DNA from: Escherichia phage vB_EcoP_HC-25922
DNA length: 64,000 nt
Sequence record: OQ555404.1
Strand: one strand, 5' to 3'
Shown: positions 1-64,000 of the stretch, piece after piece
Layout of the letters: each line of letters opens with the position of its first letter
How positions within the stretch are numbered: position 1 is the stretch's first letter
The notes under the pieces: generated by a model
The model's input: only the letters and a program-made list of their open reading frames with translations
The model's database searches: none
Told to the model about the DNA's origin: nothing
Position numbers and translations under genes: made by a program

Positions 1-32
1 GTCGTCTTGGTAGTAGAAAATAAGGATACTGA

Positions 33-269
33 ATGAATACAAGACAGCAATTCAATAAAGAGCACGCCGCCGCTTTGGCGGCTCTCAATCACAACGGCAT
101 TCTTGACGCAGCATTAGAGGCATTAAAAGAAACCCTCATGAGAGATATTGTATTAACCGAGGCTCATGAGAATAAGAAACGCGAAGAGTGTTATCAAAAG
201 TATAAAATGGTTGGTAGCTTAAAAGAGGTCATAAAAGCTGCTATCAATAATGCAGGAGATATTTCCTAA
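33..269 (+). CDS. hypothetical protein (78 aa)
   Basis: ORF ending 1 nt before the scaffold-like gene; no recognisable motif. Confidence 0.4.
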   Translation: MNTRQQFNKEHAAALAALNHNGILDAALEALKETLMRDIVLTEAHENKKREECYQKYKMVGSLKEVIKAAINNAGDIS

Positions 270-1351
270 TGGCAAATGATTATATTGACCCGAACGATTT
301 TAAATCTTTCCTCCAACTAGACGACTTAAAAGGCTCCTTCAAAGAAGAGCTTAGTCAATTAGAATCAGAACGTGAACCAGAAGTGAACATTGATGATGAA
401 TTCCCAGAACAGTCTGAGACTTTTGATCTTGATGCTTCCGACCTTCTCGGTGATGACGATACGTTAGCGTTCGAAGATGAAGATGGTTGGGAAGATCGTG
501 AAGAGGAAGGCGAAGAAGAAGAGGAAGAGTCTGAGTTCTCTGATGAAGACGATGAAGAAGATGATTCCGGTGAAGCAGATCACGATGAAGCTGCTAACAG
601 TGATGAAGATGGCGAAGAAGGTGAAGTCTTTGACGTAGATTATGAAACTGTTATCACCCTTCCTGATGGTCGTGAGATGACTATTGAAGAGTTGTCTAAT
701 GGCTATTTGACTGGTGCAGAAATGTCCGAACGTGAGACTACTTTGCAGCGTCATGTTGAAGCTTTTGAAGAACGTGTTTCTGGCTTGGGTGATGTATTAG
801 AACTAGCTGCCCTAGAAGCAGACCGAGTAATTGAAGATTACAACGGTTTTGATTGGGACAAACTCGCACAAGAAGATCCTCAAGCTTATGTAGAAAATAA
901 ACGTTTCTTAGAAAAATATACAGCTCGTCGCCAACAGCTTGAACAAGCTCAGCTTAAAATCAAGCAAGAAGCACTAGCAAAAGAACAACAGCTCTTCCAA
1001 GCTAAATGTACTGAGTGTGTAAGCGTACTTAAACGTGAGATTCCTAATTGGGATGACAACTTGTATCAGAACCTGATGCAGTATGCAATCGACTTAGGTG
1101 CTACAGAAGAAGAAGTGCTGAAAGAGAACCGTCCGTCAATCTTCCTAGCTCTACACAAAGCATACCAGTTTGATAAAGGTAAGCAGCAGGTGATGGCTAA
1201 GATTAAACGTCCCGGCTCTCCACGCAAGGTTGTGAAGTCCGATGCTTCTAAGTCTCGTTCTTCCAATACGCCAGACAACGCTAAGGTTGCCAAGGCATTC
1301 TCAGAGGGTCGTATTCGTCACGAAGACGCATTTAAGTATCTCGTAGATTAA
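269..1351 (+). CDS. putative capsid scaffolding protein
   Basis: 360 aa with a long D/E-rich acidic tract and helical C-terminal half; lies immediately upstream of the capsid gene as in T7-like head modules. Confidence 0.5.
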   Translation: MANDYIDPNDFKSFLQLDDLKGSFKEELSQLESEREPEVNIDDEFPEQSETFDLDASDLLGDDDTLAFEDEDGWEDREEEGEEEEEESEFSDEDDEEDDSGEADHDEAANSDEDGEEGEVFDVDYETVITLPDGREMTIEELSNGYLTGAEMSERETTLQRHVEAFEERVSGLGDVLELAALEADRVIEDYNGFDWDKLAQEDPQAYVENKRFLEKYTARRQQLEQAQLKIKQEALAKEQQLFQAKCTECVSVLKREIPNWDDNLYQNLMQYAIDLGATEEEVLKENRPSIFLALHKAYQFDKGKQQVMAKIKRPGSPRKVVKSDASKSRSSNTPDNAKVAKAFSEGRIRHEDAFKYLVD

Positions 1352-1391
1352 TCGACAAATTTATTTTTAATAGTATAGGAGCTAATATAAC

Positions 1392-2450
1392 ATGGCAAAT
1401 CCAACTTTATTTGTATCTTACGACCAGAATGGTAAAAAACTTTCTTTTGCTAACTGGATTTCTGTCCTGTCTCCGCAAGACACTCCGTTTGTGTCTATGA
1501 CTGGTAAAGAGTCTATCAATCAGACTATTTTCAGCTGGCAGACCGATGCTCTGGCGAGCGTAGATGCTAACAACGCCCACGTCGAAGGCTCTCGTGCTGA
1601 AGACGGCGAAATGAAACCGACTGTAATTAAGTCCAACGTTACTCAGATCCTGCGTAAAGTTGTTCGTGTTTCTGATACTGCTAACACCACCGCTAACTAC
1701 GGTCGTGGTCGTGAACTGATGTATCAGCTGGAGAAGAAAGGTAAAGAGATTAAACGTGACCTCGAGAAAATCTTGCTGTCCGGTCAGGCTCGTACCGATA
1801 TTCTGGCAGACCAGTATCTGACCAACTCTGCAACTGATCCTGCTGTTGTAGGTCAGAATGATACCTCAGCTGCTCGTAAGACTGGTGCTTTCCAGTTCCT
1901 GTGTGCACACAATGGTGTTGCTGGTGGTGTTGTTAAGAAAGAAGATGGTCCTGCTGACCCGGATACTGGTGCAGTAACTGTTAAAGTTGCACAGAATGCT
2001 TCTAACCCGACTACTAACATCGGTTTTGATGAAGCTGATATCTTTGATATGACTCTGCAATTGTATACCGCTGGTTCTGAAGCAGACATCATCATGATTA
2101 ACCCTGCTCACGCTAGTATTTTTGCTAAGCTTCAGGAAAACTCTGTTGGTTCTCGTCAGCGTATCTTTGAGAACACCAAACAGTTCATCTATGAAGTTAA
2201 CAGCATCACTGACCCGCTGGGCCAGAGCTATAAAATCATCGTTAACCGTTGGATGCCTGCTGATGCAGTTTACTTCTTCCGCAGCTCTGACTGGACTCAG
2301 ATGGTTCTTCGTGCTCCGAAACGTACTGAACTGGCGAAAGATGGTTCTTACGAGAAATGGATGATCGAAATGGAAGTTGGTCTGCGTCACCGCAACCCGT
2401 ATGCTTCTGGTGTACTGTTCACTGCTGCGGGAAAGGTGGGAGCGGCGTAA
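1392..2450 (+). CDS. major capsid protein (short isoform)
   Basis: 352 aa, AGGAG RBS upstream, follows scaffold gene, carries a -1 frame overlapping extension analogous to T7 gp10A/10B; size matches T7-like capsid proteins. Confidence 0.6.
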   Translation: MANPTLFVSYDQNGKKLSFANWISVLSPQDTPFVSMTGKESINQTIFSWQTDALASVDANNAHVEGSRAEDGEMKPTVIKSNVTQILRKVVRVSDTANTTANYGRGRELMYQLEKKGKEIKRDLEKILLSGQARTDILADQYLTNSATDPAVVGQNDTSAARKTGAFQFLCAHNGVAGGVVKKEDGPADPDTGAVTVKVAQNASNPTTNIGFDEADIFDMTLQLYTAGSEADIIMINPAHASIFAKLQENSVGSRQRIFENTKQFIYEVNSITDPLGQSYKIIVNRWMPADAVYFFRSSDWTQMVLRAPKRTELAKDGSYEKWMIEMEVGLRHRNPYASGVLFTAAGKVGAA

Positions 2451-3229
2451 CAGTAGATTCCGTAACTGTTAGTCCTTCGTCGGTTGCAAGCCTTCCGACG
2501 GGGGCTACTCAGCAGTTTACAGCTACAGCAGAAATGAGCGACGGCTCCACAAGCACAACCGGATTTAATTGGTCCGTTGAGGGCGGTGGGGCTGTTTCTG
2601 TTTCTGGGCTATATACTGCACCGAGTACGTCGCAAGAAACCCCAGCAACTATTACGGCTACTAAAGGTGGTAAGTCAGGTACTGCTACAGTTCTATCTGT
2701 TTTTGAACCTGCTACTATTGAAGCCAAAGCTAACATCTCGGGTAAAGTAGGTGGAAGCACCACAGCTTTTACTACAATGTTTACAGCAACTAACTCTTCA
2801 GCAGAAGATTATTCTTTTGTTGTATCTCCAACGTCAGCAGGAACCGTTAGTGCCGCAGGAGTTTTAACTTTAAGTAATGATGCAACTGGCACAGTTACTG
2901 TTAAAGCAACTCATAAAACTCAGTCAGGTGTTGAAGCCACTATAACCTTTACAGGTGTTGTTGCTAAAGCAGCTATTACTGGAAAAACCGTCACTGGTAA
3001 GGTTGGTAGTGATACTGTTACGTTTGCTGAGTTATTTACAGCAACTAACTCTTCAGCAGAAGATTACAACTTCGTATCAAGTCCTCCTGAAATGACTTCA
3101 TCTATCGATGAGAGCACTGGTCTTGTTACCTTGGCTGCTGGCGCTACAGGTGATATCACAATTACTGCTACTCACAAAACACAAACGTCTGTGACAGCAA
3201 CTGCTACGATTACGGTGGTATCAGAGTAA
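1392..3229 (+). CDS. capsid protein long isoform by programmed -1 frameshift (capsid fused to two Ig-like repeats)
   Basis: zero-frame slippery heptamer G_GGA_AAG at 2429-2435, 16 nt before the stop; the -1 frame (ORF 2357-3229) is open and encodes a duplicated module (FTATNSSAEDY...ATHKTQ...). Confidence 0.5.
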
Positions 3230-3336
3230 CTGTTATTCTACTAGCACTTATTGTCAGTGCAGGTGTGAAAATTACATTTAGAAAGAGTTCTGGTGTTTTC
3301 TGTAATCACTATGTTAAATCTAGTACATAAGAATAA

Positions 3337-3365
3337 AGCTGCCTTCGGGCGGCTTTTCTTGTTTT
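3337..3365 (+). terminator. rho-independent terminator
   Basis: hairpin AGCTGCC-TTCG-GGCGGCT followed by TTTTCTTGTTTT. Confidence 0.6.
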
Positions 3366-3387
3366 AAGACCTATACACGACCGAATG

Positions 3388-3396
3388 TAATGTATA
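3388..3396 (+). promoter_or_regulatory. TAATGTATA promoter-like motif (candidate phage-sigma promoter)
   Basis: exact 9-mer 33 nt upstream of the ATG at 3430; same motif and spacing recur at 20077 and 35772. Confidence 0.45.
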
Positions 3397-3429
3397 TTCT
3401 TTGTCTACATACAACTAGGAGGACAATCT

Positions 3430-4182
3430 ATGGCTATGCCAGACGTTCAGAACCCAATTAATACCTACGGATGGCTTAAGAAGGCTGTGTCCCTCTGGGC
3501 CGACCGTGATGACCCTGAATTTGTTAATCAGATTCCGAACTTTATTAACTTTGCAGAAAAGGAAATCTATCGTAATTTACGTATTCCTCCTTTGGAAAAA
3601 GAAGTATACTTAGATATTAAAGATGGTGTGGCTTTTATTCCACCAGACTATTTAGAAGCTCAGTGGATGATGAGAGCCAAAGATGGCACAATCTTCCAAG
3701 TAACCTCTCCTGAAGAGATTAGCTATCGTAGACAGCATGGAACAATTAACCCATCTCACTGGAATAACCAACCTGTCAACTTTGCTCGTTTCGGTAGTCG
3801 TTTCATTTTCTACCCTAGCATCGAAGCAGATACCCCGTACTACCCTGATGATGGAAGCCCTTTGATTCCAGCAGAAAACTCAGTGATTCTTAGCTATTAT
3901 GCAGACCCACCGGAATTCCATGAAGATACAGATACTAGTACTATTCTTACTATAGCACCGGAACTTCTTCTGTACTTCACCCTACGTCATGCTTGTCTCT
4001 TTGTTCAAGATGATAATGGTGTTCAGAAATGGTCAGCATTAGGAAAAGCTATCCTTGATGAAATGGTAGAACAGAATAAGAAACAAGAGTACTCAGGTTC
4101 ACCTATCGCAATTCCGAATAACATGACTCGACTTCAGAGCAGCTTGCCTGATATTTATGGTATTCGTACTTCTCGTGTATAA
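3430..4182 (+). CDS. virion structural protein (putative adaptor or tail tubular protein)
   Basis: 250 aa ORF with AGGAGG RBS, first gene after the capsid terminator/promoter; function inferred from position only. Confidence 0.35.
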   Translation: MAMPDVQNPINTYGWLKKAVSLWADRDDPEFVNQIPNFINFAEKEIYRNLRIPPLEKEVYLDIKDGVAFIPPDYLEAQWMMRAKDGTIFQVTSPEEISYRRQHGTINPSHWNNQPVNFARFGSRFIFYPSIEADTPYYPDDGSPLIPAENSVILSYYADPPEFHEDTDTSTILTIAPELLLYFTLRHACLFVQDDNGVQKWSALGKAILDEMVEQNKKQEYSGSPIAIPNNMTRLQSSLPDIYGIRTSRV

Positions 4183-4191
4183 GGAGATAAT

Positions 4192-6552
4192 ATGATCGTT
4201 TATAATAACCAAGCACCTGATGCAGTGAATAACGTTGGGCAGTTTGGTGCTACTGAAGGCTCTATTGGAGCTTATAAGCAAGCCGCAGAATATGCAGCTG
4301 ACTCCAAATATTGGGCACTGTTAGCAGAGTCTAAGTTTGGTACAATTGATGACCTGATCGCTGAAGTAGAACGTTTGTATCAGCAAGGTGTTCTGATGAA
4401 GCAGGATATCGAAGATCTTAAGCAGGACTTTAAAGATCAAGATGCTCGTCTGATGAGTTTGATTGCTCAAACTAACGCAGCGGTATCAGATGCGAATAAT
4501 GCTGTAGCTCTAATTAATCAGAAACTTATTGAAGTCCAGAACCAGCTTGACGTTCTGTTAGGAATGTCCGTTGATGTAACCACACTTCCTCCGGGAACTC
4601 CGGCTACTGGTTCTTTTAATCCTAACACTGGTGTAATTTCTTTAGGTATCCCAGAAGGCGAACCCGGAAAGGATGGTTCTGTTAAGGATTTAGACACAGC
4701 TCCTACTGGTGTTCCAGAGCTAGGTGACTTGGGTTTCTATGTTGATAAAGATGACAATACCGTCCATAAAACTACTCTAGAGAATATTGCTAACTTAATC
4801 CCATCTGTTCGTTCTGTTTCTGTTAATGGGGGACCAGCTCTTGATGGAGAGGTTGCTCTAACAATCAACAAAGAGACAGTAGGTTTAGGAAATGTTCTGA
4901 ATGTTGCTCAGTACAGTCGTCAAGAGATTAATGACAAATTTGACAAAACTACCAAGACATACCAATCAAAAGCAGAAGCTGATGCTGACGCTCAGTATCG
5001 TCAAGTTGGTGAGAAAGTCTTAGTCTGGGAAGCTACTAAGTATGAGTTCTACACTGTTGCTGCTAACAAAACATTAACTCCAGTTAAAACTGAAGGTAGA
5101 ATTCTTACCGTTAACTCCCGTTCTCCAGATTCCAGTGGTAACATTGACATTACCATTCCAACAGGAAACCCTTCTCTGTATCTTGGTGAGATGGTGATGT
5201 TCCCTTACGACCCATCTAAGAATATCTCCTACCCAGGAGTTCTTCCTGCTGATGGTCGTCTGGTATCAAAAGAATCTGCTTCAGATTTAGGCCCATCCCT
5301 TGTCAGCGGACAGCTCCCTGTTGTTTCAGAAACTGAATGGCAATCGGGGGCTAAACAGTACTTCTCTTGGGGCAAGTTAGCAGACGGTATTACCGATGCG
5401 GATTCTACTAATTTTATCAACATTCGACTCCCTGATTGGACTGGAGGGGAGGCAATAAGAGCACCAGATTCTGATAAAGACTCTCAGTACAATGGGTCTG
5501 TACAGGCTCAGAAACCTTATGTTGTTACTGTAAATAACCAAGCTCCTGATGAGATTACTGGTAATGTGAACATCTCCAGATCAATTTTAGGTGCTGCTTC
5601 TTCTGGAGCAAACTCTGACATTACATCTTTATCTGGACTCACAACACCGCTATCCATCTCTCAAGGTGGTACTGGAGCTAAAAATGCTGCTAGTGCCCGA
5701 TCTAACTTGGGGTTGGGGAGTGTTTCCACTCTAGATAACGTCCCTATCGCTAGTGGTGGGACAGGGGCTGGAGATGCTGCTGGTGCAAGGTTTAATCTTG
5801 GGTTAGGTAACTCAGCCACAATGAATACCGGAACTAACAGTGATAATGTTCTTAAGGTTGGTGATTTTGGAATTGGAAGACCTGACGGCGCTCTTGTTTT
5901 TGATACTACTTCACAAGACCAACTTCTTGCTGGACTTGACACTTATGGGTTGTGTGTGTTTAGGAATAACCAACAAATAGCAGCACCTTGGGACATATGG
6001 AACTACTCCTCAAACCTTTTCTTTAGGGCGGGTGACACATACAGTATGATAAGTATTCCGTTTGAGTCTGCTGGTAAGATAAAAGTTTTTGGTGGTGCAT
6101 CGGGCAGTGGGTGGAAAACCTCAAGGACGATATACGATACTATAAATACAACTGTTGACGTCAATGGCTTTATTAAAGCAGCGTCACCAATAGTTAAGGT
6201 ATTTCATGACGGAAGTTTTGAAACAAATGAACAATCTGATGGAGTTAGTGTTAAGAAAATCTCCACCGGGGTTTATTTAATTTCAGGGTGTCTTGGTCTT
6301 AATTCTGATGCAGGATGGGGTGGGGTAGATGGAGGTTTTGAAATCCCAATAGACCGAAACAAACAACCTAGAGTCTGGCTGGATTATGAGATTAAAGAAG
6401 ATGGTTCTATTTTAGTTAAAACTTATCACAGAATCCATCCAACCTCTCCGGTTTTTGCTAGAAATGAGATAGAAGGTTTCTCTGACGGCGATCCTATTGA
6501 TATCCCGAGTGATGCTTTTATCTCAGTTCGTGTTGAAATGCCATCCAAATAA
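4192..6552 (+). CDS. tail fiber protein
   Basis: 786 aa; C-terminal part has repeated GGTGA...AR.NLGLG tail-fiber-type repeats. Confidence 0.5.
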   Translation: MIVYNNQAPDAVNNVGQFGATEGSIGAYKQAAEYAADSKYWALLAESKFGTIDDLIAEVERLYQQGVLMKQDIEDLKQDFKDQDARLMSLIAQTNAAVSDANNAVALINQKLIEVQNQLDVLLGMSVDVTTLPPGTPATGSFNPNTGVISLGIPEGEPGKDGSVKDLDTAPTGVPELGDLGFYVDKDDNTVHKTTLENIANLIPSVRSVSVNGGPALDGEVALTINKETVGLGNVLNVAQYSRQEINDKFDKTTKTYQSKAEADADAQYRQVGEKVLVWEATKYEFYTVAANKTLTPVKTEGRILTVNSRSPDSSGNIDITIPTGNPSLYLGEMVMFPYDPSKNISYPGVLPADGRLVSKESASDLGPSLVSGQLPVVSETEWQSGAKQYFSWGKLADGITDADSTNFINIRLPDWTGGEAIRAPDSDKDSQYNGSVQAQKPYVVTVNNQAPDEITGNVNISRSILGAASSGANSDITSLSGLTTPLSISQGGTGAKNAASARSNLGLGSVSTLDNVPIASGGTGAGDAAGARFNLGLGNSATMNTGTNSDNVLKVGDFGIGRPDGALVFDTTSQDQLLAGLDTYGLCVFRNNQQIAAPWDIWNYSSNLFFRAGDTYSMISIPFESAGKIKVFGGASGSGWKTSRTIYDTINTTVDVNGFIKAASPIVKVFHDGSFETNEQSDGVSVKKISTGVYLISGCLGLNSDAGWGGVDGGFEIPIDRNKQPRVWLDYEIKEDGSILVKTYHRIHPTSPVFARNEIEGFSDGDPIDIPSDAFISVRVEMPSK

Positions 6553-6562
6553 ATTTAAGGAT

Positions 6563-6582
6563 GCCCTCTTCGGAGGGCTTTA
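6563..6582 (+). terminator. possible weak terminator
   Basis: hairpin GCCCTC-TTCG-GAGGGC followed by TTTA. Confidence 0.3.
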
Positions 6583-6595
6583 TGGAGGATTATAA

Positions 6596-8791
6596 ATGTC
6601 TAGAGAATTAATGCCCAAATCTGGGATAATGATGCCTCACGTGGTAGTTACTAGAGATGCCGCAGTTGTGGGTGTGTCTACAGTTGATGGCGTGGCAGGT
6701 GCTGTTAATTTAACAGATAAATATCTACAAAAGTCTGATGCTGAAGCAACATATCAAACGAAAGCAGAAGGGGCTACTAAGCAATATGTAACCGATGCTA
6801 TTAACCCTATTATGACAAATGCTCTGTTTAAAGATGACCCTTTTGTCAATAATGATACACCTATCCGCTCTGGTGGTGGTAACGGTGTTGAATCGGTAGA
6901 CATGATTAAAGTCACTCCTGAGAATAATATCAAACTGGGGAGCTATGCTTCTTCTGTTCAGGGGGTTGAGATTCATTCTGCTGGTCGTCTTCAGGTTGTT
7001 GATCAGAACGATTCTGGAGTCGAAACTAAATACCCGATATACTCCAAAAGGTATCGCCCGGAAGTTGAGGATTTACCTTTCGCTTCAATCGGTTCCTACG
7101 TCAAAGATTCCAAAGGACGCACTATTGGTGTAACTCGTACTGGTATCAACTCTGATATCAAACAACTTACCCAGAAGGTAACTTTCACTCAACCCGTTAC
7201 TGTTCCTGATGCAGTTGGTGATTATGATGCGGTTACTTTGAGACAGCTTCGAAACAGCGGTGGTGGTTCTGGTGGTCCTACAATGAGTGGAATTTCTAAC
7301 TTTGGGATTGGGGATTTTCATTTACGTGACAGCCGTGCTTTCATCCCAGCTTTTGAGGTAGTGTCTGATGGGCAGCTTTTGAATCGTGCTGACTACCCAG
7401 ATCTGTGGGCTTATGCACAATTATTGTCGCCTATAGAGGATTCAGAGTGGCTTTCTGACAAGTTTAAGCGTGGTCGGTACAGTACGGGGGATGGTACTAC
7501 AACCTTCCGTGTACCTGACAGAAACGGCATTCAGGCTGGTTCTGTACGCGCTCTATACGGTCGTGGTGATGGTGGGTCCAGTTCTGCTAACGGAGACATA
7601 TTCGAATCCGCCGCACCAAACATCTGGGCGCGGACGGCAAGCTACTCCGGTTCCAGCTATGCACAGGTTTTTGGTGATATAGCGCAGGGTGCCTTCGTAG
7701 CGGATAACACGCTGTTCCCTGCTGCTGCTGGTGATGCTATCCCAGATACAGGCGCAATCGCTATCTCTGGGCGCTATAACACACTGACCTTTGACGCATC
7801 TCGTTCAAGCCCTATTTATGGCGGGTCCGTTGATGAGATTATGGGTCGTAACTTTGTAGGTGTTTGGACTATCCGTGCTCATGGTGGTTTTACTGCTGCT
7901 AACACCTCTTGGTCTGTTATTAACAGTGATGCAAACCGTCCTGCTGGTGGAACTAGGGTAACTAGCGGTTCAGTTGTTTCTGAATATAAAATAGGTTCAG
8001 AAGTAGAAGCCTCTACTACGCTCCAAACTGATGCTTATATCGACGGAGCTTATTATGGGATTATCAATGTTTATAATAAAACCAAAGGAGTTACCAAGCA
8101 ATTAGCTTTTGACGATTCTGGAACCCTGAACTCTGATAGATATGTTGCTCGGTCTAGAACATTGATGTCTTGGAATGAAACAGGAAGTCGCAGAGGGACG
8201 TTTTCTATAGACAACCAAGGGGTTGGTGCTAACTACTCTTTTAACTCTATACTGAGTGCTTCCCAAGCATCCCAAGGTGGATACAAAACTACTACCCATG
8301 TAGGGATGATTCACAATGATGCTGGATCTTTTGCTGATTCCTGTTGGCATGTTTCGGGAGATGAAGACAACAAATATGGTTGTCGTTTAACTCTCCGACC
8401 AAACAGGAACGAGATTTACTACTACACTTGGCAGCCAAGTTCAACCGGAACTTATACTCTTGCTATGAATCCTGTATCTGATGAAAAGTTGAAACATAAC
8501 ATCCAAGATATCTCTCCTGATGAAGCAATTCGTGCGATAAAAGGTTTGGATTTCAAATCGTTTGTGTACAACAATGATAATCAAGGAAGAACTCGTCGTG
8601 GTATCATTGCACAGCAGGCAGAGAAAGTTGAACCTCTTTATGTTAAAACTCGTAAATTCCATGACAACGATGGGGTAGAGCAGGAACAGAAAGAGTTGGA
8701 TGCAACTCCAATGCTTTTAGATACCATACAGGTTGTTCAAGATCTGCTGAAGCGTATTGAAGTTCTAGAAGCGAAGTTAGCAGAGAAGTGA
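6596..8791 (+). CDS. tail fiber/spike with tail-collar motif and C-terminal intramolecular chaperone (peptidase S74-like) domain
   Basis: YPDLWAYA...TFRVPDRNG collar-like motif; C-terminal SDEKLKHNI...GIIAQQ segment with Ser/Lys(+5) dyad typical of autocleaving fiber chaperones. Confidence 0.55.
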   Translation: MSRELMPKSGIMMPHVVVTRDAAVVGVSTVDGVAGAVNLTDKYLQKSDAEATYQTKAEGATKQYVTDAINPIMTNALFKDDPFVNNDTPIRSGGGNGVESVDMIKVTPENNIKLGSYASSVQGVEIHSAGRLQVVDQNDSGVETKYPIYSKRYRPEVEDLPFASIGSYVKDSKGRTIGVTRTGINSDIKQLTQKVTFTQPVTVPDAVGDYDAVTLRQLRNSGGGSGGPTMSGISNFGIGDFHLRDSRAFIPAFEVVSDGQLLNRADYPDLWAYAQLLSPIEDSEWLSDKFKRGRYSTGDGTTTFRVPDRNGIQAGSVRALYGRGDGGSSSANGDIFESAAPNIWARTASYSGSSYAQVFGDIAQGAFVADNTLFPAAAGDAIPDTGAIAISGRYNTLTFDASRSSPIYGGSVDEIMGRNFVGVWTIRAHGGFTAANTSWSVINSDANRPAGGTRVTSGSVVSEYKIGSEVEASTTLQTDAYIDGAYYGIINVYNKTKGVTKQLAFDDSGTLNSDRYVARSRTLMSWNETGSRRGTFSIDNQGVGANYSFNSILSASQASQGGYKTTTHVGMIHNDAGSFADSCWHVSGDEDNKYGCRLTLRPNRNEIYYYTWQPSSTGTYTLAMNPVSDEKLKHNIQDISPDEAIRAIKGLDFKSFVYNNDNQGRTRRGIIAQQAEKVEPLYVKTRKFHDNDGVEQEQKELDATPMLLDTIQVVQDLLKRIEVLEAKLAEK

Positions 8792-8795
8792 GATA

Positions 8796-8817
8796 AGCCC
8801 CTTCGGGGGCTTTTAGG
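8796..8817 (+). terminator. rho-independent terminator
   Basis: AGCCCC-TTCG-GGGGCT followed by TTTTAGG. Confidence 0.5.
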
Positions 8818-8880
8818 AGTGAAACTGGTGAATAAGTAATGAAACTACTATATCCAAAAGGAAAATGAAAGGAGAAGAAA

Positions 8881-9099
8881 ATGAAAATGATGAAACAGGT
8901 AACTTATGGTCTAGCTTGCTTAGGGACAGGTTTTGTGATTTCCACAGCAGTACCTGTAAATGCAGTAGGCTCTCATTCTATTATAGAAGCTCCTGTAGAG
9001 AAGCTTAGTTCTCAATGTAAACAAAGGACCATTCAAAATAATTTGGTTGTTATTTGCCCAGACGCTCAATCTTCAGCTCTGAGAAAAATTCTTCCTTAA
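8881..9099 (+). CDS. small protein with N-terminal hydrophobic segment (secreted protein or holin candidate)
   Basis: 72 aa, hydrophobic stretch YGLACLGTGFVISTAVPV, directly upstream of the lysozyme gene. Confidence 0.35.
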   Translation: MKMMKQVTYGLACLGTGFVISTAVPVNAVGSHSIIEAPVEKLSSQCKQRTIQNNLVVICPDAQSSALRKILP

Positions 9100-9132
9100 T
9101 TGACCTAAAATAACAACAAAAGGAGGTCAAAG

Positions 9133-9624
9133 ATGGACGCTATCGCATTGCCGCCTGTACAGATGAGCCTAAGTCCGGCTGGTATGGAGTTTATTATGAA
9201 ACATGAAGGCATGAGAACTAAAGCCTATAAAGACTCCGCTGGAATCTGGACTATATGTGTAGGGGCTACGCGCGATATGAATGGGTATCCAGTAAGACAA
9301 GGATTAACGTATTCTATAGAGGATTGTCTAGCTCTGCTAGATAGAGACACACAAGACTCTGTTCGTGCTACTCAGAAAAACATAAGAGTTCCTATGCTAG
9401 CTCATGAATTTGATGCTGTCACTTCTTTCAACTTTAATGTTGGTGGTGGTGCTTTGTCAGCTTCAAAACTTAGGAAAGTGATCAACGGAGATGTGAAGGG
9501 TGATGTTTACTCAGAGTTCTTACGTTGGGATAAGATAACTGTTAAAGGTGTAAAGCAGCGGAGTCCGGGACTTCACAATCGCAGGGTTGCAGAAGCAAAT
9601 CTATACACTACAGGAAAATATTAA
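9133..9624 (+). CDS. lysozyme (T4 e-type, GH24)
   Basis: HEGMRTKAYKDSAGIWTICVGAT reproduces the Glu-x8-Asp-x5-Thr catalytic spacing of T4 lysozyme. Confidence 0.8.
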   Translation: MDAIALPPVQMSLSPAGMEFIMKHEGMRTKAYKDSAGIWTICVGATRDMNGYPVRQGLTYSIEDCLALLDRDTQDSVRATQKNIRVPMLAHEFDAVTSFNFNVGGGALSASKLRKVINGDVKGDVYSEFLRWDKITVKGVKQRSPGLHNRRVAEANLYTTGKY

Positions 9625-9636
9625 TGGAGGTGCCTT

Positions 9637-10440
9637 TTGGCTATCGAAACAACTGCGGTAGTTACTACCGATTTAAACCCCCTATACCCACGGGACAGGG
9701 ATTATCTTTATGAAGGGGCTGCCCAGATACGACTGGTCAAACAAGTATTAATTAACACCTTTCCTAACATCACAGAGCCAGTTCAACTTGACTCAGATTC
9801 TTTCAACATCTTAGCAAACAAGGTTTCCTTTACTGGAGATTCTATGGATGTTGGAGGTTTGATGATCAAAAACTTAACTCCGGGAACTGGTGATAAAGAT
9901 GCTGTAACCAAAGGTCAGATGGAAGCTTTCATGTTAAACTGGATGCAGAATAAACTCTATCGTATTGGGGCTTACTATATCACTGAAGAAGATATCAACC
10001 CCGGAGATTCTAGCTCTCTTGGTTTTGGTTCTTGGGCTAAAGTAACTGGTGTTGTTATGGGTACTGGTGTTGTTAACCCTGATGGCTCTGTTCCTAATGC
10101 TCAGCGTGTAGAGTTCCAAGCAGGTGGTACTGGTGGTCGTGTATTTAACACAATTCGTGCTGACAACATGCCTCTGACTACAATCAATGGTTCTAGTTTT
10201 CAAGTTAGTTCTTATTCTCACTCACATAATATCACAATGGGTCGTGGAGATGCTAGTGGTCACAACAGCAGTCCTAATTGGTATAGTCCGGGTGGTGGTT
10301 ATACTCAGGTAACTGACACTAACACCCACTCTCACTCAATTACAGGTTCTGTTAGTTTTGGACGTGATGATGTATCAAGACAACCTATTAACACTTTGCC
10401 GCCTTTCAGAGCAGCGCATATCTGGAGACGTATTAGCTAA
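9637..10440 (+). CDS. virion protein, possible receptor-binding fiber tip
   Basis: 267 aa with Gly-rich and HxH (SHSHNIT, HSHSITG) motifs; assignment by composition and position. Confidence 0.35.
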   Translation: MAIETTAVVTTDLNPLYPRDRDYLYEGAAQIRLVKQVLINTFPNITEPVQLDSDSFNILANKVSFTGDSMDVGGLMIKNLTPGTGDKDAVTKGQMEAFMLNWMQNKLYRIGAYYITEEDINPGDSSSLGFGSWAKVTGVVMGTGVVNPDGSVPNAQRVEFQAGGTGGRVFNTIRADNMPLTTINGSSFQVSSYSHSHNITMGRGDASGHNSSPNWYSPGGGYTQVTDTNTHSHSITGSVSFGRDDVSRQPINTLPPFRAAHIWRRIS

Positions 10441-10449
10441 GGAGGAATT

Positions 10450-13400
10450 ATGGCGCTTTATCCAATAAAATCTTTAGGGGCTGTAGGGGTTATTGCTGAC
10501 CAAGCTCCGACTGATTTAGCACCTAATGCTTTCACTAATGCTATCAATGCCCGCTTTGTAGAGCAAAGAGTTTTTAAGACGGGGGGCAATGCCCCTCTTT
10601 CTTATGTAGAAGAAGATAAAGAGATTACACCACTTTCTTTTATATCAATGCCTTTTGACTACTACAGTGCAGGTAATAGCTTTCTGATTGTTGGTACAGA
10701 CAAAAAGCTATACAAGCTAACAGATGAAAGTTTGACAGATATTAGCCGAAAGGTTGCTACTGTCACAAAAAGAGCTTCCGCTTCTATTAAGATATATCCA
10801 GTTGTTTCTCAGATTGTTCCTAAAGAAACTTCTATTTCAATGAATTTCAATCAAACTAAAACCTTGGAAGTTTCTATTCTTCCTGAAGATGCTAACAACA
10901 CAGCTTTAGTTTGGGAGGTTAGTAATTCTTCTTATGGTAAAGTAGAAGCTGACACCGAGAACCCTAAAACTGCAACCTTGACGTCTTATGAAAAAGAAGG
11001 GAATTTAGTAGTTACTGTATCAACAGCTGATAAATCTATTAGTGCTCAGATTGCAGTAAACATCATAGACGGTGATTCTGGTATCTTCTTAAGTCAGGAT
11101 ACAATAACTGTCCGTAAAGGTGGTAACACAACGCTAACTGCTGTTACTGGAAAAACTCCTGTAACTTGGGTCTCTAGTAATGCTTCTGTTGTGTCTGTAA
11201 CACCTAATGCTAATACACTGACAGCTACTTTGTCTGCTAATGGTGAGGGTACTGTAACAATAACTGCTGATAACGGAACTAAGAGTGCTTCTTGTCAAAT
11301 TACTGTTATATCTCAGATAGACAGTATCACTCTGAGTCAGACAAGCGTTCAAATGAGCAGGGGTACTCAGTATGTTTTAACTGCTACGGTTAATCCTTCA
11401 GATGCTCCCAATAAAAACATAACTTGGACTTCCTCTAATCCTGCCATTGCCACAGTTTCTGGAAATAGTACAGAAGCGGTAATAACAGGGTTACTAGCTG
11501 GGTTTACTGAAATCACAGCTGTTACTCAAGAGGGTGATAGATCAGCAACCTGTACAGTGAGAGTTGATTTAGCTGGGAGAATGATGCGAACTTCTGCAAT
11601 GGCTTTATCAGAACCTGTTGTAGATTCTATACAAGAAGAAGAAACCAATAATACTCCTATCGAATCAGAAGAGGTTTTGTATTTTGTTAATGAGCCATCT
11701 GGAGTTGATACCTCAGGGATGTATGAAGGTAACAACTTCTATGATTACTCAAACGTCAATGATATGGAAGGTTTTGCACGAGCTGCACTTATGTCCAGCG
11801 ATACTCCGTTGCAATCTTTATCACTAGATATCATCGATGCCTCTCTTGATGTTGGGGAAGATATTGTAATTACAGCCAATGCTTTGCCTGAGGGAGAGTA
11901 TTTATATCAGTGGACAGTGGACAAAGCAGGATATGTTTCAACCACATCTACTACCGGGAAATCTCTAAAACTGACAGCTATTCGTAAAGGTGAGATCAAA
12001 GTTACTTGTACTGCTAGTCAAATGACTCAGAAAGATTATGATGCTTTTGACGACTATCCTTGGTATCACACCATAATCTCTAACTGTGCAGTGGCTACCA
12101 CTCACTATGAAACACCACAGGTCAAAGAATTTGAATCTGAGTATTTCGTAGATCTTCCGGGATGGGGTGAGCAAACAGTCGTTGATAATGATGGCAACCC
12201 TTCTGTTAAGAAATTTAACTGGAAGTGTGAGCGTATTCGTGCATTCAACAACAGACTTTTTGCTCTGAATATGAGGGAATCTAATGCATCTGGTGTAACT
12301 ACTCACTACCCTCTAAGACTTCGGTGGTCGAATTTCGCTAACGAAAACAAAGCTCCATCTCTTTGGGATGATTATGCTTATGATCGTTTAACAACTTCAG
12401 ACCTATCAGCAAACATTGTTGGTCAAACTGAGGCTTTGGAAAATGGGTACGCTGGGTATATAGATTTAGCAGATTCTAACGGAAGCTTGATTGATGTACT
12501 TCCTCTGAAAGATTACCTTTTTGTTTACACGGAGTTCGAAACCTACATTGGTTCTCCAACCAATAACACATATCAGCCTCTTATGTTTAAGAAGCTGTTT
12601 AATGACTCTGGCATACTTGCTCCTGAGTGTGCAGTTGAAGTCGAAGGTGGACACTTCGTAGTAACTCAAAATGATGTGATCTTACACAATGGTGCATCTA
12701 AAAAATCTATAGCATCTAACCGAGTCAAGAATCTTCTCATTAATGAGATCTGTCTAGTAAACCCTCTAGCTACTAGAGTTCACCTACACCAAGACAAGAA
12801 AGAGGTTTGGGTTTTATATGTAGGTCCGGGAGAGCCTAAAGAGAGTTTTGCTTGTAATAAAGCCGCTGTTTGGAATTATGAGTTTGACACTTGGTCTTTC
12901 CGTACAATACCATATGCTCAGTGTATTGGGTTAGTCGATCCACCAGTTCTTGAGAGAGGTCCAATCTGGGCAGATTTTCAAGAGATCACTTGGGATAATC
13001 CCTCTATTAACCAATTAGTCTGGAGAAAGGATGCTAATAACTTCCGTCAAAGGATTACAATAGTTGGCTCTTTCCTGAAGGGATTCTATCAAGTGGATGT
13101 TGGTGCTCTGGACTACATCTATGACAGAACCAATGATAGGATTATAGAAAAACCTTTAGAAATGAGGCTAGAAAGAACTGGTATTGATTTTGATAGTGTC
13201 ACTAACGAGTGGAATCAAAAACATATTAATAGATTTAGACCTCAAGTCACTGGTACGGGTACTTATACTTTTGAAGTCGGTGGAAGTCAATTCTCAAACG
13301 AGTATGGACACAATCACTCAACTAAAGAGTTTAGGGTAGGCTCAGATCGTCATGTATCCGTGAGACTGAACCATCCATACCTATTCTATAATGTTATAGA

Positions 13401-13470
13401 TAATGATGTTAACAGTAATGCTTCTATGAATGGTTTAACCATAGAGTTTAGTGTTGGCGGTCGAAGATAA
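10450..13470 (+). CDS. large virion protein with bacterial Ig-like (Big_2-type) domains
   Basis: 1006 aa; several about 80-aa repeats resembling Ig-like group 2 domains (e.g. VTPNANTLTATLSANGEGTVTITADNG). Confidence 0.45.
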   Translation: MALYPIKSLGAVGVIADQAPTDLAPNAFTNAINARFVEQRVFKTGGNAPLSYVEEDKEITPLSFISMPFDYYSAGNSFLIVGTDKKLYKLTDESLTDISRKVATVTKRASASIKIYPVVSQIVPKETSISMNFNQTKTLEVSILPEDANNTALVWEVSNSSYGKVEADTENPKTATLTSYEKEGNLVVTVSTADKSISAQIAVNIIDGDSGIFLSQDTITVRKGGNTTLTAVTGKTPVTWVSSNASVVSVTPNANTLTATLSANGEGTVTITADNGTKSASCQITVISQIDSITLSQTSVQMSRGTQYVLTATVNPSDAPNKNITWTSSNPAIATVSGNSTEAVITGLLAGFTEITAVTQEGDRSATCTVRVDLAGRMMRTSAMALSEPVVDSIQEEETNNTPIESEEVLYFVNEPSGVDTSGMYEGNNFYDYSNVNDMEGFARAALMSSDTPLQSLSLDIIDASLDVGEDIVITANALPEGEYLYQWTVDKAGYVSTTSTTGKSLKLTAIRKGEIKVTCTASQMTQKDYDAFDDYPWYHTIISNCAVATTHYETPQVKEFESEYFVDLPGWGEQTVVDNDGNPSVKKFNWKCERIRAFNNRLFALNMRESNASGVTTHYPLRLRWSNFANENKAPSLWDDYAYDRLTTSDLSANIVGQTEALENGYAGYIDLADSNGSLIDVLPLKDYLFVYTEFETYIGSPTNNTYQPLMFKKLFNDSGILAPECAVEVEGGHFVVTQNDVILHNGASKKSIASNRVKNLLINEICLVNPLATRVHLHQDKKEVWVLYVGPGEPKESFACNKAAVWNYEFDTWSFRTIPYAQCIGLVDPPVLERGPIWADFQEITWDNPSINQLVWRKDANNFRQRITIVGSFLKGFYQVDVGALDYIYDRTNDRIIEKPLEMRLERTGIDFDSVTNEWNQKHINRFRPQVTGTGTYTFEVGGSQFSNEYGHNHSTKEFRVGSDRHVSVRLNHPYLFYNVIDNDVNSNASMNGLTIEFSVGGRR

Positions 13471-13476
13471 CAAATA

Positions 13477-13504
13477 GGGGCTTCGGCCCCTTTTATTGTT
13501 TTTA
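13477..13504 (+). terminator. rho-independent terminator
   Basis: GGGGC-TTCG-GCCCC followed by TTTTATTGTTTTT. Confidence 0.6.
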
Positions 13505-13505
13505 A

Positions 13506-14486
13506 TTGGAGGTACTTATGGGTGCTGGAGGTTTTCGAAAGAATACTGGTAGAAACAACACCACACTTCCGTACAATGTTGGTTTTCTAAACAATGTGCA
13601 GGATACAGAAACTTACAACGTTGCCGTCTATGATGAACTACAAAAAGTTAGTACAGCAACTAATCAGATGTTTCAAGCTATTGATGAAATACATGAAGAA
13701 ATTGATGTTAGGATTAAAGCTCTTAATGCAATGAATCTTCAATTTGATGAACTTGAAAACAGAATTACTACAGAGATCGAAACAGCTATTGCTGATATTC
13801 AAACACAGATGGGCAATCTGTCCACTGAAGATATTTGGGATAATTCAGTACAACCGCCAGTTAAGCTAGAAAGTTCTATGGCAGGGTTTAAAACTTCTAT
13901 AGAAGGTAATGAGGTTAAGATACAATCTGTTGAGGGAATCGTAAACCAGCAGGGAGAGGAAATTGGCTTAGTTCAAACAGAGATCTCCAACATTAACAGC
14001 AGTCTATCTTCTTATATGAAGCTATCTGACTACGAGGCTACGTGGGGGGTTAACTCAAATGTCAACGGTAGGTATGCTGGTGTCAAGTTAACTAACAACG
14101 GAACAAACAGTCAATTCCAAGTAACAGCTAACAAATTTATTGTTGGTGATGGCAGCTCTGGTAACACACCTTTTGTGTTTGAGGGTGGTAGGGCTAGAAT
14201 GGAGTTCGCTGACATAAAGAACGTCAACATCACAACTGCTCAGATTGCCAACGCTAGGATCCAATGGGCACAGATTGATAACGTATCTATCTCCAATGCT
14301 CAGATTCAGAATTTATCAGCGGATAAAATCACTGCTGGTTCTATGTGGGGTTCTAACTGGAGACTTACTGTTGGTGGTGATTTTGTTATGGGTGGTACAG
14401 GTGGTTCTCAGTTGTGGATGAATGGTAATAGAATAGATTTTTATGATGGGAGTGGAACTCTTCGCATAAGAATAGGGAGTTGGTAA
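13506..14486 (+). CDS. virion protein (coiled-coil N-terminus, beta-rich C-terminus)
   Basis: 326 aa ORF within structural module. Confidence 0.4.
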   Translation: MEVLMGAGGFRKNTGRNNTTLPYNVGFLNNVQDTETYNVAVYDELQKVSTATNQMFQAIDEIHEEIDVRIKALNAMNLQFDELENRITTEIETAIADIQTQMGNLSTEDIWDNSVQPPVKLESSMAGFKTSIEGNEVKIQSVEGIVNQQGEEIGLVQTEISNINSSLSSYMKLSDYEATWGVNSNVNGRYAGVKLTNNGTNSQFQVTANKFIVGDGSSGNTPFVFEGGRARMEFADIKNVNITTAQIANARIQWAQIDNVSISNAQIQNLSADKITAGSMWGSNWRLTVGGDFVMGGTGGSQLWMNGNRIDFYDGSGTLRIRIGSW

Positions 14487-14487
14487 C

Positions 14488-15522
14488 ATGGCATATGGAA
14501 TATGGACACGCCCGGTTGGTCCGGGTCCAGCGGCCCCTGCTGATATTTATATTGATAGTGGTAGCACATTCCCTCAACTCAGAAATAGGGTCAGTGGGAA
14601 TTTCTCTTTTAGTGGAAATACCTGTGACTTGCCTATAAGTGGTTGGGATGGTAGTGGTCAGATAGTTATAGTTCCAACAGGGTCTGTTGTTTGGGAGAGA
14701 TACATACCTCCCAATTTAACATCTGATGTATATTGGATAACTGACATATCTGTTATTAATAACTCAACCTTCAGAGTTACTATGGACTATAATGTAAACG
14801 GTTGGATATTTGATATGGCTTTTAATGTGTATCAAATATGGCCTAGAGCTAATAGGAACTATGGAATCACATTCTCCAACTCTGCTGACTATTTCTCAAT
14901 CTCTGATTCTGGAGTTGTTGGTCAATGTATTTGGGCTTGGGAAGGTGACATAAATGGTTCTCTTCAAATACCAGATATTGGTGGTTTTGATATGAGCCGA
15001 GCAACTGTCTACGCAAATTGGAGTAACGGAGGAGCAGGGCTTCTATACAATCCATCCAATAGGGTTGTTTATGTGTACCAGAACAGGTCTCATGATAATG
15101 GTAACACAAACCAAACAGGATCCATTGGCGGTGTTAGAATTGCCGTCTTCTGTGATGGTTCTGGAGTACCGACTCATAATGGAGGTTTAAATATCTTTTC
15201 TCCAAATGGGTCTCAGTGTGTATTTTCTACATATAGAACCCCTTTTAGTGTTGAGGGATTTATGCCTATGAGTGGTGGTAACACATCTCTGGCCTATCCA
15301 ATGATACCACTATCTTACGGAGCCGGAGCAATAAGAGGCAGGACTAGTGGTTGGTATTTTCAACACACAAGATCTCACATGATGAATGGCTCTTCTTTCA
15401 GCACAGGTTTCGGTAGGATGATTTACTCTTGGAGTGACCAATACGATTTAGGAGGAGGTGGTGCTCTCGGATTAAGCATTCCGATATTAGATGCTAGGAA
15501 AATATTCAGGAGTATACAATAA
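14488..15522 (+). CDS. virion protein
   Basis: 344 aa ORF starting 2 nt after the upstream stop. Confidence 0.4.
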   Translation: MAYGIWTRPVGPGPAAPADIYIDSGSTFPQLRNRVSGNFSFSGNTCDLPISGWDGSGQIVIVPTGSVVWERYIPPNLTSDVYWITDISVINNSTFRVTMDYNVNGWIFDMAFNVYQIWPRANRNYGITFSNSADYFSISDSGVVGQCIWAWEGDINGSLQIPDIGGFDMSRATVYANWSNGGAGLLYNPSNRVVYVYQNRSHDNGNTNQTGSIGGVRIAVFCDGSGVPTHNGGLNIFSPNGSQCVFSTYRTPFSVEGFMPMSGGNTSLAYPMIPLSYGAGAIRGRTSGWYFQHTRSHMMNGSSFSTGFGRMIYSWSDQYDLGGGGALGLSIPILDARKIFRSIQ

Positions 15523-15531
15523 GGAGTTATT

Positions 15532-16329
15532 ATGTCAATTAGAATGGGTATTGAAGAACTAGACCCAATGGTTCAACAGGCTTCAAAGAAGTATGGGATT
15601 CCTGCTGCTTTGATTCATGCTGTAATCCAAAGAGAGTCTAGTGGTCGTCCTACAGTGGCTTCTGGAACTGGTCCTGTAGGTTTAATGCAGATTAGTAAAG
15701 GGTTGGCTAAAGATTACGGTTACAAACTTGAAGATAGGTTAGACCCTGCAAAGAATATTGACATGGGTGCTAGATATTTAAGAGATAACCTGAAAGCTTT
15801 TGACGGTGATGTGAGGAAGGCTTTGGTGGGGTATTCAGAAGGGACTGGTGGTGCTAAGCAAATGTTTGCTGGTAAGAAAGGGTTTACACCTCAAGCTTTA
15901 GATTCAATGAATAATAAGCTGTTCCTACCATTCTTTGATAAGAATACAGCAGCGGCACAAGTGGCTAATCCTGTAGGTGCTTTGAAAGCAGTACAGCCTG
16001 TGGACCAGTTTGATTCTAATACGCTGACTAGAGAAGGTGCTGCAAACGCTCCTACTCAAGCAGAGATAGCTGCAAGCAAGGCTGGAGCTTTAGGTGGTCG
16101 TCCTGTAGAGTTTTACTCTGATGAACAATCTACTGGGGAAAATCAAAAACCTCAACAGAACTTTGGAAATGCTGTATTGGCAGCTGCTTCTATGCTTGCA
16201 GGAAAACAGCCTAACTCTCAAACCGTACAGAGAGCACATGCCCCTACTCAAGCAGGTTCTCGATATAGTCCACAAACACAAGCCGTGCTGAGACGTTTGT
16301 CTAGCATAGGTACTGATATTTACAGATAA
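15532..16329 (+). CDS. internal virion protein with lytic transglycosylase (SLT) domain
   Basis: AVIQRESSGRP...SGTGPVGLMQI matches the SLT catalytic ES and GLMQ motifs. Confidence 0.7.
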   Translation: MSIRMGIEELDPMVQQASKKYGIPAALIHAVIQRESSGRPTVASGTGPVGLMQISKGLAKDYGYKLEDRLDPAKNIDMGARYLRDNLKAFDGDVRKALVGYSEGTGGAKQMFAGKKGFTPQALDSMNNKLFLPFFDKNTAAAQVANPVGALKAVQPVDQFDSNTLTREGAANAPTQAEIAASKAGALGGRPVEFYSDEQSTGENQKPQQNFGNAVLAAASMLAGKQPNSQTVQRAHAPTQAGSRYSPQTQAVLRRLSSIGTDIYR

Positions 16330-16338
16330 GGAGGACGT

Positions 16339-17391
16339 ATGTCTCTTTTCGGTTCTGCTCCTAAATCTAAGACTACGGTAGCTCCGTCTTCTCAGGTTGA
16401 TGCTCTTCTGAAACAGATTGTAGCAAATGCTCAGGCTATGAATCAAAACGATCAAGGTTTTATTAATCGTAACATAGCAGGTTTTAATGAAAATCAAACA
16501 GCAGCTCTTTCTAATTTAGCAAATTCTAACACACTCAACCAACTCAGTCAGATGTACACCCCTAGAACTCAACAAGGGTTGGACCAGATGAATGAGTTGG
16601 CTCAGAAATATCAAAACCTAGTTAATAAGGGTGGTATCTCCGCTCAAGATGTTAATAATTTTAGCTCTGGACTGAATAACTCTGCATTAGCTAAATCCAC
16701 AGGTAAAGCTGCTGCTAATGTGTCTCTTGGTAATGGCTCTGATTCAGGTTCTCTGAGACGTGCTGCTGCTCAAGGTGCTGCTCTTTCTTCAGCGAATACA
16801 AATCTTTCTCGTTCTATTCAAGGTAAGAATATGGGTGTTAACACTCTTCTGAATAACAACTCCTATCAGCAAGGTTTGCTCAATGCTCAGTCTGGTTTAG
16901 CAAATCAGAACCTGAATCTAGGAGCTGCTGGGGTACAAGCTGGTCAACAGGCAATACATAATCAGCTCACTGCTGGAAACCTTCAACAGCAGCAAGATCA
17001 ACTCCAAGCTAACAACAATTGGGAGAATGCTATTGGCAGTCAGCAGTATGGTTGGAATCAGCTTAACAATCAGCTTAATGTATTAAACTCAGTAAGTCCA
17101 ATGGCTGGGTACACTATTACTAATAGAGGTGCTGCCCCTAATGCTTCACAACAAATCCTTGGTGCTGGGGTTACTGGTCTTGGTATTGCTGGTCGTCTAG
17201 GTGCTTTTACCCCTAATCAGCAAACTACTAATGCTTGGAACTCATACAATGCTTCTGGAGGTCAAGCTGGGATGGCTGGTCCTATGATTGGCGGCTCAAA
17301 CCTGTCTCAACAGAATGGTCAGAGCAACTGGTTATCTACCGCAGGAAGTAATATCTTAGGTGGTGTTCTAGGAGCCTTTGGAGCAAATTAA
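16339..17391 (+). CDS. Q/N/G/S-rich low-complexity internal virion protein
   Basis: 350 aa; paralogous to the next gene. Confidence 0.45.
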   Translation: MSLFGSAPKSKTTVAPSSQVDALLKQIVANAQAMNQNDQGFINRNIAGFNENQTAALSNLANSNTLNQLSQMYTPRTQQGLDQMNELAQKYQNLVNKGGISAQDVNNFSSGLNNSALAKSTGKAAANVSLGNGSDSGSLRRAAAQGAALSSANTNLSRSIQGKNMGVNTLLNNNSYQQGLLNAQSGLANQNLNLGAAGVQAGQQAIHNQLTAGNLQQQQDQLQANNNWENAIGSQQYGWNQLNNQLNVLNSVSPMAGYTITNRGAAPNASQQILGAGVTGLGIAGRLGAFTPNQQTTNAWNSYNASGGQAGMAGPMIGGSNLSQQNGQSNWLSTAGSNILGGVLGAFGAN

Positions 17392-17400
17392 GGAGGAGCT

Positions 17401-18369
17401 ATGGCTTTATTCGGTGGTGGGAGTAGCAAGACTACTTCTAAAATGACAAGACCTGACTACATTCAGTCCTATATTGATCAGTTGGTCAATCAGGTTAATA
17501 ACACTAGTTCAGGCGATTATGTGTATCGAGAAAATGTTGGACTTAATCAAAACCAGCAAGAAGCTCTGAATAATCTATCACAATCTGGTGCATTAGGTGC
17601 ACTTTCTTCTCAGTATATGGATGCTGCTCAATCTGGCTTAGGTTATCTAGATAATGCATACTCTGGATATAACAACCTGTCTAACTCTGGTCAAATCACT
17701 GGGGAACAGATTGGTGCTCTTGCAGGCCAGCTCTATGACGATGAGGCTGTGCAAGCAGCTATTGCAGCGAATAATGAACAAACCCAACAGAGTTTGGCTA
17801 GGAATGCACTTCCTCAAATCTCTCAGCAGTTTGCTGGTCAGCAAGGTTCTGGTGCACGTATGGCTAAATCTTTTGCTCAGGGTGATGCTCTGAACCAGAT
17901 GCAGAACACAGCAACCAATATTACTAATAGTGCTTATGACTCCGCTCTAACTCAAGCACAGAACATTCTTTCTGGTAATAGACAAACACAAGCATCTGCT
18001 TTAGGTGGTTTATCTAACATTGGCTCCAATCTTGCTAATCTAGGAAACCAAGCTGGTCAGTTATCACAACAGCAAATGATGAATCAGTGGAATGCAGGAC
18101 TGCAACAGCAGCAACAACAGCAGTCTGATTTGAACAATGCTTATGAGAATGCTCAGAATGCCGCTAATTGGGGTTGGCAGGATATTAACAATCAACTAGG
18201 TGCTGCCGGGGTTCTTAATGGAGCTTTAGGGACAACCACAACTACTAAAACATCTGGTGGTAGTGGAGGCTTCCTAGGTGGTGCTGCTAGCGGTGCTGCT
18301 GCTGGTTCAGCTTTTGGCCCTTGGGGTGCTTTAGCTGGCGGTGTTATCGGTGGATTAGCTAGCTCTTAA
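17401..18369 (+). CDS. Q/N/G/S-rich low-complexity internal virion protein (paralog)
   Basis: 322 aa; shares M.LFG...KTT and GLNQNQQEALNNLSQS-type N-terminal motifs with 16339-17391. Confidence 0.45.
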   Translation: MALFGGGSSKTTSKMTRPDYIQSYIDQLVNQVNNTSSGDYVYRENVGLNQNQQEALNNLSQSGALGALSSQYMDAAQSGLGYLDNAYSGYNNLSNSGQITGEQIGALAGQLYDDEAVQAAIAANNEQTQQSLARNALPQISQQFAGQQGSGARMAKSFAQGDALNQMQNTATNITNSAYDSALTQAQNILSGNRQTQASALGGLSNIGSNLANLGNQAGQLSQQQMMNQWNAGLQQQQQQQSDLNNAYENAQNAANWGWQDINNQLGAAGVLNGALGTTTTTKTSGGSGGFLGGAASGAAAGSAFGPWGALAGGVIGGLASS

Positions 18370-18383
18370 TTAGGAGAATAATT

Positions 18384-20051
18384 ATGCAACAAACTTCTTA
18401 TGCGTATCTTCGCAGTCAAGACCCAAGAAATCAGATTTATGGTGTTAAACAAGGGGCCGCTTCGGCCTCTCCATACATGGCAAGACCTGCTTATCCAGCT
18501 GCTGATGTTTCTATGTATAACCGGAGACCTCCTGCTTCTCCTGTAGGTTTGTCTTCTCTTGTTGCCAATGCTCAAGAAGACCAAGAAGCTATGTTAAATC
18601 CGGGATTTAGACAGCGCCTTATGGAAGCAGAGAATCAAGGAACTCCTACAAGCCTTCAGGGTATTGATATTGGTGAACCAGCTCCTGCTATGAATAACCC
18701 AGATCTATCCTCTGATGAGGGTCTACAAGCTGCTGGGTTGATGCCTAGTGACCCACTTCCTGTTACTCCTCCTCGTAAACCTCTGGAAGAAACAGATAAA
18801 GAGTTCTCTCCAGTTCAGGTGGAACAGGCTCAGAATGTTATTAACACTTTAGCTAATAGTAATCCAGCTCCTGAAGGTATGGCTGGTGCAACTCGTGCTA
18901 AAGACCAAGAACGTATTAATAATGATATTATGGAAGTAGCTAAAGCTAAAGACCCAGCACAAGCTTGGAATGAGCTTCAGAAGCAACCGTTCTATCAGAA
19001 GTCTAGTTTCTACACTGGCTTAATGGGTGTTGGTCTTTCTATCATGTCAGGTAAATCCCCTATTGAAGCTTTCCAGATTGGTTCTGGCTTAGCTGCTCAG
19101 GATGAAACTAAACAACAACTAGAAGCCAATCGCGATGCTCTGTTAGAACAAGGCTATTCTCAAGATTCAGTTGCTGCTGCAATTGCTTCGGGAGATCCTT
19201 CCCTTCTCAAAATGCGTCAGATTAGTCCTCAGGAGAAGATGGCTCTTGCTGCTCAGGATGAAGAACGTGCTAATCGTGAGTGGGATAGACGTCAACAGAT
19301 TCAGGATCAATCAGTTCGTGAACGTGCTGCTGAGACTCGTCGTGCTGCTGAAGAACGTGCTGATGCACAATTTGCTAAACAGAAAGAGCTTATTGAATAT
19401 CGTGATAAGGTTAAAGCAGACCGCGCTGAACAAGCTGCTCAGAGCTTCAACTTCAGTACGAAAGAGCTTCGTAACGTTCAGAATACTGCTGAAGGTTCTG
19501 TTGCTAAGCAGTGGGCAGAAAAAGCTGCTCTGTTTAAACAGTCTCATAAGGACTTGGATTTGGCAGATCAGGCTATTAAAGATAAAGACTACCAATCCGC
19601 TCGTACCGCTTACATGCAGGCTATTATGAACTCCGCAAGGGCAGAAATTGGTGCTAACCGCTCTCTCCAAGCTGATGACTTGGCCCACTTTGCAGAAGAT
19701 CCATCAATCTTTGTTAAGGTTGGTAATACTTGGTCACTTAAAGCAGGCTATCGTCCTTCTGATGCTGCTCTGTCATACGCTCGTAAGCAGGCAACTGTTG
19801 GTGCTTCTTCGGCTGACAAAGGTGTTCTGGAGTCTAAGAAATCAACTATTGATGCTTATGTGGGTTCTGGCATGAACAAGAAACGTGCAACAGCTTTGGT
19901 TAACCGTGGTATACCTTCTGGCGGTTTCTATGACCCATACAAGACTTTTGATGCAGAAGCTGAAGAATCTGTTGGTGGAGATGCTACAAATCCTCGATTA
20001 GCAGGTGCTCTTTCTTCTTCAGCGGCAGATACGAGTTGGATGTTCCAGTAA
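18384..20051 (+). CDS. internal virion protein
   Basis: 555 aa ORF with RBS, in structural module. Confidence 0.45.
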   Translation: MQQTSYAYLRSQDPRNQIYGVKQGAASASPYMARPAYPAADVSMYNRRPPASPVGLSSLVANAQEDQEAMLNPGFRQRLMEAENQGTPTSLQGIDIGEPAPAMNNPDLSSDEGLQAAGLMPSDPLPVTPPRKPLEETDKEFSPVQVEQAQNVINTLANSNPAPEGMAGATRAKDQERINNDIMEVAKAKDPAQAWNELQKQPFYQKSSFYTGLMGVGLSIMSGKSPIEAFQIGSGLAAQDETKQQLEANRDALLEQGYSQDSVAAAIASGDPSLLKMRQISPQEKMALAAQDEERANREWDRRQQIQDQSVRERAAETRRAAEERADAQFAKQKELIEYRDKVKADRAEQAAQSFNFSTKELRNVQNTAEGSVAKQWAEKAALFKQSHKDLDLADQAIKDKDYQSARTAYMQAIMNSARAEIGANRSLQADDLAHFAEDPSIFVKVGNTWSLKAGYRPSDAALSYARKQATVGASSADKGVLESKKSTIDAYVGSGMNKKRATALVNRGIPSGGFYDPYKTFDAEAEESVGGDATNPRLAGALSSSAADTSWMFQ

Positions 20052-20076
20052 TCTAAGACCTAAGTCCTATCTCTTA

Positions 20077-20085
20077 TAATGTATA
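20077..20085 (+). promoter_or_regulatory. TAATGTATA promoter-like motif
   Basis: exact 9-mer 36 nt upstream of the ATG at 20122. Confidence 0.45.
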
Positions 20086-20121
20086 TAGGAGGTAGGACAT
20101 TTTTATTTATAAGGAGACGTT

Positions 20122-23100
20122 ATGGCTAATTTAAAATCGTGGGAAGAAGCTTCCAAAGCTCCTGCGTATCTGAACGCCTCTCCAGAGCAACAGGCTCAAA
20201 TGAGAGAACAATACAAGGCAGCAGGGGGCACTATTCCTGAGACTCAACCACAAGAGCAACCACAACAAGAAGAACGAGGTGCTATTGGGGAGTTTGCTCA
20301 AGGTGTGTCTAACGCTCTTCAATCAGGTGGTGCTAACATTGCAGCTAGTGCTGCTAAAGGTTTAGGTGGGCTGGTAGAGATTGGTGAAAACCTAACTGGT
20401 TCGGAAACAAGCTATGGTAAGCGCATTCAAGAGAACTCTAAGCAATTGCTGGAAGAACGCTTATCCAAGATAGAAGATGGTTTTGGTAAAACAGCTGGTC
20501 AGTATGCTGGTGTTGCTGCTGATATCGGTTTGACAGTTGCAAACCCTGCTGTTGCTGCTGCTGTGATTGCAGCTCGTGAAACAGGTCGTGCTTATGCTGA
20601 TCAAACTCCTAAAGAAGATGAAGATAAATCAGTTTTAGATGCCGCTCTTGTTGGTGGCGCTAACTACGCTGCTCAGAAGATCCTTCCGGGCATGACTGGT
20701 ACAGCTTCTACTACTCTTGGTCGTGTAGGACAAAGCGTAGCCTCTAACGCAGTTGCTGGTGCTAAGGGTGGTGCTATTGTAGGTGCTGCTGAAGCTCAGA
20801 ACAAATATGGGGATGATACTACTCTCGCTAACGTCTTAGAAGGGGCTATTGAAGAGGGTGCACTTGGTGCTGCTTATGGTGGGGCGATTGGTGGAGTTCA
20901 TGGGTTAATAAGCCGTCCTAGCCCTCAAGTGTTTGATCGTACTCCTGAGCATGTTAAGACTGACATTGCTGCTGAAGATGAGGCTATTCGTAAAGCTACT
21001 AACGCTGATGAACTTCGTGAAGCCTATGCTAAAGCTGAGAATGCTAATGCTGCCTCTGCTTTAAACCTTCTGGATGAAAATGGTTTCCGAATCACAGATG
21101 CAGTTGCTATGGACTCTCCTGCTGTTCAGCGTATTTTAAATACAGACCAAAGCCGCGCTGAGAAGGCTGCTACGGTTCAGAAAGATAGCTCTAATGTTCC
21201 CGGTCTCAATCCTCTCGCTTCTCCTAAGAAGACTCAAGGTAAAGCTTTTGCTGACAATGAGTACAACCAGAAACAAGCTGTGGCAATGAAAGATGCAATG
21301 GCTGACTACACTAAAGATAACACCAAAGCCCTTACTGATGTTCTAGACAACCTAGACCGAGAGTTAGTAGCTCTGAGAGCAAGTGGTGATTTTACTGGTA
21401 GTGCTATTGACATTAAAAACCGTACTCAAGCTGATCGTGATTTTATTGATGCTTATAAAACTTTTTACAGTGAAGCTAATCGTTTCAAAGCTCGTGATGG
21501 TGAAGACCTAAACAACTTCATTGATAAAGCTACTCAGTTGCAGAAGCTCTCTGAAAATGTTTCTCCAGAAATGAAGAAGGCCATTGGTGGATTAAAGAAA
21601 CTAAAAGGTATGCCTGAAGGTTTTAACCCTATCCAAGATGCTTTCACTCTGAATAATACAGCTAAGTTCATGAGTAACCAAGACCGTGGTTGGACCTCTC
21701 TGACTGATGACGGTTTTCGTGAAGCTCCGGCTCCTGTGTTAGTTAAGAATCCTCTCGGTGCAGCCAAGTATGTACTTAACCGCTTTACTTCCGATCGTGC
21801 TCGTGCTCAACGTGAGAAGCAACAGTCAGCTAATAGTGAAGCTATCCGCTCTTTGGCTAGGGCTGATTTAGAAGTACAACGAGCTAGGACTCAGGCTGAA
21901 GAAGCAAGAGCAAAAATGGAAGAAGAACCAACCACAGAAGACATCAAATTCCGTACTCAAAATGATGCACCTTCCGAACCGGTTCGTGAGGAGCCTTCTG
22001 CTACTACTGTGACGGAAGAAATTCCTTCCTCTCCAGCTCCAACTGAAACACCTCTTACTGCGAGGGATTTGGTTGCTCAAAGACGTGCTCTCCAACAAGC
22101 AGAGCTTAGACGTCAAGAAGCTGAAGCTGCTCAGGCTCAAGAAAGTGCTACACCAGAACCTGAACCACAGCAAGAAGCTCTTACAGCTAGAGAATTAGTA
22201 GCTCAGCGTAGGGCTGTAGCAGAGGCTAAGAAACGTCAAGAGGCAGAAGAAGCAGAACGTGCTAAAGAAGCTCCTAAGGAAGCCGTAGAAGAACCTAAAG
22301 AGAAACCTGAGCCATTACCTGCTCGTGCTCCTAAAGCTCCTGAGAAGGCTCCTGAGCCTGTTAAACCGTCACTTGGTGTAGAGCGTCTAGCTTCTATGTC
22401 AACTGCTGCTCGTCAAGCAACGAAAGACCGTGCTGATCGATTTGCTCGTTCTTTGTATTCGGCTGCTGCTAAAGCTAAAGCCACTGCGGAAAATTTCCTT
22501 TCTTACAAGGGAGATCCTAAAGAGCTTATGCGTCGTATCCGTCAGGAAGACCAAGCAAACAACACACAGCGTCATGAAGAGATGGCTAGAAACCAACTAG
22601 CTTCACAGCAAGGCATTGCTTCTGCTAAATCTCAACATGTTCGTGCTTCTTTTGCTGATTGGGTGAAAGAACGTGGGTTGCCTTCTGATATTGCTACTAA
22701 GGCTTTACGGGCTGAAGAGAAAGGTTTAGGTGGGAACGTCACAAGTCTAGATTCACTGAAGCGAAGAGCTGAGCGTTTATATCAGAAACAAAGAGATGAT
22801 GAGTTTGACCGTCTCTATCGAGAGGCTCTGGAAGAGAATAAAGCTTTTGATAAGAGAGATGCTCCTAAACTGGTAGACCAGAAGAAAGAGCTTCAGGATG
22901 AAATTGGTGCGTTGCTTGATGCTGAACCATTACGTCCTGCTCAGAAAGATGCTATGCGTAGGATTATGGAAGACTTCGTGGAGAGTAAGTTTAAATCTTC
23001 AGAGAGAGCTGGAAGGGTTGAGGCTTTGGAAGTTGGTCAGATGAAGGATGTGTGGGATGGGTTTATTAATACCTATAACCGAGAAGTTAACATGTTCAAC

Positions 23101-24567
23101 AAGGCTAACAAGAATTCTCAATACGAAGCAGCAGCTAAACACTTGCAAGCACGTCAAGAACGTCTTGAGACGCTCCGTAACAGAGCTAAGGCTCGCAGTG
23201 ATGCTAAGGCAGCCATGGAGGCTGAGAAGCAGTCCTTGGAGGCTATAGCGGCTCAGAAATCAGAGATAGAGAAGATGTTCAAAGAATTGCCTGAAAGTGT
23301 CAGAGAGGCTCAGGAAGGGCGTACTTTGAAACAGCTTGCTGCTCACCATGATAAGAACTCTCCAGTACCACCAGAGCGTTTCCGTAGTATCATTGAACGT
23401 ATTCACAACGCTGAGAGTGATTACCTCGATCGCAAACGTCGTTTGACCGAAGCAGAGGAAGATGCTCGTGAAGCTAAGTGGAATAGGATGTATGAACAGG
23501 CTGAGGAAATGAACCGTAAGTTTGATATCGATGCTAGAGTGAAGAGAGATAAGGCTCTGAAGGAAGCTCAAGAACGAGAGAATGACTTAATGGCAGTTCA
23601 ACGTCAGCGTGACGACATTCATAAGCGTTTGGTCAATACTCTGGAAGAGAAGGGAGTTTCTAGAGAAGATGCTGAAGCATATGCTGGGTCTTACATGGAT
23701 AATCGGTATGCTTTGTTAGAGAAACCAATGACTCCAGTGGAACATCAGAATGCTCGTGCTCGTATCGAATCTGACGTAGAGAAGTTTGTTAAGAAATACG
23801 AAACAGCTACTCCAATCGAAAGAGAGATTGCTAAAGCAACTGGTGATGCAGATGGGAAACCTTCTGACTTAGATGCAGAAACATTAAAAGCTATCGAAGA
23901 TGCTCGTAAAGTTGATTCCGATTTTAAGAAACTCTTAGATGAAGAGAAGGAAATGGAGAAGATTCGTTCAGCTCTACCTGAAGATGAAAGATCTCAGGCG
24001 AACTCTGATATTCTGGAAAGTATTAAGAAACAGGAAGATGATTTTGCTAGCAAAGCAGAGAAAGCTTTTATTGAAGGGAAGGACTTGCAGGAGTTAGCGA
24101 GTGTTGCAGAAGTTCTAGATAGGGTTCATGGTGCAGACAAGGCTGGTAACAACCGTCGATTTGTACGTGCTCTACAGACTGCTGCCGAGAACAAGAAACG
24201 TTATGGGGATAATCCAGTGGCTTGGTTTAGTGCTGATGATTATTCTGCTATTGCGAAACTTGGTGCTGCTTCGGCAGGTGGTAACAAATCTCGAGCACTT
24301 GAGAAGATCTTTGGTTCTACAGCAGAACAAGCTAAAGGGAAACTTTTAGGGCGGGATGATGTAGCTAAGATTAGACGTGTGATTGAAGCGAATCCCAATG
24401 TTAAGATTCCTTCTTACAAGACAACTACTCGACAAGAGTACATGCAGTTCTTGGAGAAGTATAATGACGAGGGAGAGTTGAAAGTCAAACGTGGTTCTCT
24501 GTCTGACAAGTTGGAGAGAGGTAAGCGTCAAGCTAAACTCCGTGTTAGAGTTCGAGCTAAGGAGTAA
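20122..24567 (+). CDS. large internal virion/ejection protein (1481 aa)
   Basis: A/E/K/R-rich helical protein with an internal tandem repeat (LTAR[DE]LVAQRRA...); last gene of the plus-strand module. Confidence 0.5.
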   Translation: MANLKSWEEASKAPAYLNASPEQQAQMREQYKAAGGTIPETQPQEQPQQEERGAIGEFAQGVSNALQSGGANIAASAAKGLGGLVEIGENLTGSETSYGKRIQENSKQLLEERLSKIEDGFGKTAGQYAGVAADIGLTVANPAVAAAVIAARETGRAYADQTPKEDEDKSVLDAALVGGANYAAQKILPGMTGTASTTLGRVGQSVASNAVAGAKGGAIVGAAEAQNKYGDDTTLANVLEGAIEEGALGAAYGGAIGGVHGLISRPSPQVFDRTPEHVKTDIAAEDEAIRKATNADELREAYAKAENANAASALNLLDENGFRITDAVAMDSPAVQRILNTDQSRAEKAATVQKDSSNVPGLNPLASPKKTQGKAFADNEYNQKQAVAMKDAMADYTKDNTKALTDVLDNLDRELVALRASGDFTGSAIDIKNRTQADRDFIDAYKTFYSEANRFKARDGEDLNNFIDKATQLQKLSENVSPEMKKAIGGLKKLKGMPEGFNPIQDAFTLNNTAKFMSNQDRGWTSLTDDGFREAPAPVLVKNPLGAAKYVLNRFTSDRARAQREKQQSANSEAIRSLARADLEVQRARTQAEEARAKMEEEPTTEDIKFRTQNDAPSEPVREEPSATTVTEEIPSSPAPTETPLTARDLVAQRRALQQAELRRQEAEAAQAQESATPEPEPQQEALTARELVAQRRAVAEAKKRQEAEEAERAKEAPKEAVEEPKEKPEPLPARAPKAPEKAPEPVKPSLGVERLASMSTAARQATKDRADRFARSLYSAAAKAKATAENFLSYKGDPKELMRRIRQEDQANNTQRHEEMARNQLASQQGIASAKSQHVRASFADWVKERGLPSDIATKALRAEEKGLGGNVTSLDSLKRRAERLYQKQRDDEFDRLYREALEENKAFDKRDAPKLVDQKKELQDEIGALLDAEPLRPAQKDAMRRIMEDFVESKFKSSERAGRVEALEVGQMKDVWDGFINTYNREVNMFNKANKNSQYEAAAKHLQARQERLETLRNRAKARSDAKAAMEAEKQSLEAIAAQKSEIEKMFKELPESVREAQEGRTLKQLAAHHDKNSPVPPERFRSIIERIHNAESDYLDRKRRLTEAEEDAREAKWNRMYEQAEEMNRKFDIDARVKRDKALKEAQERENDLMAVQRQRDDIHKRLVNTLEEKGVSREDAEAYAGSYMDNRYALLEKPMTPVEHQNARARIESDVEKFVKKYETATPIEREIAKATGDADGKPSDLDAETLKAIEDARKVDSDFKKLLDEEKEMEKIRSALPEDERSQANSDILESIKKQEDDFASKAEKAFIEGKDLQELASVAEVLDRVHGADKAGNNRRFVRALQTAAENKKRYGDNPVAWFSADDYSAIAKLGAASAGGNKSRALEKIFGSTAEQAKGKLLGRDDVAKIRRVIEANPNVKIPSYKTTTRQEYMQFLEKYNDEGELKVKRGSLSDKLERGKRQAKLRVRVRAKE

Positions 24568-24574
24568 ACAAGAA

Positions 24575-24615
24575 AAGCCCCCAACCTGTAAAAAGGAAGG
24601 GGGCTTCTTTATTTC
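24575..24615. terminator. terminator hairpin at the convergence point of the two blocks
   Basis: AAGCCCCC...GGGGGCTT stem with T-run after it on plus and A-run before it (T-run for minus). Confidence 0.45.
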
Positions 24616-24684
24616 TAGATGTTAGAATCCATCAAATTCATCATACATCCCAATTTTCTTCTTCAAAGTCAATCATAAAACCTC

Positions 24685-24927
24685 CTAGATTAAATCGTAA
24701 TACTTAATAATATCAGAGAGCTTAAACTCTCTAATGTCATTCTTGTCATTATCCCAAGCAGTCATTATCCAACAAGGTTTGCCCCCATTATGATAAGGGG
24801 AAGAAGCAACTGAGGTTCGTATAGGAATAACGGAGCGGTCTGCAATCTCGCCTCTCCAATTACGATAGCTAAAGCGAAGAATTTGTTTCGTAGATACTTG
24901 ATCATTTGTGCTTTCCTTGTTCATTGA
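24685..24927 (-). CDS. hypothetical protein (about 80 aa)
   Basis: C-terminal part of ORF 24685-25107 taken from the internal ATG after the HNH stop; start uncertain. Confidence 0.3.
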   Translation of the reverse strand, partial: SMNKESTNDQVSTKQILRFSYRNWRGEIADRSVIPIRTSVASSPYHNGGKPCWIMTAWDNDKNDIREFKLSDIIKYYDLI

Positions 24928-24946
24928 TTCAAAGACTTCTTTTTCT

Positions 24947-25351
24947 TCAGGAGTCTCTAGATTTTTTAAATTCACGTCTTGCATCGTTTTCCTCTTTAGT
25001 TTTAATCTTATGGCACGGTTCTTTACATAAGACCTGAAAGCCATCTTTCTCAACCAAAGCTCTCTCAATAATCTCATCCCAAGTAGCTTCACGGTCCACT
25101 GGAACAATAGGCTCGATGTGGTCGACAGCCACCTCTTTCAGAGGAGAGTCATTACCGCACATGGCACACTTGTAGTGCATTGCCAGCTTGCCAGTCTTAG
25201 GATTGATTTTACGTTCTGTCTGAGCTTCTTTGAGAGCATCAAACATAGGCTTCCACTTTCTAGTCAGAGAACGAATCCCTGACTTAATGAAGGAGTTGTA
25301 ACGTGCTTCAGTCCACTGATTTGAACATCTTGTCTTCTCAGCCTTCGCCAT
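24947..25351 (-). CDS. HNH endonuclease
   Basis: CAMCG...VDHIEP...LCKEPCHKIK matches the HNH pattern. Confidence 0.65.
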   Translation of the reverse strand: MAKAEKTRCSNQWTEARYNSFIKSGIRSLTRKWKPMFDALKEAQTERKINPKTGKLAMHYKCAMCGNDSPLKEVAVDHIEPIVPVDREATWDEIIERALVEKDGFQVLCKEPCHKIKTKEENDARREFKKSRDS

Positions 25352-25529
25352 AACCTACATCCATATCAGCGTCTTCCCAAATGCGTTTATTGACTCGGTG
25401 TGATTCTTTATCAGCACGAGGGATACGACCTGTGCGACGATCAAATGCTTGGTGCTTAATCTTTTGATCTTTACGAGATTCACGAGTAGAGAAGTTTTCA
25501 TCATACGAACGATAGTCAAATTTACCCAT
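25338..25529 (-). CDS. hypothetical small protein
   Basis: 63 aa ORF overlapping the HNH start by 14 nt. Confidence 0.25.
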   Translation of the reverse strand: MGKFDYRSYDENFSTRESRKDQKIKHQAFDRRTGRIPRADKESHRVNKRIWEDADMDVGYGEG

Positions 25530-25539
25530 TATAATATCC

Positions 25540-26361
25540 TTATTCCCAAGTTTTATCTAACCATGACCAATCAAAGAGGTCACCTTCAGCTTGTCCAACG
25601 AAGAGCAATCGAGCGTTTTCTAACATCTTATCTTCTGCTTCTTCCTCGAACCTCTTATAGTATTCCATTCGTATAATATGATAAAGAGTCCACTTATCGA
25701 ATACCTTCTCAATAAGTTTGATTGCAGCCTTGCTACCAATGCCTTTACGGCGCATAACCAAGTTGCCACCCCACATCATTTCAACCTTCTCACCACAACC
25801 GGGAATATTATCTGTATTATCCCCAATCAACATTTGGTAGAAGAAATTCTGCCATGCTACTTCTTCTGATACATAATGAGGAGGTACTTCTTTCTGTCTT
25901 TCTCCACAAGCCCAACGATAATGCCATCCGGGAGTGATTAACAAATCTTTATCACGAGTACAGATAATCGTATTCTTATCTCGTCTCTGTCTTTCAGCTA
26001 GGGCATCATCTGCCTCTCTCCCAAAGACTTCTACATACTCGTAATTTTCTTTAATATAATCACTAACGTTCTGCCAGTGGTGGGGTCTTTCTCCCGGTGG
26101 GCGATTAGCTTTGTAGCCTTGCTGTTTAGCAATGTTAAATCGAAAATTACCACCTTCGCTGAAGTAAAAGATTGTTTTCTCGCAACCAGACCTTGCAATG
26201 ATTACATCTATTTTATGCTGAAGTCGTTCAATCAAGAATCCATAATCAACTGGAACACGACCTGTGTCTAGAAAAGGATGCTCTTGTGTAAGAGCACCGA
26301 CTTCATATCGCAGAACATCTGCATCCACAATTGCTACTTCAGGATAGATTACATCAGACAT
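25540..26361 (-). CDS. 5'-3' exonuclease / flap endonuclease
   Basis: GREADDALAE (EADD) and GIG motifs typical of FEN-family nucleases; start set at the ATG overlapping the upstream stop (ATGTCTGA). Confidence 0.6.
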   Translation of the reverse strand: MSDVIYPEVAIVDADVLRYEVGALTQEHPFLDTGRVPVDYGFLIERLQHKIDVIIARSGCEKTIFYFSEGGNFRFNIAKQQGYKANRPPGERPHHWQNVSDYIKENYEYVEVFGREADDALAERQRRDKNTIICTRDKDLLITPGWHYRWACGERQKEVPPHYVSEEVAWQNFFYQMLIGDNTDNIPGCGEKVEMMWGGNLVMRRKGIGSKAAIKLIEKVFDKWTLYHIIRMEYYKRFEEEAEDKMLENARLLFVGQAEGDLFDWSWLDKTWE

Positions 26362-26950
26362 AGAGTTCTCTCCGTGTCCGTACAACAATCCAGTTTAAAT
26401 AATCTACTGCATCTTCTACAGTAGAATTATTCGCTAGGTAGTATGTATTTCTCTGACTGCCTTCAATGTAGGAACGAGAATCTCCTTTAAAATCACAACC
26501 TTCACGAATCACCTGAATTACCTGAACATGGAAATGTTTCTCTAGTTCTTCAACTTCGGCTTTGAACCCACCATCAGAGAAGACGATAACATCATTCTGT
26601 GATGGGATACGTTGTTGAATACTGCTAACAGCAAGTTTACCCATGCAGGTCTCACCAAACATAGGTTTCAGGTAATCCTCACTAGTTGCAATCATCAAGT
26701 CTCGAACTGACTTACCGTCCCATTCAGGACGGCTATGTTCTTTCCACTCACGGTCGTTGTACAGCTCCATGAACTCATAAAGAGGTAGACCTAATGCAGC
26801 AGCAGCCACTCGATATATAGGCTCCTTAAAAGCCTTTACATGCGGCCTAAACTCGGTGTTACCAAGTGTTTTCTCTAACCAAGAATTAGCGATTGTATCT
26901 TTACCACAACCCGGTGGTCCATTCAGAATTACTACTAATGGTTTACTCAT
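26354..26950 (-). CDS. P-loop kinase, dNMP kinase-like
   Basis: GPPGCGKDT P-loop resembling the T4 gp1 SGKDT signature. Confidence 0.45.
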   Translation of the reverse strand: MSKPLVVILNGPPGCGKDTIANSWLEKTLGNTEFRPHVKAFKEPIYRVAAAALGLPLYEFMELYNDREWKEHSRPEWDGKSVRDLMIATSEDYLKPMFGETCMGKLAVSSIQQRIPSQNDVIVFSDGGFKAEVEELEKHFHVQVIQVIREGCDFKGDSRSYIEGSQRNTYYLANNSTVEDAVDYLNWIVVRTRRELYV

Positions 26951-27600
26951 TATTGAATCATCCCTTGAAGATCTTCTTTATCAAAGTGCTTCTCTACTAC
27001 CGCTTCATACAGATCACGATTCTCTGAATAACGACGATAGAAGGTTCCGTGTGAAATTCCCAACTCTTGCTGGATGTGATCATGTGGGATGCCGAGAAAG
27101 AGCATTGAGAACATGCTTGCCATCTTACGGTTTTCCATAATGTCACTCAGGTCTTGGAAGAAGAAAAAGATTCTAGATTCCAAGAACGGGTCTCCAGTAG
27201 AATCATGCTTATCCATCGCAATCTCTAAAGGACTTTCCCATGAATTCATCTCAGGAGGTCTAAACATATCAGCCTCTGGAATAGAGTAGATACGTCGGTC
27301 TCCAACTGTCTGGCGATTAGAACGAATCGACCAGATGATATTCTTGACACGATAAGTCATGTGCTCAATATCTTTTTCATCAGTGAGCAGAAGTTCTTCT
27401 TGCTTTGCAAACACAAAACGCCAAGCGTTCAGTAATACTTCCTGAGCAACATCCTCTGCCTCGTGATAGTCTTTAATGTCATACATAAAATACTTATGCA
27501 CAACTTTCCAGTTCTCTCGATAAAATTCATCGAAGGTTGGATAATATTTAATAGGAATGCCATGAATACGATAGCGTGTGGGTGTTGTCTTCTTCTTCAT
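26950..27600 (-). CDS. ECF-like sigma factor
   Basis: [14 protein letters not shown] resembles sigma region 2; C-terminal [22 protein letters not shown] resembles a region 4 helix-turn-helix. Confidence 0.5.
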
Positions 27601-27624
27601 AAGTCGTCCTTAACTTACTTTATG

Positions 27625-27849
27625 TTAGGCTACACAGAATAGATACATTGCTGTGTCAGGACAAGGAATGGCTGTCTGAATACCACTTACCTTAATCCAC
27701 ATATCTTCTTCAGAGTCATAATAGGCCCAATAGGATTGGTCTCCATCTACAAAGAACTTAAAAGTTCGTCCCCAAACTTGATTGTTGTATTCCCATACTG
27801 CATGAAGTTGAGTAACGCCTTCTGGTATTGTAAGTTCTGCTCTTATCAT
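27625..27849 (-). CDS. hypothetical protein
   Basis: 74 aa ORF. Confidence 0.35.
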   Translation of the reverse strand: MIRAELTIPEGVTQLHAVWEYNNQVWGRTFKFFVDGDQSYWAYYDSEEDMWIKVSGIQTAIPCPDTAMYLFCVA

Positions 27850-28106
27850 TGTATCCCTCTCTCTTTGAGAGCTTTAAGTAAACCATTGTGATTAGCAGCA
27901 CAGGTTGTATAATTATCCTGATACCACTCAAGTGTTGTTGCAAGTGCTACTCCCTGTCCACTCTGAAGTAAAGGGAGGTCTATATCACACTCAGTTTTTA
28001 GGTTTGTTGGTAAGGGCACTAACTGCCTGCTGTTGTCTCTCGTTGAACAAGCTGACATACTCATCGCTAGCACACACATTGTAAAAAACTGGCTTAGTCT
28101 TTTCAT
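27846..28106 (-). CDS. o-spanin (Rz1-like lipoprotein)
   Basis: signal peptide ending in lipobox-like MSAC; starts inside the 3' end of the i-spanin gene in another frame. Confidence 0.5.
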   Translation of the reverse strand: MKRLSQFFTMCVLAMSMSACSTRDNSRQLVPLPTNLKTECDIDLPLLQSGQGVALATTLEWYQDNYTTCAANHNGLLKALKERGIQ

Positions 28107-28338
28107 AATGCATCTCTTTGTAAATAGTTTCTGTGTTCTTCTTCCAGTTTGATAAACTAGTTAGAACTTTCTGAGCCACTTCATCAGCAGCCTTAGCTCT
28201 CTCAATCTCGATCTCTTGTTGTTTCTTCTCTTGGTCAAGAGTGTTACTATCATTTCTATATTGCTCAAACTTCATGCCACCAAAGAAAATAATAGCTGTG
28301 AAAATAAGAAAGCCTATATTGTTTTGAAGCTTTTCCAT
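27991..28338 (-). CDS. i-spanin (Rz-like)
   Basis: N-terminal transmembrane segment IGFLIFTAIIFFGG then coiled coil; start moved to the ATG with a GGAG RBS just after the terminator. Confidence 0.5.
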   Translation of the reverse strand: MEKLQNNIGFLIFTAIIFFGGMKFEQYRNDSNTLDQEKKQQEIEIERAKAADEVAQKVLTSLSNWKKNTETIYKEMHYEKTKPVFYNVCASDEYVSLFNERQQQAVSALTNKPKN

Positions 28339-28350
28339 TTTAACTCCAAC

Positions 28351-28374
28351 GAAAAAAGCCACCCGAAGGTGGCT
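28351..28374 (-). terminator. rho-independent terminator (minus strand)
   Basis: minus-strand AGCCACC-TTCG-GGTGGCT followed by TTTTTT. Confidence 0.6.
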
Positions 28375-28397
28375 AAGCTATTACAAGGAGAGATTCA

Positions 28398-29138
28398 TTA
28401 GAAAGGGCTGTCATCTTCTTCAAAGGTAGACTGCGGCTCTTCGTTAATAGTAGGGATACTTGGAGTAGCATCTTTCTGTTCAGTATCAGAAGCTTTAGTA
28501 ACTTCACGACCAGCCAGAGGGATGTTCTTAGCATCATTAGCTTGGGTCAGAAGATTACGTTGGAATGGGAAGATTGCTTGATAAGCAGCCAAGTTAGCAT
28601 CAGTCTCAGCATACGGTTCGAAGAAGATCAACTCACTACGAGGGGCACCTACAGCATCACGATATTTGGTAGGGATTGGAGTGATACTCTTAATGGAGTT
28701 TTTCTTCTCACCAGCTTTGTTTACATAGGAATTAACCAGAATGTTAACAGGCTGACCTAGCAGCATATCTTTAAACCAACCCAAATCACCTTTCAGTGCT
28801 TGAACACTTGGGTCGATCATTTTGATCAGATTCAGAATACCAGAGTTCTTAGCTCGTGGGTTTACGTCGAAAGTTTTAAACTGGCAAGCAGGACGAGGGT
28901 CCAGAGGTTTGCCTTCATTATCAGTCCCTGTTGCATCCACGCCAATCAGTTCAAAAGCCAAGTCCATACGGAAAGCTGGGTTCTTAGGAGTAACTGCTTT
29001 AGTCTTAGGGTCAATCCAAGGGTCACGATTGTGAACACCTAAACCTACAACACGAACAATACGTGCTTCGTACTCACCATCAGGGATTACATCGTAGTTG
29101 GATTTACGGGATACAGACAGTTCAGGGATCATAGACAT
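28398..29138 (-). CDS. single-stranded DNA-binding protein (T7 gp2.5-like)
   Basis: 246 aa with acidic C-terminal tail ending in Phe (EEDDSPF). Confidence 0.45.
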   Translation of the reverse strand: MSMIPELSVSRKSNYDVIPDGEYEARIVRVVGLGVHNRDPWIDPKTKAVTPKNPAFRMDLAFELIGVDATGTDNEGKPLDPRPACQFKTFDVNPRAKNSGILNLIKMIDPSVQALKGDLGWFKDMLLGQPVNILVNSYVNKAGEKKNSIKSITPIPTKYRDAVGAPRSELIFFEPYAETDANLAAYQAIFPFQRNLLTQANDAKNIPLAGREVTKASDTEQKDATPSIPTINEEPQSTFEEDDSPF

Positions 29139-29556
29139 ATTAATATTTCCTTATATAAATTTAAGATTGTTGCTCTCTTTGAGCGGTTTGTATACTATAT
29201 ACATTACACTTATACAGATAAGGTTCTATTATACTATAACCTTTTTGGTAGTAGATAATAACAAATAGTAATGTATATATATGGTATAGCTAGTAAAGCT
29301 ATTGCAGGCTTGTATATTGGGCAATTCATAGAATCCCTTGCAAGTACCGAAGGGCAGGAGCCACCTGCGAGATAAAAATAGAGAATTAAGGAAATCCTTG
29401 ATTTAGGTTGTAGGGACTCCTAGGGACTTTGATTCTCTATTTAAAAGAATATTAATTACTTACTACCTAAATAATTAACTAACTTACTTAAACCAAACTC
29501 AAGAATAATAGATAAAAAGATTATTCCTAAGAAAGCTAAAAAGTAAAGGATATAAG
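29139..29556. promoter_or_regulatory. 418-bp AT-rich noncoding region with divergent TAATGTATA motifs, palindromes and direct repeats
   Basis: no ORF of 60 aa or more; TAATGTATA on minus at 29198-29206 and on plus at 29269-29277; inverted repeat AAATAGAGAAT/ATTCTCTATTT; direct repeat TAGGGACT x2. Confidence 0.4.
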
Positions 29557-29686
29557 TTACCATTCAAGTAAACCTTTAAAGTTAGTTTGTTCTACTATCC
29601 TCTGATAATGAAGATTAGAATCAGCTTGTTTCTTTAACATCTCATTATATTTATCTCTGATAGAGTCTTTATAAACTACAGGTTCT

Positions 29687-30208
29687 TTAAATAATGAGAT
29701 CTTGTTCTTTTCTTCTTTCATCGAAAACCTTCCTAATCTCTTGCAGAGAAACAGCTTTATAATTAATTTGCTCCATTGATGTACAGAAATATCTCCAATC
29801 ATCAATTACATGATTATGGGTATGAGCATAAATATTAAACTTCCCTCTCATTTCATCAGTGTGAATAGGAATATGAGTTACCCAAAACTCTTTATATTTA
29901 TAATCACCAGAGATTCTACGGAAGACTTTCATCATATCAGGGAGAAGTTCTAACCTGTCATGGTTTCCTAAGACTAGATGCTTCTCTCCTTTTACTTCAG
30001 CGATGATATCAAGGGCATACTTTTCAAACACCCAATCACCGGTAAAGAAAGTTTTATCACGTTTAGTAACATGGTCAAACGCTGCTAAGATAGCGTTGTC
30101 GTGTTCTTCAATACTACTAAACCTCTTCCTAAAGCTACAGATGTTACGATGGCCTAGGTGACCATCACCTGCAAAATAAACTTCAGCCATTCTCGTATGT
30201 GTCCTCAT
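29687..30208 (-). CDS. metallophosphoesterase (calcineurin-like)
   Basis: GDGHLGH, GNHD and HTHNH motifs. Confidence 0.65.
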   Translation of the reverse strand: MRTHTRMAEVYFAGDGHLGHRNICSFRKRFSSIEEHDNAILAAFDHVTKRDKTFFTGDWVFEKYALDIIAEVKGEKHLVLGNHDRLELLPDMMKVFRRISGDYKYKEFWVTHIPIHTDEMRGKFNIYAHTHNHVIDDWRYFCTSMEQINYKAVSLQEIRKVFDERRKEQDLII

Positions 30209-30333
30209 AATATGAGTAGTTGAAGGATTCAGCTTTCGTTTCAGCCTCCTCCATATCGTCTGTTTCCAGAATCACTCTCCAGCCAGAACCGTTAGGATAT
30301 TCAGCTCCCTCATCTAGCCAGACTTTGTATCGT

Positions 30334-30537
30334 TTAGATTGTGCAACCATCGCAGATGTAATCTCCGCTTAGAGACTCTTGCAAGAGCCGGGATTGTTCA
30401 TCTGATACCAACTTGTCAACCTCTTCTTTCAGAGCCATAAGATCAACAAAGGTTAGTAGCTCGTGTCGGTCAGCAATCACTTGGTATTTGTAGTCATTAA
30501 TATGTGGTGCGCTTTGTACGACGTAAATATTAGACAT
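30334..30537 (-). CDS. hypothetical small protein
   Basis: 67 aa ORF. Confidence 0.35.
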   Translation of the reverse strand: MSNIYVVQSAPHINDYKYQVIADRHELLTFVDLMALKEEVDKLVSDEQSRLLQESLSGDYICDGCTI

Positions 30538-30761
30538 TATAAGATCTCCCTTTGTTTAGCGTTAATGACTGACATTGCTGTGATTGGGTTGTTTGTTCCA
30601 AGATATTCCAGAACAGGGACACCCTTAGTCGGTTTATCAGCCTCTGTGTAATTCTTAACCTTGCCACCAAGAACCTCTAGAGAAGCCTGAGCTTCCGCTT
30701 CATCATAGTGAATTCGGTCAACTGTTTTCTTTCCAATCCTATAAGTGTGAACGTAAATCAT
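30537..30761 (-). CDS. hypothetical small protein
   Basis: 74 aa ORF. Confidence 0.35.
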   Translation of the reverse strand: MIYVHTYRIGKKTVDRIHYDEAEAQASLEVLGGKVKNYTEADKPTKGVPVLEYLGTNNPITAMSVINAKQREIL

Positions 30762-30964
30762 TTAACTTCCTCAATATCAACTAATTCAAAACTTCCTATT
30801 TCTTCAAGCTTAATAATCTCTTTAACCTTCTCAACAGCTTTAATAGGGTTTTCTTCTTCTACAACTTTACACCCTGATACTTCAAGACTGCCTGTTCCAC
30901 GAAGGTATAAATTCAACTTATAAACTACTTTGTAGTATTTCATCGTGCTCCCAATTTCTTTCAT
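30758..30964 (-). CDS. hypothetical small protein
   Basis: 68 aa ORF. Confidence 0.35.
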   Translation of the reverse strand: MKEIGSTMKYYKVVYKLNLYLRGTGSLEVSGCKVVEEENPIKAVEKVKEIIKLEEIGSFELVDIEEVK

Positions 30965-31097
30965 AATATCCAGAGTTGTAGTTTAGGGCGCATTTCTCGG
31001 CCTCTTCTATGTCGTCTGTGTTTAGGATATTAACCCAACCACCAACTTCATCAAAACCCTCTTCTACCTCATTGAACCACACGCTGTATTTCTTCAT
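30918..31097 (-). CDS. hypothetical small protein
   Basis: start set at MKKYSVWF, whose ATG overlaps the upstream stop (ATGA). Confidence 0.3.
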   Translation of the reverse strand: MKKYSVWFNEVEEGFDEVGGWVNILNTDDIEEAEKCALNYNSGYYERNWEHDEILQSSL

Positions 31098-31272
31098 CTT
31101 GATAAGACCCTTCCCCAATCCTTGGTGTAACATCGACCATCAACCCACTTGGTCTCTGATTTAAACTCTTGAGAGATTCTTGTTTCACAGTCTTCTTTAC
31201 TGTAATCACCAAGAGCATCCATCACCCAAAGAAACAGAGCAATTACAATAGACCAGATTAGAAACTTCTTCA
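31094..31272 (-). CDS. small signal-peptide/membrane protein (59 aa, below ORF-track cutoff)
   Basis: MKKFLIWSIVIALFLWVMDA...; ATG overlaps the upstream stop and its own stop overlaps the next ATG. Confidence 0.3.
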
Positions 31273-31662
31273 TCGTATCACCAGAGGCTCTTCAGAGTAC
31301 ACAGGAGAGGTTATTTCTACCGGAGGTGCTGCTCTAAGGTCATTAAGTCTTACGCCCTTCAGCATACCATCTAGGTGGTCCATTTTAGGGATACCTACAG
31401 GGAAGTCATCAATCCAAACATCCACAAAGAAACCCAAGCTCTGAGTGACGGAATCCTTCTGAACACCATTGCAAAAGATAACAGGAATATCTAGACTTGC
31501 TGCATCTGCTAGAAGCTCCTCATTTGAATACCCATTAGGTTGAGCAAAACGATAGGTGACAATACGTACATCATGTCCACGAGATTTCATAAGACCTACA
31601 ATGTGGGTCCACATCTCTTTGTCCACTGTAAAAGTATCATCATAATCTAAACCAATATTCAT
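31270..31662 (-). CDS. hypothetical protein, possible HAD-like phosphatase
   Basis: N-terminal IGLDYDDTF resembles HAD motif I; weak. Confidence 0.3.
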   Translation of the reverse strand: MNIGLDYDDTFTVDKEMWTHIVGLMKSRGHDVRIVTYRFAQPNGYSNEELLADAASLDIPVIFCNGVQKDSVTQSLGFFVDVWIDDFPVGIPKMDHLDGMLKGVRLNDLRAAPPVEITSPVYSEEPLVIR

Positions 31663-31679
31663 ATTAGCCTCTTAGACAA

Positions 31680-31701
31680 GAAAAGCCACCCGAAGGTAGC
31701 T
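31680..31701 (-). terminator. rho-independent terminator (minus strand)
   Basis: minus-strand AGCTACC-TTCG-GGTGGCT followed by TTTTCTTGTC. Confidence 0.5.
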
Positions 31702-31946
31702 TATTTATTCTGTGTTTCCAGTTCGCTGATACGAACTTTCAAACCGTTAATCTCAGCCTGAGCAGCTTCTAGTTTAATTAGGGCTTCTTCAGCGTCAGCT
31801 TCTGTTTGAAGAACCGCAGTGGTTAGTTCGTATAAAGCTTGGCGGAGAGAGTCTTTGCCCATAGCATGAATCTGTGCAACAAAGAATTGCTTACCTTCCG
31901 TGGTTTCCAAAGTCTCTTTTAATTCTTTAGATGTTAAAGTCATCAT
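31701..31946 (-). CDS. coiled-coil protein
   Basis: 81 aa helical ORF. Confidence 0.35.
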   Translation of the reverse strand: MMTLTSKELKETLETTEGKQFFVAQIHAMGKDSLRQALYELTTAVLQTEADAEEALIKLEAAQAEINGLKVRISELETQNK

Positions 31947-32110
31947 TACTCCCTTTCATAAATTTTAAGAACTGTACCGCCATCTGCTTCAATCTGAGCA
32001 ACTACTTCATCGCGCTCTTTATCAGAATAAACCAGTTGGTTGTGAAATTTGCCTGTACTGTCTTGGAAATATACATTCCATTTTGGAGCAGGTTTACGAA
32101 TCAAATCCAT
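31944..32110 (-). CDS. small protein (55 aa, below ORF-track cutoff)
   Basis: MMDLIRKPAPKW... with GAGGAG RBS; stop overlaps the next start (TAATG). Confidence 0.3.
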
Positions 32111-32325
32111 CATTGATCTTTCTCCTCTCGTTCAACCCATGTACGGAAAAGCTCCCCATACACTTTGGCATCATCAAAACGTCCTTCTTCCTGTGCGAGT
32201 TTTTGTTGCTTCAAGCACCATTCAGAACTTTTTACTTCTTCCACTTCCTTGTCTCCTTAAAAAGAACTAATCAATAAGACTAGTTCATTTCGTAATACGA
32301 TTCAGCTCTTCCACTGAACTAATCA

Positions 32326-32637
32326 CTACTTCTCCACCACAAAGAGGTTAACTTCAATGAAAGTTTCGTATTGTGTTGACTCCTGCTTACGGGTGTAGTA
32401 GAAATGACGACCTTCTAATGCACCTCCGTACTGAGTGGCACATCTTTTAACCATCTCTTTTATCACATCTACAACTGATTCGCCTTTCCACGGACGTAAC
32501 CCCTGAGTTGGGACTTTTGCTGTACAGGTTACTTGTGTGTAACCTACATCTTGTAGAGATATCTCAAGAATCAGCTTTGCCCAAGCATCAAAATTAAGCT
32601 TGGGGTTATATTTAACTTCAGTTTTGATATCAATCAT
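32326..32637 (-). CDS. hypothetical protein
   Basis: 103 aa ORF directly downstream of the DNA polymerase gene. Confidence 0.4.
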   Translation of the reverse strand: MIDIKTEVKYNPKLNFDAWAKLILEISLQDVGYTQVTCTAKVPTQGLRPWKGESVVDVIKEMVKRCATQYGGALEGRHFYYTRKQESTQYETFIEVNLFVVEK

Positions 32638-34484
32638 TAGTGAGTATGATTCCAGTTTAATCCAATCTTACAATCTGATGCAAGAGGACATTCCATCTTG
32701 AGGTATTCCCCTGCTTTACGAACACATTCTTCAGTGAGGGTACGAAGTTTGTTAACATCATCACGATGTACAGTGAACTGTCCTTCATCATGCATGTCAA
32801 TAACCTTCGCACAACGAACACCATCCCGCTCAATCCATTTATTGAGGAATAGCATTGCATACTTCATAACAATCGCCCCAGCGCTCTGTAAGAGTGTATT
32901 TAAGGCTTTATGGACCATAACCTTTCCAGTTGCATCTCTTCTCATTGTAATACGACGTCCATCCACACCGTAGATATATCCACTTTGCGCTTTCTCTGTC
33001 ATACGTTCAATAAGGATTGCAATACAAGGGTTCTCTGCTAAGAATCTTGCTCTCATGATAGCCCCTTCGTCAGAGCCACCACCTACAATACTTCCTAACT
33101 TAGCGTCACCTGCCCCATAGTTAAAGGCATAGATAAACGTTTTAGCATTATCACGAGTAGGAAGGCCAGCAAGTTTTTGGTTATGTGAGTGAATATCTCC
33201 TTCTAAAAGAATATCTCTATACATAACAGCAGAAGCTAGACCACGTTCAGCTTCTCGTTTCTTAGCCGGGTTGTTTTCTCGCTCTGCTTCAGCGAGCATC
33301 TCACGACATTCTTTAATAAGGTAGTGAGCTAGCATCCTCAGCTCAAGACCAGAGCCATCGTAACCTAAGAAGATTTCACGACCAGCAGGAACATAGAACT
33401 TATAGGCACCTACGGGTTTGTCTTTCTTGCCCGGTTTTCCCACTTCGTAGATAATGTTAGTACCCTTTCGTACGTAACACCCATCAGGGATATGGTTGGT
33501 AATGATGAAAGGATGGTTATGACTATCGTCTGAGGAATAGTCAGATTGAAAAAGACTGCGGCACTCGTGACCAAACAAACCGCGAGAAGGAATATTAACA
33601 ACAATGCGATGTTTAAAACGAAATGTCGGAGTAGCGCAGCTATTAGCTTCGGCGGACAACTTACCATCTTTACGTTCCTTGTCGATAAGCCCGCTAATCA
33701 AACCTAGCCTGTGAGCCGCTACAACGCGTCTCTTAAGCAAACTTCCTACACCCCCTAGCTCACCCCCAAGCCCCTCTTCAAGAGTCTCCTCAAGGTTTGT
33801 AGGGGCTGTGGGCCACTTGTTTGATGTAGCCAAAGCTTTTTTGATTTCATCAAAGGTTACAGGTTTCTTCCTATTCGGATTAAGACCTAAACCACTGACG
33901 TAGGCTTTCATGTAGTTGACAGTGTGATAACGGAAATGTTTATCCAAAAATCTTCGGATATCAGCATCTATCATCTCCGCTGTCTGTTTCTCTTTAGCAT
34001 TACCTCGAATCCAAGCAGAATACCATGCAGAGTATGTACCATACTTCTTCATAGCTCTACGGATTTCAAATGTATTCCAAGGTTTCTTAGAATAATTCCA
34101 CTCTGGAGGTATGAAGCCCTCATCCATCAAGGCTTCTTTAATACGTGCATCTTTCGATGGGTCGAAGTCTACATACTCAACGCAAGTAAACGCCCCACCG
34201 ATATCTTCTCTTTTAAGACCAACCCTATCGCAATAGAGCTGAGGCCACTTCTGTAAAGCACCTGATTTCTTAAAAGGCTTAGCATAAGTTGAACCATCCA
34301 CCCGCATTTTAGGGAGGAGAGGAATCAGTTCTTTATCAATATTGACAATAATCTCTTTGAGAAGGTGAACAAACCACCGAGCGTTTCTTCTGTTGAAGTT
34401 GACTCCATGCTTCGCTTGTTTTGAGATTATATCAGCGACTGTCATCTCCGTTATGAAAGGTAACTTATCAGGGTTATCCATCAC
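32637..34484 (-). CDS. DNA polymerase, family A, polymerase domain only
   Basis: motif A GYDGSGLELR, motif B RDNAKTFIYAFNYG, motif C VIDMHDEG; no 3'-5' exonuclease motifs in this 615-aa ORF. Confidence 0.8.
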   Translation of the reverse strand: MMDNPDKLPFITEMTVADIISKQAKHGVNFNRRNARWFVHLLKEIIVNIDKELIPLLPKMRVDGSTYAKPFKKSGALQKWPQLYCDRVGLKREDIGGAFTCVEYVDFDPSKDARIKEALMDEGFIPPEWNYSKKPWNTFEIRRAMKKYGTYSAWYSAWIRGNAKEKQTAEMIDADIRRFLDKHFRYHTVNYMKAYVSGLGLNPNRKKPVTFDEIKKALATSNKWPTAPTNLEETLEEGLGGELGGVGSLLKRRVVAAHRLGLISGLIDKERKDGKLSAEANSCATPTFRFKHRIVVNIPSRGLFGHECRSLFQSDYSSDDSHNHPFIITNHIPDGCYVRKGTNIIYEVGKPGKKDKPVGAYKFYVPAGREIFLGYDGSGLELRMLAHYLIKECREMLAEAERENNPAKKREAERGLASAVMYRDILLEGDIHSHNQKLAGLPTRDNAKTFIYAFNYGAGDAKLGSIVGGGSDEGAIMRARFLAENPCIAILIERMTEKAQSGYIYGVDGRRITMRRDATGKVMVHKALNTLLQSAGAIVMKYAMLFLNKWIERDGVRCAKVIDMHDEGQFTVHRDDVNKLRTLTEECVRKAGEYLKMECPLASDCKIGLNWNHTH

Positions 34485-34497
34485 CCACTCCTTATAG

Positions 34498-34851
34498 TTA
34501 TTGGTATATTAAGTCTGTGAATGCTTGGTTGTCTTCAACAATATCTAAAGCTTCATATGAATCAGCCAATTCATCCACATAAAAGACTGCTGGAATATCT
34601 TCTGCTCGCTGTCTACGAGATTCCCTTTGTTCATTGATATTTCTTTGAACCTGTGCAAGTTTCATACCCCACACCTGCTCATACAACTCTGGATATTTGT
34701 CACTAACCACTACATAATTTCGAGCTGGTTGGTTTCTATTAATCTTCGCTGTCAACTCAATAAACTGGCGAAACTCTTGAATAGAGAGGTTGTCATGAAT
34801 ATTATCCCATTTGAGAACGCAGTGACGTTCTAGGCGTTGAGGTACTGGCAT
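34498..34851 (-). CDS. hypothetical protein
   Basis: 117 aa ORF. Confidence 0.4.
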   Translation of the reverse strand: MPVPQRLERHCVLKWDNIHDNLSIQEFRQFIELTAKINRNQPARNYVVVSDKYPELYEQVWGMKLAQVQRNINEQRESRRQRAEDIPAVFYVDELADSYEALDIVEDNQAFTDLIYQ

Positions 34852-34854
34852 AAC

Positions 34855-35112
34855 TTACTCCACTGTCGGGAATGGTTTTAGGTTGTTCATGGCTGTACGA
34901 ACATCAGCACAGATTTCAGGATCACGATAAGAGAGGAATTTACCATCCTTACCACGAATCATTACATTAGTCCGTGCTGTTTTATTAGGCAATAAAGAAA
35001 TCCCTCCAATAAGATGGTTGGTAGGGTGTTGTCCTTGATTAACCTTGTAGTCATGAGTCTGAGCGTCACCGTTAAAGAGATGATCACGAATTTGGATTAA
35101 GCTAATCTTCAT
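34855..35112 (-). CDS. small protein, paralog of 35114-35365
   Basis: shares TARTNV..RG.DGKF.S.RD....NLKPFP with its neighbour. Confidence 0.4.
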   Translation of the reverse strand: MKISLIQIRDHLFNGDAQTHDYKVNQGQHPTNHLIGGISLLPNKTARTNVMIRGKDGKFLSYRDPEICADVRTAMNNLKPFPTVE

Positions 35113-35113
35113 A

Positions 35114-35365
35114 TTATGCACCAAAGTTAGGGAAAGGTTTCAGATTTTCAATAGACTTAGCAATACGCTTAGGAACAGCCTTATCACGGAAGGAGATGAA
35201 CTTTCCATCAGGACCACGAAGGGCTACATTAGTACGAGCTGTTGTTTTGTTAAACTGAATCATCTCAACAGAGCTTGTAACATTTTCTACAGGAAAAGTA
35301 TAGCTCTCAGTTGTGTTCAGAGAAGGGAGGAAATCAGTTACAGTGATGTAAGTTACTTTAGACAT
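35114..35365 (-). CDS. small protein, paralog of 34855-35112
   Basis: same motif; start set at MSKV with AAGGT RBS. Confidence 0.4.
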   Translation of the reverse strand: MSKVTYITVTDFLPSLNTTESYTFPVENVTSSVEMIQFNKTTARTNVALRGPDGKFISFRDKAVPKRIAKSIENLKPFPNFGA

Positions 35366-35386
35366 ATTTATTACCTTAGGTTCTAT

Positions 35387-35416
35387 AAAAGAAAAGGCCA
35401 CCCGAAATGGGTAGCC
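35387..35416 (-). terminator. rho-independent terminator (minus strand)
   Basis: minus-strand GGCTACCCA-TTTC-GGGTGGCC followed by TTTTCTTTTAT. Confidence 0.55.
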
Positions 35417-35421
35417 TTATA

Positions 35422-35739
35422 TCAACTTGAGCTTAAAGCTCCTTTGCGACCGCCTGCTGATTTTCCAGCACGATCTCCACTTTTGCCGCCGTTCGAGCGA
35501 TTTCGAGAGACTGATTCAACACGTAAGTTACTTGACGCATTAGAACCTCCCGACTTGATTGATCGTTTGTGTCCAACATCTTTACCTCGGACAGCAGCTT
35601 TTCCATCGCGCTTTTCAACGATGCGACGTGCACGGTGGCGCTGAGCATCTCCGCTCTTGCTACCAACGCCGGTCTCACCCCTTGCGATTGCAGTTCTTCG
35701 TTCTTGTGCATAATCACGTTTCGCCTTATCGTTCATCAT
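35422..35739 (-). CDS. basic Gly/Lys/Arg-rich low-complexity protein (KGG-repeat-like)
   Basis: ATG with AAGGAG RBS 4-5 nt upstream; preferred over the overlapping GTG-initiated frame 35433-35717. Confidence 0.4.
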   Translation of the reverse strand: MMNDKAKRDYAQERRTAIARGETGVGSKSGDAQRHRARRIVEKRDGKAAVRGKDVGHKRSIKSGGSNASSNLRVESVSRNRSNGGKSGDRAGKSAGGRKGALSSS

Positions 35740-35771
35740 AACTCCTTAATATATCAGTGTACACTAAGGAG

Positions 35772-35780
35772 TATACATTA
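35772..35780 (-). promoter_or_regulatory. TAATGTATA promoter-like motif (minus strand)
   Basis: plus TATACATTA; 32 nt upstream of the start codon at 35739. Confidence 0.45.
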
Positions 35781-35783
35781 TGT

Positions 35784-36521
35784 TTATGATTTTTCAGATT
35801 CCATTGCTTTAACAATAGCTTTACAGAAACCTGAACGAACAATATCATCTGATTCGCCATCTACTAGAGCGGCAAATTCAAATAACTGGTGACGGTAGAT
35901 GAAATCAGTAGCCCAATCAAGACCGCTCTCACCACGCATGTCGTGCTGGTTAGTGTCCCCCATGCAGAACATCTGAGAGGTTTCACCAAGACGTGTCATG
36001 ATTGAATATGCTTCATCAGGAGTAGTGTTCTGGAACTCATCAACAATCACGATAGCATCGTTGAACGAGCGACCGCGTAGATATTCCAGAGGTACGAACT
36101 CAATATTACCATTACCTACTTGACATTCGTAGAAACCTTTACCGTAGCGCTGAGTAATAACATCAACGATTGGCATTAGGTATGGTTCAAACTTCTCACG
36201 AAGCCCACCGGGAAGTAATCCAAGACTATTACCCATACCAACAGCAGGTCGGCTTAGGATAATCTTCTCAATCTTCCCACTCTTCAGAGCATCAATCACT
36301 GTAGAAGTGATTACGAAGGTCTTACCACAACCAGCAGGAGCATCTGTGAATACAACCTGTTTGGTTTTAATTGCATCAAGCAGCTCACTCTGGAATTGGT
36401 TCTGAGGTACTACCGGCTTAGCAAGAACTACTTCTTCAAATTCCCGCTTTCCTTTCTTGGTGACGAGAGCTTCACGACGTAATTCTCTCCGTGATGCTTT
36501 CCGAGATTCTCTACGACTCAT
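35784..36521 (-). CDS. phoH: PhoH-like ATPase
   Basis: Walker A DAPAGCGKT and IVIVDEFQN Walker B-like segment in PhoH-like arrangement. Confidence 0.65.
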   Translation of the reverse strand: MSRRESRKASRRELRREALVTKKGKREFEEVVLAKPVVPQNQFQSELLDAIKTKQVVFTDAPAGCGKTFVITSTVIDALKSGKIEKIILSRPAVGMGNSLGLLPGGLREKFEPYLMPIVDVITQRYGKGFYECQVGNGNIEFVPLEYLRGRSFNDAIVIVDEFQNTTPDEAYSIMTRLGETSQMFCMGDTNQHDMRGESGLDWATDFIYRHQLFEFAALVDGESDDIVRSGFCKAIVKAMESEKS

Positions 36522-36699
36522 TTCCTACCTCCGTGTTCTTCATATAAGAAGCTACAGGATTTACACTCTGAGCAATGGATACCTATAACCTTAATTTCGA
36601 CAAACTTCTTATTCTTCCCTTTAGTCGGGGAGCCTTTGGCAAGCTCCCGTATTACTTTCGAGTCCAAATGGAGAAGAGTTGATTCACATTTAAAACATT

Positions 36700-37020
36700 T
36701 CAGATTGATTTGTCCTTATGTAAACGGTATACTTCAGTAGCCATACAAGCTATACGCTCGTCATGTGGGAGATGCATACCAGTAGAGCCGTTCCATCCTT
36801 CGAACTCTGAATCAAAGAATCCAATAGGCTCGGGATACATCTCTTGCAAGGTGGTTAAGTCATCAGCCACTTGTTGCCACTTATCGTCAGACCAGATTGG
36901 GTCATCCAACCAATAATACAAATAGGAGTGGATAAGCATCTGTGTTCTATGTCGTTTAATCACTTCAGCAGGACTGATTTCATTTCCGTTACCAGTCCTA
37001 AATGTATTATTGTTGATCAT
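36700..37020 (-). CDS. hypothetical protein
   Basis: 106 aa ORF. Confidence 0.4.
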   Translation of the reverse strand: MINNNTFRTGNGNEISPAEVIKRHRTQMLIHSYLYYWLDDPIWSDDKWQQVADDLTTLQEMYPEPIGFFDSEFEGWNGSTGMHLPHDERIACMATEVYRLHKDKSI

Positions 37021-37496
37021 TCCAAAACCCTTTCTTCTAAATCATAAAAGATTTGATTTGTCCCATTATTCTCAACAAGCACTGTTCCATTATCTAGCAG
37101 GGTAGCAACTTGGGAATAAGGAATGTTCTTTAACATCAGAGCATTAATGGTCGGCTTGTTTTTGAAGTAAGCGACAGGCTCAACATAGAAGGAAATCCCA
37201 CGACTTCCTTTAATTGGGGTGCTTGAAGATAGAACCCAAATTGTTTCTGGCTTGTCTATTTCCTTTTCAACACCAACCTCAACAAGAGAGTCAGCAGCGA
37301 AACCTACAGGACGCCTAGAAGAACCAAGCAACCGAACATATCCCGGTAATTTTGACATATTAGACCAACTACCAGTGTTTTCATTAAACACAGGTCTTAC
37401 ATCACCATATGCCCAAACCAGATTATCATAGTCACGGGCTATGTATTTAACCCAATCAGGAACATCATACTCCCTTCCTTCAAAAATAGCTTTCAT
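37017..37496 (-). CDS. hypothetical protein
   Basis: 159 aa ORF. Confidence 0.4.
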   Translation of the reverse strand: MKAIFEGREYDVPDWVKYIARDYDNLVWAYGDVRPVFNENTGSWSNMSKLPGYVRLLGSSRRPVGFAADSLVEVGVEKEIDKPETIWVLSSSTPIKGSRGISFYVEPVAYFKNKPTINALMLKNIPYSQVATLLDNGTVLVENNGTNQIFYDLEERVLE

Positions 37497-37805
37497 TTAG
37501 ATAACCTTGTGCTTATAGATGTTAGGGTTGTAGTAATGCAACCAGTTTATGTATTGCTTCTGTTCGAGGTAGTGCCTGCAATCATGACAAAAAGCATGAC
37601 CCAAACCTGTTTCCTCGTTCAGCTTGAAATTGATAAGAAGCTTCTGCTTTCGACAGAAGCTACATGCTTTAGTGGGCTTCACGTAATGCATCCCAAGAGA
37701 TTGGATATATTTTACGAAGCTCTTCATCAATGGTTGATGCGAACACTCGTACTTCGTACTGAGCATGGTCTGACAGTCGCTGACGACACAACTCTGACCA
37801 ACCAT
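37497..37805 (-). CDS. Cys/His-rich small protein (possible zinc-binding); start uncertain
   Basis: CSFCRK...CHDCRH; N-terminus overlaps the ThyX-like gene so the true start is probably internal. Confidence 0.3.
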   Translation of the reverse strand: MVGQSCVVSDCQTMLSTKYECSHQPLMKSFVKYIQSLGMHYVKPTKACSFCRKQKLLINFKLNEETGLGHAFCHDCRHYLEQKQYINWLHYYNPNIYKHKVI

Positions 37806-38319
37806 ATAGAGAACCGGTCCATACCCACTCAGTGATCATACCCTGAGGTAATACGAATCGAGCTTGTTCTGGAGCAATGAACTTAATCAATTCATCATAC
37901 GACTCAAGAGCTGTTTCATATGCTCGGTTAATCAGAACTAGTGCAGAGTTTTGTGCTCCTGTGGTGAGGAGATTCCCTGCACCTGCATGGAGGTCCGAAG
38001 GTCTTTCAAAAATCTCTTTAGGGATGAAGAGTTCAACTGCTCCATCTTTATACCGCCGGGACATTTCGTTCCACGAGAATCCAACTTGATGCTTGCCCAG
38101 CTGTCTCGCAATTGCGATTGGCGCTTTGCATCGGAAGCTAATTGTCGGATGGCGGAATGGTGTGACATGCTTTTCTCTGGCAAGGAACTTGATAAGGCGT
38201 TCATCTCGTTCATTTAACTCTCCTTCACGAGTAACCCCAAAGGAAACTCGAGCTGCATTAACAACAGATTTATCAGAACCCATTGCTTCAATTAGTGTTG
38301 CTTGTAATTGTTCGTTCAT
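37669..38319 (-). CDS. ThyX-family flavin-dependent thymidylate synthase homolog with non-canonical signature motif
   Basis: AARVSF, TPF.H...F..KAPI..ARQ, S.NE.S.RY, ARFVLP and DHAQ blocks align with ThyX; the RHR of the signature is KHQ here. Confidence 0.6.
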   Translation of the reverse strand: MNEQLQATLIEAMGSDKSVVNAARVSFGVTREGELNERDERLIKFLAREKHVTPFRHPTISFRCKAPIAIARQLGKHQVGFSWNEMSRRYKDGAVELFIPKEIFERPSDLHAGAGNLLTTGAQNSALVLINRAYETALESYDELIKFIAPEQARFVLPQGMITEWVWTGSLYGWSELCRQRLSDHAQYEVRVFASTIDEELRKIYPISWDALREAH

Positions 38320-38333
38320 CCTTGAATTCTTCC

Positions 38334-38549
38334 TTAGTAATGAATCTTTTTATAAATCAGGTTGCTTCCACTTTCTGTTTCAATCCCTTTCTGGATTGTA
38401 ATCTTAGAAGCACCGGTATTAGCAATTTTTAAAGCTCGTTTAAAGCGGCGAGCCTCTCTCCGTGTTGTGTATGAGGAGAAGCTAGGGATTGTACTATCAA
38501 AATTAAACCACTTAACTACCCAAAAAGTAATCCAAGGTTTCTTTTCCAT
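38334..38549 (-). CDS. small protein, TRQEAR...YY family paralog 1
   Basis: TRREARRFKR...IYKKIHY shared with 40415-40630 and 40630-40842. Confidence 0.4.
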   Translation of the reverse strand: MEKKPWITFWVVKWFNFDSTIPSFSSYTTRREARRFKRALKIANTGASKITIQKGIETESGSNLIYKKIHY

Positions 38550-38550
38550 A

Positions 38551-38826
38551 TTAAATACCTTTCAGAGCTGTATCTAAAAACGCACGGAGGTTTGATTCAG
38601 TTTGCATACCGGACAAGCTGTAGTGAGCACCACTGTTCATGTTAGGAACCACAAAGGCTGGGATACTGCGAACACCATATTCAATGGCTCGCTCTCGACC
38701 ATCACCTTCAGAGATATTTACTTCTTCAACTTCTACGTTGTAATCAGCTACAACTTTCTTAAACACAGGAGCCATAGCTGCACATGGAGCACAGGAATTA
38801 CTATAAAACTTAATTACTTTACTCAT
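38551..38826 (-). CDS. thioredoxin/glutaredoxin-like protein
   Basis: CAPC active-site motif in thioredoxin-fold context; start set at MSKVIKFY. Confidence 0.55.
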   Translation of the reverse strand: MSKVIKFYSNSCAPCAAMAPVFKKVVADYNVEVEEVNISEGDGRERAIEYGVRSIPAFVVPNMNSGAHYSLSGMQTESNLRAFLDTALKGI

Positions 38827-39016
38827 TTTATTCCTTGTTAATAAACAGATTGATATGACGCTGGGTAGCAGGAACAACAATAAAAGACTTATACTGCCCT
38901 TTTGCTAAATCATGAGCAATCTTCTTTGTCTGACCAAGACCCATCACACAGCCACTAACGATAATGGCATGTGCTTGTAATTCTTCAGGTAGGTTTAGTT
39001 TCACTCTTTGGGTTCC

Positions 39017-39202
39017 TTATAGCATACAAAGAATAATAACAAGAGGTAGTGTTATAGCAAAATGTACCAGAACAACACTACCCAGCTTGATAGCTTTAAC
39101 ATCCTCTTCTGCTGGGTTTTCTTTAATTGCTAAATTTCGAGCTTTATATATAACAGTACCAACTATTAACGACCACACGGCCCACACAATCAGTGAAATC
39201 AT
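39017..39202 (-). CDS. small membrane protein
   Basis: 61 aa with two hydrophobic segments. Confidence 0.3.
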   Translation of the reverse strand: MISLIVWAVWSLIVGTVIYKARNLAIKENPAEEDVKAIKLGSVVLVHFAITLPLVIILCML

Positions 39203-39455
39203 ATCAAACCCTCATGCAGTCAACAGGTGGAGAAGGAAAGGAATGACAACAGAGAAGACTACCAGAGCAATGCTGCCATGTTTAATGGGTTTAGCGTCAT
39301 TCGGGTTCTCTTTAAGCATCTGTTTCTGAGCTACATAAACGATACCGCCAACAAAAAATTGCCCATACAGACCATACGATTGCTGAAAACATACTCATAT
39401 CCTTATAAAGAAGTTCGCCCCACCTCTTGAACAAAGAGACAGGGCGGAGGTTTGA

Positions 39456-40031
39456 TTAGTAAGACACATCACCACTGGAGTGGGACATGTTGCTCTTGAC
39501 GAAGTAACAGAACTTGCCAAGACCTTCATTAATTTCTTGAAGCATACTCTGGTCCACTGGATAGGTGCACAAGTCTGAATCAAACTCATCCATCTTCTCA
39601 ATGATACACATAAGAGTCATGCACATGTCGGAAAGCATACCGTCCATGTCAAGATCAGCGTTACCTTCTCGGAACCAAGCATGACCTAAATAATTACTAG
39701 CAGTAGCATCCACTTTAACACAATGAAAGCGCATACGCTCTGCTATTCGGTCGCCTGCCTCACGAGCATAATCTTCTAGTTCATCGAACATACCATGAAC
39801 ACCTTGGAAACCAGCTCCAGAGACGTTCCAGTGGTAGTTCTTTGCTTTGATGTGTAGAAGTTCAAGGTTAGCTTGCACACCACACAAGATGTGTTCTAAA
39901 CTGTTACCGCTAATCAGTTTATTCATTCCCTCAAGACGAGAGATAGAAGAGTCAGTAGTAGAGAATGGGTTGCTAGAACCCACTCGTGTTAGTTCTGGTA
40001 AGTCGAAGACATTATTATGCATTAGGTGCAT
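39456..40031 (-). CDS. Dps/ferritin-like protein
   Basis: AKNYHWNVSGAGFQGVHGMFDELEDYAREAGDRIAERM parallels the Dps ferroxidase-site helices. Confidence 0.55.
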   Translation of the reverse strand: MHLMHNNVFDLPELTRVGSSNPFSTTDSSISRLEGMNKLISGNSLEHILCGVQANLELLHIKAKNYHWNVSGAGFQGVHGMFDELEDYAREAGDRIAERMRFHCVKVDATASNYLGHAWFREGNADLDMDGMLSDMCMTLMCIIEKMDEFDSDLCTYPVDQSMLQEINEGLGKFCYFVKSNMSHSSGDVSY

Positions 40032-40362
40032 CCCCTTCTAAGTTAGTTGAATTAGCTACATTACGAGCAATGTTATCCATGACCTGCTGTGTAATAACAA
40101 TACAATTCTGAGGGTCTACTGATTTAGAACGCCCCATCTCAGGGTCATAGACTTTGACTCGCTTGGCTGTTGAGCCAGTAACTTGCAACACTTTGAGAAG
40201 ATAGCCTTGGTTTCCAATAGACCATGCAACAACATCACGATTCTTGATATAACGACCAAGCATGTCACGATGATAGAACTGCTGCATAACTTTAGCTTTG
40301 CTAATCTCTTCAGATGGCGGGGCCACTTTACTCAAATCTAACATAACTCTCTCCTGTTTCAT
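40015..40362 (-). CDS. hypothetical protein
   Basis: 115 aa ORF. Confidence 0.4.
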   Translation of the reverse strand: MKQERVMLDLSKVAPPSEEISKAKVMQQFYHRDMLGRYIKNRDVVAWSIGNQGYLLKVLQVTGSTAKRVKVYDPEMGRSKSVDPQNCIVITQQVMDNIARNVANSTNLEGDAPNA

Positions 40363-40414
40363 ACAATATTCTTATACTGTATATACATTTGAGAGTTATC
40401 ATATCTACTACCAA

Positions 40415-40630
40415 CTAGTAATAAACCTTGCTGGATATGAATCCAGCACTGTTATGGATATTTTCAATCCAACGATGAATCTCCACCTTTTCAGCGATTC
40501 CTAAAGCTTTTGTAGCTTTTATAGTTTTCTTAGCAAGACGAGCCTCTTGTCTTGTGTTGAATAATTGAATACAATCACCACCAAGAGCTTTGTTAGCCCA
40601 TTTAGTACGAACTGCCCATAATTTATCCAT
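40415..40630 (-). CDS. small protein, TRQEAR family paralog 2
   Basis: NTRQEARLAKK...FISSKVYY. Confidence 0.4.
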   Translation of the reverse strand: MDKLWAVRTKWANKALGGDCIQLFNTRQEARLAKKTIKATKALGIAEKVEIHRWIENIHNSAGFISSKVYY

Positions 40631-40842
40631 TAGTAATGTACCTTTCCGCTGATATAGAAACGACCTGATTTAAAGTCTTGAGCTTTGTGGATAGTGATCT
40701 TATTAATTGTGCTTTCACAACTTAATAAGAACTTCTTATGAGCGCGAGCTTCTTGACGGGTATTCCTAATACCCATTGACTCTGTACCACTGCTCCAGTG
40801 AATACGAACTACCCAACGTCTTTTCATTGTTCCAAACTCCAT
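40630..40842 (-). CDS. small protein, TRQEAR family paralog 3
   Basis: NTRQEARAHKK...FYISGKVHY. Confidence 0.4.
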   Translation of the reverse strand: MEFGTMKRRWVVRIHWSSGTESMGIRNTRQEARAHKKFLLSCESTINKITIHKAQDFKSGRFYISGKVHY

Positions 40843-41033
40843 TATCTGTCAACCGATTTAGGGACAAACTGCATTACACAGACCTGACTACGAGGGAGAT
40901 TTATTTCACAAGCGGCTCTTCTCGTCTCAATCTTAACGCTAGAATCTGGACCAACGTTAGATATAAATACTCCCATAGCAAATGCCCCAACTACAAAACC
41001 TATAGCTAAGTAAGTAGCTTTTTCTTCTTTCAT
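40842..41033 (-). CDS. small membrane protein
   Basis: 63 aa with hydrophobic N-terminal segment. Confidence 0.3.
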   Translation of the reverse strand: MKEEKATYLAIGFVVGAFAMGVFISNVGPDSSVKIETRRAACEINLPRSQVCVMQFVPKSVDR

Positions 41034-41038
41034 CTTGG

Positions 41039-41572
41039 TTATACACCCTTAGATGCAACTACACCATTACTGCCGTTGTATCGACCCTTCACTGCATAAG
41101 AGTCATCACCAGCGTGAGAGTGTTCGAACATAACCATTTGACCAACACGCATCCCAGCACGAACTCGTAAGCTATGATTATGGGTAACGTTATGAAATTC
41201 AAAGGTTAGTTTACTGCTGTTAAACCCTGCATCAGCCCAACCAGCATGGAGGTGGTTTAAACCACAACGAGCCATTGAGGAGCGAAGTACAAACAGGCTT
41301 GAGATGTTATCTGGAAGGTTAAACTCTTCCATTGAGTGCGCTAAGAAGAATTGCCCCGGAGTGATAACAATACCATCTTCAGGGATTTTTACTTCTTTCC
41401 ACTTGAGGTTTTCTTTAGCATCAATGTCAACAATTCCGTCAGCCTGTTCTTCAACAAGGATAGTATCACCAATACGGATATCCACGCTAGCAGCGTTAAC
41501 ATATTTATGCTCCGCATCTAAAAAGCCATTATCAATAACGCTGTGTAATTCTTGAGAACCTAAAAGACTCAT
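41039..41572 (-). CDS. dcd: dCTP deaminase family protein
   Basis: ASVDIRIG and RSSMARCGL blocks and the C-terminal YNGSNGVVAS region parallel bacterial Dcd. Confidence 0.65.
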   Translation of the reverse strand: MSLLGSQELHSVIDNGFLDAEHKYVNAASVDIRIGDTILVEEQADGIVDIDAKENLKWKEVKIPEDGIVITPGQFFLAHSMEEFNLPDNISSLFVLRSSMARCGLNHLHAGWADAGFNSSKLTFEFHNVTHNHSLRVRAGMRVGQMVMFEHSHAGDDSYAVKGRYNGSNGVVASKGV

Positions 41573-43032
41573 GAGTTTCTGTTTCCTTGTACAGATGATG
41601 CCAAATTATTAATCATGTTACGAGCTGTTTCACGAGATAGTGTAACACCTGCTAAGTTGTTATGAAGCTCACCAGATAGCTCACGAGCAGCAGCTCGAAG
41701 TTCTGTACCAAGTGTAGTATCGGAGTGAGCCAAACCATTACGACGACTATAAGGTCGAGGAGCTTCGTTAGCGTCATTAGCCAATGATGCAAAACCAATA
41801 TGAGCAGCTTCACGAGCCGCTATAGTTGACACTCGATCTTCCGTAGGGGTTGGCAAATCACCAACTTCTACACGTTCTATATCACCAGCACGTAGACCCT
41901 GAACGACTGAGCTTACTGTTTCCCATGAACGACGAGAACGCTGTAAATCACCCATTGACGGAGAAGAAGCAGGTCGAACAGTTACTCCACCTGTATCATG
42001 AGTGACATGCCATGTACGAGTATCCATTCCAGAAGAGCGTGCACTACCAAAACTGCCAGTGAAAGTGTCACGAGGTGCCATTGTAGGAGGAACTGCGAAT
42101 CTTTCCTGTTGCCAAGAATCGCGTCTGTTAGTTCCCGGAGTCCAAGGCTGCGTGATTGCTTCAGCACCTATAGTGGTTAATCCGCTAGACCATTCTGTCT
42201 GTAGGTTAACTTCCTCGTCCAGATAACTACGACCCCTTTCCTGAGGAATGTTTAATATAGTTTCCATCATCTTCAGGGTATAATGACGACGCTGATTCTG
42301 ATATAAATTTACACCAGCCATAGGTCCAACTAAATCACTAATCAGGTGAACTTCTGGCTCACCGAAAGCTCCCATTGCAAGGTGCATATATTCGATAGAA
42401 CTGCTATAAACTGCAACAGTTGCTTCAGGCCACTTTTTGTGAACATACTTCATTTCACGACTAGATACCACAGGAATGTCACGAGTGTATGACATTGCAA
42501 ACAAACCTTCGTTTGACACATACATGTCATCAAGAGACATGAACCCCTGACAGATCATAGGAAAGCGACGGCTTAAAGTATCCATATCCAAAGGTAGATT
42601 AATCATCATCTGGATTTTAACTTGATCAATCTCAATTTCCAGAATCTCTTGGAAAGTGAAAAGTGATTCAGTATAGGTTGTTCCACTGATAGGCTGAACT
42701 AGTCGAGATGTAACTTGAAGCCCCTTACTCTCTGTCCAAGACAAGAAGTTGTCAAGGAATAGTGCAGCATTACTTACGTTAGCAGGGCTGTTTTCCTGAC
42801 GAGTGTTCCAACGGAACCCTCCTTGAACTAGGAAGATATCAACATCATTCGGAGTTCGATTTTGGAAGAACGTATCACGGATAGCACCACCTGCAATGAC
42901 AGGATAGATACCATCAGGGACTACGTTATCTCTGATCAGATTGCGAATCAGATCAAGCCCTACGCTGAGGGCTTCTCCTTCTTGAAGGTTTAATTCAGAC
43001 AATGGAATCTTAATCATTTCTACATTTTCCAA
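41569..43032 (-). CDS. Pol-beta superfamily nucleotidyltransferase, CCA-adding/poly(A) polymerase-like head
   Basis: AGGAIRD-x9-DVD matches the GGxVRD...DxD head motif of class II tRNA nucleotidyltransferases; overlaps the exonuclease gene by 13 nt. Confidence 0.5.
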
Positions 43033-43568
43033 TTTAGAGATGGGGGATTCTTATAATCAAATCCAGCCATTTGACAAAGACACATGTAAACTTTAACTGT
43101 CAAGTTAACGTCTTGCTCACAATAGGTGAACATGTCTTCAGTGAATGCGTCCCATGCCTCCTCCTGTTCTCCATAATCTCCTTTCAGCTCCCCAAGAAAC
43201 TCGCCCCATTGTTTGAGGCCGTGACCACGAGGGCCATGTCTAGGGTCGCCTTTGGGGTATTCTGGACTATCACCAATACGGTCAGGCTTGAGATATCTAC
43301 TCAGGCACAAAGTATCGAAGACGTTAAAGCGAAAAGGTATCACATGAGAATAAAACTTAAACAAAGCAGGAAGGTCAAAATCAATAATATTGTGACCTAT
43401 TACTACATCAGCTTCTTTCAGTTTGTGTAGTGCTTCTTCAATTTGGTGAGGGCGATACCCCCACCGCTCTCCAGATAATACATCAAATATCCAGATACAC
43501 CAGACATTCTGAATACCATCATAGAGATTATCCCCCTCGATATCAAACGCATACAGTTTCTTTACCAC
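43020..43568 (-). CDS. DEDDy 3'-5' exonuclease (DnaQ-like), likely proofreading partner of the polymerase
   Basis: Exo I YAFDIEGD, Exo II HNIIDFD, Exo III YCEQD. Confidence 0.6.
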
Positions 43569-45352
43569 GGACGTGCCTCCCCTTCTTGTGCAAGTAAGGA
43601 AGCTGCATCCTCTCCATTGGTAACGGTAAAAGGATGCTCTTCATCAACTTCATGATCTTCTCGTTCTACAAGACGACCTGTTTCATTGATGTATTTGGTA
43701 TAGCAAACCCCTGTCTGTCCATAGTTACGCTCTTTGAGCAGTCGTATGATTGACAAGTTTTTACCTAACCCATCCGCTTGTTTATTACGTTCAAAACCAA
43801 TAATACACTGACACCAGCGCATCAATGAACGTGAACCAGTAAACTGTACTTCTTTAACCTGACCACCTTCTTCGTGGGGTGCACCACCTGCCGGAGCGTT
43901 CAAGTGAGATAATACAAAAGCAGTGAAGTCTAATTCCTTACACATACCAGCAAGCTCTGAAGCAATCTTGCTGATTTCTGTGTTTACCTCAGATGGGGTT
44001 AAGTGAGATACCAATGCAGTGATGTTATCAAGAATGATAAATTTACACTGATTCTCAACTACCCAAAAGCGAATACACTGCTTAATGTCTTCCCACTCGT
44101 TCTGCCCAAAGTTGTCATACAAGAAAAACTTATCAGCGTATCGAAGTGCTTCATCTCGTAGCTGGCTTTCTTCGTACTCAACATCTGGTCGGTGGAATGG
44201 AATAGATGCAGATTTACCTGCAATGTTCTTAACAGACATGCCTACCTTCTCTTCCAAGAAGAAGCCACCACCATTAAAACCATGCTCAAGGCAAAGCCAT
44301 GCTACTAGTTCGTGTGCGATTAAGGTTTTACCTGAACCAACACCACCGCCGATTGCAACCATCTCTCCCCAACGAATACCAAAGGTCATGTCGTTAAGAG
44401 TTTTCCACGGATAAGGAATACCCCATTCCGCTTTCTTCAGAGCATCTTCGAGGCAATCAAAAACTGTAACAGCTCCAGCAGGGGATTCCCGCTTAGCTGA
44501 ATATTTCAGATTGTTGAAAAGCTCTTGACCTCTCCCTGCAAGTAACATGTCGTTTGCATCTTTGATTTCCTTTTCTTGTCCGTTATAAGTGAACGTACCT
44601 TTTGGAATCCTTGCAAACTTAACATGCGGGTACAGAGAACGACCCTTAGTTAAAGCAATCTCACCTGCATCATCATTGTCCATGCAGAGTACAATCTCCT
44701 CGAAACCATTAATAAAATCACGGTTTCTTGATAATACAGAAGAGATTGAACCTGCACCGAACGGAAGAGAGACGCAAGCAGGTTTGATGTTAGTTGCGTT
44801 TGTAAACGCGGTAAGTACGTGGAACCCAGACATACAAGAGAGAGGATCTTCAAAGATGAAGAGTTTCTTGTTGTATACGTCACCACGTTGTGCTTGAGCC
44901 ATACCAAACAAGTCGGCTTCTTTCACATTACCTACATAATAGAACTTCTTGCTGTCTAGAAGTTTTACTTCATATCCAACAATGTTCCCATCACGTTCAC
45001 GAGGGAAGAAGTAGCTGTCAGGAGTTTGACCATCTGTTTGGCTTAAACCGATACGGCATCCATAACGTTCAGATACAGCTTTAGGGATTAAGCGACGAGT
45101 CAACTCTCCCTGAGGAAGCTCTAAGCAATCGTCTAAGACTTCTCGGAGTTCTTCAGGGGACAGCTCTTTCTTTTCATTAGGAGTGGGCGTCGTTCCTTTC
45201 TCGAAGATTTCATACGCACCACATCTGTTACATGAACCCCACTCCTCACCGGACTCTTCATTTCGGAAGAGAATCATGTGATTGCGGGTCTTATCACGAC
45301 CATGAGAGATACACTCTTTACAGCCCGTGTCTCCCAAAATGATCTTTGACAT
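43562..45352 (-). CDS. primase-helicase (T7 gp4-like)
   Basis: N-terminal Cys4 zinc-binding region (CKEC...CNRC), Walker [10 protein letters not shown] in DnaB-like helicase context. Confidence 0.8.
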
Positions 45353-45387
45353 GCTCTATCCTCCTTGGAATTCCTTGAGCAATCTTC

Positions 45388-45594
45388 TTAGTAAAACGAT
45401 CGTATTTCTTCCCACACATCATCTTGCAAGTTTCTAAAACCCTGCAAGGTTTGCTTTGTTCTGTGAATAAATTCTTCAGAGTGCTTATCAGGTGTGAGCA
45501 TACTGACAAACTTTTCATAGCGATTAATCTTCCACCGCATCTTCAAGTAGTCAGATTCCAGCTTTCTTAACTTCTGCCTGTCAGTTACTGTCAT
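45388..45594 (-). CDS. hypothetical small protein
   Basis: start set at internal Met to reduce overlap with upstream gene. Confidence 0.3.
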   Translation of the reverse strand: MTVTDRQKLRKLESDYLKMRWKINRYEKFVSMLTPDKHSEEFIHRTKQTLQGFRNLQDDVWEEIRSFY

Positions 45595-46012
45595 CCTTCT
45601 CACCTGCCAGATATGCTGTCCAGTCACCAGATTCAACCAGAACATCTTGTTCTTCGTCGATGTGATAAATCCACGCTTCCACAGTTTCACCGCTGTCCAA
45701 TAATACTGGAATCAGTGTACGCTTGTAAAAGGTGTATGGGTTATCATTACCACGATGACCTTCCAGACCGTCATACGGACCTTCCAGACCAGCTTGGGTT
45801 GTTTCAAAGACTTCTACACGAACAGGCTTACCGTTGCTGTCATGCTCCAAAGATACACTTGGGAAGTATGCTGTGCAATACTGATACAGGTTACAGTTGT
45901 TTACTGTCCACCCTTCACCAATAGACACACCACCTGCACGAGCATTGATAGCGTGGTTGTGTTGACCTTTACGAAGAGAACCATACGTTGCAACTAATAC
46001 TTTATCAGACAT
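45581..46012 (-). CDS. gamma-glutamyl cyclotransferase-like (AIG2/GGCT fold) protein
   Basis: N-terminal VATYGSLRKGQHNH resembles the YGSL motif of the GGCT/AIG2 family. Confidence 0.45.
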   Translation of the reverse strand: MSDKVLVATYGSLRKGQHNHAINARAGGVSIGEGWTVNNCNLYQYCTAYFPSVSLEHDSNGKPVRVEVFETTQAGLEGPYDGLEGHRGNDNPYTFYKRTLIPVLLDSGETVEAWIYHIDEEQDVLVESGDWTAYLAGEKDDSN

Positions 46013-46016
46013 TACA

Positions 46017-46214
46017 TTACCTTTTGTTTAAAATTTCTTTTGTACAAGAAGTCCCGTTACACACGAGAACTGTTTGAGTTATAGAATCGACAACTGTTAC
46101 ATGGCTGCCGCATTGAGTTATGATTTGACCTCTCCCTGAATCTTTAGAGATGCATTCATCAGCGGCGATCGCTGACACACTGAATAAGGAGAGGAAAAAT
46201 AGAATCTTTTTCAT
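46017..46214 (-). CDS. small secreted Cys-rich protein
   Basis: signal-peptide-like MKKILFFLSLFSVSAIA followed by 6 Cys. Confidence 0.35.
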   Translation of the reverse strand: MKKILFFLSLFSVSAIAADECISKDSGRGQIITQCGSHVTVVDSITQTVLVCNGTSCTKEILNKR

Positions 46215-46220
46215 GGCTGC

Positions 46221-46637
46221 TTACCAATCATGTTGGAAACCAGAATATCCAGAGAAGATGATTGATCGGATTGGCTTTTCAGGGAATTCTTCAAAACATC
46301 CCTTAATGGCTTTCTTGGTTTCATCAGAAATTGACTCTTTTTCACCAAACCAATATTCTTCAAAAATATCAGAGAAGATATAAGTTCGGTATCTTTCCAA
46401 GTCATAAAAACCTTCCACTGCACTTGTAACAGCTCTACTAATTACACTTGAAGCTACAGGAAATAAGTCACCGTGTTCCAGAAACAAGCACCAACGATCA
46501 AAGAGAGGAATCTCTTCATCTTTCAGAAGACTTTCTAACTCTTCCTTTGCCTCTTTCTTGTGCTTCTCAAAGAGGTTTTTGGAATACTCTACATCTAAGA
46601 TACGACTTTTAAACATATCCAGTTTATTATTAACCAT
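46221..46637 (-). CDS. hypothetical protein
   Basis: 138 aa ORF. Confidence 0.4.
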   Translation of the reverse strand: MVNNKLDMFKSRILDVEYSKNLFEKHKKEAKEELESLLKDEEIPLFDRWCLFLEHGDLFPVASSVISRAVTSAVEGFYDLERYRTYIFSDIFEEYWFGEKESISDETKKAIKGCFEEFPEKPIRSIIFSGYSGFQHDW

Positions 46638-46694
46638 TTTACAACCTCTAGTTAAATTCGAACTAGCCTCCTCTTTCGAAGAGGCTAAAGCAAA

Positions 46695-46880
46695 TTATTC
46701 TACTTCGAAGTGTTTGATCACACCAGTCAGTACATCAGATTGGAATGTACCCACTAGCTCTGTACCTCGGAAGAAGTTAACACTTGTTCCAAGTGCTTCA
46801 AAGCGATCTGCTTGAATGTCCAGAGATTGAATATTTCCTTCTGCTGACATTGTACGAAACATGATTGTGTATTTATTCAC
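46695..46880 (-). CDS. hypothetical small protein
   Basis: 61 aa ORF. Confidence 0.3.
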   Translation of the reverse strand: MNKYTIMFRTMSAEGNIQSLDIQADRFEALGTSVNFFRGTELVGTFQSDVLTGVIKHFEVE

Positions 46881-47119
46881 AGACTTGTTACTCCCTTATC
46901 TGCTTGTGCAATTGCGATGATACGCTCAGCACATTCCATTGAATATTTATCACCTCGTTTGAGGAAGGTGATGATTGCAGAGAACTGATTACCAATCATT
47001 CTCTTATTTGTGATACCGAACTCTTCACAGAGTTGGTTGATAGCTTTACGAGAGCCTACAATCAGAGGCTCTTTTTCTTCGGTCATTCCACGGCTGATCA
47101 AATCTTCGATAGACAACAT
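46877..47119 (-). CDS. hypothetical protein
   Basis: 80 aa ORF. Confidence 0.35.
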   Translation of the reverse strand: MLSIEDLISRGMTEEKEPLIVGSRKAINQLCEEFGITNKRMIGNQFSAIITFLKRGDKYSMECAERIIAIAQADKGVTSL

Positions 47120-47145
47120 TACAAATTCCTTTTTGTTTAATTTAA

Positions 47146-48381
47146 TTACAGAGTTACTGCTACTTCGCTACCTTCAACATTTACAGACTCTAACTTGCGA
47201 GGGTTATGAATCTGGACTGGATTGACCGGAACGTTCCAACCACTGCGGTAGAAGTTACGACCATCACAGAACAGGATGACATTGGCAGACATTGCATTCG
47301 GTTGCAGGTTGTTGTGGACATGACGGATATTTGCAATCCAGTAGCCACGAGACAAAGTGTAGCCAGTAGGTGCATTACGAATAGTTTGAGTATTCATCTG
47401 ACCTTCCAGTTGCATTTCTTCAGGAACCACATCAACTGAATCAATCGGCTGTGCTACTTGTCCTTCCAGTGCAAAGTTTTCATCATCAGCACTTTCAATA
47501 TCATCCACTAACTCACCGTCTCCATCTTCAATCGGAGTCTGGTAAACCACTTTATACTGAGGAGTATAGAGAGGGTTCTGAGCTTTAACAAACTCAAGAA
47601 TGTTATGACGGTAGGTATCCAGAGTTGTACCAGTCAGGCCCGGTGCTGTATTAACTTCCAGTACCCACGCTTCTTGACCTTTGGTGATAATATCAACTGC
47701 ACCGAAATCCAGACCCATTGATTCAACAGCTTTCACTGCATTGATCAGAGAGGCGTCATTCGGAGCATCTGTGAAGGAGCTTGAGTAAACCCAGCCAGTG
47801 TGGTGATTACGAATATCTTCACGATAGTTAGGGTCTTCGCGATAACCATTGCGACGAATCTTCTTCTGAACATAGGTGATTACACCTTTGAACACATGGA
47901 CACGCCACTCACGACGTGGGCCTTGAATGCCTTTAGTGTACAGTTCAGCTCGACCAAGACCATCACCCGGTTCTACAACAACAATGCCCGAACCAGAGTG
48001 ACCAGTCAGCTCATGGCGCTCATACACAATATTACCAGTGTTTGACCACTCTTGAGCAGTCTCTTGAACATCTGTGTATTCCACAGTTTTAACACCTGCT
48101 TGGTCCATCACGCTGAAAGCACGACGTTTGTTCGCTGCCATATGTAAGGCTGCGGTACGGTTAAGGACGGTTGCAGAACCAAAGAATGATTCAGGATAGC
48201 GACGGTTCCCGTAGTTAACAACCACATCACCTTCACGAGAACGCCAGCGGCTATTCTCTGAAAGAAGACCCATCACGTTAGCATTGATGCGTTCATCACG
48301 GATAGTATCACTGATAGCAGATACTAGAGCGTTAACAGAATCAGACGGGCCATACGGAAGAACACGGATACGAGTAGTCAT
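47146..48381 (-). CDS. ATP-grasp ligase (RimK/glutathione synthetase-like)
   Basis: GHSGSGIVVV and FGAVDIITKGQEAWVLEVNTAPG match ATP-grasp nucleotide-binding motifs. Confidence 0.6.
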   Translation of the reverse strand: MTTRIRVLPYGPSDSVNALVSAISDTIRDERINANVMGLLSENSRWRSREGDVVVNYGNRRYPESFFGSATVLNRTAALHMAANKRRAFSVMDQAGVKTVEYTDVQETAQEWSNTGNIVYERHELTGHSGSGIVVVEPGDGLGRAELYTKGIQGPRREWRVHVFKGVITYVQKKIRRNGYREDPNYREDIRNHHTGWVYSSSFTDAPNDASLINAVKAVESMGLDFGAVDIITKGQEAWVLEVNTAPGLTGTTLDTYRHNILEFVKAQNPLYTPQYKVVYQTPIEDGDGELVDDIESADDENFALEGQVAQPIDSVDVVPEEMQLEGQMNTQTIRNAPTGYTLSRGYWIANIRHVHNNLQPNAMSANVILFCDGRNFYRSGWNVPVNPVQIHNPRKLESVNVEGSEVAVTL

Positions 48382-48383
48382 TT

Positions 48384-48614
48384 TTAGATACCTTTTAGTT
48401 TAAGAATTTCGTTACGACAGGATTGAATTTTAGCTTCGATTGCCCAATACTCAGCGAACATTTCGTCTTCTTGGGCATCACTTGGAGAGTCGATTAAGTT
48501 AAAAGCAAACGGATACAGCTTTCGCTGCTCCGTTACCAGTTGTTGAAGTCGGAGTTGTTGATACTCCAGCATTGTCAGGTGAGGCTTAGCTCCCTTGCTT
48601 GACATGAGGCTCAA
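48384..48614 (-). CDS. hypothetical small protein
   Basis: 76 aa ORF between ATP-grasp and GATase genes. Confidence 0.3.
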   Translation of the reverse strand: MSLMSSKGAKPHLTMLEYQQLRLQQLVTEQRKLYPFAFNLIDSPSDAQEDEMFAEYWAIEAKIQSCRNEILKLKGI

Positions 48615-48819
48615 CTTTAATCCCCTTCATTTTAACATAGTCAGCCAACACGTTATTGATAACGGTTGGAAAAGGGATTTCTACTGGAGAGTCAACCAGC
48701 TTCCCAATACCTTCTTGCATCCACTTCTGGATTGCTCGGAGGTTATCACATCCTGTGCTTGTCATCGGAATACGGCGGGTAGTTACCACGTTATCCAACA
48801 TCAGTTTACGAACTTCCAT
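48586..48819 (-). CDS. hypothetical small protein
   Basis: 77 aa ORF overlapping the previous one by 29 nt. Confidence 0.3.
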   Translation of the reverse strand: MEVRKLMLDNVVTTRRIPMTSTGCDNLRAIQKWMQEGIGKLVDSPVEIPFPTVINNVLADYVKMKGIKVEPHVKQGS

Positions 48820-48830
48820 AACTATACCTC

Positions 48831-50864
48831 TTAGTGTTTACCTTTACAGTAATCTGAATTACAGATCACCCTGTTTTCTTTGTTCAGTGAGCAAGTTTCT
48901 GCATCACGCCACGGAATTTGTTTATAACAGACTGCACAAAACCCAATTGAAGTCCAGAGGGCTTTTGTAAACTCAGCTGTTCGTTGTCCATCGTAACTGA
49001 CAACTGTTTTTCGGAGAGAGGTTGACTTTTCTGGAAATGTCTCCGCTTTCTCAGCGGGTACCTCCTTTGGGGCATTCTTTGGACCATAAACAGAGATGGC
49101 ATAAGTATCACCACCACGTTTTTCCAAATACGAATTAGGAACATCTGCAAGTGTGATGTCCCCTGAACGTTTTGCTGAGCTGACCATTACAATCATACGG
49201 CTAAGCATACGTTCATCAACACGAACAGCTACTTCAGGACGACGTGGGTTGGTTGTGTCTACTGCTTTAGTCCAAATATAACCTTCAGATAGAGTAACAT
49301 TCTTTACTTTATCTTTGATTTCTTTGGAGCAGATATAACAAACGTCTTCACCACGAAGTTTACTCATTTCGTTGTCAAACTCGAAATCAGTCTTGACTTC
49401 ACCACAGATAGCACATACACCCAAAGGCACATCTTCTTCCTCTTCAGAGGTTTTAGATAACGCTTCGAAGCATTCTGGATGCCAGTATGCCTGATAAGCA
49501 AACACAGCCTTACGAGCATCTTTCCAGTCAATGTGCTTATCACAACCACCACAGTCACCATGAGAGTGAGATTCCCAGAACTTACGAGTGACTTCTACAC
49601 CATTCTTAGTGATGAAGGAGTCCTCTGCATCAAAAGGGATATCATCATCAAAATCAGCAGTAGTGCTTTGAGGCTCCTTATCTGTAGCATCAACAAACAG
49701 CCCTGAAGTTAGTACGAGGCGAATCATACTGTCCACTTCGGAGATACAAGCAATCGTCCCGCGATATACTACCTTTGGGTTTTCAAGAGCCTTAAGATAT
49801 TCATCTTTGGCTACGTTGTGAACATCCCCTTCGACATACTCTTGAGCTTTATCATCGTAGATGTAACCAACCATCTTACCACGATCTGTGTTGTTATAAG
49901 CATGGAACTCGTGAGGAATAATATCCACACGACCATCACGACGATAAGGAAGACCACGATCGGCAGCCAGTTTGTTCTGGTCTTCAATCGCTTTACGACG
50001 ACGAATGTCTCCGCTTGTCACGCCGGGCTTGTCGTCTTTGTTTCCGTAAATGTCGCTTGTGCTGCTGCTTGATTTGTTTGTCTGTTGGTTCTGATAAAGA
50101 GAGGAGTTCGAGTAATAGCCGCCCCAGCGACTCGTTACCGTAAAAACCGGAAGCGTGTGCTCCACCTCTTGAACCAGAGTCATACGACTGTTAGACACAT
50201 CAAAGATATACTCAGTTCCCACTTTACATTCGAAGTGGTCATTGATACGGTTCTTATGGGACTTAGAACGCTCTAAAATCCACATAAGCATAGCTTCTTC
50301 AGAAGCTCCAAACCAATCCAAACCACAGCGGGCTAGGTGGAAAGGACGCTCATCATTACGGATAATGTGAAGTGTGTTGTCTTTAGCATCATGCCAAATC
50401 AAAGTGAATGCACCATCCAGTTTTTGGATAGTCTCTGCTGCTCCAATGGTGTTAATTGAGTGGCAGATGTTTTCACTATCAACTTCGAAACGCTTACTGT
50501 CAGGAAGGAGATCTTGATCTAACAGGGTTCCATTATGAACCAGAGTAATATCCCCGTGAGTAAATGGGTGAGCATTTCGAGCATTGACAGCCCCACGAGT
50601 GGCATGTCGGCTGTGACCAACAATCCACGAAGGAGGAACTACGTAGTTCGTAAGCCCTTTGGTAATATTTGTATATTCTGTCTGGAGCATAAAAGCATAA
50701 GAAGGAAGAGCTTCTTTATAAGAGAAGACTTGCTTTTCACCTTTACGCTGACCAAACACACCAGTTGAGTGCTGTCCACGGAAAACACCAGCATACAGAA
50801 GTTGGTTGAAAATGTCCAAATCTGCTGAGGTCATGTTGCCGCCAGCTAATACGATACCACAAAT
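48831..50864 (-). CDS. class II (Ntn) glutamine amidotransferase domain protein with C-terminal Cys-rich region; probable AUU start
   Basis: NAHPF...HNG GATase II motif; extending in frame to ATT at 50862-50864 gives MCGIVLAGG with AGGTGG SD 8 nt upstream; multiple CxxC pairs in the C-terminal third. Confidence 0.55.
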   Translation of the reverse strand: MCGIVLAGGNMTSADLDIFNQLLYAGVFRGQHSTGVFGQRKGEKQVFSYKEALPSYAFMLQTEYTNITKGLTNYVVPPSWIVGHSRHATRGAVNARNAHPFTHGDITLVHNGTLLDQDLLPDSKRFEVDSENICHSINTIGAAETIQKLDGAFTLIWHDAKDNTLHIIRNDERPFHLARCGLDWFGASEEAMLMWILERSKSHKNRINDHFECKVGTEYIFDVSNSRMTLVQEVEHTLPVFTVTSRWGGYYSNSSLYQNQQTNKSSSSTSDIYGNKDDKPGVTSGDIRRRKAIEDQNKLAADRGLPYRRDGRVDIIPHEFHAYNNTDRGKMVGYIYDDKAQEYVEGDVHNVAKDEYLKALENPKVVYRGTIACISEVDSMIRLVLTSGLFVDATDKEPQSTTADFDDDIPFDAEDSFITKNGVEVTRKFWESHSHGDCGGCDKHIDWKDARKAVFAYQAYWHPECFEALSKTSEEEEDVPLGVCAICGEVKTDFEFDNEMSKLRGEDVCYICSKEIKDKVKNVTLSEGYIWTKAVDTTNPRRPEVAVRVDERMLSRMIVMVSSAKRSGDITLADVPNSYLEKRGGDTYAISVYGPKNAPKEVPAEKAETFPEKSTSLRKTVVSYDGQRTAEFTKALWTSIGFCAVCYKQIPWRDAETCSLNKENRVICNSDYCKGKH

Positions 50865-50941
50865 TTTCTAATCCACCTGAAGGGTAAACCCTTTCATCTA
50901 ATTAACCTTTAAATGCGCCCTGTATAAGAGCGCCCGTTGTG

Positions 50942-52042
50942 TTACAGCAGTCGTTCTAATTGCATTTCCAGATGGTCTGGAATATAACCAGTGACGTTAT
51001 CATCACTGCTACCTGATTCACGCATCAATGCAAACATGTGACGAATTTCACGAACCGTTGCGATTCGAGTGCTTTCAATCTGAGGGGTGTAGTAGGTCAT
51101 GATCTCTTCGTAGACACTGTTGGCATTACCGCGCACATATCCCAAGAAACCATAGAAGTCATTCATATCACGTAAGTTGATAAGGACTTCACCATCAGGG
51201 CCAGTCTGTTGCACACGAACACGACCAACCAAAGTTACAGATTGCTCACGACAGAAGAGAATATCACGAGCAAGACGATACCCTTCAGTGAGATCACTGT
51301 CTCTTGGAGTATAGTCTAGGGGTAGATGTTGAATCATAGGAGCGAAGCGCAGCTCATTCAACTTCTCAACATAAGCTTCATTGTCTAAATCTGCATATTC
51401 AACAGCCAGTTTCTTGAGAACCAAGAAGCGGTTGACCAGATTCAGAAGTTGGCTCTTTTTCCACTTCGGCTCTGAGATACGGAACTCAACAGAACCAAAT
51501 TGAGATAGAGGCAAAAGATTAAGGGAGGTATATTTATCCCAGCTATTAACAAGAGAGTGGAAGAAAGCTTCCCCGTCTCGGTTGAACGCTGACGAAGCAT
51601 TCATAACTTGTGCTTGAACGACAGCAAAAGCTGGACAGAAGTTGCTACGATAGCGATGGTATCCAGAACATTTGAACATCATCTTTTCATAGAACGTCCA
51701 TCCAAGAATAACTTTCTTAAGGATATTACTATCAGCGTCACGCATATCCATATGAACGTGAGTGGAGCAGCGCCAAGTTCCCTCGGCTCCAGAATCCTGT
51801 ACTGCTTCACTCAGATTGTTAATAGCACGAAGTAATTCTTCACCGTTGTAAGGTCGTGCACATACTAATTCACAACCATCACGAAGAGAGCCATCTTCAG
51901 TACAAACCCACATATCAGCGTCAATGTCAGTTGTACCTTCGACTTCTAACTCAATACCAACACCACACTGAAAAGCAATACTTGGATGCGGTTCAGATAA
52001 GCGAGGGTTACGGTATCCAAAAACTTGTGCTACGGTTGTCAT
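50942..52042 (-). CDS. amidoligase-family protein
   Basis: GVGIELEVEG and STHVHMDM motifs resemble the phage amidoligase family. Confidence 0.5.
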   Translation of the reverse strand: MTTVAQVFGYRNPRLSEPHPSIAFQCGVGIELEVEGTTDIDADMWVCTEDGSLRDGCELVCARPYNGEELLRAINNLSEAVQDSGAEGTWRCSTHVHMDMRDADSNILKKVILGWTFYEKMMFKCSGYHRYRSNFCPAFAVVQAQVMNASSAFNRDGEAFFHSLVNSWDKYTSLNLLPLSQFGSVEFRISEPKWKKSQLLNLVNRFLVLKKLAVEYADLDNEAYVEKLNELRFAPMIQHLPLDYTPRDSDLTEGYRLARDILFCREQSVTLVGRVRVQQTGPDGEVLINLRDMNDFYGFLGYVRGNANSVYEEIMTYYTPQIESTRIATVREIRHMFALMRESGSSDDNVTGYIPDHLEMQLERLL

Positions 52043-52665
52043 AATGATTCCACCAACTCTACATTATATGATGACAGGTCTGAAGAAATATGCTTGAACT
52101 TCTCCAGAAGGTTTAAAGATTGACGACCATTGTCGCCATAACCAGCTTCAAGAAGCACGTTTCCAACGTAAGCCCCTTTGTAATAAACTTTTCCATCGAC
52201 AGGATTGATATAGATGAAACGAGTAACCAACCCTTCAAACTCTGGATTAAACAGGTTGTACACCAAATCACCCGGAATCGAACGTCCGAGAGAAGGTGGA
52301 GTACCACGAAGTTTATTCCCCATCAAGCCTTTAGCTCGCTGACGAACAGGGTTGATATGGGTCCAGCTCACCATGTTATTGCCATGCTGAAGGTATCCTA
52401 CATCTGGAGACTCCAGAATGAGGCTGTGATCAAACACTGGGATATTACTAACAATCTGACGTTCAAACTGACCTTCGGAGTTTTTAGTCCAGCGCTCCGC
52501 CTCAAACACTAAAGACATTTCAGCGTCGTGTGAGTAGTCGTCGATATCAAAGTTACCTTGCTGACGAACATCAAGCACATATAGAGGGAGGTTTTTACCA
52601 TCAGGTGATCGCTGAGCAATCCATGTTCCACAATAATAGTGTTGAAAATCTCTTAACAAGCTCAC
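52039..52665 (-). CDS. hypothetical protein
   Basis: 208 aa ORF overlapping the amidoligase start by 4 nt. Confidence 0.4.
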   Translation of the reverse strand: MSLLRDFQHYYCGTWIAQRSPDGKNLPLYVLDVRQQGNFDIDDYSHDAEMSLVFEAERWTKNSEGQFERQIVSNIPVFDHSLILESPDVGYLQHGNNMVSWTHINPVRQRAKGLMGNKLRGTPPSLGRSIPGDLVYNLFNPEFEGLVTRFIYINPVDGKVYYKGAYVGNVLLEAGYGDNGRQSLNLLEKFKHISSDLSSYNVELVESL

Positions 52666-52674
52666 AATATCACC

Positions 52675-53481
52675 TTATACAATCTGGAGTTTAGAGGAGA
52701 ATTTATCCGCTTCTTTAACATCGTTACTGTTGATGATGTTGTGAAGCTTTTCAATTGGAAGGCGAGAGTGAAGTGACATCAATACTTCCATATCACAGCC
52801 TTGAACAACCTTATCAACTTGCTCATAAACAAACTTGCGGGTTGACTTCTCGCCAATCCAGAAGTTAGAAAGAGAACGATATTCAATACCGTAATCTTTG
52901 TAGCGAATGGCAGAAGCCTTTCCGTATAACTCTTTACGACGAGTATCTTTATCCATGATCACAGCTGGCAAGGACAGGAAGTAATCACACAACACACCCA
53001 ACATCATTTGAGTCTGACGACTAATTTCCAGCGTACCAGTGACGCCAAGGTGAACATGACCACCAGCAGTACGCAGACCTTTGTCTGTCGCTACTGGAGA
53101 TGGGTTTTTCTGACCAGTGAAGGCGTTGAAATCAGGAGTACAACCAAATACAAAGGCTGACGGATGGAAAGATTCCATCTCTTCTGAAGTGAACACATGA
53201 GAGCTAATCCCAAGTGCTGCCTCCATGCCACGTTCATTGAGAACTTTGTTAGTCAGATCAATACCACGCTGAATGTTATCATTAAACGCTTCAAACCCTT
53301 TCTGTGGGTTAATATCGAACTCGGCCAGAACGTTGTCTTCTTGAAGACGAACATCAGGGGCCAGATCAATTTTGTTGTCTTTAGAGCAGCCCAGCTTACC
53401 AGCCACAGAGGTGATAATACCAGAAGCAGTACGAACAAACATTTCAGGGTCAGAACCAATAAGGAAAGCACGCTTAGTCAT
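52675..53481 (-). CDS. second amidoligase-like protein
   Basis: FLIGSDPEMFV and GGHVHLG parallel the motifs of 50942-52042; start set at MTKRAF. Confidence 0.35.
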   Translation of the reverse strand: MTKRAFLIGSDPEMFVRTASGIITSVAGKLGCSKDNKIDLAPDVRLQEDNVLAEFDINPQKGFEAFNDNIQRGIDLTNKVLNERGMEAALGISSHVFTSEEMESFHPSAFVFGCTPDFNAFTGQKNPSPVATDKGLRTAGGHVHLGVTGTLEISRQTQMMLGVLCDYFLSLPAVIMDKDTRRKELYGKASAIRYKDYGIEYRSLSNFWIGEKSTRKFVYEQVDKVVQGCDMEVLMSLHSRLPIEKLHNIINSNDVKEADKFSSKLQIV

Positions 53482-54424
53482 TGTAATACTCCACGAGTTC
53501 ATCAAAAAGGGAAACAACACGAGCACCAGCTTCTTCTGGTGTCATTGAGGAAGGTACTGCTTGCATCAGACGTTCGATAAAACTTCGAACAGTAATTCTG
53601 TCCATACGCTGATCTAATACTTCTCGCTTGTGACCTGCACAAGTTGACCAGAGACGTAACCACTCACTCATACTCTCATAATGGTCAGGGTCTTGGTCAC
53701 GACGACGTGCCATACGACGGAGAACTCCATCATTATGGTTTCGTACATAACCATCTCGGTTGTCATCAACACCGAATACATTCTGAACCCATACGTTTTC
53801 AGAAAATTCATCAGTGGTGCAAATTAATGGCAGAAATGCAATTGCACTCATGTCGCCATCAAAATAAGTCGCTGCTGACTCATCGGTTGAGCCTACGTCA
53901 TTACTATAACACCAGCGACCAAAGAAGTTACGACTTAAACCAGCTAAGCGTAGAGCTAAACCGATTCGTTGTCGCTTAAGCAACTCTTCCTTGTCTTGTA
54001 CGCCTTCCTGAAGGAACTCCATTCCATTAAAATCACCATCCAAATAGCTACGGATGGTCATTAGTCCAGTAAACACCTTGTCTGCTGGATGGTTTCGAAG
54101 GTTCACGGCAATGGAGTTCACCGAAGTGACAGAGAACATATCTTTATAGCAAGACATTGAGTTAAAAATATCTGTTGCTTCAACTAAAGCTCTTTCGATA
54201 TCTTTAGCTGGCACGCCATAAAAATTGTGAGGCCAGAAGTTAATAACTTCAATTTCTGAAGTTCTATCACGAAGGCTTGTTCGGTTACGACTTTCACCGT
54301 TAATGTCTGTAACAGAATACATGTGCATACAGTTAAAAGTACCAAAGCAAGCTCTTCCTTTGAACACTGACTCACCGAAATCCTCTGCCGATGTTACCGG
54401 AGCAATCGATGCGGAGATTGACAT
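53474..54424 (-). CDS. hypothetical protein
   Basis: 316 aa ORF in the amidoligase cluster. Confidence 0.4.
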   Translation of the reverse strand: MSISASIAPVTSAEDFGESVFKGRACFGTFNCMHMYSVTDINGESRNRTSLRDRTSEIEVINFWPHNFYGVPAKDIERALVEATDIFNSMSCYKDMFSVTSVNSIAVNLRNHPADKVFTGLMTIRSYLDGDFNGMEFLQEGVQDKEELLKRQRIGLALRLAGLSRNFFGRWCYSNDVGSTDESAATYFDGDMSAIAFLPLICTTDEFSENVWVQNVFGVDDNRDGYVRNHNDGVLRRMARRRDQDPDHYESMSEWLRLWSTCAGHKREVLDQRMDRITVRSFIERLMQAVPSSMTPEEAGARVVSLFDELVEYYND

Positions 54425-54432
54425 ATTCGCCT

Positions 54433-55650
54433 CTATTTATTAAAGAATAGTTTTTCCATAATGGTTTCCCACTCTTCTGAGGGGAGGGTTGAGAACCCGT
54501 TTCCGTGAAGCCTGTTTGTCATGCAACTAATAATATTGTACATGTTGTAGCTTCGGGTGGATTCTGTTCCATTGTTCCAGTTATAACCGAAAACAATTTT
54601 ATCGAAGGAGGTTTTATCCGTAGTTACTTCTCGGATAAACTCAACCAAGAGCGATTTCTCTGTGATGACCGCACGTTCACCATCTGGCAGATTGCAATAC
54701 TGAGGAAGAAGGATTGGTAAGAACATCGAATTGTTCACTCGACAATCACGAACACCTTCACTGCGATAGATTAGGCTTGAGAAGTCTTCATCACGCAGGT
54801 GTCCTTCACCTTCAGTGTATTCACACTGTCGCCACTTGGTCTGGCGAGGCTCAATCATTGTACTACCAACGCCTACTGTATACAGAGACGCTTGGAAAAT
54901 ACATGAATCGTAATCATTCCCTGTTAAAGCAACTTGCTCGTTGCCGAACACATCCACTGAAGAGTTAATCAGTCGGCTGAATGCAAGAGAGGCTAAAGGG
55001 GACCAGCCTTTCTTATACATCTTGTTCAGCATTTCATACACAGCAGATTTTTCATCATCTGTATAGAATGTACGATTCAGCATCAGATAGAACAGAGCGC
55101 GATCAGCAGGACAACCATCAGTACAAACACCCATGAATCCTACTTCATGCCATACCAGACATGAGTCAGAATCTTTATCCATGAATGCTTCAAAGGCTTC
55201 CATTACAGCCCTGTCAGTAACATCAGGACGGTTGTTTTCTTCTGCCCATGTTTCTACATGAGAAGGAGGACGAGGGTCTCCATTCTCCACCCCTTCGCGG
55301 AAATATTGAGTGGTAATAGGCTTTTTATCACCATAACGTTTTACACCATAAGCGGGAAGGTGTGTACCAGAGTTCCAGATGTACTTAATTTCGGACATAG
55401 GCATCATGTTTTCGAGAACGTTCTCTTCAGCAGTGCCTTGACGAACCATCATATTTTCACTCCACACCTTAATGCGGATATTCCAGCCGTAGTTGCTGTC
55501 ATACGTGTTATAATAATCAGGATCACCATCTTCATCTTCATCATAATCACCACCCTGATAGTAACCTGCTTTCAGGAAACCATAACAAGGAGGCCAAACA
55601 GTTACAACGTCTTCTGATTCTTTCCAGCTTTGAAGTGTTACAGGGAACAT
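54433..55650 (-). CDS. hypothetical protein
   Basis: start set at MFPVTLQ with AAAGAGG RBS, just after the upstream stop. Confidence 0.4.
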   Translation of the reverse strand: MFPVTLQSWKESEDVVTVWPPCYGFLKAGYYQGGDYDEDEDGDPDYYNTYDSNYGWNIRIKVWSENMMVRQGTAEENVLENMMPMSEIKYIWNSGTHLPAYGVKRYGDKKPITTQYFREGVENGDPRPPSHVETWAEENNRPDVTDRAVMEAFEAFMDKDSDSCLVWHEVGFMGVCTDGCPADRALFYLMLNRTFYTDDEKSAVYEMLNKMYKKGWSPLASLAFSRLINSSVDVFGNEQVALTGNDYDSCIFQASLYTVGVGSTMIEPRQTKWRQCEYTEGEGHLRDEDFSSLIYRSEGVRDCRVNNSMFLPILLPQYCNLPDGERAVITEKSLLVEFIREVTTDKTSFDKIVFGYNWNNGTESTRSYNMYNIISCMTNRLHGNGFSTLPSEEWETIMEKLFFNK

Positions 55651-55660
55651 TTTTACCTCT

Positions 55661-56023
55661 TTACTCTGATACCAGAAGGCCCAGAGATTTGCGAATGTAG
55701 TCAATACTACGGAAGTTTCGATAGTTCTCTTGGAAGCGCATCTTTTCAAATTCAGCTTCCTGAAGTTCTAACTCTGCCGCTTTATATCCCGATAAAGCTA
55801 AACTCACCACATCCTGAGGCAAGACATTACGACGGCGAATAAGATATTTATTCGCTTTTAGTTTACCTTGTGCACGAGCCATTTTGGCCTTTGCCGCCTT
55901 GATACCATGAGAAATCCAAAGCAGTTGCTGTTTCAGATCTTCCTCATCCATACCACCTAAGTCATTTGCTACTTTATGAAGCGTAGACAGGTTCACATGG
56001 CCTTTAATGGGGCGTAGGTTCAT
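55661..56023 (-). CDS. hypothetical protein (helical, basic)
   Basis: 120 aa ORF; its ATG overlaps the stop of the small gene 56020-56187. Confidence 0.4.
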   Translation of the reverse strand: MNLRPIKGHVNLSTLHKVANDLGGMDEEDLKQQLLWISHGIKAAKAKMARAQGKLKANKYLIRRRNVLPQDVVSLALSGYKAAELELQEAEFEKMRFQENYRNFRSIDYIRKSLGLLVSE

Positions 56024-56187
56024 AACTTCTCCTGTTTGTCACATTGATTGGTTAGCCAGTTGTAAGACCCTCTGTTATTCTTGCTTAACTCGCAAGATGC
56101 AAAAGAGTACATCCTGACAAACCCCACAGTGGCTAAGCAAATAAAGATTGCTGCCAATAAGAACTTAACTTTCAACTTATTATCCAT
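56020..56187 (-). CDS. small membrane protein (55 aa, below ORF-track cutoff)
   Basis: MDNKLKVKFLLAAIFICLATVGFV...; AAGAAGAGG RBS 5 nt upstream. Confidence 0.3.
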   Translation of the reverse strand: MDNKLKVKFLLAAIFICLATVGFVRMYSFASCELSKNNRGSYNWLTNQCDKQEKL

Positions 56188-56296
56188 ACAACCTCTTCTT
56201 TGAACTTAAAAAAGGACTCTCCTAAGAGAGCCAAGCTTTAAGGCCAATTAAATAGATATCACCCAATATCTGTGGATAACCTGCTCTTAAAATATT

Positions 56297-56433
56297 CTAT
56301 CCGACGGATGTTCGAGGATTATTCCTCTCCCTAGCATCGGCCCCATACGGGAAAGATTAAATTAAGTTTAGGTTAGTTGAGCCAGAATAGCTCACATAGC
56401 CCTCTGATACTCACAAGGGCTATAGATGTTACT
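56297..56433 (-). repeat. conserved noncoding element, copy A
   Basis: shares ordered blocks (ctatc, gatgtt, tctctccctagc, tcacatagccctctgata, gatgttact) and a hairpin with copy B. Confidence 0.5.
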
Positions 56434-56677
56434 CTGCGGCTCCGTCGAATCGGAGGATTGCTGCTGGAACAGGGTATACTTCCAGATCTTCATCCAGTCG
56501 GTACAGGTGCCCTGTGCTTAAATTTACAGCTGTTACTGGCTTAGAATGACCTCCAGCCTGTATGGAAGGGACTCTGATAAAGAACTCTTCCGGATATTCA
56601 ACAGAGTGGAACACACTCCCTGAATAGAGATTCTTTATTTTGGAAGTTTGTTTAGGAGTTTTATCGGCAATTTGCAT
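56429..56677 (-). CDS. small protein, GD.F-family paralog
   Basis: 82 aa; one of six small proteins sharing an L..L.PGD[VF]F-type N-terminal motif. Confidence 0.4.
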   Translation of the reverse strand: MQIADKTPKQTSKIKNLYSGSVFHSVEYPEEFFIRVPSIQAGGHSKPVTAVNLSTGHLYRLDEDLEVYPVPAAILRFDGAAE

Positions 56678-56910
56678 TACAGACCTTTCTTAGCACGATC
56701 TTTGGCAGTTTTGCCAGTGCGGATACGATGGGAAACATTAACCAGCTCGCCACCTTCGACGATGGTCACGCTTTTGTTTTTCGCAATATCAAACACAGTT
56801 TTCTCTGTACCGCCCAGACGAATCTGTTTAGGCTCGCTGTGGGTCTGAGTTGATTTAGACTGGAACTGGAACGGCTGACGGATGGCATCAATTGCACTAG
56901 CTTTAGACAT
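56677..56910 (-). CDS. hypothetical small protein
   Basis: 77 aa ORF. Confidence 0.35.
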   Translation of the reverse strand: MSKASAIDAIRQPFQFQSKSTQTHSEPKQIRLGGTEKTVFDIAKNKSVTIVEGGELVNVSHRIRTGKTAKDRAKKGL

Positions 56911-56937
56911 ATTTTATTACCTTAAATTAAAGAGATA

Positions 56938-57351
56938 TTAAACAACGAATTGGAACGCTTCGTATCCAAACTTGTATAAGAAATCGTGTTTGAACTTTAC
57001 TACACGACCACGATCGCGGAAAGCTTTCAGGCGACTGCTGAACCCAACCATTGGCTCAGGGTCAATAGGGCTACGAATCTTCATAGCTATAGAGTGCAGC
57101 TTGAAGCGTTTACCAGTGCTACAGGCCATCATCACATACTCCATACGAGTAGTCCAGATGTTGAGCACCATGCTTGTTTTCTCCGCTGACCAACCAGTCT
57201 TGCGGGCGATTTCTTTATGGACATTAAGCTCCAAAGGAAGAGGGAATTGCTTGTTGAATGAAGCCGGATATAGCTTGACCAGAAGGTCAATGTTTTCTTT
57301 ATACGTTAAGTAAGCCAATTTCTTGCTTACGTTAGGGAATTTCCCAGACAT
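56938..57351 (-). CDS. hypothetical protein
   Basis: 137 aa ORF. Confidence 0.4.
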   Translation of the reverse strand: MSGKFPNVSKKLAYLTYKENIDLLVKLYPASFNKQFPLPLELNVHKEIARKTGWSAEKTSMVLNIWTTRMEYVMMACSTGKRFKLHSIAMKIRSPIDPEPMVGFSSRLKAFRDRGRVVKFKHDFLYKFGYEAFQFVV

Positions 57352-57549
57352 TTTTGAAGCTCCAAAACAGCGCCGAAAAGAGAGGCGTCATAGTAGCTAA
57401 AAGGAGGAGAGAAGAGGGCTTATTTACTTGCTTTTTTCTGTCCGTTAATGTACCAGATAACTGAACCGTCAGGCTGTCGTTGACCGAAGCCTTTCAAGTT
57501 AACCATTTCTTCTTCAGAGTAGGCACGTTTTCTCACTGATTTTCTCCTG

Positions 57550-57807
57550 TCAGTAGAAGGTGTGTGTAGAGTCGTCGTTCATAGATAACCAAACGAAGAA
57601 GACAATCACACAGAAAGCAATAATACCGAGAGTTGCAAGGATTATAGTGTTAGCTAATGTGATATCTAACACGCTTTGCAGATACATAAAGAACTGTACG
57701 ACACCACATACCATCAGCACAACCCCAACGACAATGAGGAGCCAATATGTGCAGAGAAGGACTGCATCTAATAGTGATACATACTTTGGATGATCTTTAT
57801 GTCTCAC
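57550..57807 (-). CDS. small membrane protein (2-3 predicted transmembrane segments)
   Basis: 85 aa, strongly hydrophobic. Confidence 0.35.
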   Translation of the reverse strand: MRHKDHPKYVSLLDAVLLCTYWLLIVVGVVLMVCGVVQFFMYLQSVLDITLANTIILATLGIIAFCVIVFFVWLSMNDDSTHTFY

Positions 57808-58063
57808 TGATCTTTTCCACTAAATCCAGAGTTGCTGATTCAAATACAACACCAACTACCATATTAGGTGCCATATTACGAACGTATCCGCTCTGCATAG
57901 ACACGGCCCGAGAGTATTCAGAACCGTTAGAACTTTTGTTTACCTTCATGTAAAGGGTTTGCTCTTTATCTTCTTTCAGAGTAAAGAAAGAGCCGGGAAG
58001 AAGCCTCTGAACAGTCAGAGGGATATCTGCAACATGAGTCTTATTGATAGTAAGAACTGTCAT
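57797..58063 (-). CDS. small protein, GD.F-family paralog
   Basis: QRLLPGSFFTL...TLYMKVN. Confidence 0.35.
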   Translation of the reverse strand: MTVLTINKTHVADIPLTVQRLLPGSFFTLKEDKEQTLYMKVNKSSNGSEYSRAVSMQSGYVRNMAPNMVVGVVFESATLDLVEKISET

Positions 58064-58066
58064 TGC

Positions 58067-58321
58067 TTATTCCTTAATAGTTGCTTCAGCTTTAATAGGA
58101 ATAACAGCAACATCTTTACGAGGTGCTGTCGCTCGACCTGTGTTAAGGCAGGCTACAAGTCTATGCTCGTCCGCACCCTTGATGCAGAGTCGAGTTGAGA
58201 ACTCAGTAGACAGCAAGATGTACAAATCATCATCTTCACTGTTAGGGTACATGAAGCAATCCCCAAGTCGTAAAGCACTGAGAGGTATTGCACTCTTACC
58301 TGCTGGTTTATTAACTTTCAT
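58067..58321 (-). CDS. small protein, GD.F-family paralog
   Basis: LSALRLGDCFMY...DLYILLS; start set at internal MKVNKP. Confidence 0.35.
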   Translation of the reverse strand: MKVNKPAGKSAIPLSALRLGDCFMYPNSEDDDLYILLSTEFSTRLCIKGADEHRLVACLNTGRATAPRKDVAVIPIKAEATIKE

Positions 58322-58661
58322 TTTACCACCTTTAATTATGGACCAAATAAAAACTATCGGGGAGTGCACTAGCTCTGGGCCACGTTGTGAACATCGGCCT
58401 ACCTTTCACAACTAATTAGCTAATACACTCTCCGATAGTTTATAAATAGGGGGAGGGGACGAATCCTCCCATATCCTATTAATTAATATTGCATGTAAGA
58501 CCTAACAATCCGATGCTGTAGTGGATAGCGTAAAACGCTTACCGGCATTAAACCCAGCCCATGAGGGGCTTATGTGATTAAAATGCTCAACATTGAGCGG
58601 TTAGTTGATAGGAGATCTGAAGTCCTATCTCAAAGGACTCTCGTAAGAATCCTTCACGATA

Positions 58662-58928
58662 TTACTTAGTAATAAAGACTGTCATCTTATTCATTACCCA
58701 GCCTATTAACATAAGTAGAGGTAAGAGGAAGATAAAGATCAGCATAAAAGGCCAAAAGAATATTACCGTCCAAATAGAATATTCATCAGGCTTACCACTC
58801 CATGAGGAATGGAAGAAGTTGTAGAGTGTATTGGTTTTGAAGCACCACTTAACTACAATGGCAGCTAACCACCAACCAATAACATAAATCAGGAGGACAT
58901 ACGCTGCTGTAACCATTGACCGTTCCAT
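58662..58928 (-). CDS. small membrane protein
   Basis: 88 aa with 3 hydrophobic segments. Confidence 0.35.
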   Translation of the reverse strand: MERSMVTAAYVLLIYVIGWWLAAIVVKWCFKTNTLYNFFHSSWSGKPDEYSIWTVIFFWPFMLIFIFLLPLLMLIGWVMNKMTVFITK

Positions 58929-59143
58929 TGATAGTTGCGAGTGACCACGTTTCCGTGGATAAGGAAGTGCTGGCGGCGAAGGATATCTTTAACGTTGTAA
59001 TAGGCAGCGTTTCCTAGATGACCTTCTTTAATAAGCCAACGAAGATTACGGATATCAACCAACAGCATTTTTACTTGCTGTTGGCATGAAGTTTGAGCCG
59101 CTGTTTCAAGTAGAGCTTTCGTATCAGAATAATGACCAGACAT
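58889..59143 (-). CDS. hypothetical small protein
   Basis: 84 aa ORF. Confidence 0.3.
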   Translation of the reverse strand: MSGHYSDTKALLETAAQTSCQQQVKMLLVDIRNLRWLIKEGHLGNAAYYNVKDILRRQHFLIHGNVVTRNYQWNGQWLQQRMSS

Positions 59144-59144
59144 A

Positions 59145-59471
59145 TCACCACTCCTTACCTGTTGTTGTCACAGAACCACCACACAGCTCACCACGGGAGA
59201 TGAAGTCATAACGTGACCAATCACCTTGGGTAGCCATATCACGATCTGCATAAGCTTTCTCGTCAACAGCACCGCCATTGGAACAAGAAGCACCAGCATA
59301 ACGCATATCAATTTCACCACTAGGAATCTTCTCCCCGCTATGCCAACGGGAAACGCATACACCCTCTACAGCTACTGCACACCACCCATCAGGACGATGC
59401 TGTACACAGCCTGTAAGAGCTACACAGGCGATAAAGATACAGGTTAAGGTAATTACACCACCCCAGCTCAT
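59145..59471 (-). CDS. putative lipoprotein, Cys-rich
   Basis: signal peptide with lipobox LTGC, then a Cys-rich soluble part. Confidence 0.4.
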   Translation of the reverse strand: MSWGGVITLTCIFIACVALTGCVQHRPDGWCAVAVEGVCVSRWHSGEKIPSGEIDMRYAGASCSNGGAVDEKAYADRDMATQGDWSRYDFISRGELCGGSVTTTGKEW

Positions 59472-59626
59472 GATCCCTCCTGAAGCGCCTTACGGCGGCT
59501 ATCTCGCCAAGCCATCCATAGGTAGGTTTTAAGTTCTTCTCTTTCTTCTTCGCTGAACAAAGGAGAAGTAAAGATATCATCGAACCACTCATTAAACTCA
59601 GGGGTCATAAACCCTCCTATTTGATT

Positions 59627-59653
59627 TGGTGGACTATCTGGAATCGAACCAGA
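59627..59653 (-). other. tRNA 3'-half-like fragment (T-arm plus acceptor 3' strand)
   Basis: minus-strand TCTGG-TTCGATT-CCAGA T-arm followed by TAGTCCACCA; no complementary 5' acceptor strand found. Confidence 0.3.
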
Positions 59654-59752
59654 AGCTCACTAAGAAAGCAATTCCCACTGTTATAAAAGCACTTGCCTCA
59701 ACAGGGATACACTAACTCTGGTGCCGTACCCATACTAGCCCTTGTTTAAAAT

Positions 59753-59780
59753 TGGTCGGGACGGAAGGATTCGAACCCTC
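59753..59780 (-). other. tRNA 3'-half-like fragment ending in CCA
   Basis: minus-strand GAGGG-TTCGAAT-CCTTC T-arm followed by CGTCCCG-A-CCA; no room for a full tRNA. Confidence 0.3.
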
Positions 59781-59804
59781 CTACGTTGATTTAAAAGCTC
59801 TTAG

Positions 59805-59883
<79 letters not shown>

Positions 59884-59906
59884 ATTAAGAGCTTTCAATA
59901 TTTTGT

Positions 59907-60116
59907 TTAACTGAAAATACGCAAGGCCACATCATGACCGATATGACCGGGAACTTTGTGCTGCTCTATTTTCAAACAGAGTTTACAAACACGAGACACA
60001 CGAGACTCTTTCGCTTCGACTGGAGTGTCTTTAGCGTGAGTGATGTGTAGGTTTTCAGTGATCACCCACTCGTGTTTACATCCAGAATCTTCGGGCTTTT
60101 TCTTACGAAAGAACAT
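59907..60116 (-). CDS. small Cys/His protein, tandem paralog 1
   Basis: CKHEW...RVCKLC; start set at internal MFFRKKK. Confidence 0.35.
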   Translation of the reverse strand: MFFRKKKPEDSGCKHEWVITENLHITHAKDTPVEAKESRVSRVCKLCLKIEQHKVPGHIGHDVALRIFS

Positions 60117-60124
60117 AACACCTC

Positions 60125-60289
60125 TTAGATCAGATCTGTTTTCTTGTGCAGACCACACACTTTACAGCGAGAGTAGATACGCAACCCTTGTCGCTCTCTG
60201 TCAGTAAGTTTATTTGTGATCGTCAGTTCATAAGTATGAAGATCTTCCCACTCATGGAAATGAAAGAAACGTTTGAACCATTTAATCAT
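60125..60289 (-). CDS. small Cys/His protein, tandem paralog 2 (54 aa, below ORF-track cutoff)
   Basis: MIKWFKRFFHFHEWEDL...RCKVCGLHKKTDLI read from the minus strand. Confidence 0.35.
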   Translation of the reverse strand: MIKWFKRFFHFHEWEDLHTYELTITNKLTDRERQGLRIYSRCKVCGLHKKTDLI

Positions 60290-60298
60290 AATGATTCC

Positions 60299-60460
60299 TT
60301 AGATTACATCACGATGACTAACATCACCACACACCTTACACTGAATAACGTAACGTGTGCCCTTGTCATTGTTCCCATCTGAATCTGTATAGACCAGAGG
60401 ACGGGTGTTAATAATCTTCCAATCATGACAATGGAAGACACGCTTTAGCCATTTAATCAT
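60299..60460 (-). CDS. small Cys/His protein, tandem paralog 3
   Basis: MIKWLKRVFHCHDWKII...QCKVCGDVSHRDVI; start set at internal MIKW. Confidence 0.35.
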   Translation of the reverse strand: MIKWLKRVFHCHDWKIINTRPLVYTDSDGNNDKGTRYVIQCKVCGDVSHRDVI

Positions 60461-60461
60461 A

Positions 60462-60719
60462 CTAAGCACACGCCGGTAATTCAATTAACTGAGGAGTACG
60501 ACAAGGGCCATCCTCATACACACCTACTAGTGTTGGCATGTAAGGCCCAGCGCACTGGTATTCATCGAACAGTTCATTGTAAGTAGGCTTCCACTTCCAA
60601 GCCCACACATAACCCATTCGATCAATGGCAATGTAACGAGTGTTCAGAGGAACCTGCATCATCACATCACCAACTGCTATTACTTTCGTAATAACTACTG
60701 CTCGGAAGTTTGTCTTCAT
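60462..60719 (-). CDS. hypothetical small protein
   Basis: 85 aa ORF. Confidence 0.35.
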   Translation of the reverse strand: MKTNFRAVVITKVIAVGDVMMQVPLNTRYIAIDRMGYVWAWKWKPTYNELFDEYQCAGPYMPTLVGVYEDGPCRTPQLIELPACA

Positions 60720-61024
60720 GACTTTGCAGCCTCCATCATTTTATTCATTTTAGCCACACCTTTACGGATAAGAGGCATAAATTCATCAGCCAGTTCAGTG
60801 GATAAAAGTTTAAGCCCGCCTGATTTAATACCGTTCACCGCCTTCTCAACTTCATCCGACAGCAATGTCATTGTTAACCACGGGGATTTTATTACCACAG
60901 TAAAGCCCGGTTCATACCGCGAGTGACTGTAGGTGAACTCTAAATGAGTAACACCGGGCATCTTAGACATTTGAGCACGGATATCTACATTAGGGTTGCA
61001 GCGAGTTGAAGATGAAATTGTCAT
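60716..61024 (-). CDS. hypothetical protein
   Basis: 102 aa ORF. Confidence 0.4.
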   Translation of the reverse strand: MTISSSTRCNPNVDIRAQMSKMPGVTHLEFTYSHSRYEPGFTVVIKSPWLTMTLLSDEVEKAVNGIKSGGLKLLSTELADEFMPLIRKGVAKMNKMMEAAKS

Positions 61025-61272
61025 GGCGCTTTAATCTCAATCTGAACGTTGACGACGAATACAGTATGGTTTGCACTGTACACTGAAGTGCCTATGATTG
61101 GCTTATCATCACTGAGGATTTCAACAGCGTGCTCAAGGTTAATCTTCAGATGAAGACGCCCTGATTCCATGAAGAAATCACCAGCACGTATCTCACCGAA
61201 CTTAGCTGGCACACCGATAGAGGGTATCAGTATGTCAGTGCGACCTTTACGGTCAAATAAACGATTGAACAT
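61021..61272 (-). CDS. small protein, GD.F-family paralog
   Basis: FGEIRAGDFFME...RLHLKIN. Confidence 0.35.
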   Translation of the reverse strand: MFNRLFDRKGRTDILIPSIGVPAKFGEIRAGDFFMESGRLHLKINLEHAVEILSDDKPIIGTSVYSANHTVFVVNVQIEIKAP

Positions 61273-61281
61273 ATCAACCCC

Positions 61282-61491
61282 TTATGTAATATCAACCTCA
61301 AACCAACAGGTAAGAGCTTTTTCATTGTTGCGTTTTGGCTCAAAGGATTTAACAACCGATAATACTCGGCGCTGTTCTCCATCAAACCAGATAGTTTCAT
61401 CTTTTTCAGGGAGTAGGTTGTGTGCAGCACAAACGATTTCACCTAGCACAACCTGTCTGCCATCTTGCTTACGAACTAAACGAATGTTCAT
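61282..61491 (-). CDS. hypothetical small protein
   Basis: start set at MNIRLVRK with AGAGAGG RBS after the terminator. Confidence 0.35.
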   Translation of the reverse strand: MNIRLVRKQDGRQVVLGEIVCAAHNLLPEKDETIWFDGEQRRVLSVVKSFEPKRNNEKALTCWFEVDIT

Positions 61492-61534
61492 AACAACCTC
61501 TCTTGTTAGTTTAAGTAAGAGTTGTCCCTTAATT

Positions 61535-61567
61535 AAAACAACAAAGGCCACCCCTAAGGGCAGCCTC
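61535..61567 (-). terminator. rho-independent terminator (minus strand)
   Basis: minus-strand GGCTGCCC-TTAG-GGGTGGCC followed by TTTGTTGTTTT. Confidence 0.5.
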
Positions 61568-61571
61568 TTAT

Positions 61572-61775
61572 TTAAGCGCAAGCACTACGCAGTTTGTTAT
61601 TCAAGAAGCGATCTTCTGCATTATACAGGAATGCATAGAACAACTCTTTTGCTACATCCCGATCGCAATTGAGACATTTAGAGATCTGTAACAACAAACC
61701 ATCACGACTATTAGGATGGTCAATTATCGCAAGACGAATAATCTCACGAATACCAATGTCATGCTCAGCCGCCAT
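61572..61775 (-). CDS. hypothetical small protein
   Basis: ORF 61572-61787 taken from its internal ATG (MAAEHD). Confidence 0.3.
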   Translation of the reverse strand: MAAEHDIGIREIIRLAIIDHPNSRDGLLLQISKCLNCDRDVAKELFYAFLYNAEDRFLNNKLRSACA

Positions 61776-61905
61776 AGAACCAATCACCCTGACGTTTACG
61801 AATGTTAGTTGTCAGACGAAGCATGGCAGACTCAATCTTCAGAGCACCATTTGCTACTGCATCCATACGTTCAGGACGGTTCATACGTTTGGTTGTCTTT
61901 TTCAT
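61765..61905 (-). CDS. small basic protein (46 aa, below ORF-track cutoff)
   Basis: MKKTTKRMNRPERMDAVANGALKIESAMLRLTTNIRKRQGDWFYGG. Confidence 0.3.
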   Translation of the reverse strand: MKKTTKRMNRPERMDAVANGALKIESAMLRLTTNIRKRQGDWFYGG

Positions 61906-62085
61906 AATGTTCTCTCTTTATTGATGGAGGCAGGATTGCCAGTTAATATAAAGGGAAGCCCTACACGTCAAGGCTTCCGCTTGTACAAACTGTCGAGAAC
62001 TCTCTACCCCTAGATTGTTCTCTATCCCAAACCGATACATACCCCTACATATCGGAATGCCATTCGAAAATTAACAGGTTTTAGT

Positions 62086-62212
62086 CTATCACCGGATGTT
62101 TGAGACAAGTCTCTCCCTAGCGGTGAGCCATATGGCGTTGAGATTATAGTTAATTGAGGAACATCCTCACATAGCCCTCTGATAAACACAAGAGCTATAA
62201 GTCGATGTTACT
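62086..62212 (-). repeat. conserved noncoding element, copy B
   Basis: second copy of the element at 56297-56433, same orientation, again abutting the stop of a GD.F-family gene. Confidence 0.5.
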
Positions 62213-62432
62213 TGTTGGTTAGTCGTGCGTTAGGTACAGGTCTGACTACAGTCGATTTACACTCAGAATCACGCTTACCTGTATAAAGGTTAACAAAATA
62301 ACTTTTGTTTTCACCATAACACGCAGTACGCATGTAGTATTGAGTTTCATTGTAGTTAAACTGGAAGACTTCACCCGGATTTAGGTCTCCGAGAGTTACA
62401 ACCTCTGGCGTACTATCAATGTCAATCTTCAT
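62208..62432 (-). CDS. small protein, GD.F-family paralog
   Basis: VTLGDLNPGEVFQF...QYYMRTA. Confidence 0.4.
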   Translation of the reverse strand: MKIDIDSTPEVVTLGDLNPGEVFQFNYNETQYYMRTACYGENKSYFVNLYTGKRDSECKSTVVRPVPNARLTNK

Positions 62433-62663
62433 TTAACCACCAATATTAGTCACTTGAACATCAAATACAGGGATAACTTCATGATGTTCCTGTAACTGGA
62501 ATAGTGTTCCCTGACGAAGACCAACCACACGATGCATATCATTCAGGCAGGTGTCTGTCTTTAGATAGAGGTGTTCAGAGTTAGTTGGTAGACGGAATAC
62601 GTCACCCGGACGTAGATCGCTGAGCTTTTTAGTAACAACTAAAGATGGGAGATTAATTTTCAT
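62433..62663 (-). CDS. small protein, GD.F-family paralog
   Basis: KLSDLRPGDVFRL...HLYLKTD. Confidence 0.4.
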   Translation of the reverse strand: MKINLPSLVVTKKLSDLRPGDVFRLPTNSEHLYLKTDTCLNDMHRVVGLRQGTLFQLQEHHEVIPVFDVQVTNIGG

Positions 62664-62854
62664 TTGATTAACACCAAATCAGTACGACGTTCGAAGGAAG
62701 GGGAGGATTCACCATTCCACTGAACAAGATAACAGAGAACACCATCAATCGTTGTTCTCCGACGAATAACACCTGTAACAGTTCCACCAACAAGGCGAAC
62801 GGTGTCGCCAACGGTAAATTTAACCTTTGAGCGCATCTCCCGTTTCCTCATTCT
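62660..62854 (-). CDS. hypothetical small protein
   Basis: C-terminal part of ORF 62660-62989 from an internal Met (KFTVGDTVRLVGG...). Confidence 0.3.
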   Translation of the reverse strand, partial: RMRKREMRSKVKFTVGDTVRLVGGTVTGVIRRRTTIDGVLCYLVQWNGESSPSFERRTDLVLIK

Positions 62855-63125
62855 GGCGTTTAATTTCTTCAGTGAGTTGCTTATTAAGATCTTGAATACG
62901 TTTAATCTCCCAACCCAAAGAAGCCAAACGATCGTTACGTGCTTCGATTTGTTCCTGCATTTTAAGTAATTTGGAACGAACATCAGCATTAAAAACTTCT
63001 TCTTGCTTAAGAAGGAACTCGTAACGACGCTTCCAGCTTGCTGATTTGTTTCTTAAAATAATAAATCCTAGAGTAGAAACAGTTACAGTGAGTACGAAAA
63101 GGAACTTATAAACCTCTAAAGACAT
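62820..63125 (-). CDS. membrane-anchored coiled-coil protein
   Basis: N-terminal transmembrane segment FLFVLTVTVSTLGFIIL then helical region. Confidence 0.4.
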   Translation of the reverse strand: MSLEVYKFLFVLTVTVSTLGFIILRNKSASWKRRYEFLLKQEEVFNADVRSKLLKMQEQIEARNDRLASLGWEIKRIQDLNKQLTEEIKRQNEETGDALKG

Positions 63126-63326
63126 ATCTTTATCCTCTTAAAGTAAGATATTATAAGAAATATTATTTAGAATTTATTATTTCTAAACTTAATTCCTATC
63201 AATAATTTTCAGAGGTCTATATACAGTCATTACCTCTGGTCCCAAATCACTTCCACTTTTTACAGAGAAAATCATAAGTGTGTGATTTATAAGGAAATTT
63301 AGTTTGTCAATATTGGCACTTATGAA

Positions 63327-63713
63327 TCAGTCACGGGAGCTATTATTGAACACTAAATCACCACAATACATCGGATTGGTATACCACTTTGGCACCCCTT
63401 CGCTCTTACTCTGAAAGTATGTACCGCTGTACAAAGGCACATAACCTTTCTTCAGTGCACGCCTTGCAAGCCGCTCGCTCTCTCTGATTGATTTCTTTAT
63501 CAGAGGGTTATCATCACGAATTAGCTTTACATAACGCTTAAAAGGTTTCTCCTTCTTTAATAGGACGGGTATCCACTCGAACTGGTTTCGTTGATTTATA
63601 ACCTGCTCGGCAGTCAGTTTTCGTTGTGACATTCTGTTTATTACGGTATCCGCTACTAATGCTTTGCAAGCGGTTGGCTGATTCCCTGCCTCATAATAAA
63701 TAGTCAATGTCAA
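63327..63713 (-). CDS. SleB-like cell wall hydrolase domain protein
   Basis: IYYEAG.QP..CKALVADTVINR...QFEW and C-terminal YF....P.WYTNP...GDLVF parallel SleB-type hydrolase motifs; start is non-ATG (TTG) and uncertain. Confidence 0.45.
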   Translation of the reverse strand: MTLTIYYEAGNQPTACKALVADTVINRMSQRKLTAEQVINQRNQFEWIPVLLKKEKPFKRYVKLIRDDNPLIKKSIRESERLARRALKKGYVPLYSGTYFQSKSEGVPKWYTNPMYCGDLVFNNSSRD

Positions 63714-63763
63714 AAGTAGCTGGGCTGTCGTTATCAGAACTTACTACCCCCTTGTTTTACGGG

Positions 63764-63791
63764 CATAAAAAAGCCCCATCCGAAGACGGGG
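63764..63791 (-). terminator. rho-independent terminator (minus strand)
   Basis: minus-strand CCCCGTC-TTCG-GATGGGG followed by CTTTTTTAT. Confidence 0.6.
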
Positions 63792-63845
63792 CGGCCTGAA
63801 AAGTGAACATGACTTCACTCATTTAAGAATCCTCGTAAAGACTCT

Positions 63846-63870
63846 TAAAAAAGAGGCCTCGTTAAAGGCC
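63846..63870 (-). terminator. rho-independent terminator (minus strand)
   Basis: minus-strand GGCCT-TTAACG-AGGCC followed by TCTTTTTT. Confidence 0.5.
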
Positions 63871-63950
63871 CGGTCAAATGACCATCCAATAGGGATTGAA
63901 CCATGCCAATGATTCACAAAGGGAGTTCCCTTTAGGCATCACTAGCTACG

Positions 63951-63972
63951 AAAAAAGCCGCACAAAGGCGGC
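63951..63972 (-). terminator. rho-independent terminator (minus strand)
   Basis: minus-strand GCCGC-CTTTGT-GCGGC followed by TTTTTT. Confidence 0.55.
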
Positions 63973-64000
63973 AGACAAAGACGCTCAAGAAGAGCGTCAT

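Follow-up and report, generated by a model that had tools for sequence, protein, structure and literature searches.

An Escherichia phage of the phiEco32 group (Gordonclarkvirinae) carries, between a proofreading exonuclease gene and a dCTP deaminase gene, a gene for a protein with a class II-type nucleotidyltransferase head. Our preferred reading, to which we give a probability of roughly 40%, is that this protein would be a stand-alone, divergent class II-type member of the Pol-beta superfamily performing untemplated nucleotide addition, with RNA 3' ends as the best-guess acceptor. The call of a class II-type head fold holds. Neither the gene nor its annotation at domain level is new to public records: the protein is 98–99% identical to RefSeq proteins annotated 'nucleotidyltransferase' and is discussed in Humolli et al. 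2025. What we add is its place as a head-only class II offshoot that lacks motifs B and D, bears a long tail, is confined to one phage lineage and sits between two genes that work without it elsewhere. A literature search found no biochemical work on this family or on phage head-only nucleotidyltransferases.

Gene neighbourhood, start codon and family

The window, that is, the whole 64,000-nucleotide stretch of DNA analysed, is 99% identical to phage IME267. Its relevant features are as follows.

32637..34484, (-): DNA polymerase subunit, 615 aa, 8.5 kb downstream of the exonuclease subunit gene (Pfam DNA_pol_A)
37669-38319: ThyX thymidylate synthase
41039..41572, (-): dCTP deaminase gene, downstream of the transferase gene (Pfam DCD, E 1.6e-34)
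41569..43017, (-): nucleotidyltransferase gene, 482 aa from ATG 43017, stop codon 41569-41571 (ORF list, PHROG 12715, Bas87 CDS length)
43015..43022, (-): gene junction TAG-AA-ATG, comprising the exonuclease stop TAG 43022-43020, a 2-nt spacer and the transferase start, as read from the sequence (TAGAAATG)
43020..43568, (-): DEDDy 3'-5' exonuclease gene (Pfam DNA_pol_A_exo1, PHROG 'DNA polymerase exonuclease subunit', T7 PDB match)
59805-59883: tRNA-like gene, anticodon UCU, lacking an encoded CCA; an atypical element found by Rfam

The earlier note had described a 487-aa transferase carrying a GGxxRD-x9-DxD motif, whose start overlaps the exonuclease stop by 13 nt. The reading frame and the motif are both there, but the length rests on a mechanical choice of start: the longest ORF (41569..43032, (-), 487 aa) is counted from the first possible start, TTG 43032. 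The true start is likely ATG 43017, giving 482 aa, because the PHROG 12715 alignment, the N-termini of homologues and the annotated relatives all fit it. The alignment starts at residue 6 of the 487-aa ORF, which is the ATG; all transferase homologues start with MIxIP, M1 being invariant; and annotated relatives use the equivalent ATG, with a Bas87 CDS of the same length (1449 nt). From this start the 13-nt overlap vanishes, leaving the 2-nt spacer of TAG-AA-ATG. Co-translation with the exonuclease thereby loses the overlap on which it had been based; the tight spacing is still compatible with translational coupling, yet it is the local norm, because the ORF list shows an overlap of 7 nt between the helicase and exonuclease genes and one of 4 nt between the transferase stop and the dCTP deaminase gene. 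Among relatives, the exonuclease–transferase junction ranges from a 4-nt overlap up to a 21-nt gap. A phi32_gp36-type promoter at this junction (AAATGTAGA) was considered and rejected: the candidate departs from the motif at two positions, and the window shows no enrichment of the motif, with 24 occurrences of at most one mismatch observed versus 18.7 expected.

In the relatives compared, the family's gene is always flanked by the genes for the exonuclease and the dCTP deaminase. Phages 7-11 and Privateer have these two genes side by side, with no transferase at the same locus, so neither the exonuclease nor the deaminase depends on it. This absence, together with a family of only 27 clusters, identifies the transferase as a lineage-specific accessory gene of Gordonclarkvirinae and related uncultured phages, inserted in their replication module. 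The homologue in SU10 was seen by mass spectrometry among early gene products (PMC4281155), and the transferase would be expressed together with the early and replication genes.

An exhaustive HMMER search was necessary to uncover the family, which comprises 27 clusters at 50% identity among 1.84 billion proteins; word-indexed protein searches were insufficient, returning just relatives of at least 87% identity and one distant member. The match to PHROG 12715 'nucleotidyltransferase' has an E-value of 1.2e-165 and pairs residues 6–480 of the 487-aa ORF with profile positions 1–456 of 457, and every one of the 27 family members also matches phrog_1614.

The neighbouring exonuclease

The upstream gene encodes a DEDDy exonuclease, as the earlier note had it, with Exo I (DxE), Exo II (Nx2-3[F/Y]D) and Exo III (Yx3D, as YCEQD) all present in the translation. 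It narrowly passes the threshold for Pfam DNA_pol_A_exo1 (PF01612; E 3e-5, 24.2 bits against 23.6), and its only PDB matches are to residues 4–142 of T7 DNA polymerase (T7 gp5; E 4e-8). Its homologues in 1725 phage records all lie within DNA polymerase genes. Reciprocally, the 615-aa polymerase carries Pfam DNA_pol_A at residues 363–612 and matches T7 DNA polymerase residues 496–702, confidently only for the C-terminal part of the polymerase domain, and no exonuclease domain was found in it. Judged by these homologies, a T7-type family A DNA polymerase is split here, with the exonuclease as its proofreading subunit. The suggestion that the exonuclease might serve the transferase rather than the polymerase thus finds no support, given the matches to T7 polymerase alone and given 7-11 and Privateer, which keep the exonuclease subunit without a transferase beside it.

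Anatomy of the transferase and its class II relatives

Residues in the following list are counted from the ATG.

42403..43017, (-): catalytic head domain, residues 1-205, with a Pol-beta-superfamily fold nearest the class II CCA/PAP head
42838..42891, (-): motif A, G43 G44 A I R47 D48 - x9 - D58 V D60 (residues 43-60), with a helix-turn glycine pair and two metal-binding carboxylates
42646..42648, (-): E124, candidate third catalytic carboxylate, on a strand at residues 122-130; role assigned from strand order in the model
42433..42459, (-): family motif R187-[D/E]188-x-x-Y191-x-x-K194-K195 in helix 186-195, roughly where class II enzymes have motif D (EDxxR)
42169..42402, (-): small helical region, residues 206-283, ending in the conserved W276-S-x-G-L280 (AF2 helices 207-218, 238-255, 259-265)
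41572..42168, (-): C-terminal tail, residues 284-482, predicted to be disordered or to form helix only conditionally, of variable length and poorly conserved

The head motif noticed earlier is present as GGAIRD-x9-DVD. It is no chance match, because none of its six key residues (G43, G44, R47, D48, D58 and D60) varies among the 27 family representatives, down to 22% identity. Position 124 is D or E in every member, followed by an invariant I125, and in the predicted model E124 probably supplies the third catalytic carboxylate. The residues D/E188, Y191 and K195 are likewise conserved in 27 of 27; by our own reading of secondary-structure order, in a region where the hhalign alignment is unreliable, their helix may be the equivalent of motif D. 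Beyond the head, W276, S277 and L280 are almost invariant in the longer homologues, and tblastn alignments to Kuravirus homologues end at residue 283.

The tail that follows has a different character. Predicted confidence falls below a pLDDT of 50 at residues 281–433 and 447–482, the composition is rich in R, S, T and A (22 Arg, 0 Lys), indels separate even close relatives, and in the distant homologues (274–321 aa) the tail is unrelated or absent. A basic, RNA-binding tail as a family feature is ruled out by tail pI values spanning 4.5–10.9; not being consistently basic, the tail is no obvious nucleic-acid-binding arm. The acidity of the head (pI 4.6) was also set aside as a case against nucleic-acid binding, the E. 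coli Cca head being as acidic (pI 5.3).

The assignment to class II made in the earlier note stands: profile searches match class II enzymes exclusively, and weakly, and the head fold is nearest to solved class II structures. The family profile matched CCA-adding enzymes alone in the PDB (E 0.0016), which only this profile reached, as a single-protein phmmer search of the PDB gave no match. A comparison with five class II heads by hhalign gave a probability of 90% (E 1.4e-6) that is confident over motif A alone, the alignment of motifs B–D not being trusted. As to the PolyA_pol/CCA families against which a profile search had been proposed, PF01743 does recur, with sub-threshold matches in 18 of the 27 members (best E 2.5e-4) and no other recurrent Pfam family, but the window protein itself stays under the gathering threshold (12.1 bits, E 0.25; Pfam cut-off 23). 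Nor does it group with Pol beta-type enzymes, the opposing possibility raised at the outset. Pol beta, lambda, mu and TdT (Family X DNA polymerases) have the Pol-beta-superfamily catalytic core with three carboxylates in common with it, but they are not its nearest structural or sequence relatives.

The differences from the class II enzymes are nonetheless substantial. Sequence identity to class II enzymes, exemplified by CCA of B. stearothermophilus (1MIV), PAP I of E. coli (3AQL) and the A. aeolicus A-adding enzyme (4WBY), is only 13–15%, and the motif A spacer is x9, against x8 in the E. coli, Bst, Aae and P. halocryophilus class II enzymes. Motif B (RRD), the ribose 2'-OH sensor of class II enzymes, is absent from the catalytic domain of all 27 members; the arginines of the window's 'SRRFP' are not conserved (R in 2 of 27 and 7 of 27). 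Motif D ([ED]DxxR), which as EDxxR forms the amino-acid template for CTP/ATP selection in CCA-adding enzymes, is likewise missing from the catalytic domain of all 27, the one match (P0023 residue 266) lying outside the head. In place of the tRNA-binding helical body and tail of class II enzymes, the transferase has about 75 helical residues and then a predicted disordered tail of about 200 aa, and no Pfam RNA-binding domain was found in it. Falling below the Pfam threshold and lacking RRD, EDxxR and the tRNA-binding body and tail, it is, as far as sequence and predicted model can tell, no canonical CCA-adding enzyme, nor a poly(A) polymerase I.

Its closest counterparts in architecture are small. 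By Foldseek (E 1e-6 to 1e-9), the viral proteins closest in structure come from T7-like podophages and are labelled 'poly(A) polymerase head domain' or nucleotidyltransferase; they are grouped in phrog_1614 and found, among others, in Providencia phage PS3, Aeromonas phiAS7, Pseudomonas LKD16, Pantoea LIMEzero and Pectobacterium PP47 and PP2. These proteins of 167–220 aa share the head-only architecture; their sequence similarity to the transferase is restricted to motif A, and by comparison the transferase family adds the helical stub and WSxGL motif, with the long tail a further addition in Gordonclarkvirinae transferases. In Pectobacterium phages they are annotated as tRNA nucleotidyltransferases (PMC7693777), and, going by label order in the map legend of that paper, they are encoded between the helicase gene and that for DNA polymerase. 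A bacterial example is Streptococcus pneumoniae NP_344798.1 (PDB 2LA3; 191 aa), described as a 'CCA-adding enzyme head domain'; its structural similarity to the transferase is below that of full-length class II enzymes.

Proposed activity and competing explanations

We envision a protein whose head domain is followed by a short helical stub and about 200 aa of disordered tail, and in which two metal ions would be held by D58, D60 and probably E124. It would move a nucleoside monophosphate from a (d)NTP onto a 3'-OH without a template, the acceptor by homology being most likely an RNA 3' end, of tRNA or another transcript. To judge from its conserved residues, the transferase is most likely catalytically active. 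We infer both this competence and the type of reaction from the family and its class II relatives; RNA as the acceptor is our guess. The canonical motifs B and D, body and tail are absent, and therefore nucleotide choice and target recognition must differ from those of class II enzymes, perhaps being achieved through the [D/E]188-Y191-K195 helix, the WSxGL motif, the tail or a partner protein. Two observations count against an RNA end as the acceptor: the constant place of the gene in a DNA replication and nucleotide-metabolism module fits a DNA-related substrate equally, and E. coli already has Cca and PcnB, duplication of either bringing no obvious benefit.

A role directed at DNA is the natural counterpart. 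The substrate might be deoxynucleotides or the 3' ends of DNA, or the transferase might contribute to a covalent modification of DNA from which Gordonclarkvirinae derive their resistance to restriction-modification; we consider this reading rather unlikely. These phages reportedly withstand restriction remarkably well, no modification pathway or inhibitor being known for them; Humolli et al. 2025 (PMC11990801) suggested that the deaminase and nucleotidyltransferase pair lies behind this. Restriction-site avoidance as the full cause of resistance was rejected, being only partial: the window keeps 9 EcoRI, 29 EcoRV and 5 EcoKI sites. The loss of motif B, the reader of the ribose 2'-OH, would permit use of dNTPs, and the gene is always found inside the replication and nucleotide-metabolism module; this synteny, however, is inherited with the whole module and gives no independent evidence of coupling. 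The pair is also not obligate, since 7-11 and Privateer have the deaminase without the transferase, and ThyX at 37669-38319 speaks against a simple dU-for-T substitution. Moreover, the solved class II relatives all act on RNA, and we know of no class II-type nucleotidyltransferase in a phage DNA modification pathway. In its most specific form, in which the transferase has lost ribose discrimination and is the missing resistance factor, acting on phage DNA or its precursors, for instance by adding or priming a covalent modification, the idea is speculative and quite unlikely. If true, the transferase would be without precedent among class II-type nucleotidyltransferases in protecting DNA, and 7-11 and Privateer, which lack the transferase, would be restriction-sensitive.

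The opposite extreme, a genuine CCA-adding enzyme that completes CCA-less phage tRNA-like transcripts or rebuilds tRNA ends damaged by host defence, seems distinctly unlikely, although the earlier note and the annotations of NJ01 and SU10 imply just such an enzyme. The nearest solved relatives are indeed CCA-adding enzymes, and host Cca is important for T4 infection (Morse and Deutscher 1976, as cited in PMC7693777). The window also has the tRNA-like gene without encoded CCA (59805-59883), in a sequence where ARAGORN detected no tRNA. That argument for RNA repair is weak, because the closely related Bas87, which at 94% DNA identity to the window falls in the same genus, pairs the same transferase with a canonical tRNA-Arg with encoded CCA at the same locus; the CCA-less variant is missing from nearly all other Gordonclarkvirinae, TH42 alone having it too. 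The missing motifs and tRNA-binding body and tail, and the host's own Cca, weigh against it further. A non-nucleic-acid acceptor, through nucleotidylylation of a protein or small molecule, or through a signalling nucleotide made or consumed for counter-defence or host takeover, is quite doubtful: class II enzymes are clearly nearest by structure and motif, and no partner effector or sensor is evident near the gene. That the protein keeps only the fold, as a catalytically dead scaffold of the replisome, we find scarcely credible. Its tight spacing with the exonuclease subunit gene suggests co-expression, the predicted tail is long and disordered, and in several short homologues the last residue is aromatic (W or F), which recalls how T7 gp4 and gp2.5 carry polymerase-docking tails; yet the invariance of the six motif A residues argues for retained catalysis, and 7-11 and Privateer replicate without the transferase.

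Taken together, the evidence leads us to retain untemplated addition, tentatively to RNA 3' ends, as the preferred reading. The substrate, if found, could explain either the role of the many small 'poly(A) polymerase head' proteins in T7-like phages or the self-protection of these abundant, broadly restriction-resistant coliphages.

Gene boundaries and neighbours of the nucleotidyltransferase

Over 4.4 kb around the transferase, identity is 99.1% to Escherichia phage IME267 and 88-99% to other phiEco32-like podophages; the phage and these relatives belong to the Gordonclarkvirinae. The gene is real but already annotated, its RefSeq orthologues being named 'nucleotidyltransferase'. It lies in the following order:

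43562-45352, minus strand: primase/helicase, first in the local minus-strand gene order
43020-43568, minus strand: exonuclease, 182 aa, after the primase/helicase
41569-43017, minus strand: transferase, after the exonuclease
41039-41572, minus strand: dCTP deaminase, after the transferase

The open reading frame and the GGxxRD-x9-DxD motif described in the earlier note are present in the translation. The 487-aa length, on the other hand, depends on reading from TTG 43032, the earliest start available, and so does the 13-nt overlap with the exonuclease gene; from ATG 43017 the junction reads TAG-AA-ATG, a 2-nt spacer. We place the start at this ATG because the PHROG 12715 alignment begins at residue 6 of the 487-aa frame, every homologue has MIxIP as its N-terminus with an invariant first methionine, and annotated relatives use the equivalent ATG (in the BASEL phage Bas87, a CDS of 1449 nt). 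Tight packing against the exonuclease gene is ordinary for the locus: helicase and exonuclease overlap by 7 nt, transferase and deaminase by 4 nt, and in relatives the exonuclease and transferase genes overlap by as much as 4 nt or lie up to 21 nt apart.

A partnership between exonuclease and transferase, as had been proposed, is not supported. The exonuclease is identified from its sequence as the proofreading subunit of a T7-type DNA polymerase that is split in two, since its sole PDB matches are to T7 DNA polymerase residues 4-142, all of its homologues in 1725 phage records are part of DNA polymerase genes, and a 615-aa polymerase gene (32637-34484, minus strand) that matches T7 gp5 residues 496-702 encodes a family A polymerase domain but lacks an exonuclease one. 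The two subunit genes, both on the minus strand, stand 8.5 kb apart with about 20 genes between them, including those for dCTP deaminase, a Dps/ferritin-like protein, thioredoxin, ThyX and PhoH.

Searches by tblastn with three different family queries each returned 97 cultured-phage records with an identical organism breakdown, all of them Escherichia or Shigella Gordonclarkvirinae. The order helicase, exonuclease, transferase, deaminase also holds in uncultured relatives, whose identity is 22-30%; this synteny is inherited with the whole module and is therefore not independent evidence of functional coupling. In Proteus phage Privateer and Salmonella phage 7-11, of the sister group Grimontviridae, the dCTP deaminase directly follows the exonuclease subunit with no transferase between them. 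The transferase is thus a lineage-specific accessory insertion, and neither the exonuclease nor the deaminase needs it. In two loci of uncultured relatives, several HNH/NUMOD4 homing-endonuclease genes interrupt the replication module (L006, 3184-6510 and 10286-11816; L008, 3820-4332), and L006 encodes its primase and helicase parts in separate ORFs.

Matches to tAATGTAtA, the promoter element of the phiEco32 gp36 sigma factor, are located as follows:

40382-40390, 35772-35780 and 29198-29206, minus strand: gp36 element
3388, 20077 and 29269, plus strand: gp36 element

These comprise five exact copies and AAATGTATA just upstream of ORF 40015-40362; at up to one mismatch, the element is not enriched over shuffles across the whole window. 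The interval from helicase to deaminase contains none of them, in keeping with transcription of the transferase with the upstream early unit. In phage SU10, mass spectrometry detected the homologue as one of the early gene products (PMC4281155). A conserved early-gene cluster, also present in phage 7-11, occupies 45581-56023 (minus strand) upstream of the replication genes, with a gamma-glutamyl cyclotransferase (45581-46012), a RimK-like ATP-grasp ligase, a GlmS-like glutamine amidotransferase, an amidoligase and a COOH-NH2 ligase (names from the Bas87 annotation); it resembles a system that modifies peptides or metabolites.

A divergent class II-like head

The full transferase has no Pfam match with E <= 1, and a single-sequence search of PDB sequences returned nothing relevant. 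Scanned exhaustively with HMMER, 1.84 billion cluster representatives yielded 27 proteins in all, with an N-terminal core of about 210 residues in common. Invariant among them are G43, G44, R47, D48, D58, D60, F62, Y115, I125, Q136, P153, Y191 and K195, and positions 124 and 188 are acidic in every member. Against PDB sequences, the family profile matches class II CCA-adding enzymes exclusively (best E 0.0016, the alignment covering motif A), and the hhalign probability for a match to five class II heads is 90%, with motif A again carrying the alignment. Pfam PolyA_pol recurs as sub-threshold matches in 18 of the 27, and no other family recurs. The class II assignment in the earlier note stands as to motif and profile, but canonical features are absent: the transferase scores 12.1 bits against a PolyA_pol gathering threshold of 23, and it lacks motif B (RRD), motif D (EDxxR) in its catalytic domain, and the helical body and tail domains that hold tRNA. 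Two arginines preceding 'FP' in the window protein are not conserved in the family. In place of motif D stands a family-specific helix, [D/E]188-x2-Y191-x3-K195, which we suspect contacts the nucleotide.

About 75 helical residues follow the head, ending at a conserved WSxGL motif. Residues 281-482 have a predicted pLDDT below 50 and form an R/S/T/A-rich tail (22 Arg, 0 Lys) with indels even between near-identical phages; in distant homologues of 274-321 aa it is unrelated or missing. Several short homologues from uncultured relatives (P0026, P0030-P0034, P0036) have an aromatic C-terminal residue (…GGWTF, …RWQW, …RRFNF, …TTWDW, …SEYDF, …REVW, …RSEW), recalling the aromatic C-terminal tails by which T7 gp4 and gp2.5 dock to the polymerase. 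The window primase/helicase ends …EARPW (43562-43567); the transferase ends …GNRNS, without such a residue.

Among viral proteins, the closest structural neighbours are small nucleotidyltransferases of T7-like podophages that consist of the head alone. Those of Pectobacterium phages are annotated as tRNA nucleotidyltransferases and lie between the helicase and polymerase genes, by gene-label order in a genome-map legend (PMC7693777). We found no biochemical study of the transferase family or of the small podophage proteins in the literature.

The likely substrate

We put the probability that the transferase has this fold and is catalytically competent at about 0.9; a dead scaffold is highly improbable. 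An acceptor other than nucleic acid and a true CCA-adding function are both quite unlikely. A tRNA-like gene lacking encoded CCA had been put forward as consistent with repair or extension of RNA 3' ends. ARAGORN found no tRNA in the window, and Rfam found one atypical element (59805-59883, minus strand, 36.4 bits, anticodon UCU (Arg); 59788-59898 with flanks). Its anticodon loop is CUUCUAA, its T arm is normal, 4 nt replace the D arm, the variable insert is 20 nt, CCA is not encoded, a 13-bp flanking helix (UUGAAAGCUCUUA / UAAGAGCUUUUAA) lengthens the acceptor stem, and the fold z-score is -5.4. Bas87, which has the same transferase, carries at this locus a normal tRNA-Arg with encoded CCA; because the transferase is conserved regardless of tRNA variant, the link between the two is weak. 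Phage TH42 is the sole other Gordonclarkvirinae record in which the element is complete. Sequences in Justusliebigvirus, Felixounavirus and jumbo coliphages match the core of the element at 82-92% identity, suggesting that this tRNA-like module is mobile or has been exchanged.

The leading alternative is that the transferase acts in some DNA-related way, which we consider unlikely; the gene's replication context, loss of the ribose sensor (motif B) and the restriction resistance of the phage group favour it. Gordonclarkvirinae are remarkably resistant to restriction systems, and it has been speculated that deaminase and nucleotidyltransferase might make a covalent DNA modification (Humolli et al. 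2025, PMC11990801). Palindrome avoidance in the window is partial: of the 64 palindromic hexamers, 12 do not occur, PstI and SacI sites (about 15 expected) among them, GATC reaches 0.44 of its expected frequency and CCWGG is all but missing. Since 9 EcoRI, 29 EcoRV, 5 EcoKI and 106 EcoP1 sites remain, the published resistance needs an explanation beyond avoidance. Against a DNA-related role, the deaminase is independent of the transferase in 7-11 and Privateer, and the window carries a ThyX gene. We also know of no precedent for such a role in an enzyme of this kind, and count this against it.

We tentatively favour RNA as the acceptor, an assignment by homology that is possible rather than secure: extension of RNA 3' ends would be the most likely reaction, because every solved close relative extends RNA 3' ends. 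We propose an active, template-independent enzyme with a putative metal site at D58/D60/E124, expressed with the early and replication genes, whose nucleotide selection and target recognition would be unlike those of CCA enzymes and PAP I.

Follow-up and report, generated by a model that had tools for sequence, protein, structure and literature searches.

Iyer, Abhiman, Burroughs and Aravind (2009, Mol Biosyst; cited in PMC10580990, PMC10945688 and PMC11706807) described an amidoligase cassette of phiEco32-like phages computationally, and Hardies et al. (2013, J Virol; cited in PMC5498523 and PMC11945000) reported from phiRIO-1-like and other podophages a seven-gene 'peptidoglycan modification cassette' with the same GGCT, ATP-grasp, GATase, amidoligase and COOH-NH2 ligase enzymes, as both accounts are rendered in the citing passages. 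In those passages only the enzymes of the phiEco32-like cassette are mentioned, and its function (cell-wall modification, superinfection exclusion) is offered as a hypothesis. The published peptidoglycan role is drawn from the enzyme classes alone, and we found no experimental function for the cassette in the searchable literature.

The cassette also resembles cellular systems. The actinobacterial Dop-Pup-PafA system likewise sets two paralogous glutamine-synthetase (GS)-fold carboxylate-amine enzymes around a small non-enzymatic protein, with a chemistry of gamma-glutamyl-to-amine isopeptide formation and deamidation. The glutathione/gamma-glutamyl cycle (GshA or GCS2, GshB, GGCT/ChaC, Dug3) and the 'protecting group' pathways of ergothioneine (EgtA/EgtC) and butirosin (BtrJ/BtrG) share four enzyme classes with the cassette: a GS-fold ligase, an ATP-grasp ligase, a class II GATase-type gamma-glutamyl hydrolase and an AIG2/GGACT-type cyclotransferase. 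Glutathione is made by ATP-grasp and GS-fold ligases together; the GS-fold ligases PuuA, GCS2/YbdK and EgtA make gamma-glutamyl-amines, the class II GATase domains EgtC and Dug3 hydrolyze gamma-glutamyl compounds, and enzymes of the GGACT/BtrG type convert gamma-glutamyl-amines to 5-oxoproline. Relatives of RimK add alpha-linked glutamate.

The DNA analyzed here (the window) is a stretch of 64,000 nucleotides from Escherichia phage vB_EcoP_HC-25922 (OQ555404.1), in which a sequence-only reading had proposed a gene cluster at 45,581–55,650 as an undescribed amide-bond conjugation pathway. As the window belongs to a phiEco32-like coliphage (Gordonclarkvirinae) with 99% identity to IME267 and 4E8, the cluster had already been described, as the 'phiEco32-like' amidoligase or 'peptidoglycan modification' cassette, noted computationally between 2009 and 2013 and widespread in phages; as far as the 2009 account is quoted, genes, order and phage group are the same and there is no difference in kind. 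Pfam PF14395 takes its name from the phiEco32-type cassette, which carries annotation in GenBank records 98–99% identical to the window. The same reading had correctly stated that the co-occurrence was recognized computationally without a defined product, and what stands of its pathway is a conserved unit of amide-bond-forming and gamma-glutamyl-cleaving enzymes. What is new here is the count of the COOH-NH2 ligase in IMG/VR, the collinear order in viral loci, the division of the proteins without recognized relatives into a near-universal core member of 208 aa (here Y) and lineage-specific add-ons of 316, 405 and 120 aa, the virtual absence of the ligase family from cellular genomes, and the ATT start of the GATase, giving Met-Cys.

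Enzymes of the cassette

All of the named ORFs are present at the proposed positions of the minus strand, in one tightly packed string in which most neighboring genes overlap by 4–20 nt or sit single-digit gaps apart; a terminator-like hairpin (56232–56215) lies upstream. Genes phi32_77 to phi32_89 of phiEco32 are one-to-one homologs of window genes. The consecutive, co-oriented arrangement that had been proposed is confirmed, and profile searches bore out all five enzyme classes, with Pfam matches above cutoff for the GGCT, the GATase and both amidoligases.

The anchor gene of the cassette (52675–53481, minus strand; 268 aa) encodes a COOH-NH2 ligase type 2, a glutamine-synthetase/GCS2-like carboxylate-amine ligase that matches PF14395 (COOH-NH2_lig, 'Phage phiEco32-like COOH.NH2 ligase-type 2'; 2e-8, 34.2 bits against a cutoff of 25) and PHROG 3815 (1e-112), and the first 8 nt of its gene are shared with the gene upstream. 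Across seven lineages, E54, R137, H142, H144, E200 and R202 are among its invariant residues. The second GS-like carboxylate-amine ligase, Amidoligase_2 (50942–52042, minus strand; 366 aa), matches PF12224 (3.1e-8, 34.2 bits against a cutoff of 22) and PHROG 7469 (4e-142), with E31, E33, E35, H95, H97, E119, R130, E186 and R188 invariant. These conserved acidic, His and Arg residues are candidate catalytic positions in both ligases, such as one would expect at metal- and phosphate-binding sites. No solved close homolog of the cassette enzymes was found.

The GATase gene (48831–50864, minus strand; 677 aa) encodes a class II (Ntn) glutamine amidotransferase domain (residues ~1–200) followed by a C-terminal region of ~470 aa. 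All Pfam matches (GATase_6 at 2.6e-14; GATase_7 and GATase_4 above or near cutoff) are confined to the N-terminal ~200 residues, which match GlmS/PurF/AsnB/EgtC in NCBIfam. The start at 50864 is an ATT directly after an in-frame TAG and preceded by GGTGGA; translation from it gives M-C-G-I-V and thereby the N-terminal Cys nucleophile required by class II GATases, and the phiEco32 GATase is annotated with the same start. The motifs MCGI, GHxRxAT, NAHPF, HNG and DS are kept across lineages, and the C-terminal extension occurs in all lineages compared, although its three Cys-pair (zinc-ribbon-like) motifs are conserved only in Gordonclarkvirinae and Grimontviridae. The stop-to-stop GATase ORF has a median length of 428 aa in the viral loci.

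The ATP-grasp ligase (47146–48381, minus strand; 411 aa) combines a RimK-like domain (residues ~1–270) with a C-terminal extension of ~130 aa, absent from RimK and MptN, which matches PHROG 20552 of unknown function. On its own the protein falls short of the Pfam RimK cutoff (7.4e-4, 19.6 bits against 21); its assignment comes from an NCBIfam MptN/RimK-family match (2.4e-9, residues 71–251), PDB RimK chains (2e-3), Pfam RimK matches in 11 of 22 family members (best 3.7e-8) and an invariant ATP-grasp signature of Lys, a GHSGxG loop and D...ExN. Its best sequence matches are thus RimK, the ribosomal protein S6 poly-alpha-L-glutamate ligase, and the MptN/CofF alpha-L-glutamate ligases, with the catalytic signature conserved. 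The label 'ribosomal protein S6 glutaminyl transferase' that it bears in GenBank and PHROG is an over-annotation, the scores lying far below the equivalog cutoffs (MptN, 36.7 bits against 350; RimK, 22 against 331).

The gamma-glutamyl(amine) cyclotransferase (45581–46012, minus strand; 143 aa), a frequent but not universal member, is AIG2/GGACT-like (Pfam, 8.9e-16, 59 bits against a cutoff of 22.8; PHROG 2520, 4e-41) and has a YGSL motif and the Glu of D-G-L-E-G...Y-x-R. Its counterpart in phage SU10 (annotated 'YtfP/UPF0131') was among the early gene products that mass spectrometry detected in lysates, as were the ATP-grasp and GATase proteins (PMC4281155).

No transmembrane or signal segment was found in any core protein. 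Among the cassette members we recognized neither a DNA- or nucleotide-handling domain nor a substrate-specifying one, and Pfam and NCBIfam searches found no peptidoglycan-specific domain (Mur-ligase, UDP-sugar binding, PG-binding).

Core protein Y and accessory genes

Between the two GS-like ligases lies Y (52039–52665, minus strand), a non-enzymatic protein conserved in position and translationally coupled to Amidoligase_2. Its predicted model consists of small beta-barrels with an exposed basic loop, the most conserved element of the protein, and its weak fold neighbors are Tudor/KOW/SH3-like modules, which typically bind RNA polymerase, ribosomes or peptides. Within the Y family no Lys is conserved throughout, and an acidic residue at the C-terminus is lacking.

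Y shares with the 316-aa (53474–54424), 405-aa (54433–55650) and 120-aa (55661–56023) proteins, all on the minus strand, the lack of any Pfam or NCBIfam match, each matching only a PHROG of unknown function, in agreement with the earlier impression that they resemble nothing known. That reading had counted all four as parts of the cluster, which holds for Y; the other three are lineage-specific add-ons outside the conserved core. The 316-aa protein yields a confident structure model, yet no PDB match. The 405-aa protein, found in 8 of 79 loci and with 20 representatives among 1.84 billion proteins, has no PDB match and no hhalign link to the 316-aa protein or the ligases. The 120-aa protein is a phi32_89 homolog (PHROG 11370, 1e-59), also in 8 of 79 loci.

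The gene list had left out the small interleaved genes, all on the minus strand. A 73-aa phi32_81 homolog (48384–48605; phmmer 1.4e-24 against the phiEco32 ORF) is again specific to the lineage (8/79). A 77-aa protein between GATase and ATP-grasp ligase (48586–48819; Pfam DUF7195, 3.3e-19) is a semi-conserved accessory whose homologs occupy the corresponding place in Grimontviridae and LUZ24-like loci (20/79), and its pattern of a short beta-strand and two helices looks ribbon-helix-helix-like. Embedded in the string but outside the pathway is a homolog of phiEco32 gp79 (46877–47119; phmmer 2.6e-40 against phi32_79), a characterized RNAP-binding inhibitor of sigma70 transcription (PMC12276001, PMC8948821). 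A variable insert (46017–46637), present in 4E8 and missing from near relatives, among them Bas87 (match covering 94% of the query), encodes a 65-aa signal-peptide-like protein with a hydrophobic N-terminus (KD19 1.89) and a 138-aa DUF7020 protein (2.7e-20).

Conservation across phages

Relatives of the COOH-NH2 ligase are encoded in 311 phage records and on 530 IMG/VR viral contigs. We fetched 79 viral loci anchored on this gene and found Amidoligase_2 in all 79, the GATase in 78, the Y family in 75, the ATP-grasp ligase in 73 and the GGCT in 47. Seventy-five of the 79 have the same-strand, collinear order COOH-NH2 ligase, Y, Amidoligase_2 and GATase, followed mostly by the ATP-grasp ligase and often by the GGCT and a primase/helicase, which makes Y a near-universal core member; the triad of Y and its flanking ligases is contiguous even where loci are rearranged. 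The linkage of the COOH-NH2 ligase with its partner genes is far beyond chance, and the genes are linked in every related and many unrelated lineages; Gordonclarkvirinae, Grimontviridae, Bruynoghevirus, Zobellviridae and one crAss-like phage carry the cassette. Replication and nucleotide-metabolism genes adjoin it in every lineage. In 100,044 cellular species genomes the COOH-NH2 ligase family occurs at only 15 loci, and those long enough to judge are phage-like cassettes; the cassette is virtually phage-exclusive.

Possible functions of the cassette

We tentatively favor, as the best available explanation, a phage-exclusive, early-to-middle operon whose soluble cytoplasmic enzymes would draw on ATP, glutamate and glutamine, first to form gamma-glutamyl or amide bonds on an acceptor other than DNA and then to trim them. 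One GS-like ligase would activate a carboxylate by turning it into an acyl-phosphate, the gamma-carboxyl of Glu being the simplest choice, and join it to an acceptor amine; further amide-linked units would be attached by the other GS-like ligase and by the ATP-grasp enzyme. The GATase may provide ammonia from Gln for amidation of an activated carboxylate, or may hydrolyze an N-terminally free gamma-glutamyl group in the manner of EgtC and Dug3, while the GGACT would remove or recycle gamma-glutamyl-amine as 5-oxoproline; since the GGCT is missing from ~40% of loci, the core chemistry can do without this cleavage of gamma-glutamyl-amine. Y, coupled to Amidoligase_2, could be an adaptor, scaffold or carrier for both ligases. 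The likeliest product class would be a short peptide or amide with gamma-glutamyl groups, derived from or built on a metabolite abundant in the host cytoplasm, with the stem peptide of a peptidoglycan precursor (the Iyer and Hardies proposal) or a glutathione- or polyamine-like compound as candidate acceptors; its role would lie in host takeover or in the exclusion of superinfecting phages. Compared with the cellular gamma-glutamyl pathways, similarity is at superfamily level only, with no equivalog match; the cassette adds a second GS-fold ligase, Y and the C-terminal domain of the GATase, and lacks the thiol, aminoglycoside or other tailoring enzymes of the ergothioneine and butirosin pathways. 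The long, conserved extension at the C-terminus of the GATase, which in this lineage bears zinc-ribbon-like motifs, has no place in this scheme and speaks against it, as do the missing substrate-specifying and peptidoglycan-specific domains.

A universal, non-enzymatic protein of ~200 aa is unusual for a purely small-molecule pathway, and a macromolecular target fits it at least as well. Instead, the ligases could modify a protein of host or phage by attaching Glu or a short chain that contains it, in a PafA- or RimK-like manner, with Y as target-recognizing adaptor, carrier or target and the GATase and GGACT as erasers or recyclers of gamma-glutamyl isopeptides. The position of Y, wedged between ligases and coupled to one of them, its fold neighbors and its conserved basic loop all suggest such a role, RimK itself modifies ribosomal protein S6, and a paralogous GS-fold pair around a small protein recalls dop-pup-pafA. 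However, Y is a folded beta-barrel of about 200 aa ending in Leu, whereas Pup is a disordered tag ending in Gln/Glu; the lack of a universal Lys and of a C-terminal acidic residue, the known action of GGACT enzymes on free and not on protein-bound gamma-glutamyl-lysine and the absence of a target candidate also weigh against protein modification. The cassette further differs from pupylation in having no proteasome genes, in its extra ATP-grasp, Ntn-GATase and GGACT enzymes, and in that its two GS-like ligases belong to Pfam families other than that of PafA/Dop. Aravind and co-workers have proposed that phage ATP-grasp enzymes act on host proteins (PMC4431377), and early-class expression suits host takeover (PMC4281155); on balance we regard protein modification as rather unlikely. 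An auxiliary metabolic module, degrading gamma-glutamyl compounds and re-synthesizing amides to re-route host nitrogen, glutamine or glutathione pools into phage nucleotide and protein synthesis, would mirror the enzyme classes of the gamma-glutamyl cycle and suit the replication and nucleotide-metabolism neighbors. It seems improbable: the near absence of the COOH-NH2 ligase from cellular genomes means that it is not a borrowed host metabolic gene, the hallmark of such modules, and a universal Y with three separate ligases is excessive for simple recycling. A nitrogen-metabolism role was proposed for phage ZRK32 (PMC10945688), but from growth effects, not enzyme assays.

If the cassette attached a group derived from an amino acid to a base or dNTP, this would account for the pronounced resistance of Gordonclarkvirinae to restriction-modification. 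The window retains many EcoRV, EcoKI and EcoP1I sites, so resistance to these systems must have more behind it than site avoidance. The cassette lies immediately upstream of the primase/helicase in five phage lineages, and the zinc-ribbon-like motifs of the GATase C-terminus would also suit DNA modification, but their restriction to two groups argues against it. So does the avoidance of other sites: CCWGG occurs once against ~86 expected and PstI not at all against 18, while BamHI and GATC are depleted less strongly, which implies that restriction enzymes reach this DNA in nature. The BASEL authors favor a dCTP deaminase and a nucleotidyltransferase instead, and Pfam, PHROG and NCBIfam searches of the cassette members found no base-transferase, kinase, glycosylase, TGT/DpdA, aGPT-Pplase or hydroxymethylase-type domain. 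We consider DNA modification very improbable, and of the metabolite, protein and nucleotide outcomes that the sequence-only reading had left side by side it is the least supported, because no DNA- or nucleotide-handling domain is recognized and 11 of 16 restriction enzymes cut the genomic DNA of U17, a LUZ24-like phage that carries the cassette (PMC11945000).

The gene cluster is a known amidoligase cassette

The cluster at 45581-55650, which the sequence-only reading had proposed as its best candidate for an undescribed system, is a rediscovery of an annotated and published cassette rather than a new system. Every open reading frame listed in that reading is present, and a COOH-NH2 ligase type 2, an Amidoligase_2 protein, a class II glutamine amidotransferase (GATase), an ATP-grasp protein and an AIG2/GGCT-like protein are all encoded on one strand between 45581 and 53481, as in the phiEco32-type cassette. 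These five enzymes match phi32_77 to phi32_86 of phiEco32 one-to-one, and the wider set phi32_77 to phi32_89 consists of one-to-one homologs of window genes with their order kept. The 10-kb cassette region has matches in 98 phage records, with 99.3% identity over its full length in Escherichia phages IME267 and 4E8 and 74-89% identity in other phiEco32-like podophages (Gordonclarkvirinae). The proposal of an amide-bond pathway with an undefined product stands as a reasonable general reading, but its novelty does not, as the cassette is already published and annotated and the phage is 99% identical to database entries.

According to later papers that cite them, a cell-wall modification that prevents superinfection was proposed as the role of the phiEco32 amidoligase and GATase genes by Iyer et al. 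(2009) (PMC10580990, PMC11706807), and a 'peptidoglycan modification cassette' of seven genes, common to RIO-1, phiEco32, 7-11, PA11, tf, MR299-2, LUZ24, PaP3 and CW02, was reported by Hardies et al. (2013) (PMC5498523, PMC11945000). For phage ZRK32 a nitrogen-metabolism reading was given instead (PMC10945688). Full-text literature searches found no biochemical or genetic characterisation of the cassette, which was first noticed seventeen years ago. Nothing here will surprise a specialist; the question is a long-standing one that is now experimentally tractable, and the cassette is directly testable because phiEco32-like phages infecting engineered E. coli K-12 exist (BASEL Bas86-Bas94). To the published account we add a quantified core in which the 208-aa protein Y is a near-universal, previously unlabelled member, an anchor ligase family essentially restricted to phages, the ATT start of the GATase, the confinement of three of the four 'unknowns' to particular lineages, and a confident structural model of one of these (X2) whose predicted fold has no PDB match.

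Profile searches against Pfam, NCBIfam and PDB, together with conserved residues, upheld all five enzyme assignments of the sequence-only reading. Four of the proteins lie above Pfam's curated cutoffs, all on the minus strand: the COOH-NH2 ligase type 2 (52675-53481; PF14395, 34.2 bits against a cutoff of 25, with the Pfam name 'Phage phiEco32-like'), the Amidoligase_2 protein (50942-52042; PF12224, 34.2 bits against 22), the GATase (48831-50864) and the GGACT protein, an AIG2/GGCT-like gamma-glutamyl cyclotransferase (45581-46012; PF06094, 59 bits against 22.8). The first two are carboxylate-amine ligases of the GS/GCS2-like type, and candidate metal- or phosphate-binding residues are invariant in the family alignments of the first (E54, H142, H144, E200, R202) and the second (E31, E33, E35, H95, H97, E186, R188). 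Both 'ATYGSLRKG' and 'DGLEG...YKR' can be read in the GGACT translation, giving the substrate-binding YGSL motif and a catalytic Glu that is assigned by motif only. The RimK-like ATP-grasp protein (47146-48381, minus strand) falls slightly under the Pfam RimK cutoff when the window protein is searched alone; its assignment is backed by NCBIfam RimK/MptN-family matches and PDB RimK chains. Pfam RimK matches 11 of the 22 members of its family (best 3.7e-8), in which K85, G130, G132, K174, D230, E242 and N244 are invariant, corresponding to the ATP-grasp Lys, the Gly-rich loop and the D...E-x-N site. It does not score as the RimK equivalog responsible for S6 glutamylation (NF007764, 22 bits against 331; TIGR00768, 27.8 against 143.4). 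The cassette encodes three ATP-dependent carboxylate-amine ligases, with candidate catalytic residues kept in all of them. Comparison of the enzymes and the four unknowns with PDB chains, as single sequences and as profiles, found no close homolog of solved structure for any cassette member, and no signal peptide or transmembrane (TM) segment was found in the core proteins.

No gene between 41.5 and 58 kb of the window departs from the minus strand, and transcription therefore proceeds towards lower coordinates. The cassette genes overlap or are separated by single-digit gaps, and directly after the cluster come genes for a primase/helicase, a DNA-polymerase exonuclease subunit, a nucleotidyltransferase and a dCTP deaminase; replisome genes always adjoin the cassette. 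A scan for sigma70 promoters and terminators gave no enrichment over shuffled sequences, with the exception of one good hairpin (56232-56215). This terminator-like hairpin, the best of the region (GGCTCTCTTAGGAGAGTC followed by a T-run, 56215-56232, minus strand), lies just upstream of the gene for a 55-aa single-TM protein (56020-56187) that heads the gene string; the transcription unit holding the cassette may begin here. The exact promoter motif of the phage sigma factor gp36, tAATGTAtA, is absent from the cassette and matches only elsewhere in the window. The sequence TAATGTATA, the consensus of the middle and late gp36 promoters of phiEco32 (PMC8948821), has five exact copies in the window (at 3388, 20077, 29198, 29269 and 35772) and none in the cassette.

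The cassette is phage-exclusive and has a ligase-Y-ligase core

The COOH-NH2 ligase was detected by tblastn in 311 sequenced phage records, mainly from phages of Pseudomonas, Escherichia, Vibrio, Aeromonas, Proteus, Salmonella and Cronobacter together with one crAss-like phage, and by profile scan in at least 530 IMG/VR viral contigs. Among the carriers of the cassette are a crAss-like phage of the human gut and therapeutic phages of Pseudomonas (LUZ24-like) and E. coli (phiEco32-like). When 79 viral loci were fetched and iterated local HMMs were built for each family, Amidoligase_2 was present in all 79, the GATase in 78, the Y family (52039-52665, minus strand) in 75 and the ATP-grasp protein in 73; GGCT was found in 47 and a phage primase/helicase in 42, counts that are lowered by the many loci on truncated contigs. 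The order COOH-NH2 ligase, Y, Amidoligase_2, GATase, mostly followed by the ATP-grasp gene and then by GGCT and/or the primase/helicase, is collinear and on the same strand in 75 of the 79 loci, so that the linkage assumed by the sequence-only reading holds far beyond chance. The tightest core of the cassette is ligase, Y, ligase, a triad that, in the cassettes of the species-genome scan below, stays contiguous even where the GATase or the ATP-grasp gene has been relocated. Gene fusions between cassette families, sought as a sign of physical interaction, were not found.

A scan of one genome per species, covering 100,044 bacterial and archaeal species, gave only 15 matching loci, each on a MAG contig or a tiny scaffold; where the length allowed a judgement the same cassette is present, in several cases with the phage primase/helicase beside it. 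Because the cellular matches are so few and the judgeable ones carry a phage-like cassette, the cassette is a phage-exclusive unit and not a borrowed host operon, and the anchor enzyme of so widespread a cassette is essentially absent from cellular genomes. Cassette-bearing phage-like contigs have been binned into MAGs of Halobacteriales (L096), Methanomethylovorans (L097) and Patescibacteria (L099 and L100); if these archaeal and CPR host assignments were true (binning is unreliable), the murein-less hosts would count against the peptidoglycan hypothesis.

The GATase starts at an ATT codon

Pfam matches to GATase_6, GATase_7 and GATase_4 cover the N-terminal ~200 aa of the GATase. Its start codon, placed at 50864 in the sequence-only reading and confirmed here, is an ATT (50862-50864, minus strand) directly after an in-frame TAG, with a Shine-Dalgarno-like GGTGGA 7 nt upstream; the phiEco32 annotation uses the same ATT. 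Initiation at this codon gives the N-terminus M-C-G-I-V and with it the Cys nucleophile of an Ntn enzyme, and MCG(I/L) recurs in five of the six homologs from other lineages in the alignment; the annotated form of the sixth has no N-terminus. The ORF listing, which admits ATG, GTG and TTG only, places the start ten codons later; finders restricted to these codons yield a shortened protein without the catalytic Cys. The motifs GHxRxAT, NAHPF, HNG(T) and DS(E), which supply the residues for glutamine binding and the oxyanion known from GlmS and PurF (Arg, Asn-Gly, Asp), are also conserved in the alignment.

In homologs of every lineage the GATase domain is fused to a 200-470-aa region of undefined type, which in this lineage contains three Cys-pair motifs. 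Searches with residues ~230-677 found no family in Pfam, NCBIfam or PDB, and only weak LIM/zinc-finger-like matches. The label 'L-glutamine-D-fructose-6-phosphate aminotransferase' is consequently unsupported, there being no recognisable C-terminal synthase or acceptor domain of the GlmS, PurF, AsnB or GltB type.

Lineage-specific and accessory proteins

The four proteins of 208, 316, 405 and 120 aa that had matched nothing in the sequence-only reading remain without a Pfam or NCBIfam match and belong only to PHROGs of unknown function. Y is predicted to be folded (pLDDT 84.7), with small barrels in the model and a conserved Leu as its C-terminus. The others, X2 (316 aa, 53474-54424), X1 (405 aa, 54433-55650) and s120 (120 aa, 55661-56023), together with the 73-aa protein s73 (48384-48605), are each confined to 8-12 of the 79 loci and are lineage-specific additions of the Gordonclarkvirinae, X2 being found in Grimontviridae as well. 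X1 has 20 representatives among 1.84 billion proteins and X2 forms 23 clusters among 5.8 billion; X2 is confidently modelled, with a fold that has no PDB match. A shared 'PAD[RK]..F..LM..R' motif raised the idea that X1 and X2 are paralogs, which hhalign did not support (probability 0.5%); structural matches in BFVD, with two proteins per phage (GAP52, LAh_8), keep it alive but unproven.

The 77-aa protein s77 (48586-48819) belongs to Pfam DUF7195, looks like a small DNA-binding fold and holds the same position in Grimontviridae and LUZ24-like phages. The gene at 46877-47119 (minus strand) encodes a homolog of phiEco32 gp79, the product of a middle gene (PMC8948821) that binds RNA polymerase, inhibits or displaces sigma70, and supports and stabilises the phage sigma factor (PMC12276001, PMC8948821); it is inside the gene string and outside the pathway. 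Between the ATP-grasp and GGCT genes lies a variable insert (46017-46637, minus strand), present in 4E8 and ECBP2 and missing in Bas87, that encodes a DUF7020 protein and a 65-aa protein with a signal-peptide- or lipoprotein-like N-terminus. In other relatives (SU7, E20-1, Klyazma), HNH homing endonucleases are inserted in the matched region or the cassette.

Possible acceptors of the pathway

GS-fold ligases form gamma-glutamyl-amine bonds, the GATase domain and GGACT both recognise L-gamma-glutamyl groups whose alpha-amino group is free, and RimK relatives add alpha-linked Glu. On the basis of this enzymology, we suggest that the pathway may assemble, and then trim or recycle, gamma-glutamyl or amide-linked units on some acceptor; alternatively, the GATase could supply ammonia to amidate a ligase-activated carboxylate. 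This logic is close to that of glutathione metabolism and of gamma-glutamyl 'protecting group' pathways. Mass spectrometry of phage SU10 revealed the ATP-grasp, GATase and YtfP-like proteins, which were assigned to the early products (PMC4281155). Identification of the product or target would uncover either a phage metabolite or a change to the cell wall not seen before, or a novel kind of protein modification used in host takeover.

We tentatively favour a small peptide or metabolite as the acceptor, the published peptidoglycan-precursor idea included, at somewhat below an even chance. Pfam, PHROG and NCBIfam searches and the signal/TM scan of the core proteins revealed no component that recognises peptidoglycan or its precursors (Mur-ligase fold, UDP-MurNAc or lipid II binding, peptidoglycan-binding domain, periplasmic targeting). 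The universal presence of the non-enzymatic Y speaks for a protein target instead, an option we consider rather unlikely. One version of it, which we judge unlikely, would make the ligase-Y-ligase triad a virus-exclusive protein-conjugation machine with Y as adaptor, or as carrier via a conserved exposed basic loop or a conserved N-terminal Asp: the two GS-fold ligases would attach glutamate to a protein targeted for host takeover, on RNA polymerase or the ribosome for example, and the mark would then be extended by the ATP-grasp enzyme and taken off by the GATase and GGACT. If true, phages would have invented a post-translational system resembling Pup and RimK. The pupylation tag, however, is small, disordered and ends in Gln or Glu, and is encoded with PafA/Dop-family enzymes, whereas Y is predicted to be folded and ends in Leu; nor did s77 or s73 prove to be a small tag or carrier ending in Gln or an acidic residue. 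Simple recycling of nitrogen or glutathione is quite improbable, given the absence of the family from cells.

DNA modification and restriction

The constant position of the cassette beside replisome genes could point to a DNA or nucleotide modification, but this we regard as highly improbable. Pfam, PHROG and NCBIfam searches detected no DNA- or nucleotide-handling domain in the cassette, and no base transferase, 5-hmdU kinase, aGPT-Pplase, glycosyltransferase, TGT/DpdA or hydroxymethylase; the models of X2 (no matching fold) and Y (small barrels) show no likeness to DNA hypermodification enzymes. Moreover, the DNA of a cassette-bearing LUZ24-like phage was cut by 11 of 16 restriction enzymes (PMC11945000), and several restriction sites are strongly avoided in the window: CCWGG occurs once against ~86 expected, PstI 0 against 18 and BamHI 2 against 10, with GATC at about half, which suggests that this DNA is exposed to restriction in nature. 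EcoRV (29 against 15 expected) and CAGCAG (100 against 35) are over-represented.

Resistance of Gordonclarkvirinae to restriction-modification has been reported (PMC11990801). Many EcoRV, EcoKI and EcoP1I sites are kept in the window, so avoidance of sites alone does not account for the resistance to those systems; it is probably due to other genes. The 487-aa 'nucleotidyltransferase' (41569-43032, minus strand), so named by annotation, has no Pfam match at E up to 5; its SU10 counterpart, class II CCA-adding-like, was detected by mass spectrometry (PMC4281155). The BASEL authors suspected the nucleotidyltransferase and the adjacent dCTP deaminase to be behind a DNA modification.

Follow-up and report, generated by a model that had tools for sequence, protein, structure and literature searches.

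The start region of the amidotransferase gene

Where does translation begin in a gene whose first canonical start codon lies downstream of the codon for its catalytic nucleophile? The question is raised by a minus-strand gene of Escherichia phage vB_EcoP_HC-25922, a phiEco32-like coliphage (Gordonclarkvirinae), within the 64,000-nt stretch of sequence record OQ555404.1 that was analysed as a whole and is called the window here. The longest ORF listed for this gene with an ATG, GTG or TTG start is 48831..50834 (667 aa), and the preliminary description had proposed that translation starts at an AUU slightly farther upstream, directly before a Cys codon. Our answer, reached from sequence comparison, is that the amidotransferase gene (48831-50864, minus strand) is very probably translated from that AUU, at 50864-50862. 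The features on which the argument draws are these:

48831..50864, minus strand: class II (Ntn) glutamine amidotransferase gene as read from ATT, 677 codons plus stop (from translation, Pfam and profile match)
50832..50834, minus strand: ATG, first canonical start of the ORF and codon 11 of the ATT model; the start used by RefSeq and SU7
50859..50861, minus strand: TGT codon of the catalytic Cys1, an invariant alignment column that aligns with residue 1 of mature GlmS/PurF
50862..50864, minus strand: proposed initiation codon ATT (AUU), the one near-cognate codon on the way from the in-frame TAG to the Cys codon
50868..50870, minus strand: in-frame TAG stop, two codons 5' of Cys (sequence reading)
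50873..50878, minus strand: Shine-Dalgarno (SD)-like AGGTGG, 8 nt 5' of ATT, predicted anti-SD duplex -5.9 kcal/mol
50880..50893, minus strand: predicted small hairpin AAGGG-TTTA-CCCTT, -4.6 kcal/mol
50868..50897, minus strand: putative nine-codon mini-ORF MKGFTLQVD-stop (ATG AAA GGG TTT ACC CTT CAG GTG GAT TAG)
50862..50911, minus strand: leader TAAAGGTTAATTAG...AGAAAATT, about 45-50 nt, identical across three genera by sequence comparison
50915..50933, minus strand: predicted hairpin GCGCUCU-UAUAC-AGGGCGC, just past the stop of the upstream amidoligase gene
50942..52042, minus strand: Amidoligase_2 family gene (Pfam PF12224), the upstream neighbour

Read on the minus strand, the order TAG-AAA-ATT-TGT-GGT-ATC upstream of ATG 50834 (from which the protein would begin MTSADLD) is as the preliminary description gave it, and so is the AGGTGG 8 nt 5' of ATT, at 50878-50873 with spacer ATTAGAAA. 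AAA (50867-50865) sits between the TAG stop and ATT, and the codons after TGT run GGT ATC GTA TTA GCT GGC GGC AAC, followed by ATG (50834-50832). With AAA and ATT as the only codons from the stop to the Cys codon, there is no room for a canonical start ahead of Cys; the TAG (50870-50868) thus excludes an upstream canonical start or a propeptide, barring read-through of the stop. The predicted duplex of AGGTGG, computed with the 16S 3' end, is of decent or moderate rather than outstanding strength; 5' of ATG 50834 there is a weak GGCGG, with a predicted anti-SD duplex of -4.8 kcal/mol.

Protein family and catalytic residues

Class II glutamine amidotransferases require Cys1 as N-terminal nucleophile. 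The product is matched by Pfam families GATase_6, GATase_7 and GATase_4 (GATase_6 at 2.7e-14 and 53.7 bits vs. a cut-off of 27; GATase_7 at its cut-off). A PDB search with the single amidotransferase sequence gave no match and a family profile was needed; the profile of the phage family matched the structures of E. coli GlmS (1xff, E 6e-17), PurF, GFAT and AsnB. The GlmS and PurF matches start at residue 1, where the phage Cys codon directly after ATT aligns, and these matches, together with those to Pfam, bear out the class II (Ntn) identity that had been assigned to the gene. R28, N110-G111 and D128 are invariant in the family alignment and align with GlmS R26, N98-G99 and D123; the RG, HNG and VDSE motifs are conserved across the phage family, and its alignments show no variation at Cys1 or the other catalytic residues.

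The GATase domain occupies approximately the first 230 residues and is followed by a Cys-rich C-terminal region of about 440 residues. In residues 250-676 Pfam found no SIS domain; the one match there, LIM-like and Cys-rich, was sub-threshold. The product name 'L-glutamine-D-fructose-6-phosphate aminotransferase' (GlmS) is thus unsupported.

Conservation among phiEco32-like phages and in the wider family

We compared 12 phiEco32-like genomes, namely the window, SU7, Bas87, UKE3, EP335, NJ01, phiEco32, SU10, LAMP, ECBP2, KBNP1711 and one metagenomic contig. ATT-TGT was kept in all 12, across three genera, behind an identical leader of 45-50 nt, although the same genes diverge by 39-45% at third codon positions. 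ATT is also invariant in Aeromonas phage BUCT695, which shares the leader type with contig L197; the SD is invariant in Gordonclarkvirinae and reads AGGCGG in BUCT695. Bas87 and the window are 99.9% identical over the 701 nt compared. On these comparisons the ATT-TGT arrangement is neither a chance feature nor a sequencing error of the window. The leader shows no variation at all, so its conservation does not by itself distinguish an AUU start from other functions of the leader.

The downstream ATG behaves differently. Among the phiEco32-like genomes compared, the ECBP2/SU7/window group alone has ATG as codon 11; the codon is CTC or CTG in EP335, KBNP1711, NJ01, phiEco32 and LAMP; these belong to Nieuwekanaalvirus and Kuravirus, in which ATT, SD and stop are, unlike the ATG, invariant. 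The nine codons between ATT and ATG have seven synonymous vs. one non-synonymous variant codons, and third positions account for 10 of the 12 changed bases in codons 1-9 (BUCT695 included), a pattern that we read as a coding signature in the amidotransferase frame.

The preliminary description had also named, as a check, whether orthologues have ATG before the Cys codon. They do in most of the more distant phages, and in 86 of 124 distinct leaders of the phage amidotransferase family (a clade-enriched sample); the codon is TTG in seven and ATT or ATC in the other 31, and one GTG case turned up separately in a genome scan, beyond the 124. In 27 of the 31 ATT/ATC cases the stretch from the upstream stop to Cys had no canonical start in frame. 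The predicted SD duplex was modestly stronger in ATT/ATC leaders (-7.9 vs. -6.7 kcal/mol, P = 0.002), while neither a longer SD core (P = 0.11) nor a tighter SD spacing (P = 0.40) distinguished them significantly from ATG leaders. Since Cys1 fixes the true start, the family acts as a natural ruler of start codons. It offers an unusually clean view of non-canonical phage initiation, with about a quarter of the sampled distinct leaders having ATT or ATC, and suggests, within the limits of a clade-enriched sample, that AUU/AUC starts in phage genes are far commoner than annotation suggests.

Proposed initiation at AUU and its expected yield

The proposed AUU start is thus backed by the conservation of ATT-TGT, the non-conservation of ATG 50834, the coding signature between the two, the alignment of Cys1, and the ATG codons of most homologues at the same position. 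By established knowledge of bacterial initiation, AGGUGG 8 nt upstream would place the 30S subunit, and initiator fMet-tRNA would read the near-cognate AUU; deformylase and methionine aminopeptidase would then remove Met, as expected with a residue as small as Cys in second position. The mature amidotransferase would begin at Cys1, its N-terminal nucleophile, and the N-terminal peptide predicted by the ATT model is CGIVLAGGNMTSADLDIFNQLLYAGVFR, with Cys first and without Met.

AUU is a weak start codon against which IF3 discriminates, so low and tunable enzyme synthesis is to be expected. In E. coli infC and pcnB it is an established start codon that gives a reduced level of expression, and AUU initiation has been put at 6-8-fold below AUG in one system and at 0.02-3% of AUG in another (PMC3592434; 10.1101/063800). 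Given such poor initiation and an only moderate SD, the yield of amidotransferase may be very low. The protein was detected by proteomics in SU10, with 9 peptides and as an early product, and the SU10 table gives it an expected mass of 63.8 kDa (PMC4281155); this is less than the mass of a 677-residue protein, and that study may therefore not have looked for N-terminal peptides. The literature that we searched yielded no experimental N-terminus or initiation-site mapping for the amidotransferase, and searches for an AUU start described in phage amidotransferases returned nothing specific.

Leader elements

The small hairpin at 50880..50893 ends 1 nt before the SD, with its 3' end at -16 from the start codon; in BUCT695 its loop is TTAA, and in L197 its stem is one pair longer (AAGGGA/TCCCTT). 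The putative mini-ORF is in frame with the amidotransferase gene, covers both hairpin and SD, and has its stop 3 nt before ATT; its counterpart in BUCT695 is MKGLTLQAD-stop. In L197 the upstream gene itself spans the hairpin and SD region and stops at TAG TAA directly before ATT. At the position of the farther hairpin (50915..50933), phiEco32 and EP335 have GTGCCTC/GGGGCAC, compensatory changes as judged by eye; this hairpin fell outside the criteria of the terminator scan.

Only these local hairpins are notable, the whole 126-nt leader not being unusually structured (z = -0.98). Searched permissively, Rfam returned just two chance matches around the leader, both sub-threshold, and a scan of the leader for sigma-70 promoters and terminators gave nothing relevant. 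The phiEco32 gp36 promoter consensus is tAATGTAtA (PMC8948821), which the leader matches poorly, and the SU10 study reports neither promoter nor terminator at this position.

Alternative explanations

Ribosomes that finish the mini-ORF (50897-50868) at its UAG might re-initiate at the AUU 3 nt on, held by the internal SD. This is a sub-mechanism nested within the AUU start rather than exclusive of it, and we consider it unlikely, if clearly less so than the readings discussed below. Its UAG AAA AUU geometry matches the UAA GGU AUU of the E. coli thrS-infC junction, where the shares of re-initiation and de novo initiation have been estimated as roughly equal (PMC3592434); two base changes in BUCT695 leave the mini-ORF open and in frame, and the upstream gene of L197 runs through hairpin and SD right up to the start. 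The mini-ORF's own SD, however, is weak (-3.4 kcal/mol) and absent in BUCT695. Nor, across the family, are upstream ORFs ending next to the start any commoner before ATT/ATC (16 of 34) than before canonical starts (44 of 93), which leaves translational coupling to an upstream ORF unsupported as a general feature of ATT/ATC starts, and long upstream ORFs ending at the start are rarer there (5 of 34 vs. 36 of 93). The invariance of the leader in Gordonclarkvirinae makes peptide-level and RNA-level constraint indistinguishable.

The remaining readings depart from AUU initiation altogether. Translation from ATG 50834 would yield a protein lacking the first ten residues, no amidotransferase but one working through its C-terminal part; that ATG is the first canonical start, has the weak GGCGG upstream and is annotated in SU7 and RefSeq, yet the reading is most improbable in view of the CTC/CTG codons of Kuravirus and Nieuwekanaalvirus at this position, the coding-type evolution of the nine codons 5' of it, the invariance of Cys1 and the other catalytic residues, and the homologues that have an ATG, which have it directly before Cys. 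We give equally little credence to a start at the mini-ORF ATG (50897) with read-through of the UAG and autocatalytic removal of a 12-residue propeptide, as in B. subtilis PurF. The mini-ORF shares the frame of the amidotransferase and is similar in length to the 11-residue PurF propeptide, and bacterial PurF-like matches show the route, with Glu directly before Cys (...E|C) and no start codon beside it. Against this, UAG read-through is rare in wild E. coli, the window encodes no tRNA and hence no suppressor tRNA, relatives of the propeptide type show Glu at -1 and lack a stop, and in L197 a double stop (TAG TAA) precedes ATT. Moreover, an in-frame upstream ATG is absent in the same 27 of 31 ATT/ATC-start homologues, so read-through cannot be their common mechanism. 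Finally, non-canonical starts are rare in general, and one might suspect a decaying gene that has lost its start codon, or an error of sequencing or assembly; the chance of either is close to nil, being refuted by the identity of ATT in independently sequenced genomes of three genera, by purifying selection along the gene and by mass-spectrometric detection of the SU10 protein (PMC4281155).

A hairpin next to the proposed weak start codon

Returning to initiation at AUU, we noted that the 31 ATT/ATC leaders among the 124 distinct ones often have a small hairpin abutting the SD, whereas canonical-start (ATG/TTG) relatives lack a hairpin at that position. The hairpins found there in other ATT/ATC-start homologues have different stem sequences. 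Pseudomonas phage O4, with ATC and a hairpin, and a PA11-like contig, with TTG but without a hairpin, encode proteins that are 99.5% identical, and L141 and L140 form a second such pair, likewise with 99.5% identical proteins. We tentatively suggest, at less than even confidence, that the SD-adjacent hairpin (50893-50880) is a functional partner of the weak AUU/AUC start. The module would be composed of hairpin, 0-2 nt, SD, about 8 nt, AUH and UGY, and the two protein pairs show it to be exchangeable as a cassette. Speculatively, the hairpin could stack on or stabilise the SD:anti-SD helix, or serve as a standby or operator site, and so make a near-cognate start workable or open to regulation. 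Hairpin-SD modules also precede some canonical-start ORFs in the window (e.g. at ATG 59471, minus strand), so in this phage the arrangement is not exclusive to AUH starts. Literature searches returned no description of an SD-adjacent hairpin linked to non-AUG starts; if the association is functional, it would provide a simple, testable cis-element for bacterial near-cognate initiation.

Annotation

Annotation of this amidotransferase from ATT is not new: GenBank/RefSeq records of phiEco32, SU10, LAMP and Bas87 already begin the CDS at ATT, and no other of the 128 CDS of phiEco32 has an ATT start. Other records begin late. RefSeq Suseptimavirus 101114UKE3 (of the window phage's genus) and SU7 start the CDS at the downstream ATG, 10 codons late; the annotated ATG lies 57 codons downstream in EP335 and 113 in NJ01, at the cost of conserved catalytic residues; one record of Pseudomonas phage O4 starts 36 codons late; and in LAh_8 the gene was left unannotated. 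The practical point for this gene is one of annotation: late-start models lack the catalytic nucleophile, and any functional or structural study of the phage amidoligase/amidotransferase/ATP-grasp cluster would be misled by them.

Comparison with known systems

The closest counterparts are the orthologues phi32_83 of phiEco32 (NC_010324), SU10_085, phiL_083 of LAMP and Bas87_0079, which have the same leader and a CDS from the same ATT, and from which the window gene shows no difference of substance. Farther afield are infC and pcnB, the two confirmed AUU-initiated genes of the E. coli chromosome, where AUU follows an SD as in the window gene and the weak codon limits or regulates expression (PMC3592434; 10.1101/063800). 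The infC AUU moreover sits 3 nt past the stop of the preceding reading frame, again as in the window gene (PMC3592434). The phage gene resembles this pair in that AUU occupies the position required of the first codon, no canonical codon is available instead, and an SD lies at functional distance. Because Cys is needed at residue 1, the start of the phage gene cannot shift, and no canonical codon nearby could take the place of AUU. The infC AUU serves as sensor in an IF3 autoregulatory loop, whereas no such loop is evident for the amidotransferase gene.

At the protein level, the glutaminase domains of E. coli GlmS and PurF share with the phage enzyme the Arg, the Asn-Gly oxyanion hole and the Asp, and have a Cys1 exposed by Met removal, as would be expected of the phage enzyme too. 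Their genes start ATG-TGT and the phage gene ATT-TGT, and in place of their SIS or phosphoribosyltransferase domain the phage protein has a Cys-rich C-terminal region. With B. subtilis PurF the shared goal is a free N-terminal Cys, but there translation starts at an upstream ATG, and the propeptide, which ends in Glu, cleaves itself off. The phage gene falls outside this propeptide class, having a TAG stop two codons 5' of Cys.

Start region of the amidotransferase gene

In the amidotransferase region the window matches Escherichia phages vB_EcoP-101114UKE3, IME267 and MLP3 at 100% identity and Bas87 at 99.9%, all of them phiEco32-like podophages (Gordonclarkvirinae, genus Suseptimavirus). The gene lies in a conserved cluster whose order is COOH-NH2 ligase (PF14395), a hypothetical gene, Amidoligase_2 (PF12224), amidotransferase, two small ORFs and a RimK-like ATP-grasp protein. 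Directly 3' of the amidoligase stop codon is a hairpin at 50915-50933 (-) without a proper T tract, with compensatory changes in phiEco32 and EP335 (GCGCTCT/AGGGCGC vs. GTGCCTC/GGGGCAC); some GenBank records annotate a terminator under a 701-nt match spanning this region.

The preliminary description had noted an in-frame stop, an AGGTGG, an ATT and a later first ATG at the start of the gene, and these elements and their spacing are exact in the window sequence:

50878-50873 (-), AGGTGG, Shine-Dalgarno (SD) sequence, spacer to ATT of eight bases
50870-50868 (-), TAG, in-frame stop
50864-50862 (-), ATT, proposed start codon
50861-50859 (-), TGT, codon of Cys1
50834-50832 (-), ATG, followed by ACC TCA
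48831..50834 (-), longest canonical-start ORF, 667 aa

Only AAA and ATT stand between the TAG and the Cys codon; from the TGT the strand continues GGT ATC GTA TTA GCT GGC GGC AAC to the ATG, so that translation across the region reads stop-K-I-C-G-I-V-L-A-G-G-N-M-T-S.

SU7, Bas87, UKE3, EP335, NJ01, phiEco32, SU10, LAMP, ECBP2, KBNP1711 and one metagenomic contig share with the window all 45 nt that precede the start, and in all eleven the codon before Cys is ATT. Among the phiEco32-like genomes compared, the ATG at 50834 is present only in the window/SU7/ECBP2 group; its equivalent is CTC in EP335 and KBNP1711 and CTG in NJ01, phiEco32 and LAMP, and canonical-start-only annotation places the gene start 57 codons downstream in EP335 and 113 in NJ01. 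Distinct variant codons among the nine from Cys to Asn were synonymous in seven cases and non-synonymous in one, and with Aeromonas phage BUCT695 added, 10 of the 12 changed bases fell at third positions, the pattern left by translation in the ATT frame. The suggested search for orthologues with ATG at the Cys-preceding codon was positive: they occur in the more distant phages, namely Proteus phage 3H10_20, Cronobacter phages 009 and GAP52, Salmonella SE131, Aeromonas LAh_8, Pseudoalteromonas RIO-1, Pseudomonas Lyrsu03 and LUZ24, one Vibrio phage and Arthrobacter Wheelbite, while Citrobacter CVT22 has TTG. Loss of the CGI N-terminus was not found among the orthologues.

Enzyme class and the N-terminal cysteine

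Class II amidotransferases employ the free alpha-amino group and the thiol of Cys1, and methionine aminopeptidase tolerates Cys at position 2. Pfam places class II domains in the phage protein. A PDB search with the single sequence gave no matches; a profile from an alignment of 14 phage homologues matched E. coli GlmS (1xff, E 6e-17), PurF, plant and human enzymes, and AsnB. In these profile matches the first residue of the phage family, Cys, aligned with residue 1 of the mature enzymes, and the phage RG, HNG and VDSE motifs aligned with GlmS R26, N98-G99 and D123; C1, G2, R28, G29, N110, G111 and D128 are invariant among the 14. Pfam found no SIS domain, and the widespread name 'L-glutamine-D-fructose-6-phosphate aminotransferase' is therefore a misnomer. 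The C-terminal two thirds (48831-50100 (-), residues ~250-676) contain neither SIS nor any other known domain, but have several CxxC...CxxC/HxxC clusters and a sub-threshold LIM-like match.

Assignment of the start codon

Given the conservation of ATT-TGT, the coding signature of the nine codons and the alignment of Cys with residue 1, the AUU at 50864-50862 is very probably the translation start, as the preliminary description had proposed. Initiation at the ATG at 50834 is contradicted on three counts, since that codon is not conserved in relatives, the nine codons upstream of it evolve as coding sequence, and Cys1 is invariant in the homologue alignment. Read-through of the UAG followed by propeptide removal would also deliver Cys1, but no suppressor tRNA was found in the window, one related contig (L197) has two consecutive stops, most ATT/ATC relatives lack an upstream ATG, and bacterial relatives of the propeptide type look different (...E|C). 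The latter are PurF-like genes on bacterial MAG contigs (L199-L208) that encode Glu-Cys (GAA/GAG TGY) in a frame open upstream, a propeptide route to Cys1 unlike the phage genes. A pseudogene or sequencing error is contradicted by the conservation of the start region and by proteomic detection, mass spectrometry having identified the SU10 amidotransferase as one of the early gene products (PMC4281155).

The same ATT already begins the CDS in RefSeq/GenBank records of phiEco32 (phi32_83), SU10 (SU10_085), LAMP (phiL_083) and Bas87 (Bas87_0079), so the novelty of the AUU claim is low; the SU10 supplement gives gp85 as 677 residues. In phiEco32 the 128 CDS starts comprise 112 ATG, 13 GTG, 2 TTG and a single ATT, that of the amidotransferase gene, so that the curators probably chose it on purpose. 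Records do not agree with one another: SU7 and 101114UKE3, the RefSeq entry consulted for Suseptimavirus, take the ATG at 50834, the BUCT695 record likewise begins at a downstream ATG, the RefSeq CDS of Pseudomonas phage O4 begins 36 codons downstream, the LAh_8 gene is unannotated, and genes of ATT/ATC members are often shortened in public records. The literature searched, which did not include the original phiEco32 paper, yielded no discussion of the AUU codon and no experimental start mapping. What remains of interest is the conserved 50-nt leader and the family-wide association of a hairpin with AUU or AUC (AUH) starts, both of them new to us, statistically solid at the level tested and easily testable.

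The conserved leader

The stretch 50862-50911 (-), 50 nt with the ATT at its 3' end, is invariant among Suseptimavirus, Nieuwekanaalvirus and Kuravirus, three genera that all keep ATT although the adjacent gene is 39-45% divergent at third codon positions. With synonymous sites diverging as observed, 50 nt would stay unchanged with a probability of ~1e-11 to 1e-13 (rates originally applied to 58 nt), pointing to constraint stronger than a plain SD needs; the retention of ATT argues against a recent lesion and for a weak start that selection tolerates or favours. Two elements occupy the leader:

50893-50880 (-), hairpin AAGGG-TTTA-CCCTT, 3' end one base before the SD
50897-50868 (-), mini-ORF MKGFTLQVD*, nine codons, in frame with the enzyme, stop 3 nt before AUU

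When the ATT lineage is compared with Cronobacter phage GAP52, whose start is ATG, it shows an insertion of 16 nt, ACCCTTCAGGTGGATT, which supplies the hairpin 3' arm and a new SD. Grimontviridae-like leaders with ATG starts (L006-L010, L027, L031) share a conserved motif of the TTAAATGTAAA type, located ~12-25 nt upstream of the start codon and resembling the phiEco32 gp36 promoter element tAATGTAtA (PMC8948821); the corresponding window stretch is TTAAAGGTTAATTAG.

Hairpins and start codons across the family

Two IMG/VR scans, taken together with the GenBank loci, yielded 124 distinct leader/N-terminus combinations, in which the codon before Cys1 was ATG in 86, ATT in 21, ATC in 10 and TTG in 7; the 25% share of ATT/ATC is not an unbiased frequency, because the O4-like clade was the target of the second scan. 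In 27 of the 31 ATT/ATC cases the interval from the upstream in-frame stop to Cys contains no ATG, GTG or TTG.

ATT/ATC members: L014 (O4), L021 (BUCT695), L040, L070, L079, L083, L092, L097, L098, L104, L112-L147, L171, L176, L191, L193, L197
Hairpin-bearing ATT/ATC members: window 50880-50893 (-), L014, L040, L070, L079, L092, L097, L098, L104, L130, L131, L141, L171

Hairpins adjacent to the SD (stem >= 4 bp, loop 3-8 nt, dG <= -3 kcal/mol) were strongly associated with ATT/ATC, in tests that are not properly phylogenetic.

Table. SD-adjacent hairpins by start codon
Leaders; hairpin 3' end; ATT/ATC; other starts; Fisher P
All distinct; -22..-12; 20/31; ATG 3/86, TTG 0/7; 6e-12 (ATT/ATC vs. 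ATG)
60%-identity clusters; -17..-13; 11/18; canonical 0/62; 3e-9
New in second scan, criterion fixed beforehand; -17..-13; 5/15; canonical 0/33; 0.0018

The 20 ATT/ATC hairpins have 14 different stem sequences, and 19 end at -14 to -16 (L097 scored -12 in its best-energy form); the three in ATG leaders end at -12, -20 and -21. Two sister pairs, with amidotransferase N-termini 99.5% identical, differ exactly by the cassette of hairpin, SD and AUH start: O4 (hairpin, GGAGG, ATC) vs. a PA11-like contig, L103 (GGAGG, TTG, no hairpin), and L141 (hairpin, GGAGG, ATT) vs. L140 (AGAGG, TTG, no hairpin), the latter pair having otherwise almost identical flanks and a ~19-nt indel. The hairpin is missing from about a third of ATT/ATC leaders, among them some with very strong SDs; SD length and spacing did not differ significantly between ATT/ATC and canonical leaders. 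No description of the association was found in the literature searched. Speculatively, the hairpin may stack on the SD helix or act as standby site, operator or mRNA stabiliser. Some ATG genes in the window are also preceded by a hairpin-SD arrangement. Other genes of the phage with a hairpin immediately before the SD are those at 6596 (+) and at 59471 (-), the latter reading GCCGCCGTAAGGCG-CTTCAGGAGGG-ATC-ATG with a CTTCAGG(A/T)GG that resembles the amidotransferase leader.

Mode of initiation

The best-supported reading is ordinary SD-directed initiation, in which fMet-tRNA would be placed on the near-cognate AUU and the Met then removed, exposing Cys1. In E. coli, AUU does serve as a start codon (infC, pcnB), but a weak one: expression was ~6-8-fold below that from AUG in one set of reporters (PMC3592434) and reached 0.02-3% of the AUG level in a second (10.1101/063800); low-level translation of the gene would therefore be expected.

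Within such initiation, a reasonable sub-mechanism in the window's lineage is re-initiation by ribosomes that have translated a short upstream reading frame, although it is not general across the family and the mini-ORF's own SD is weak. The mini-ORF is kept in BUCT695 as MKGLTLQAD*, and in contig L197 the upstream gene itself covers both hairpin and SD, its TAG TAA directly abutting the ATT. The suggestion also draws on the E. coli thrS-infC junction, where re-initiation has been estimated as about half of initiation (PMC3592434) and where UAA-GGU-AUU has the same geometry as the UAG-AAA-AUU of the window.
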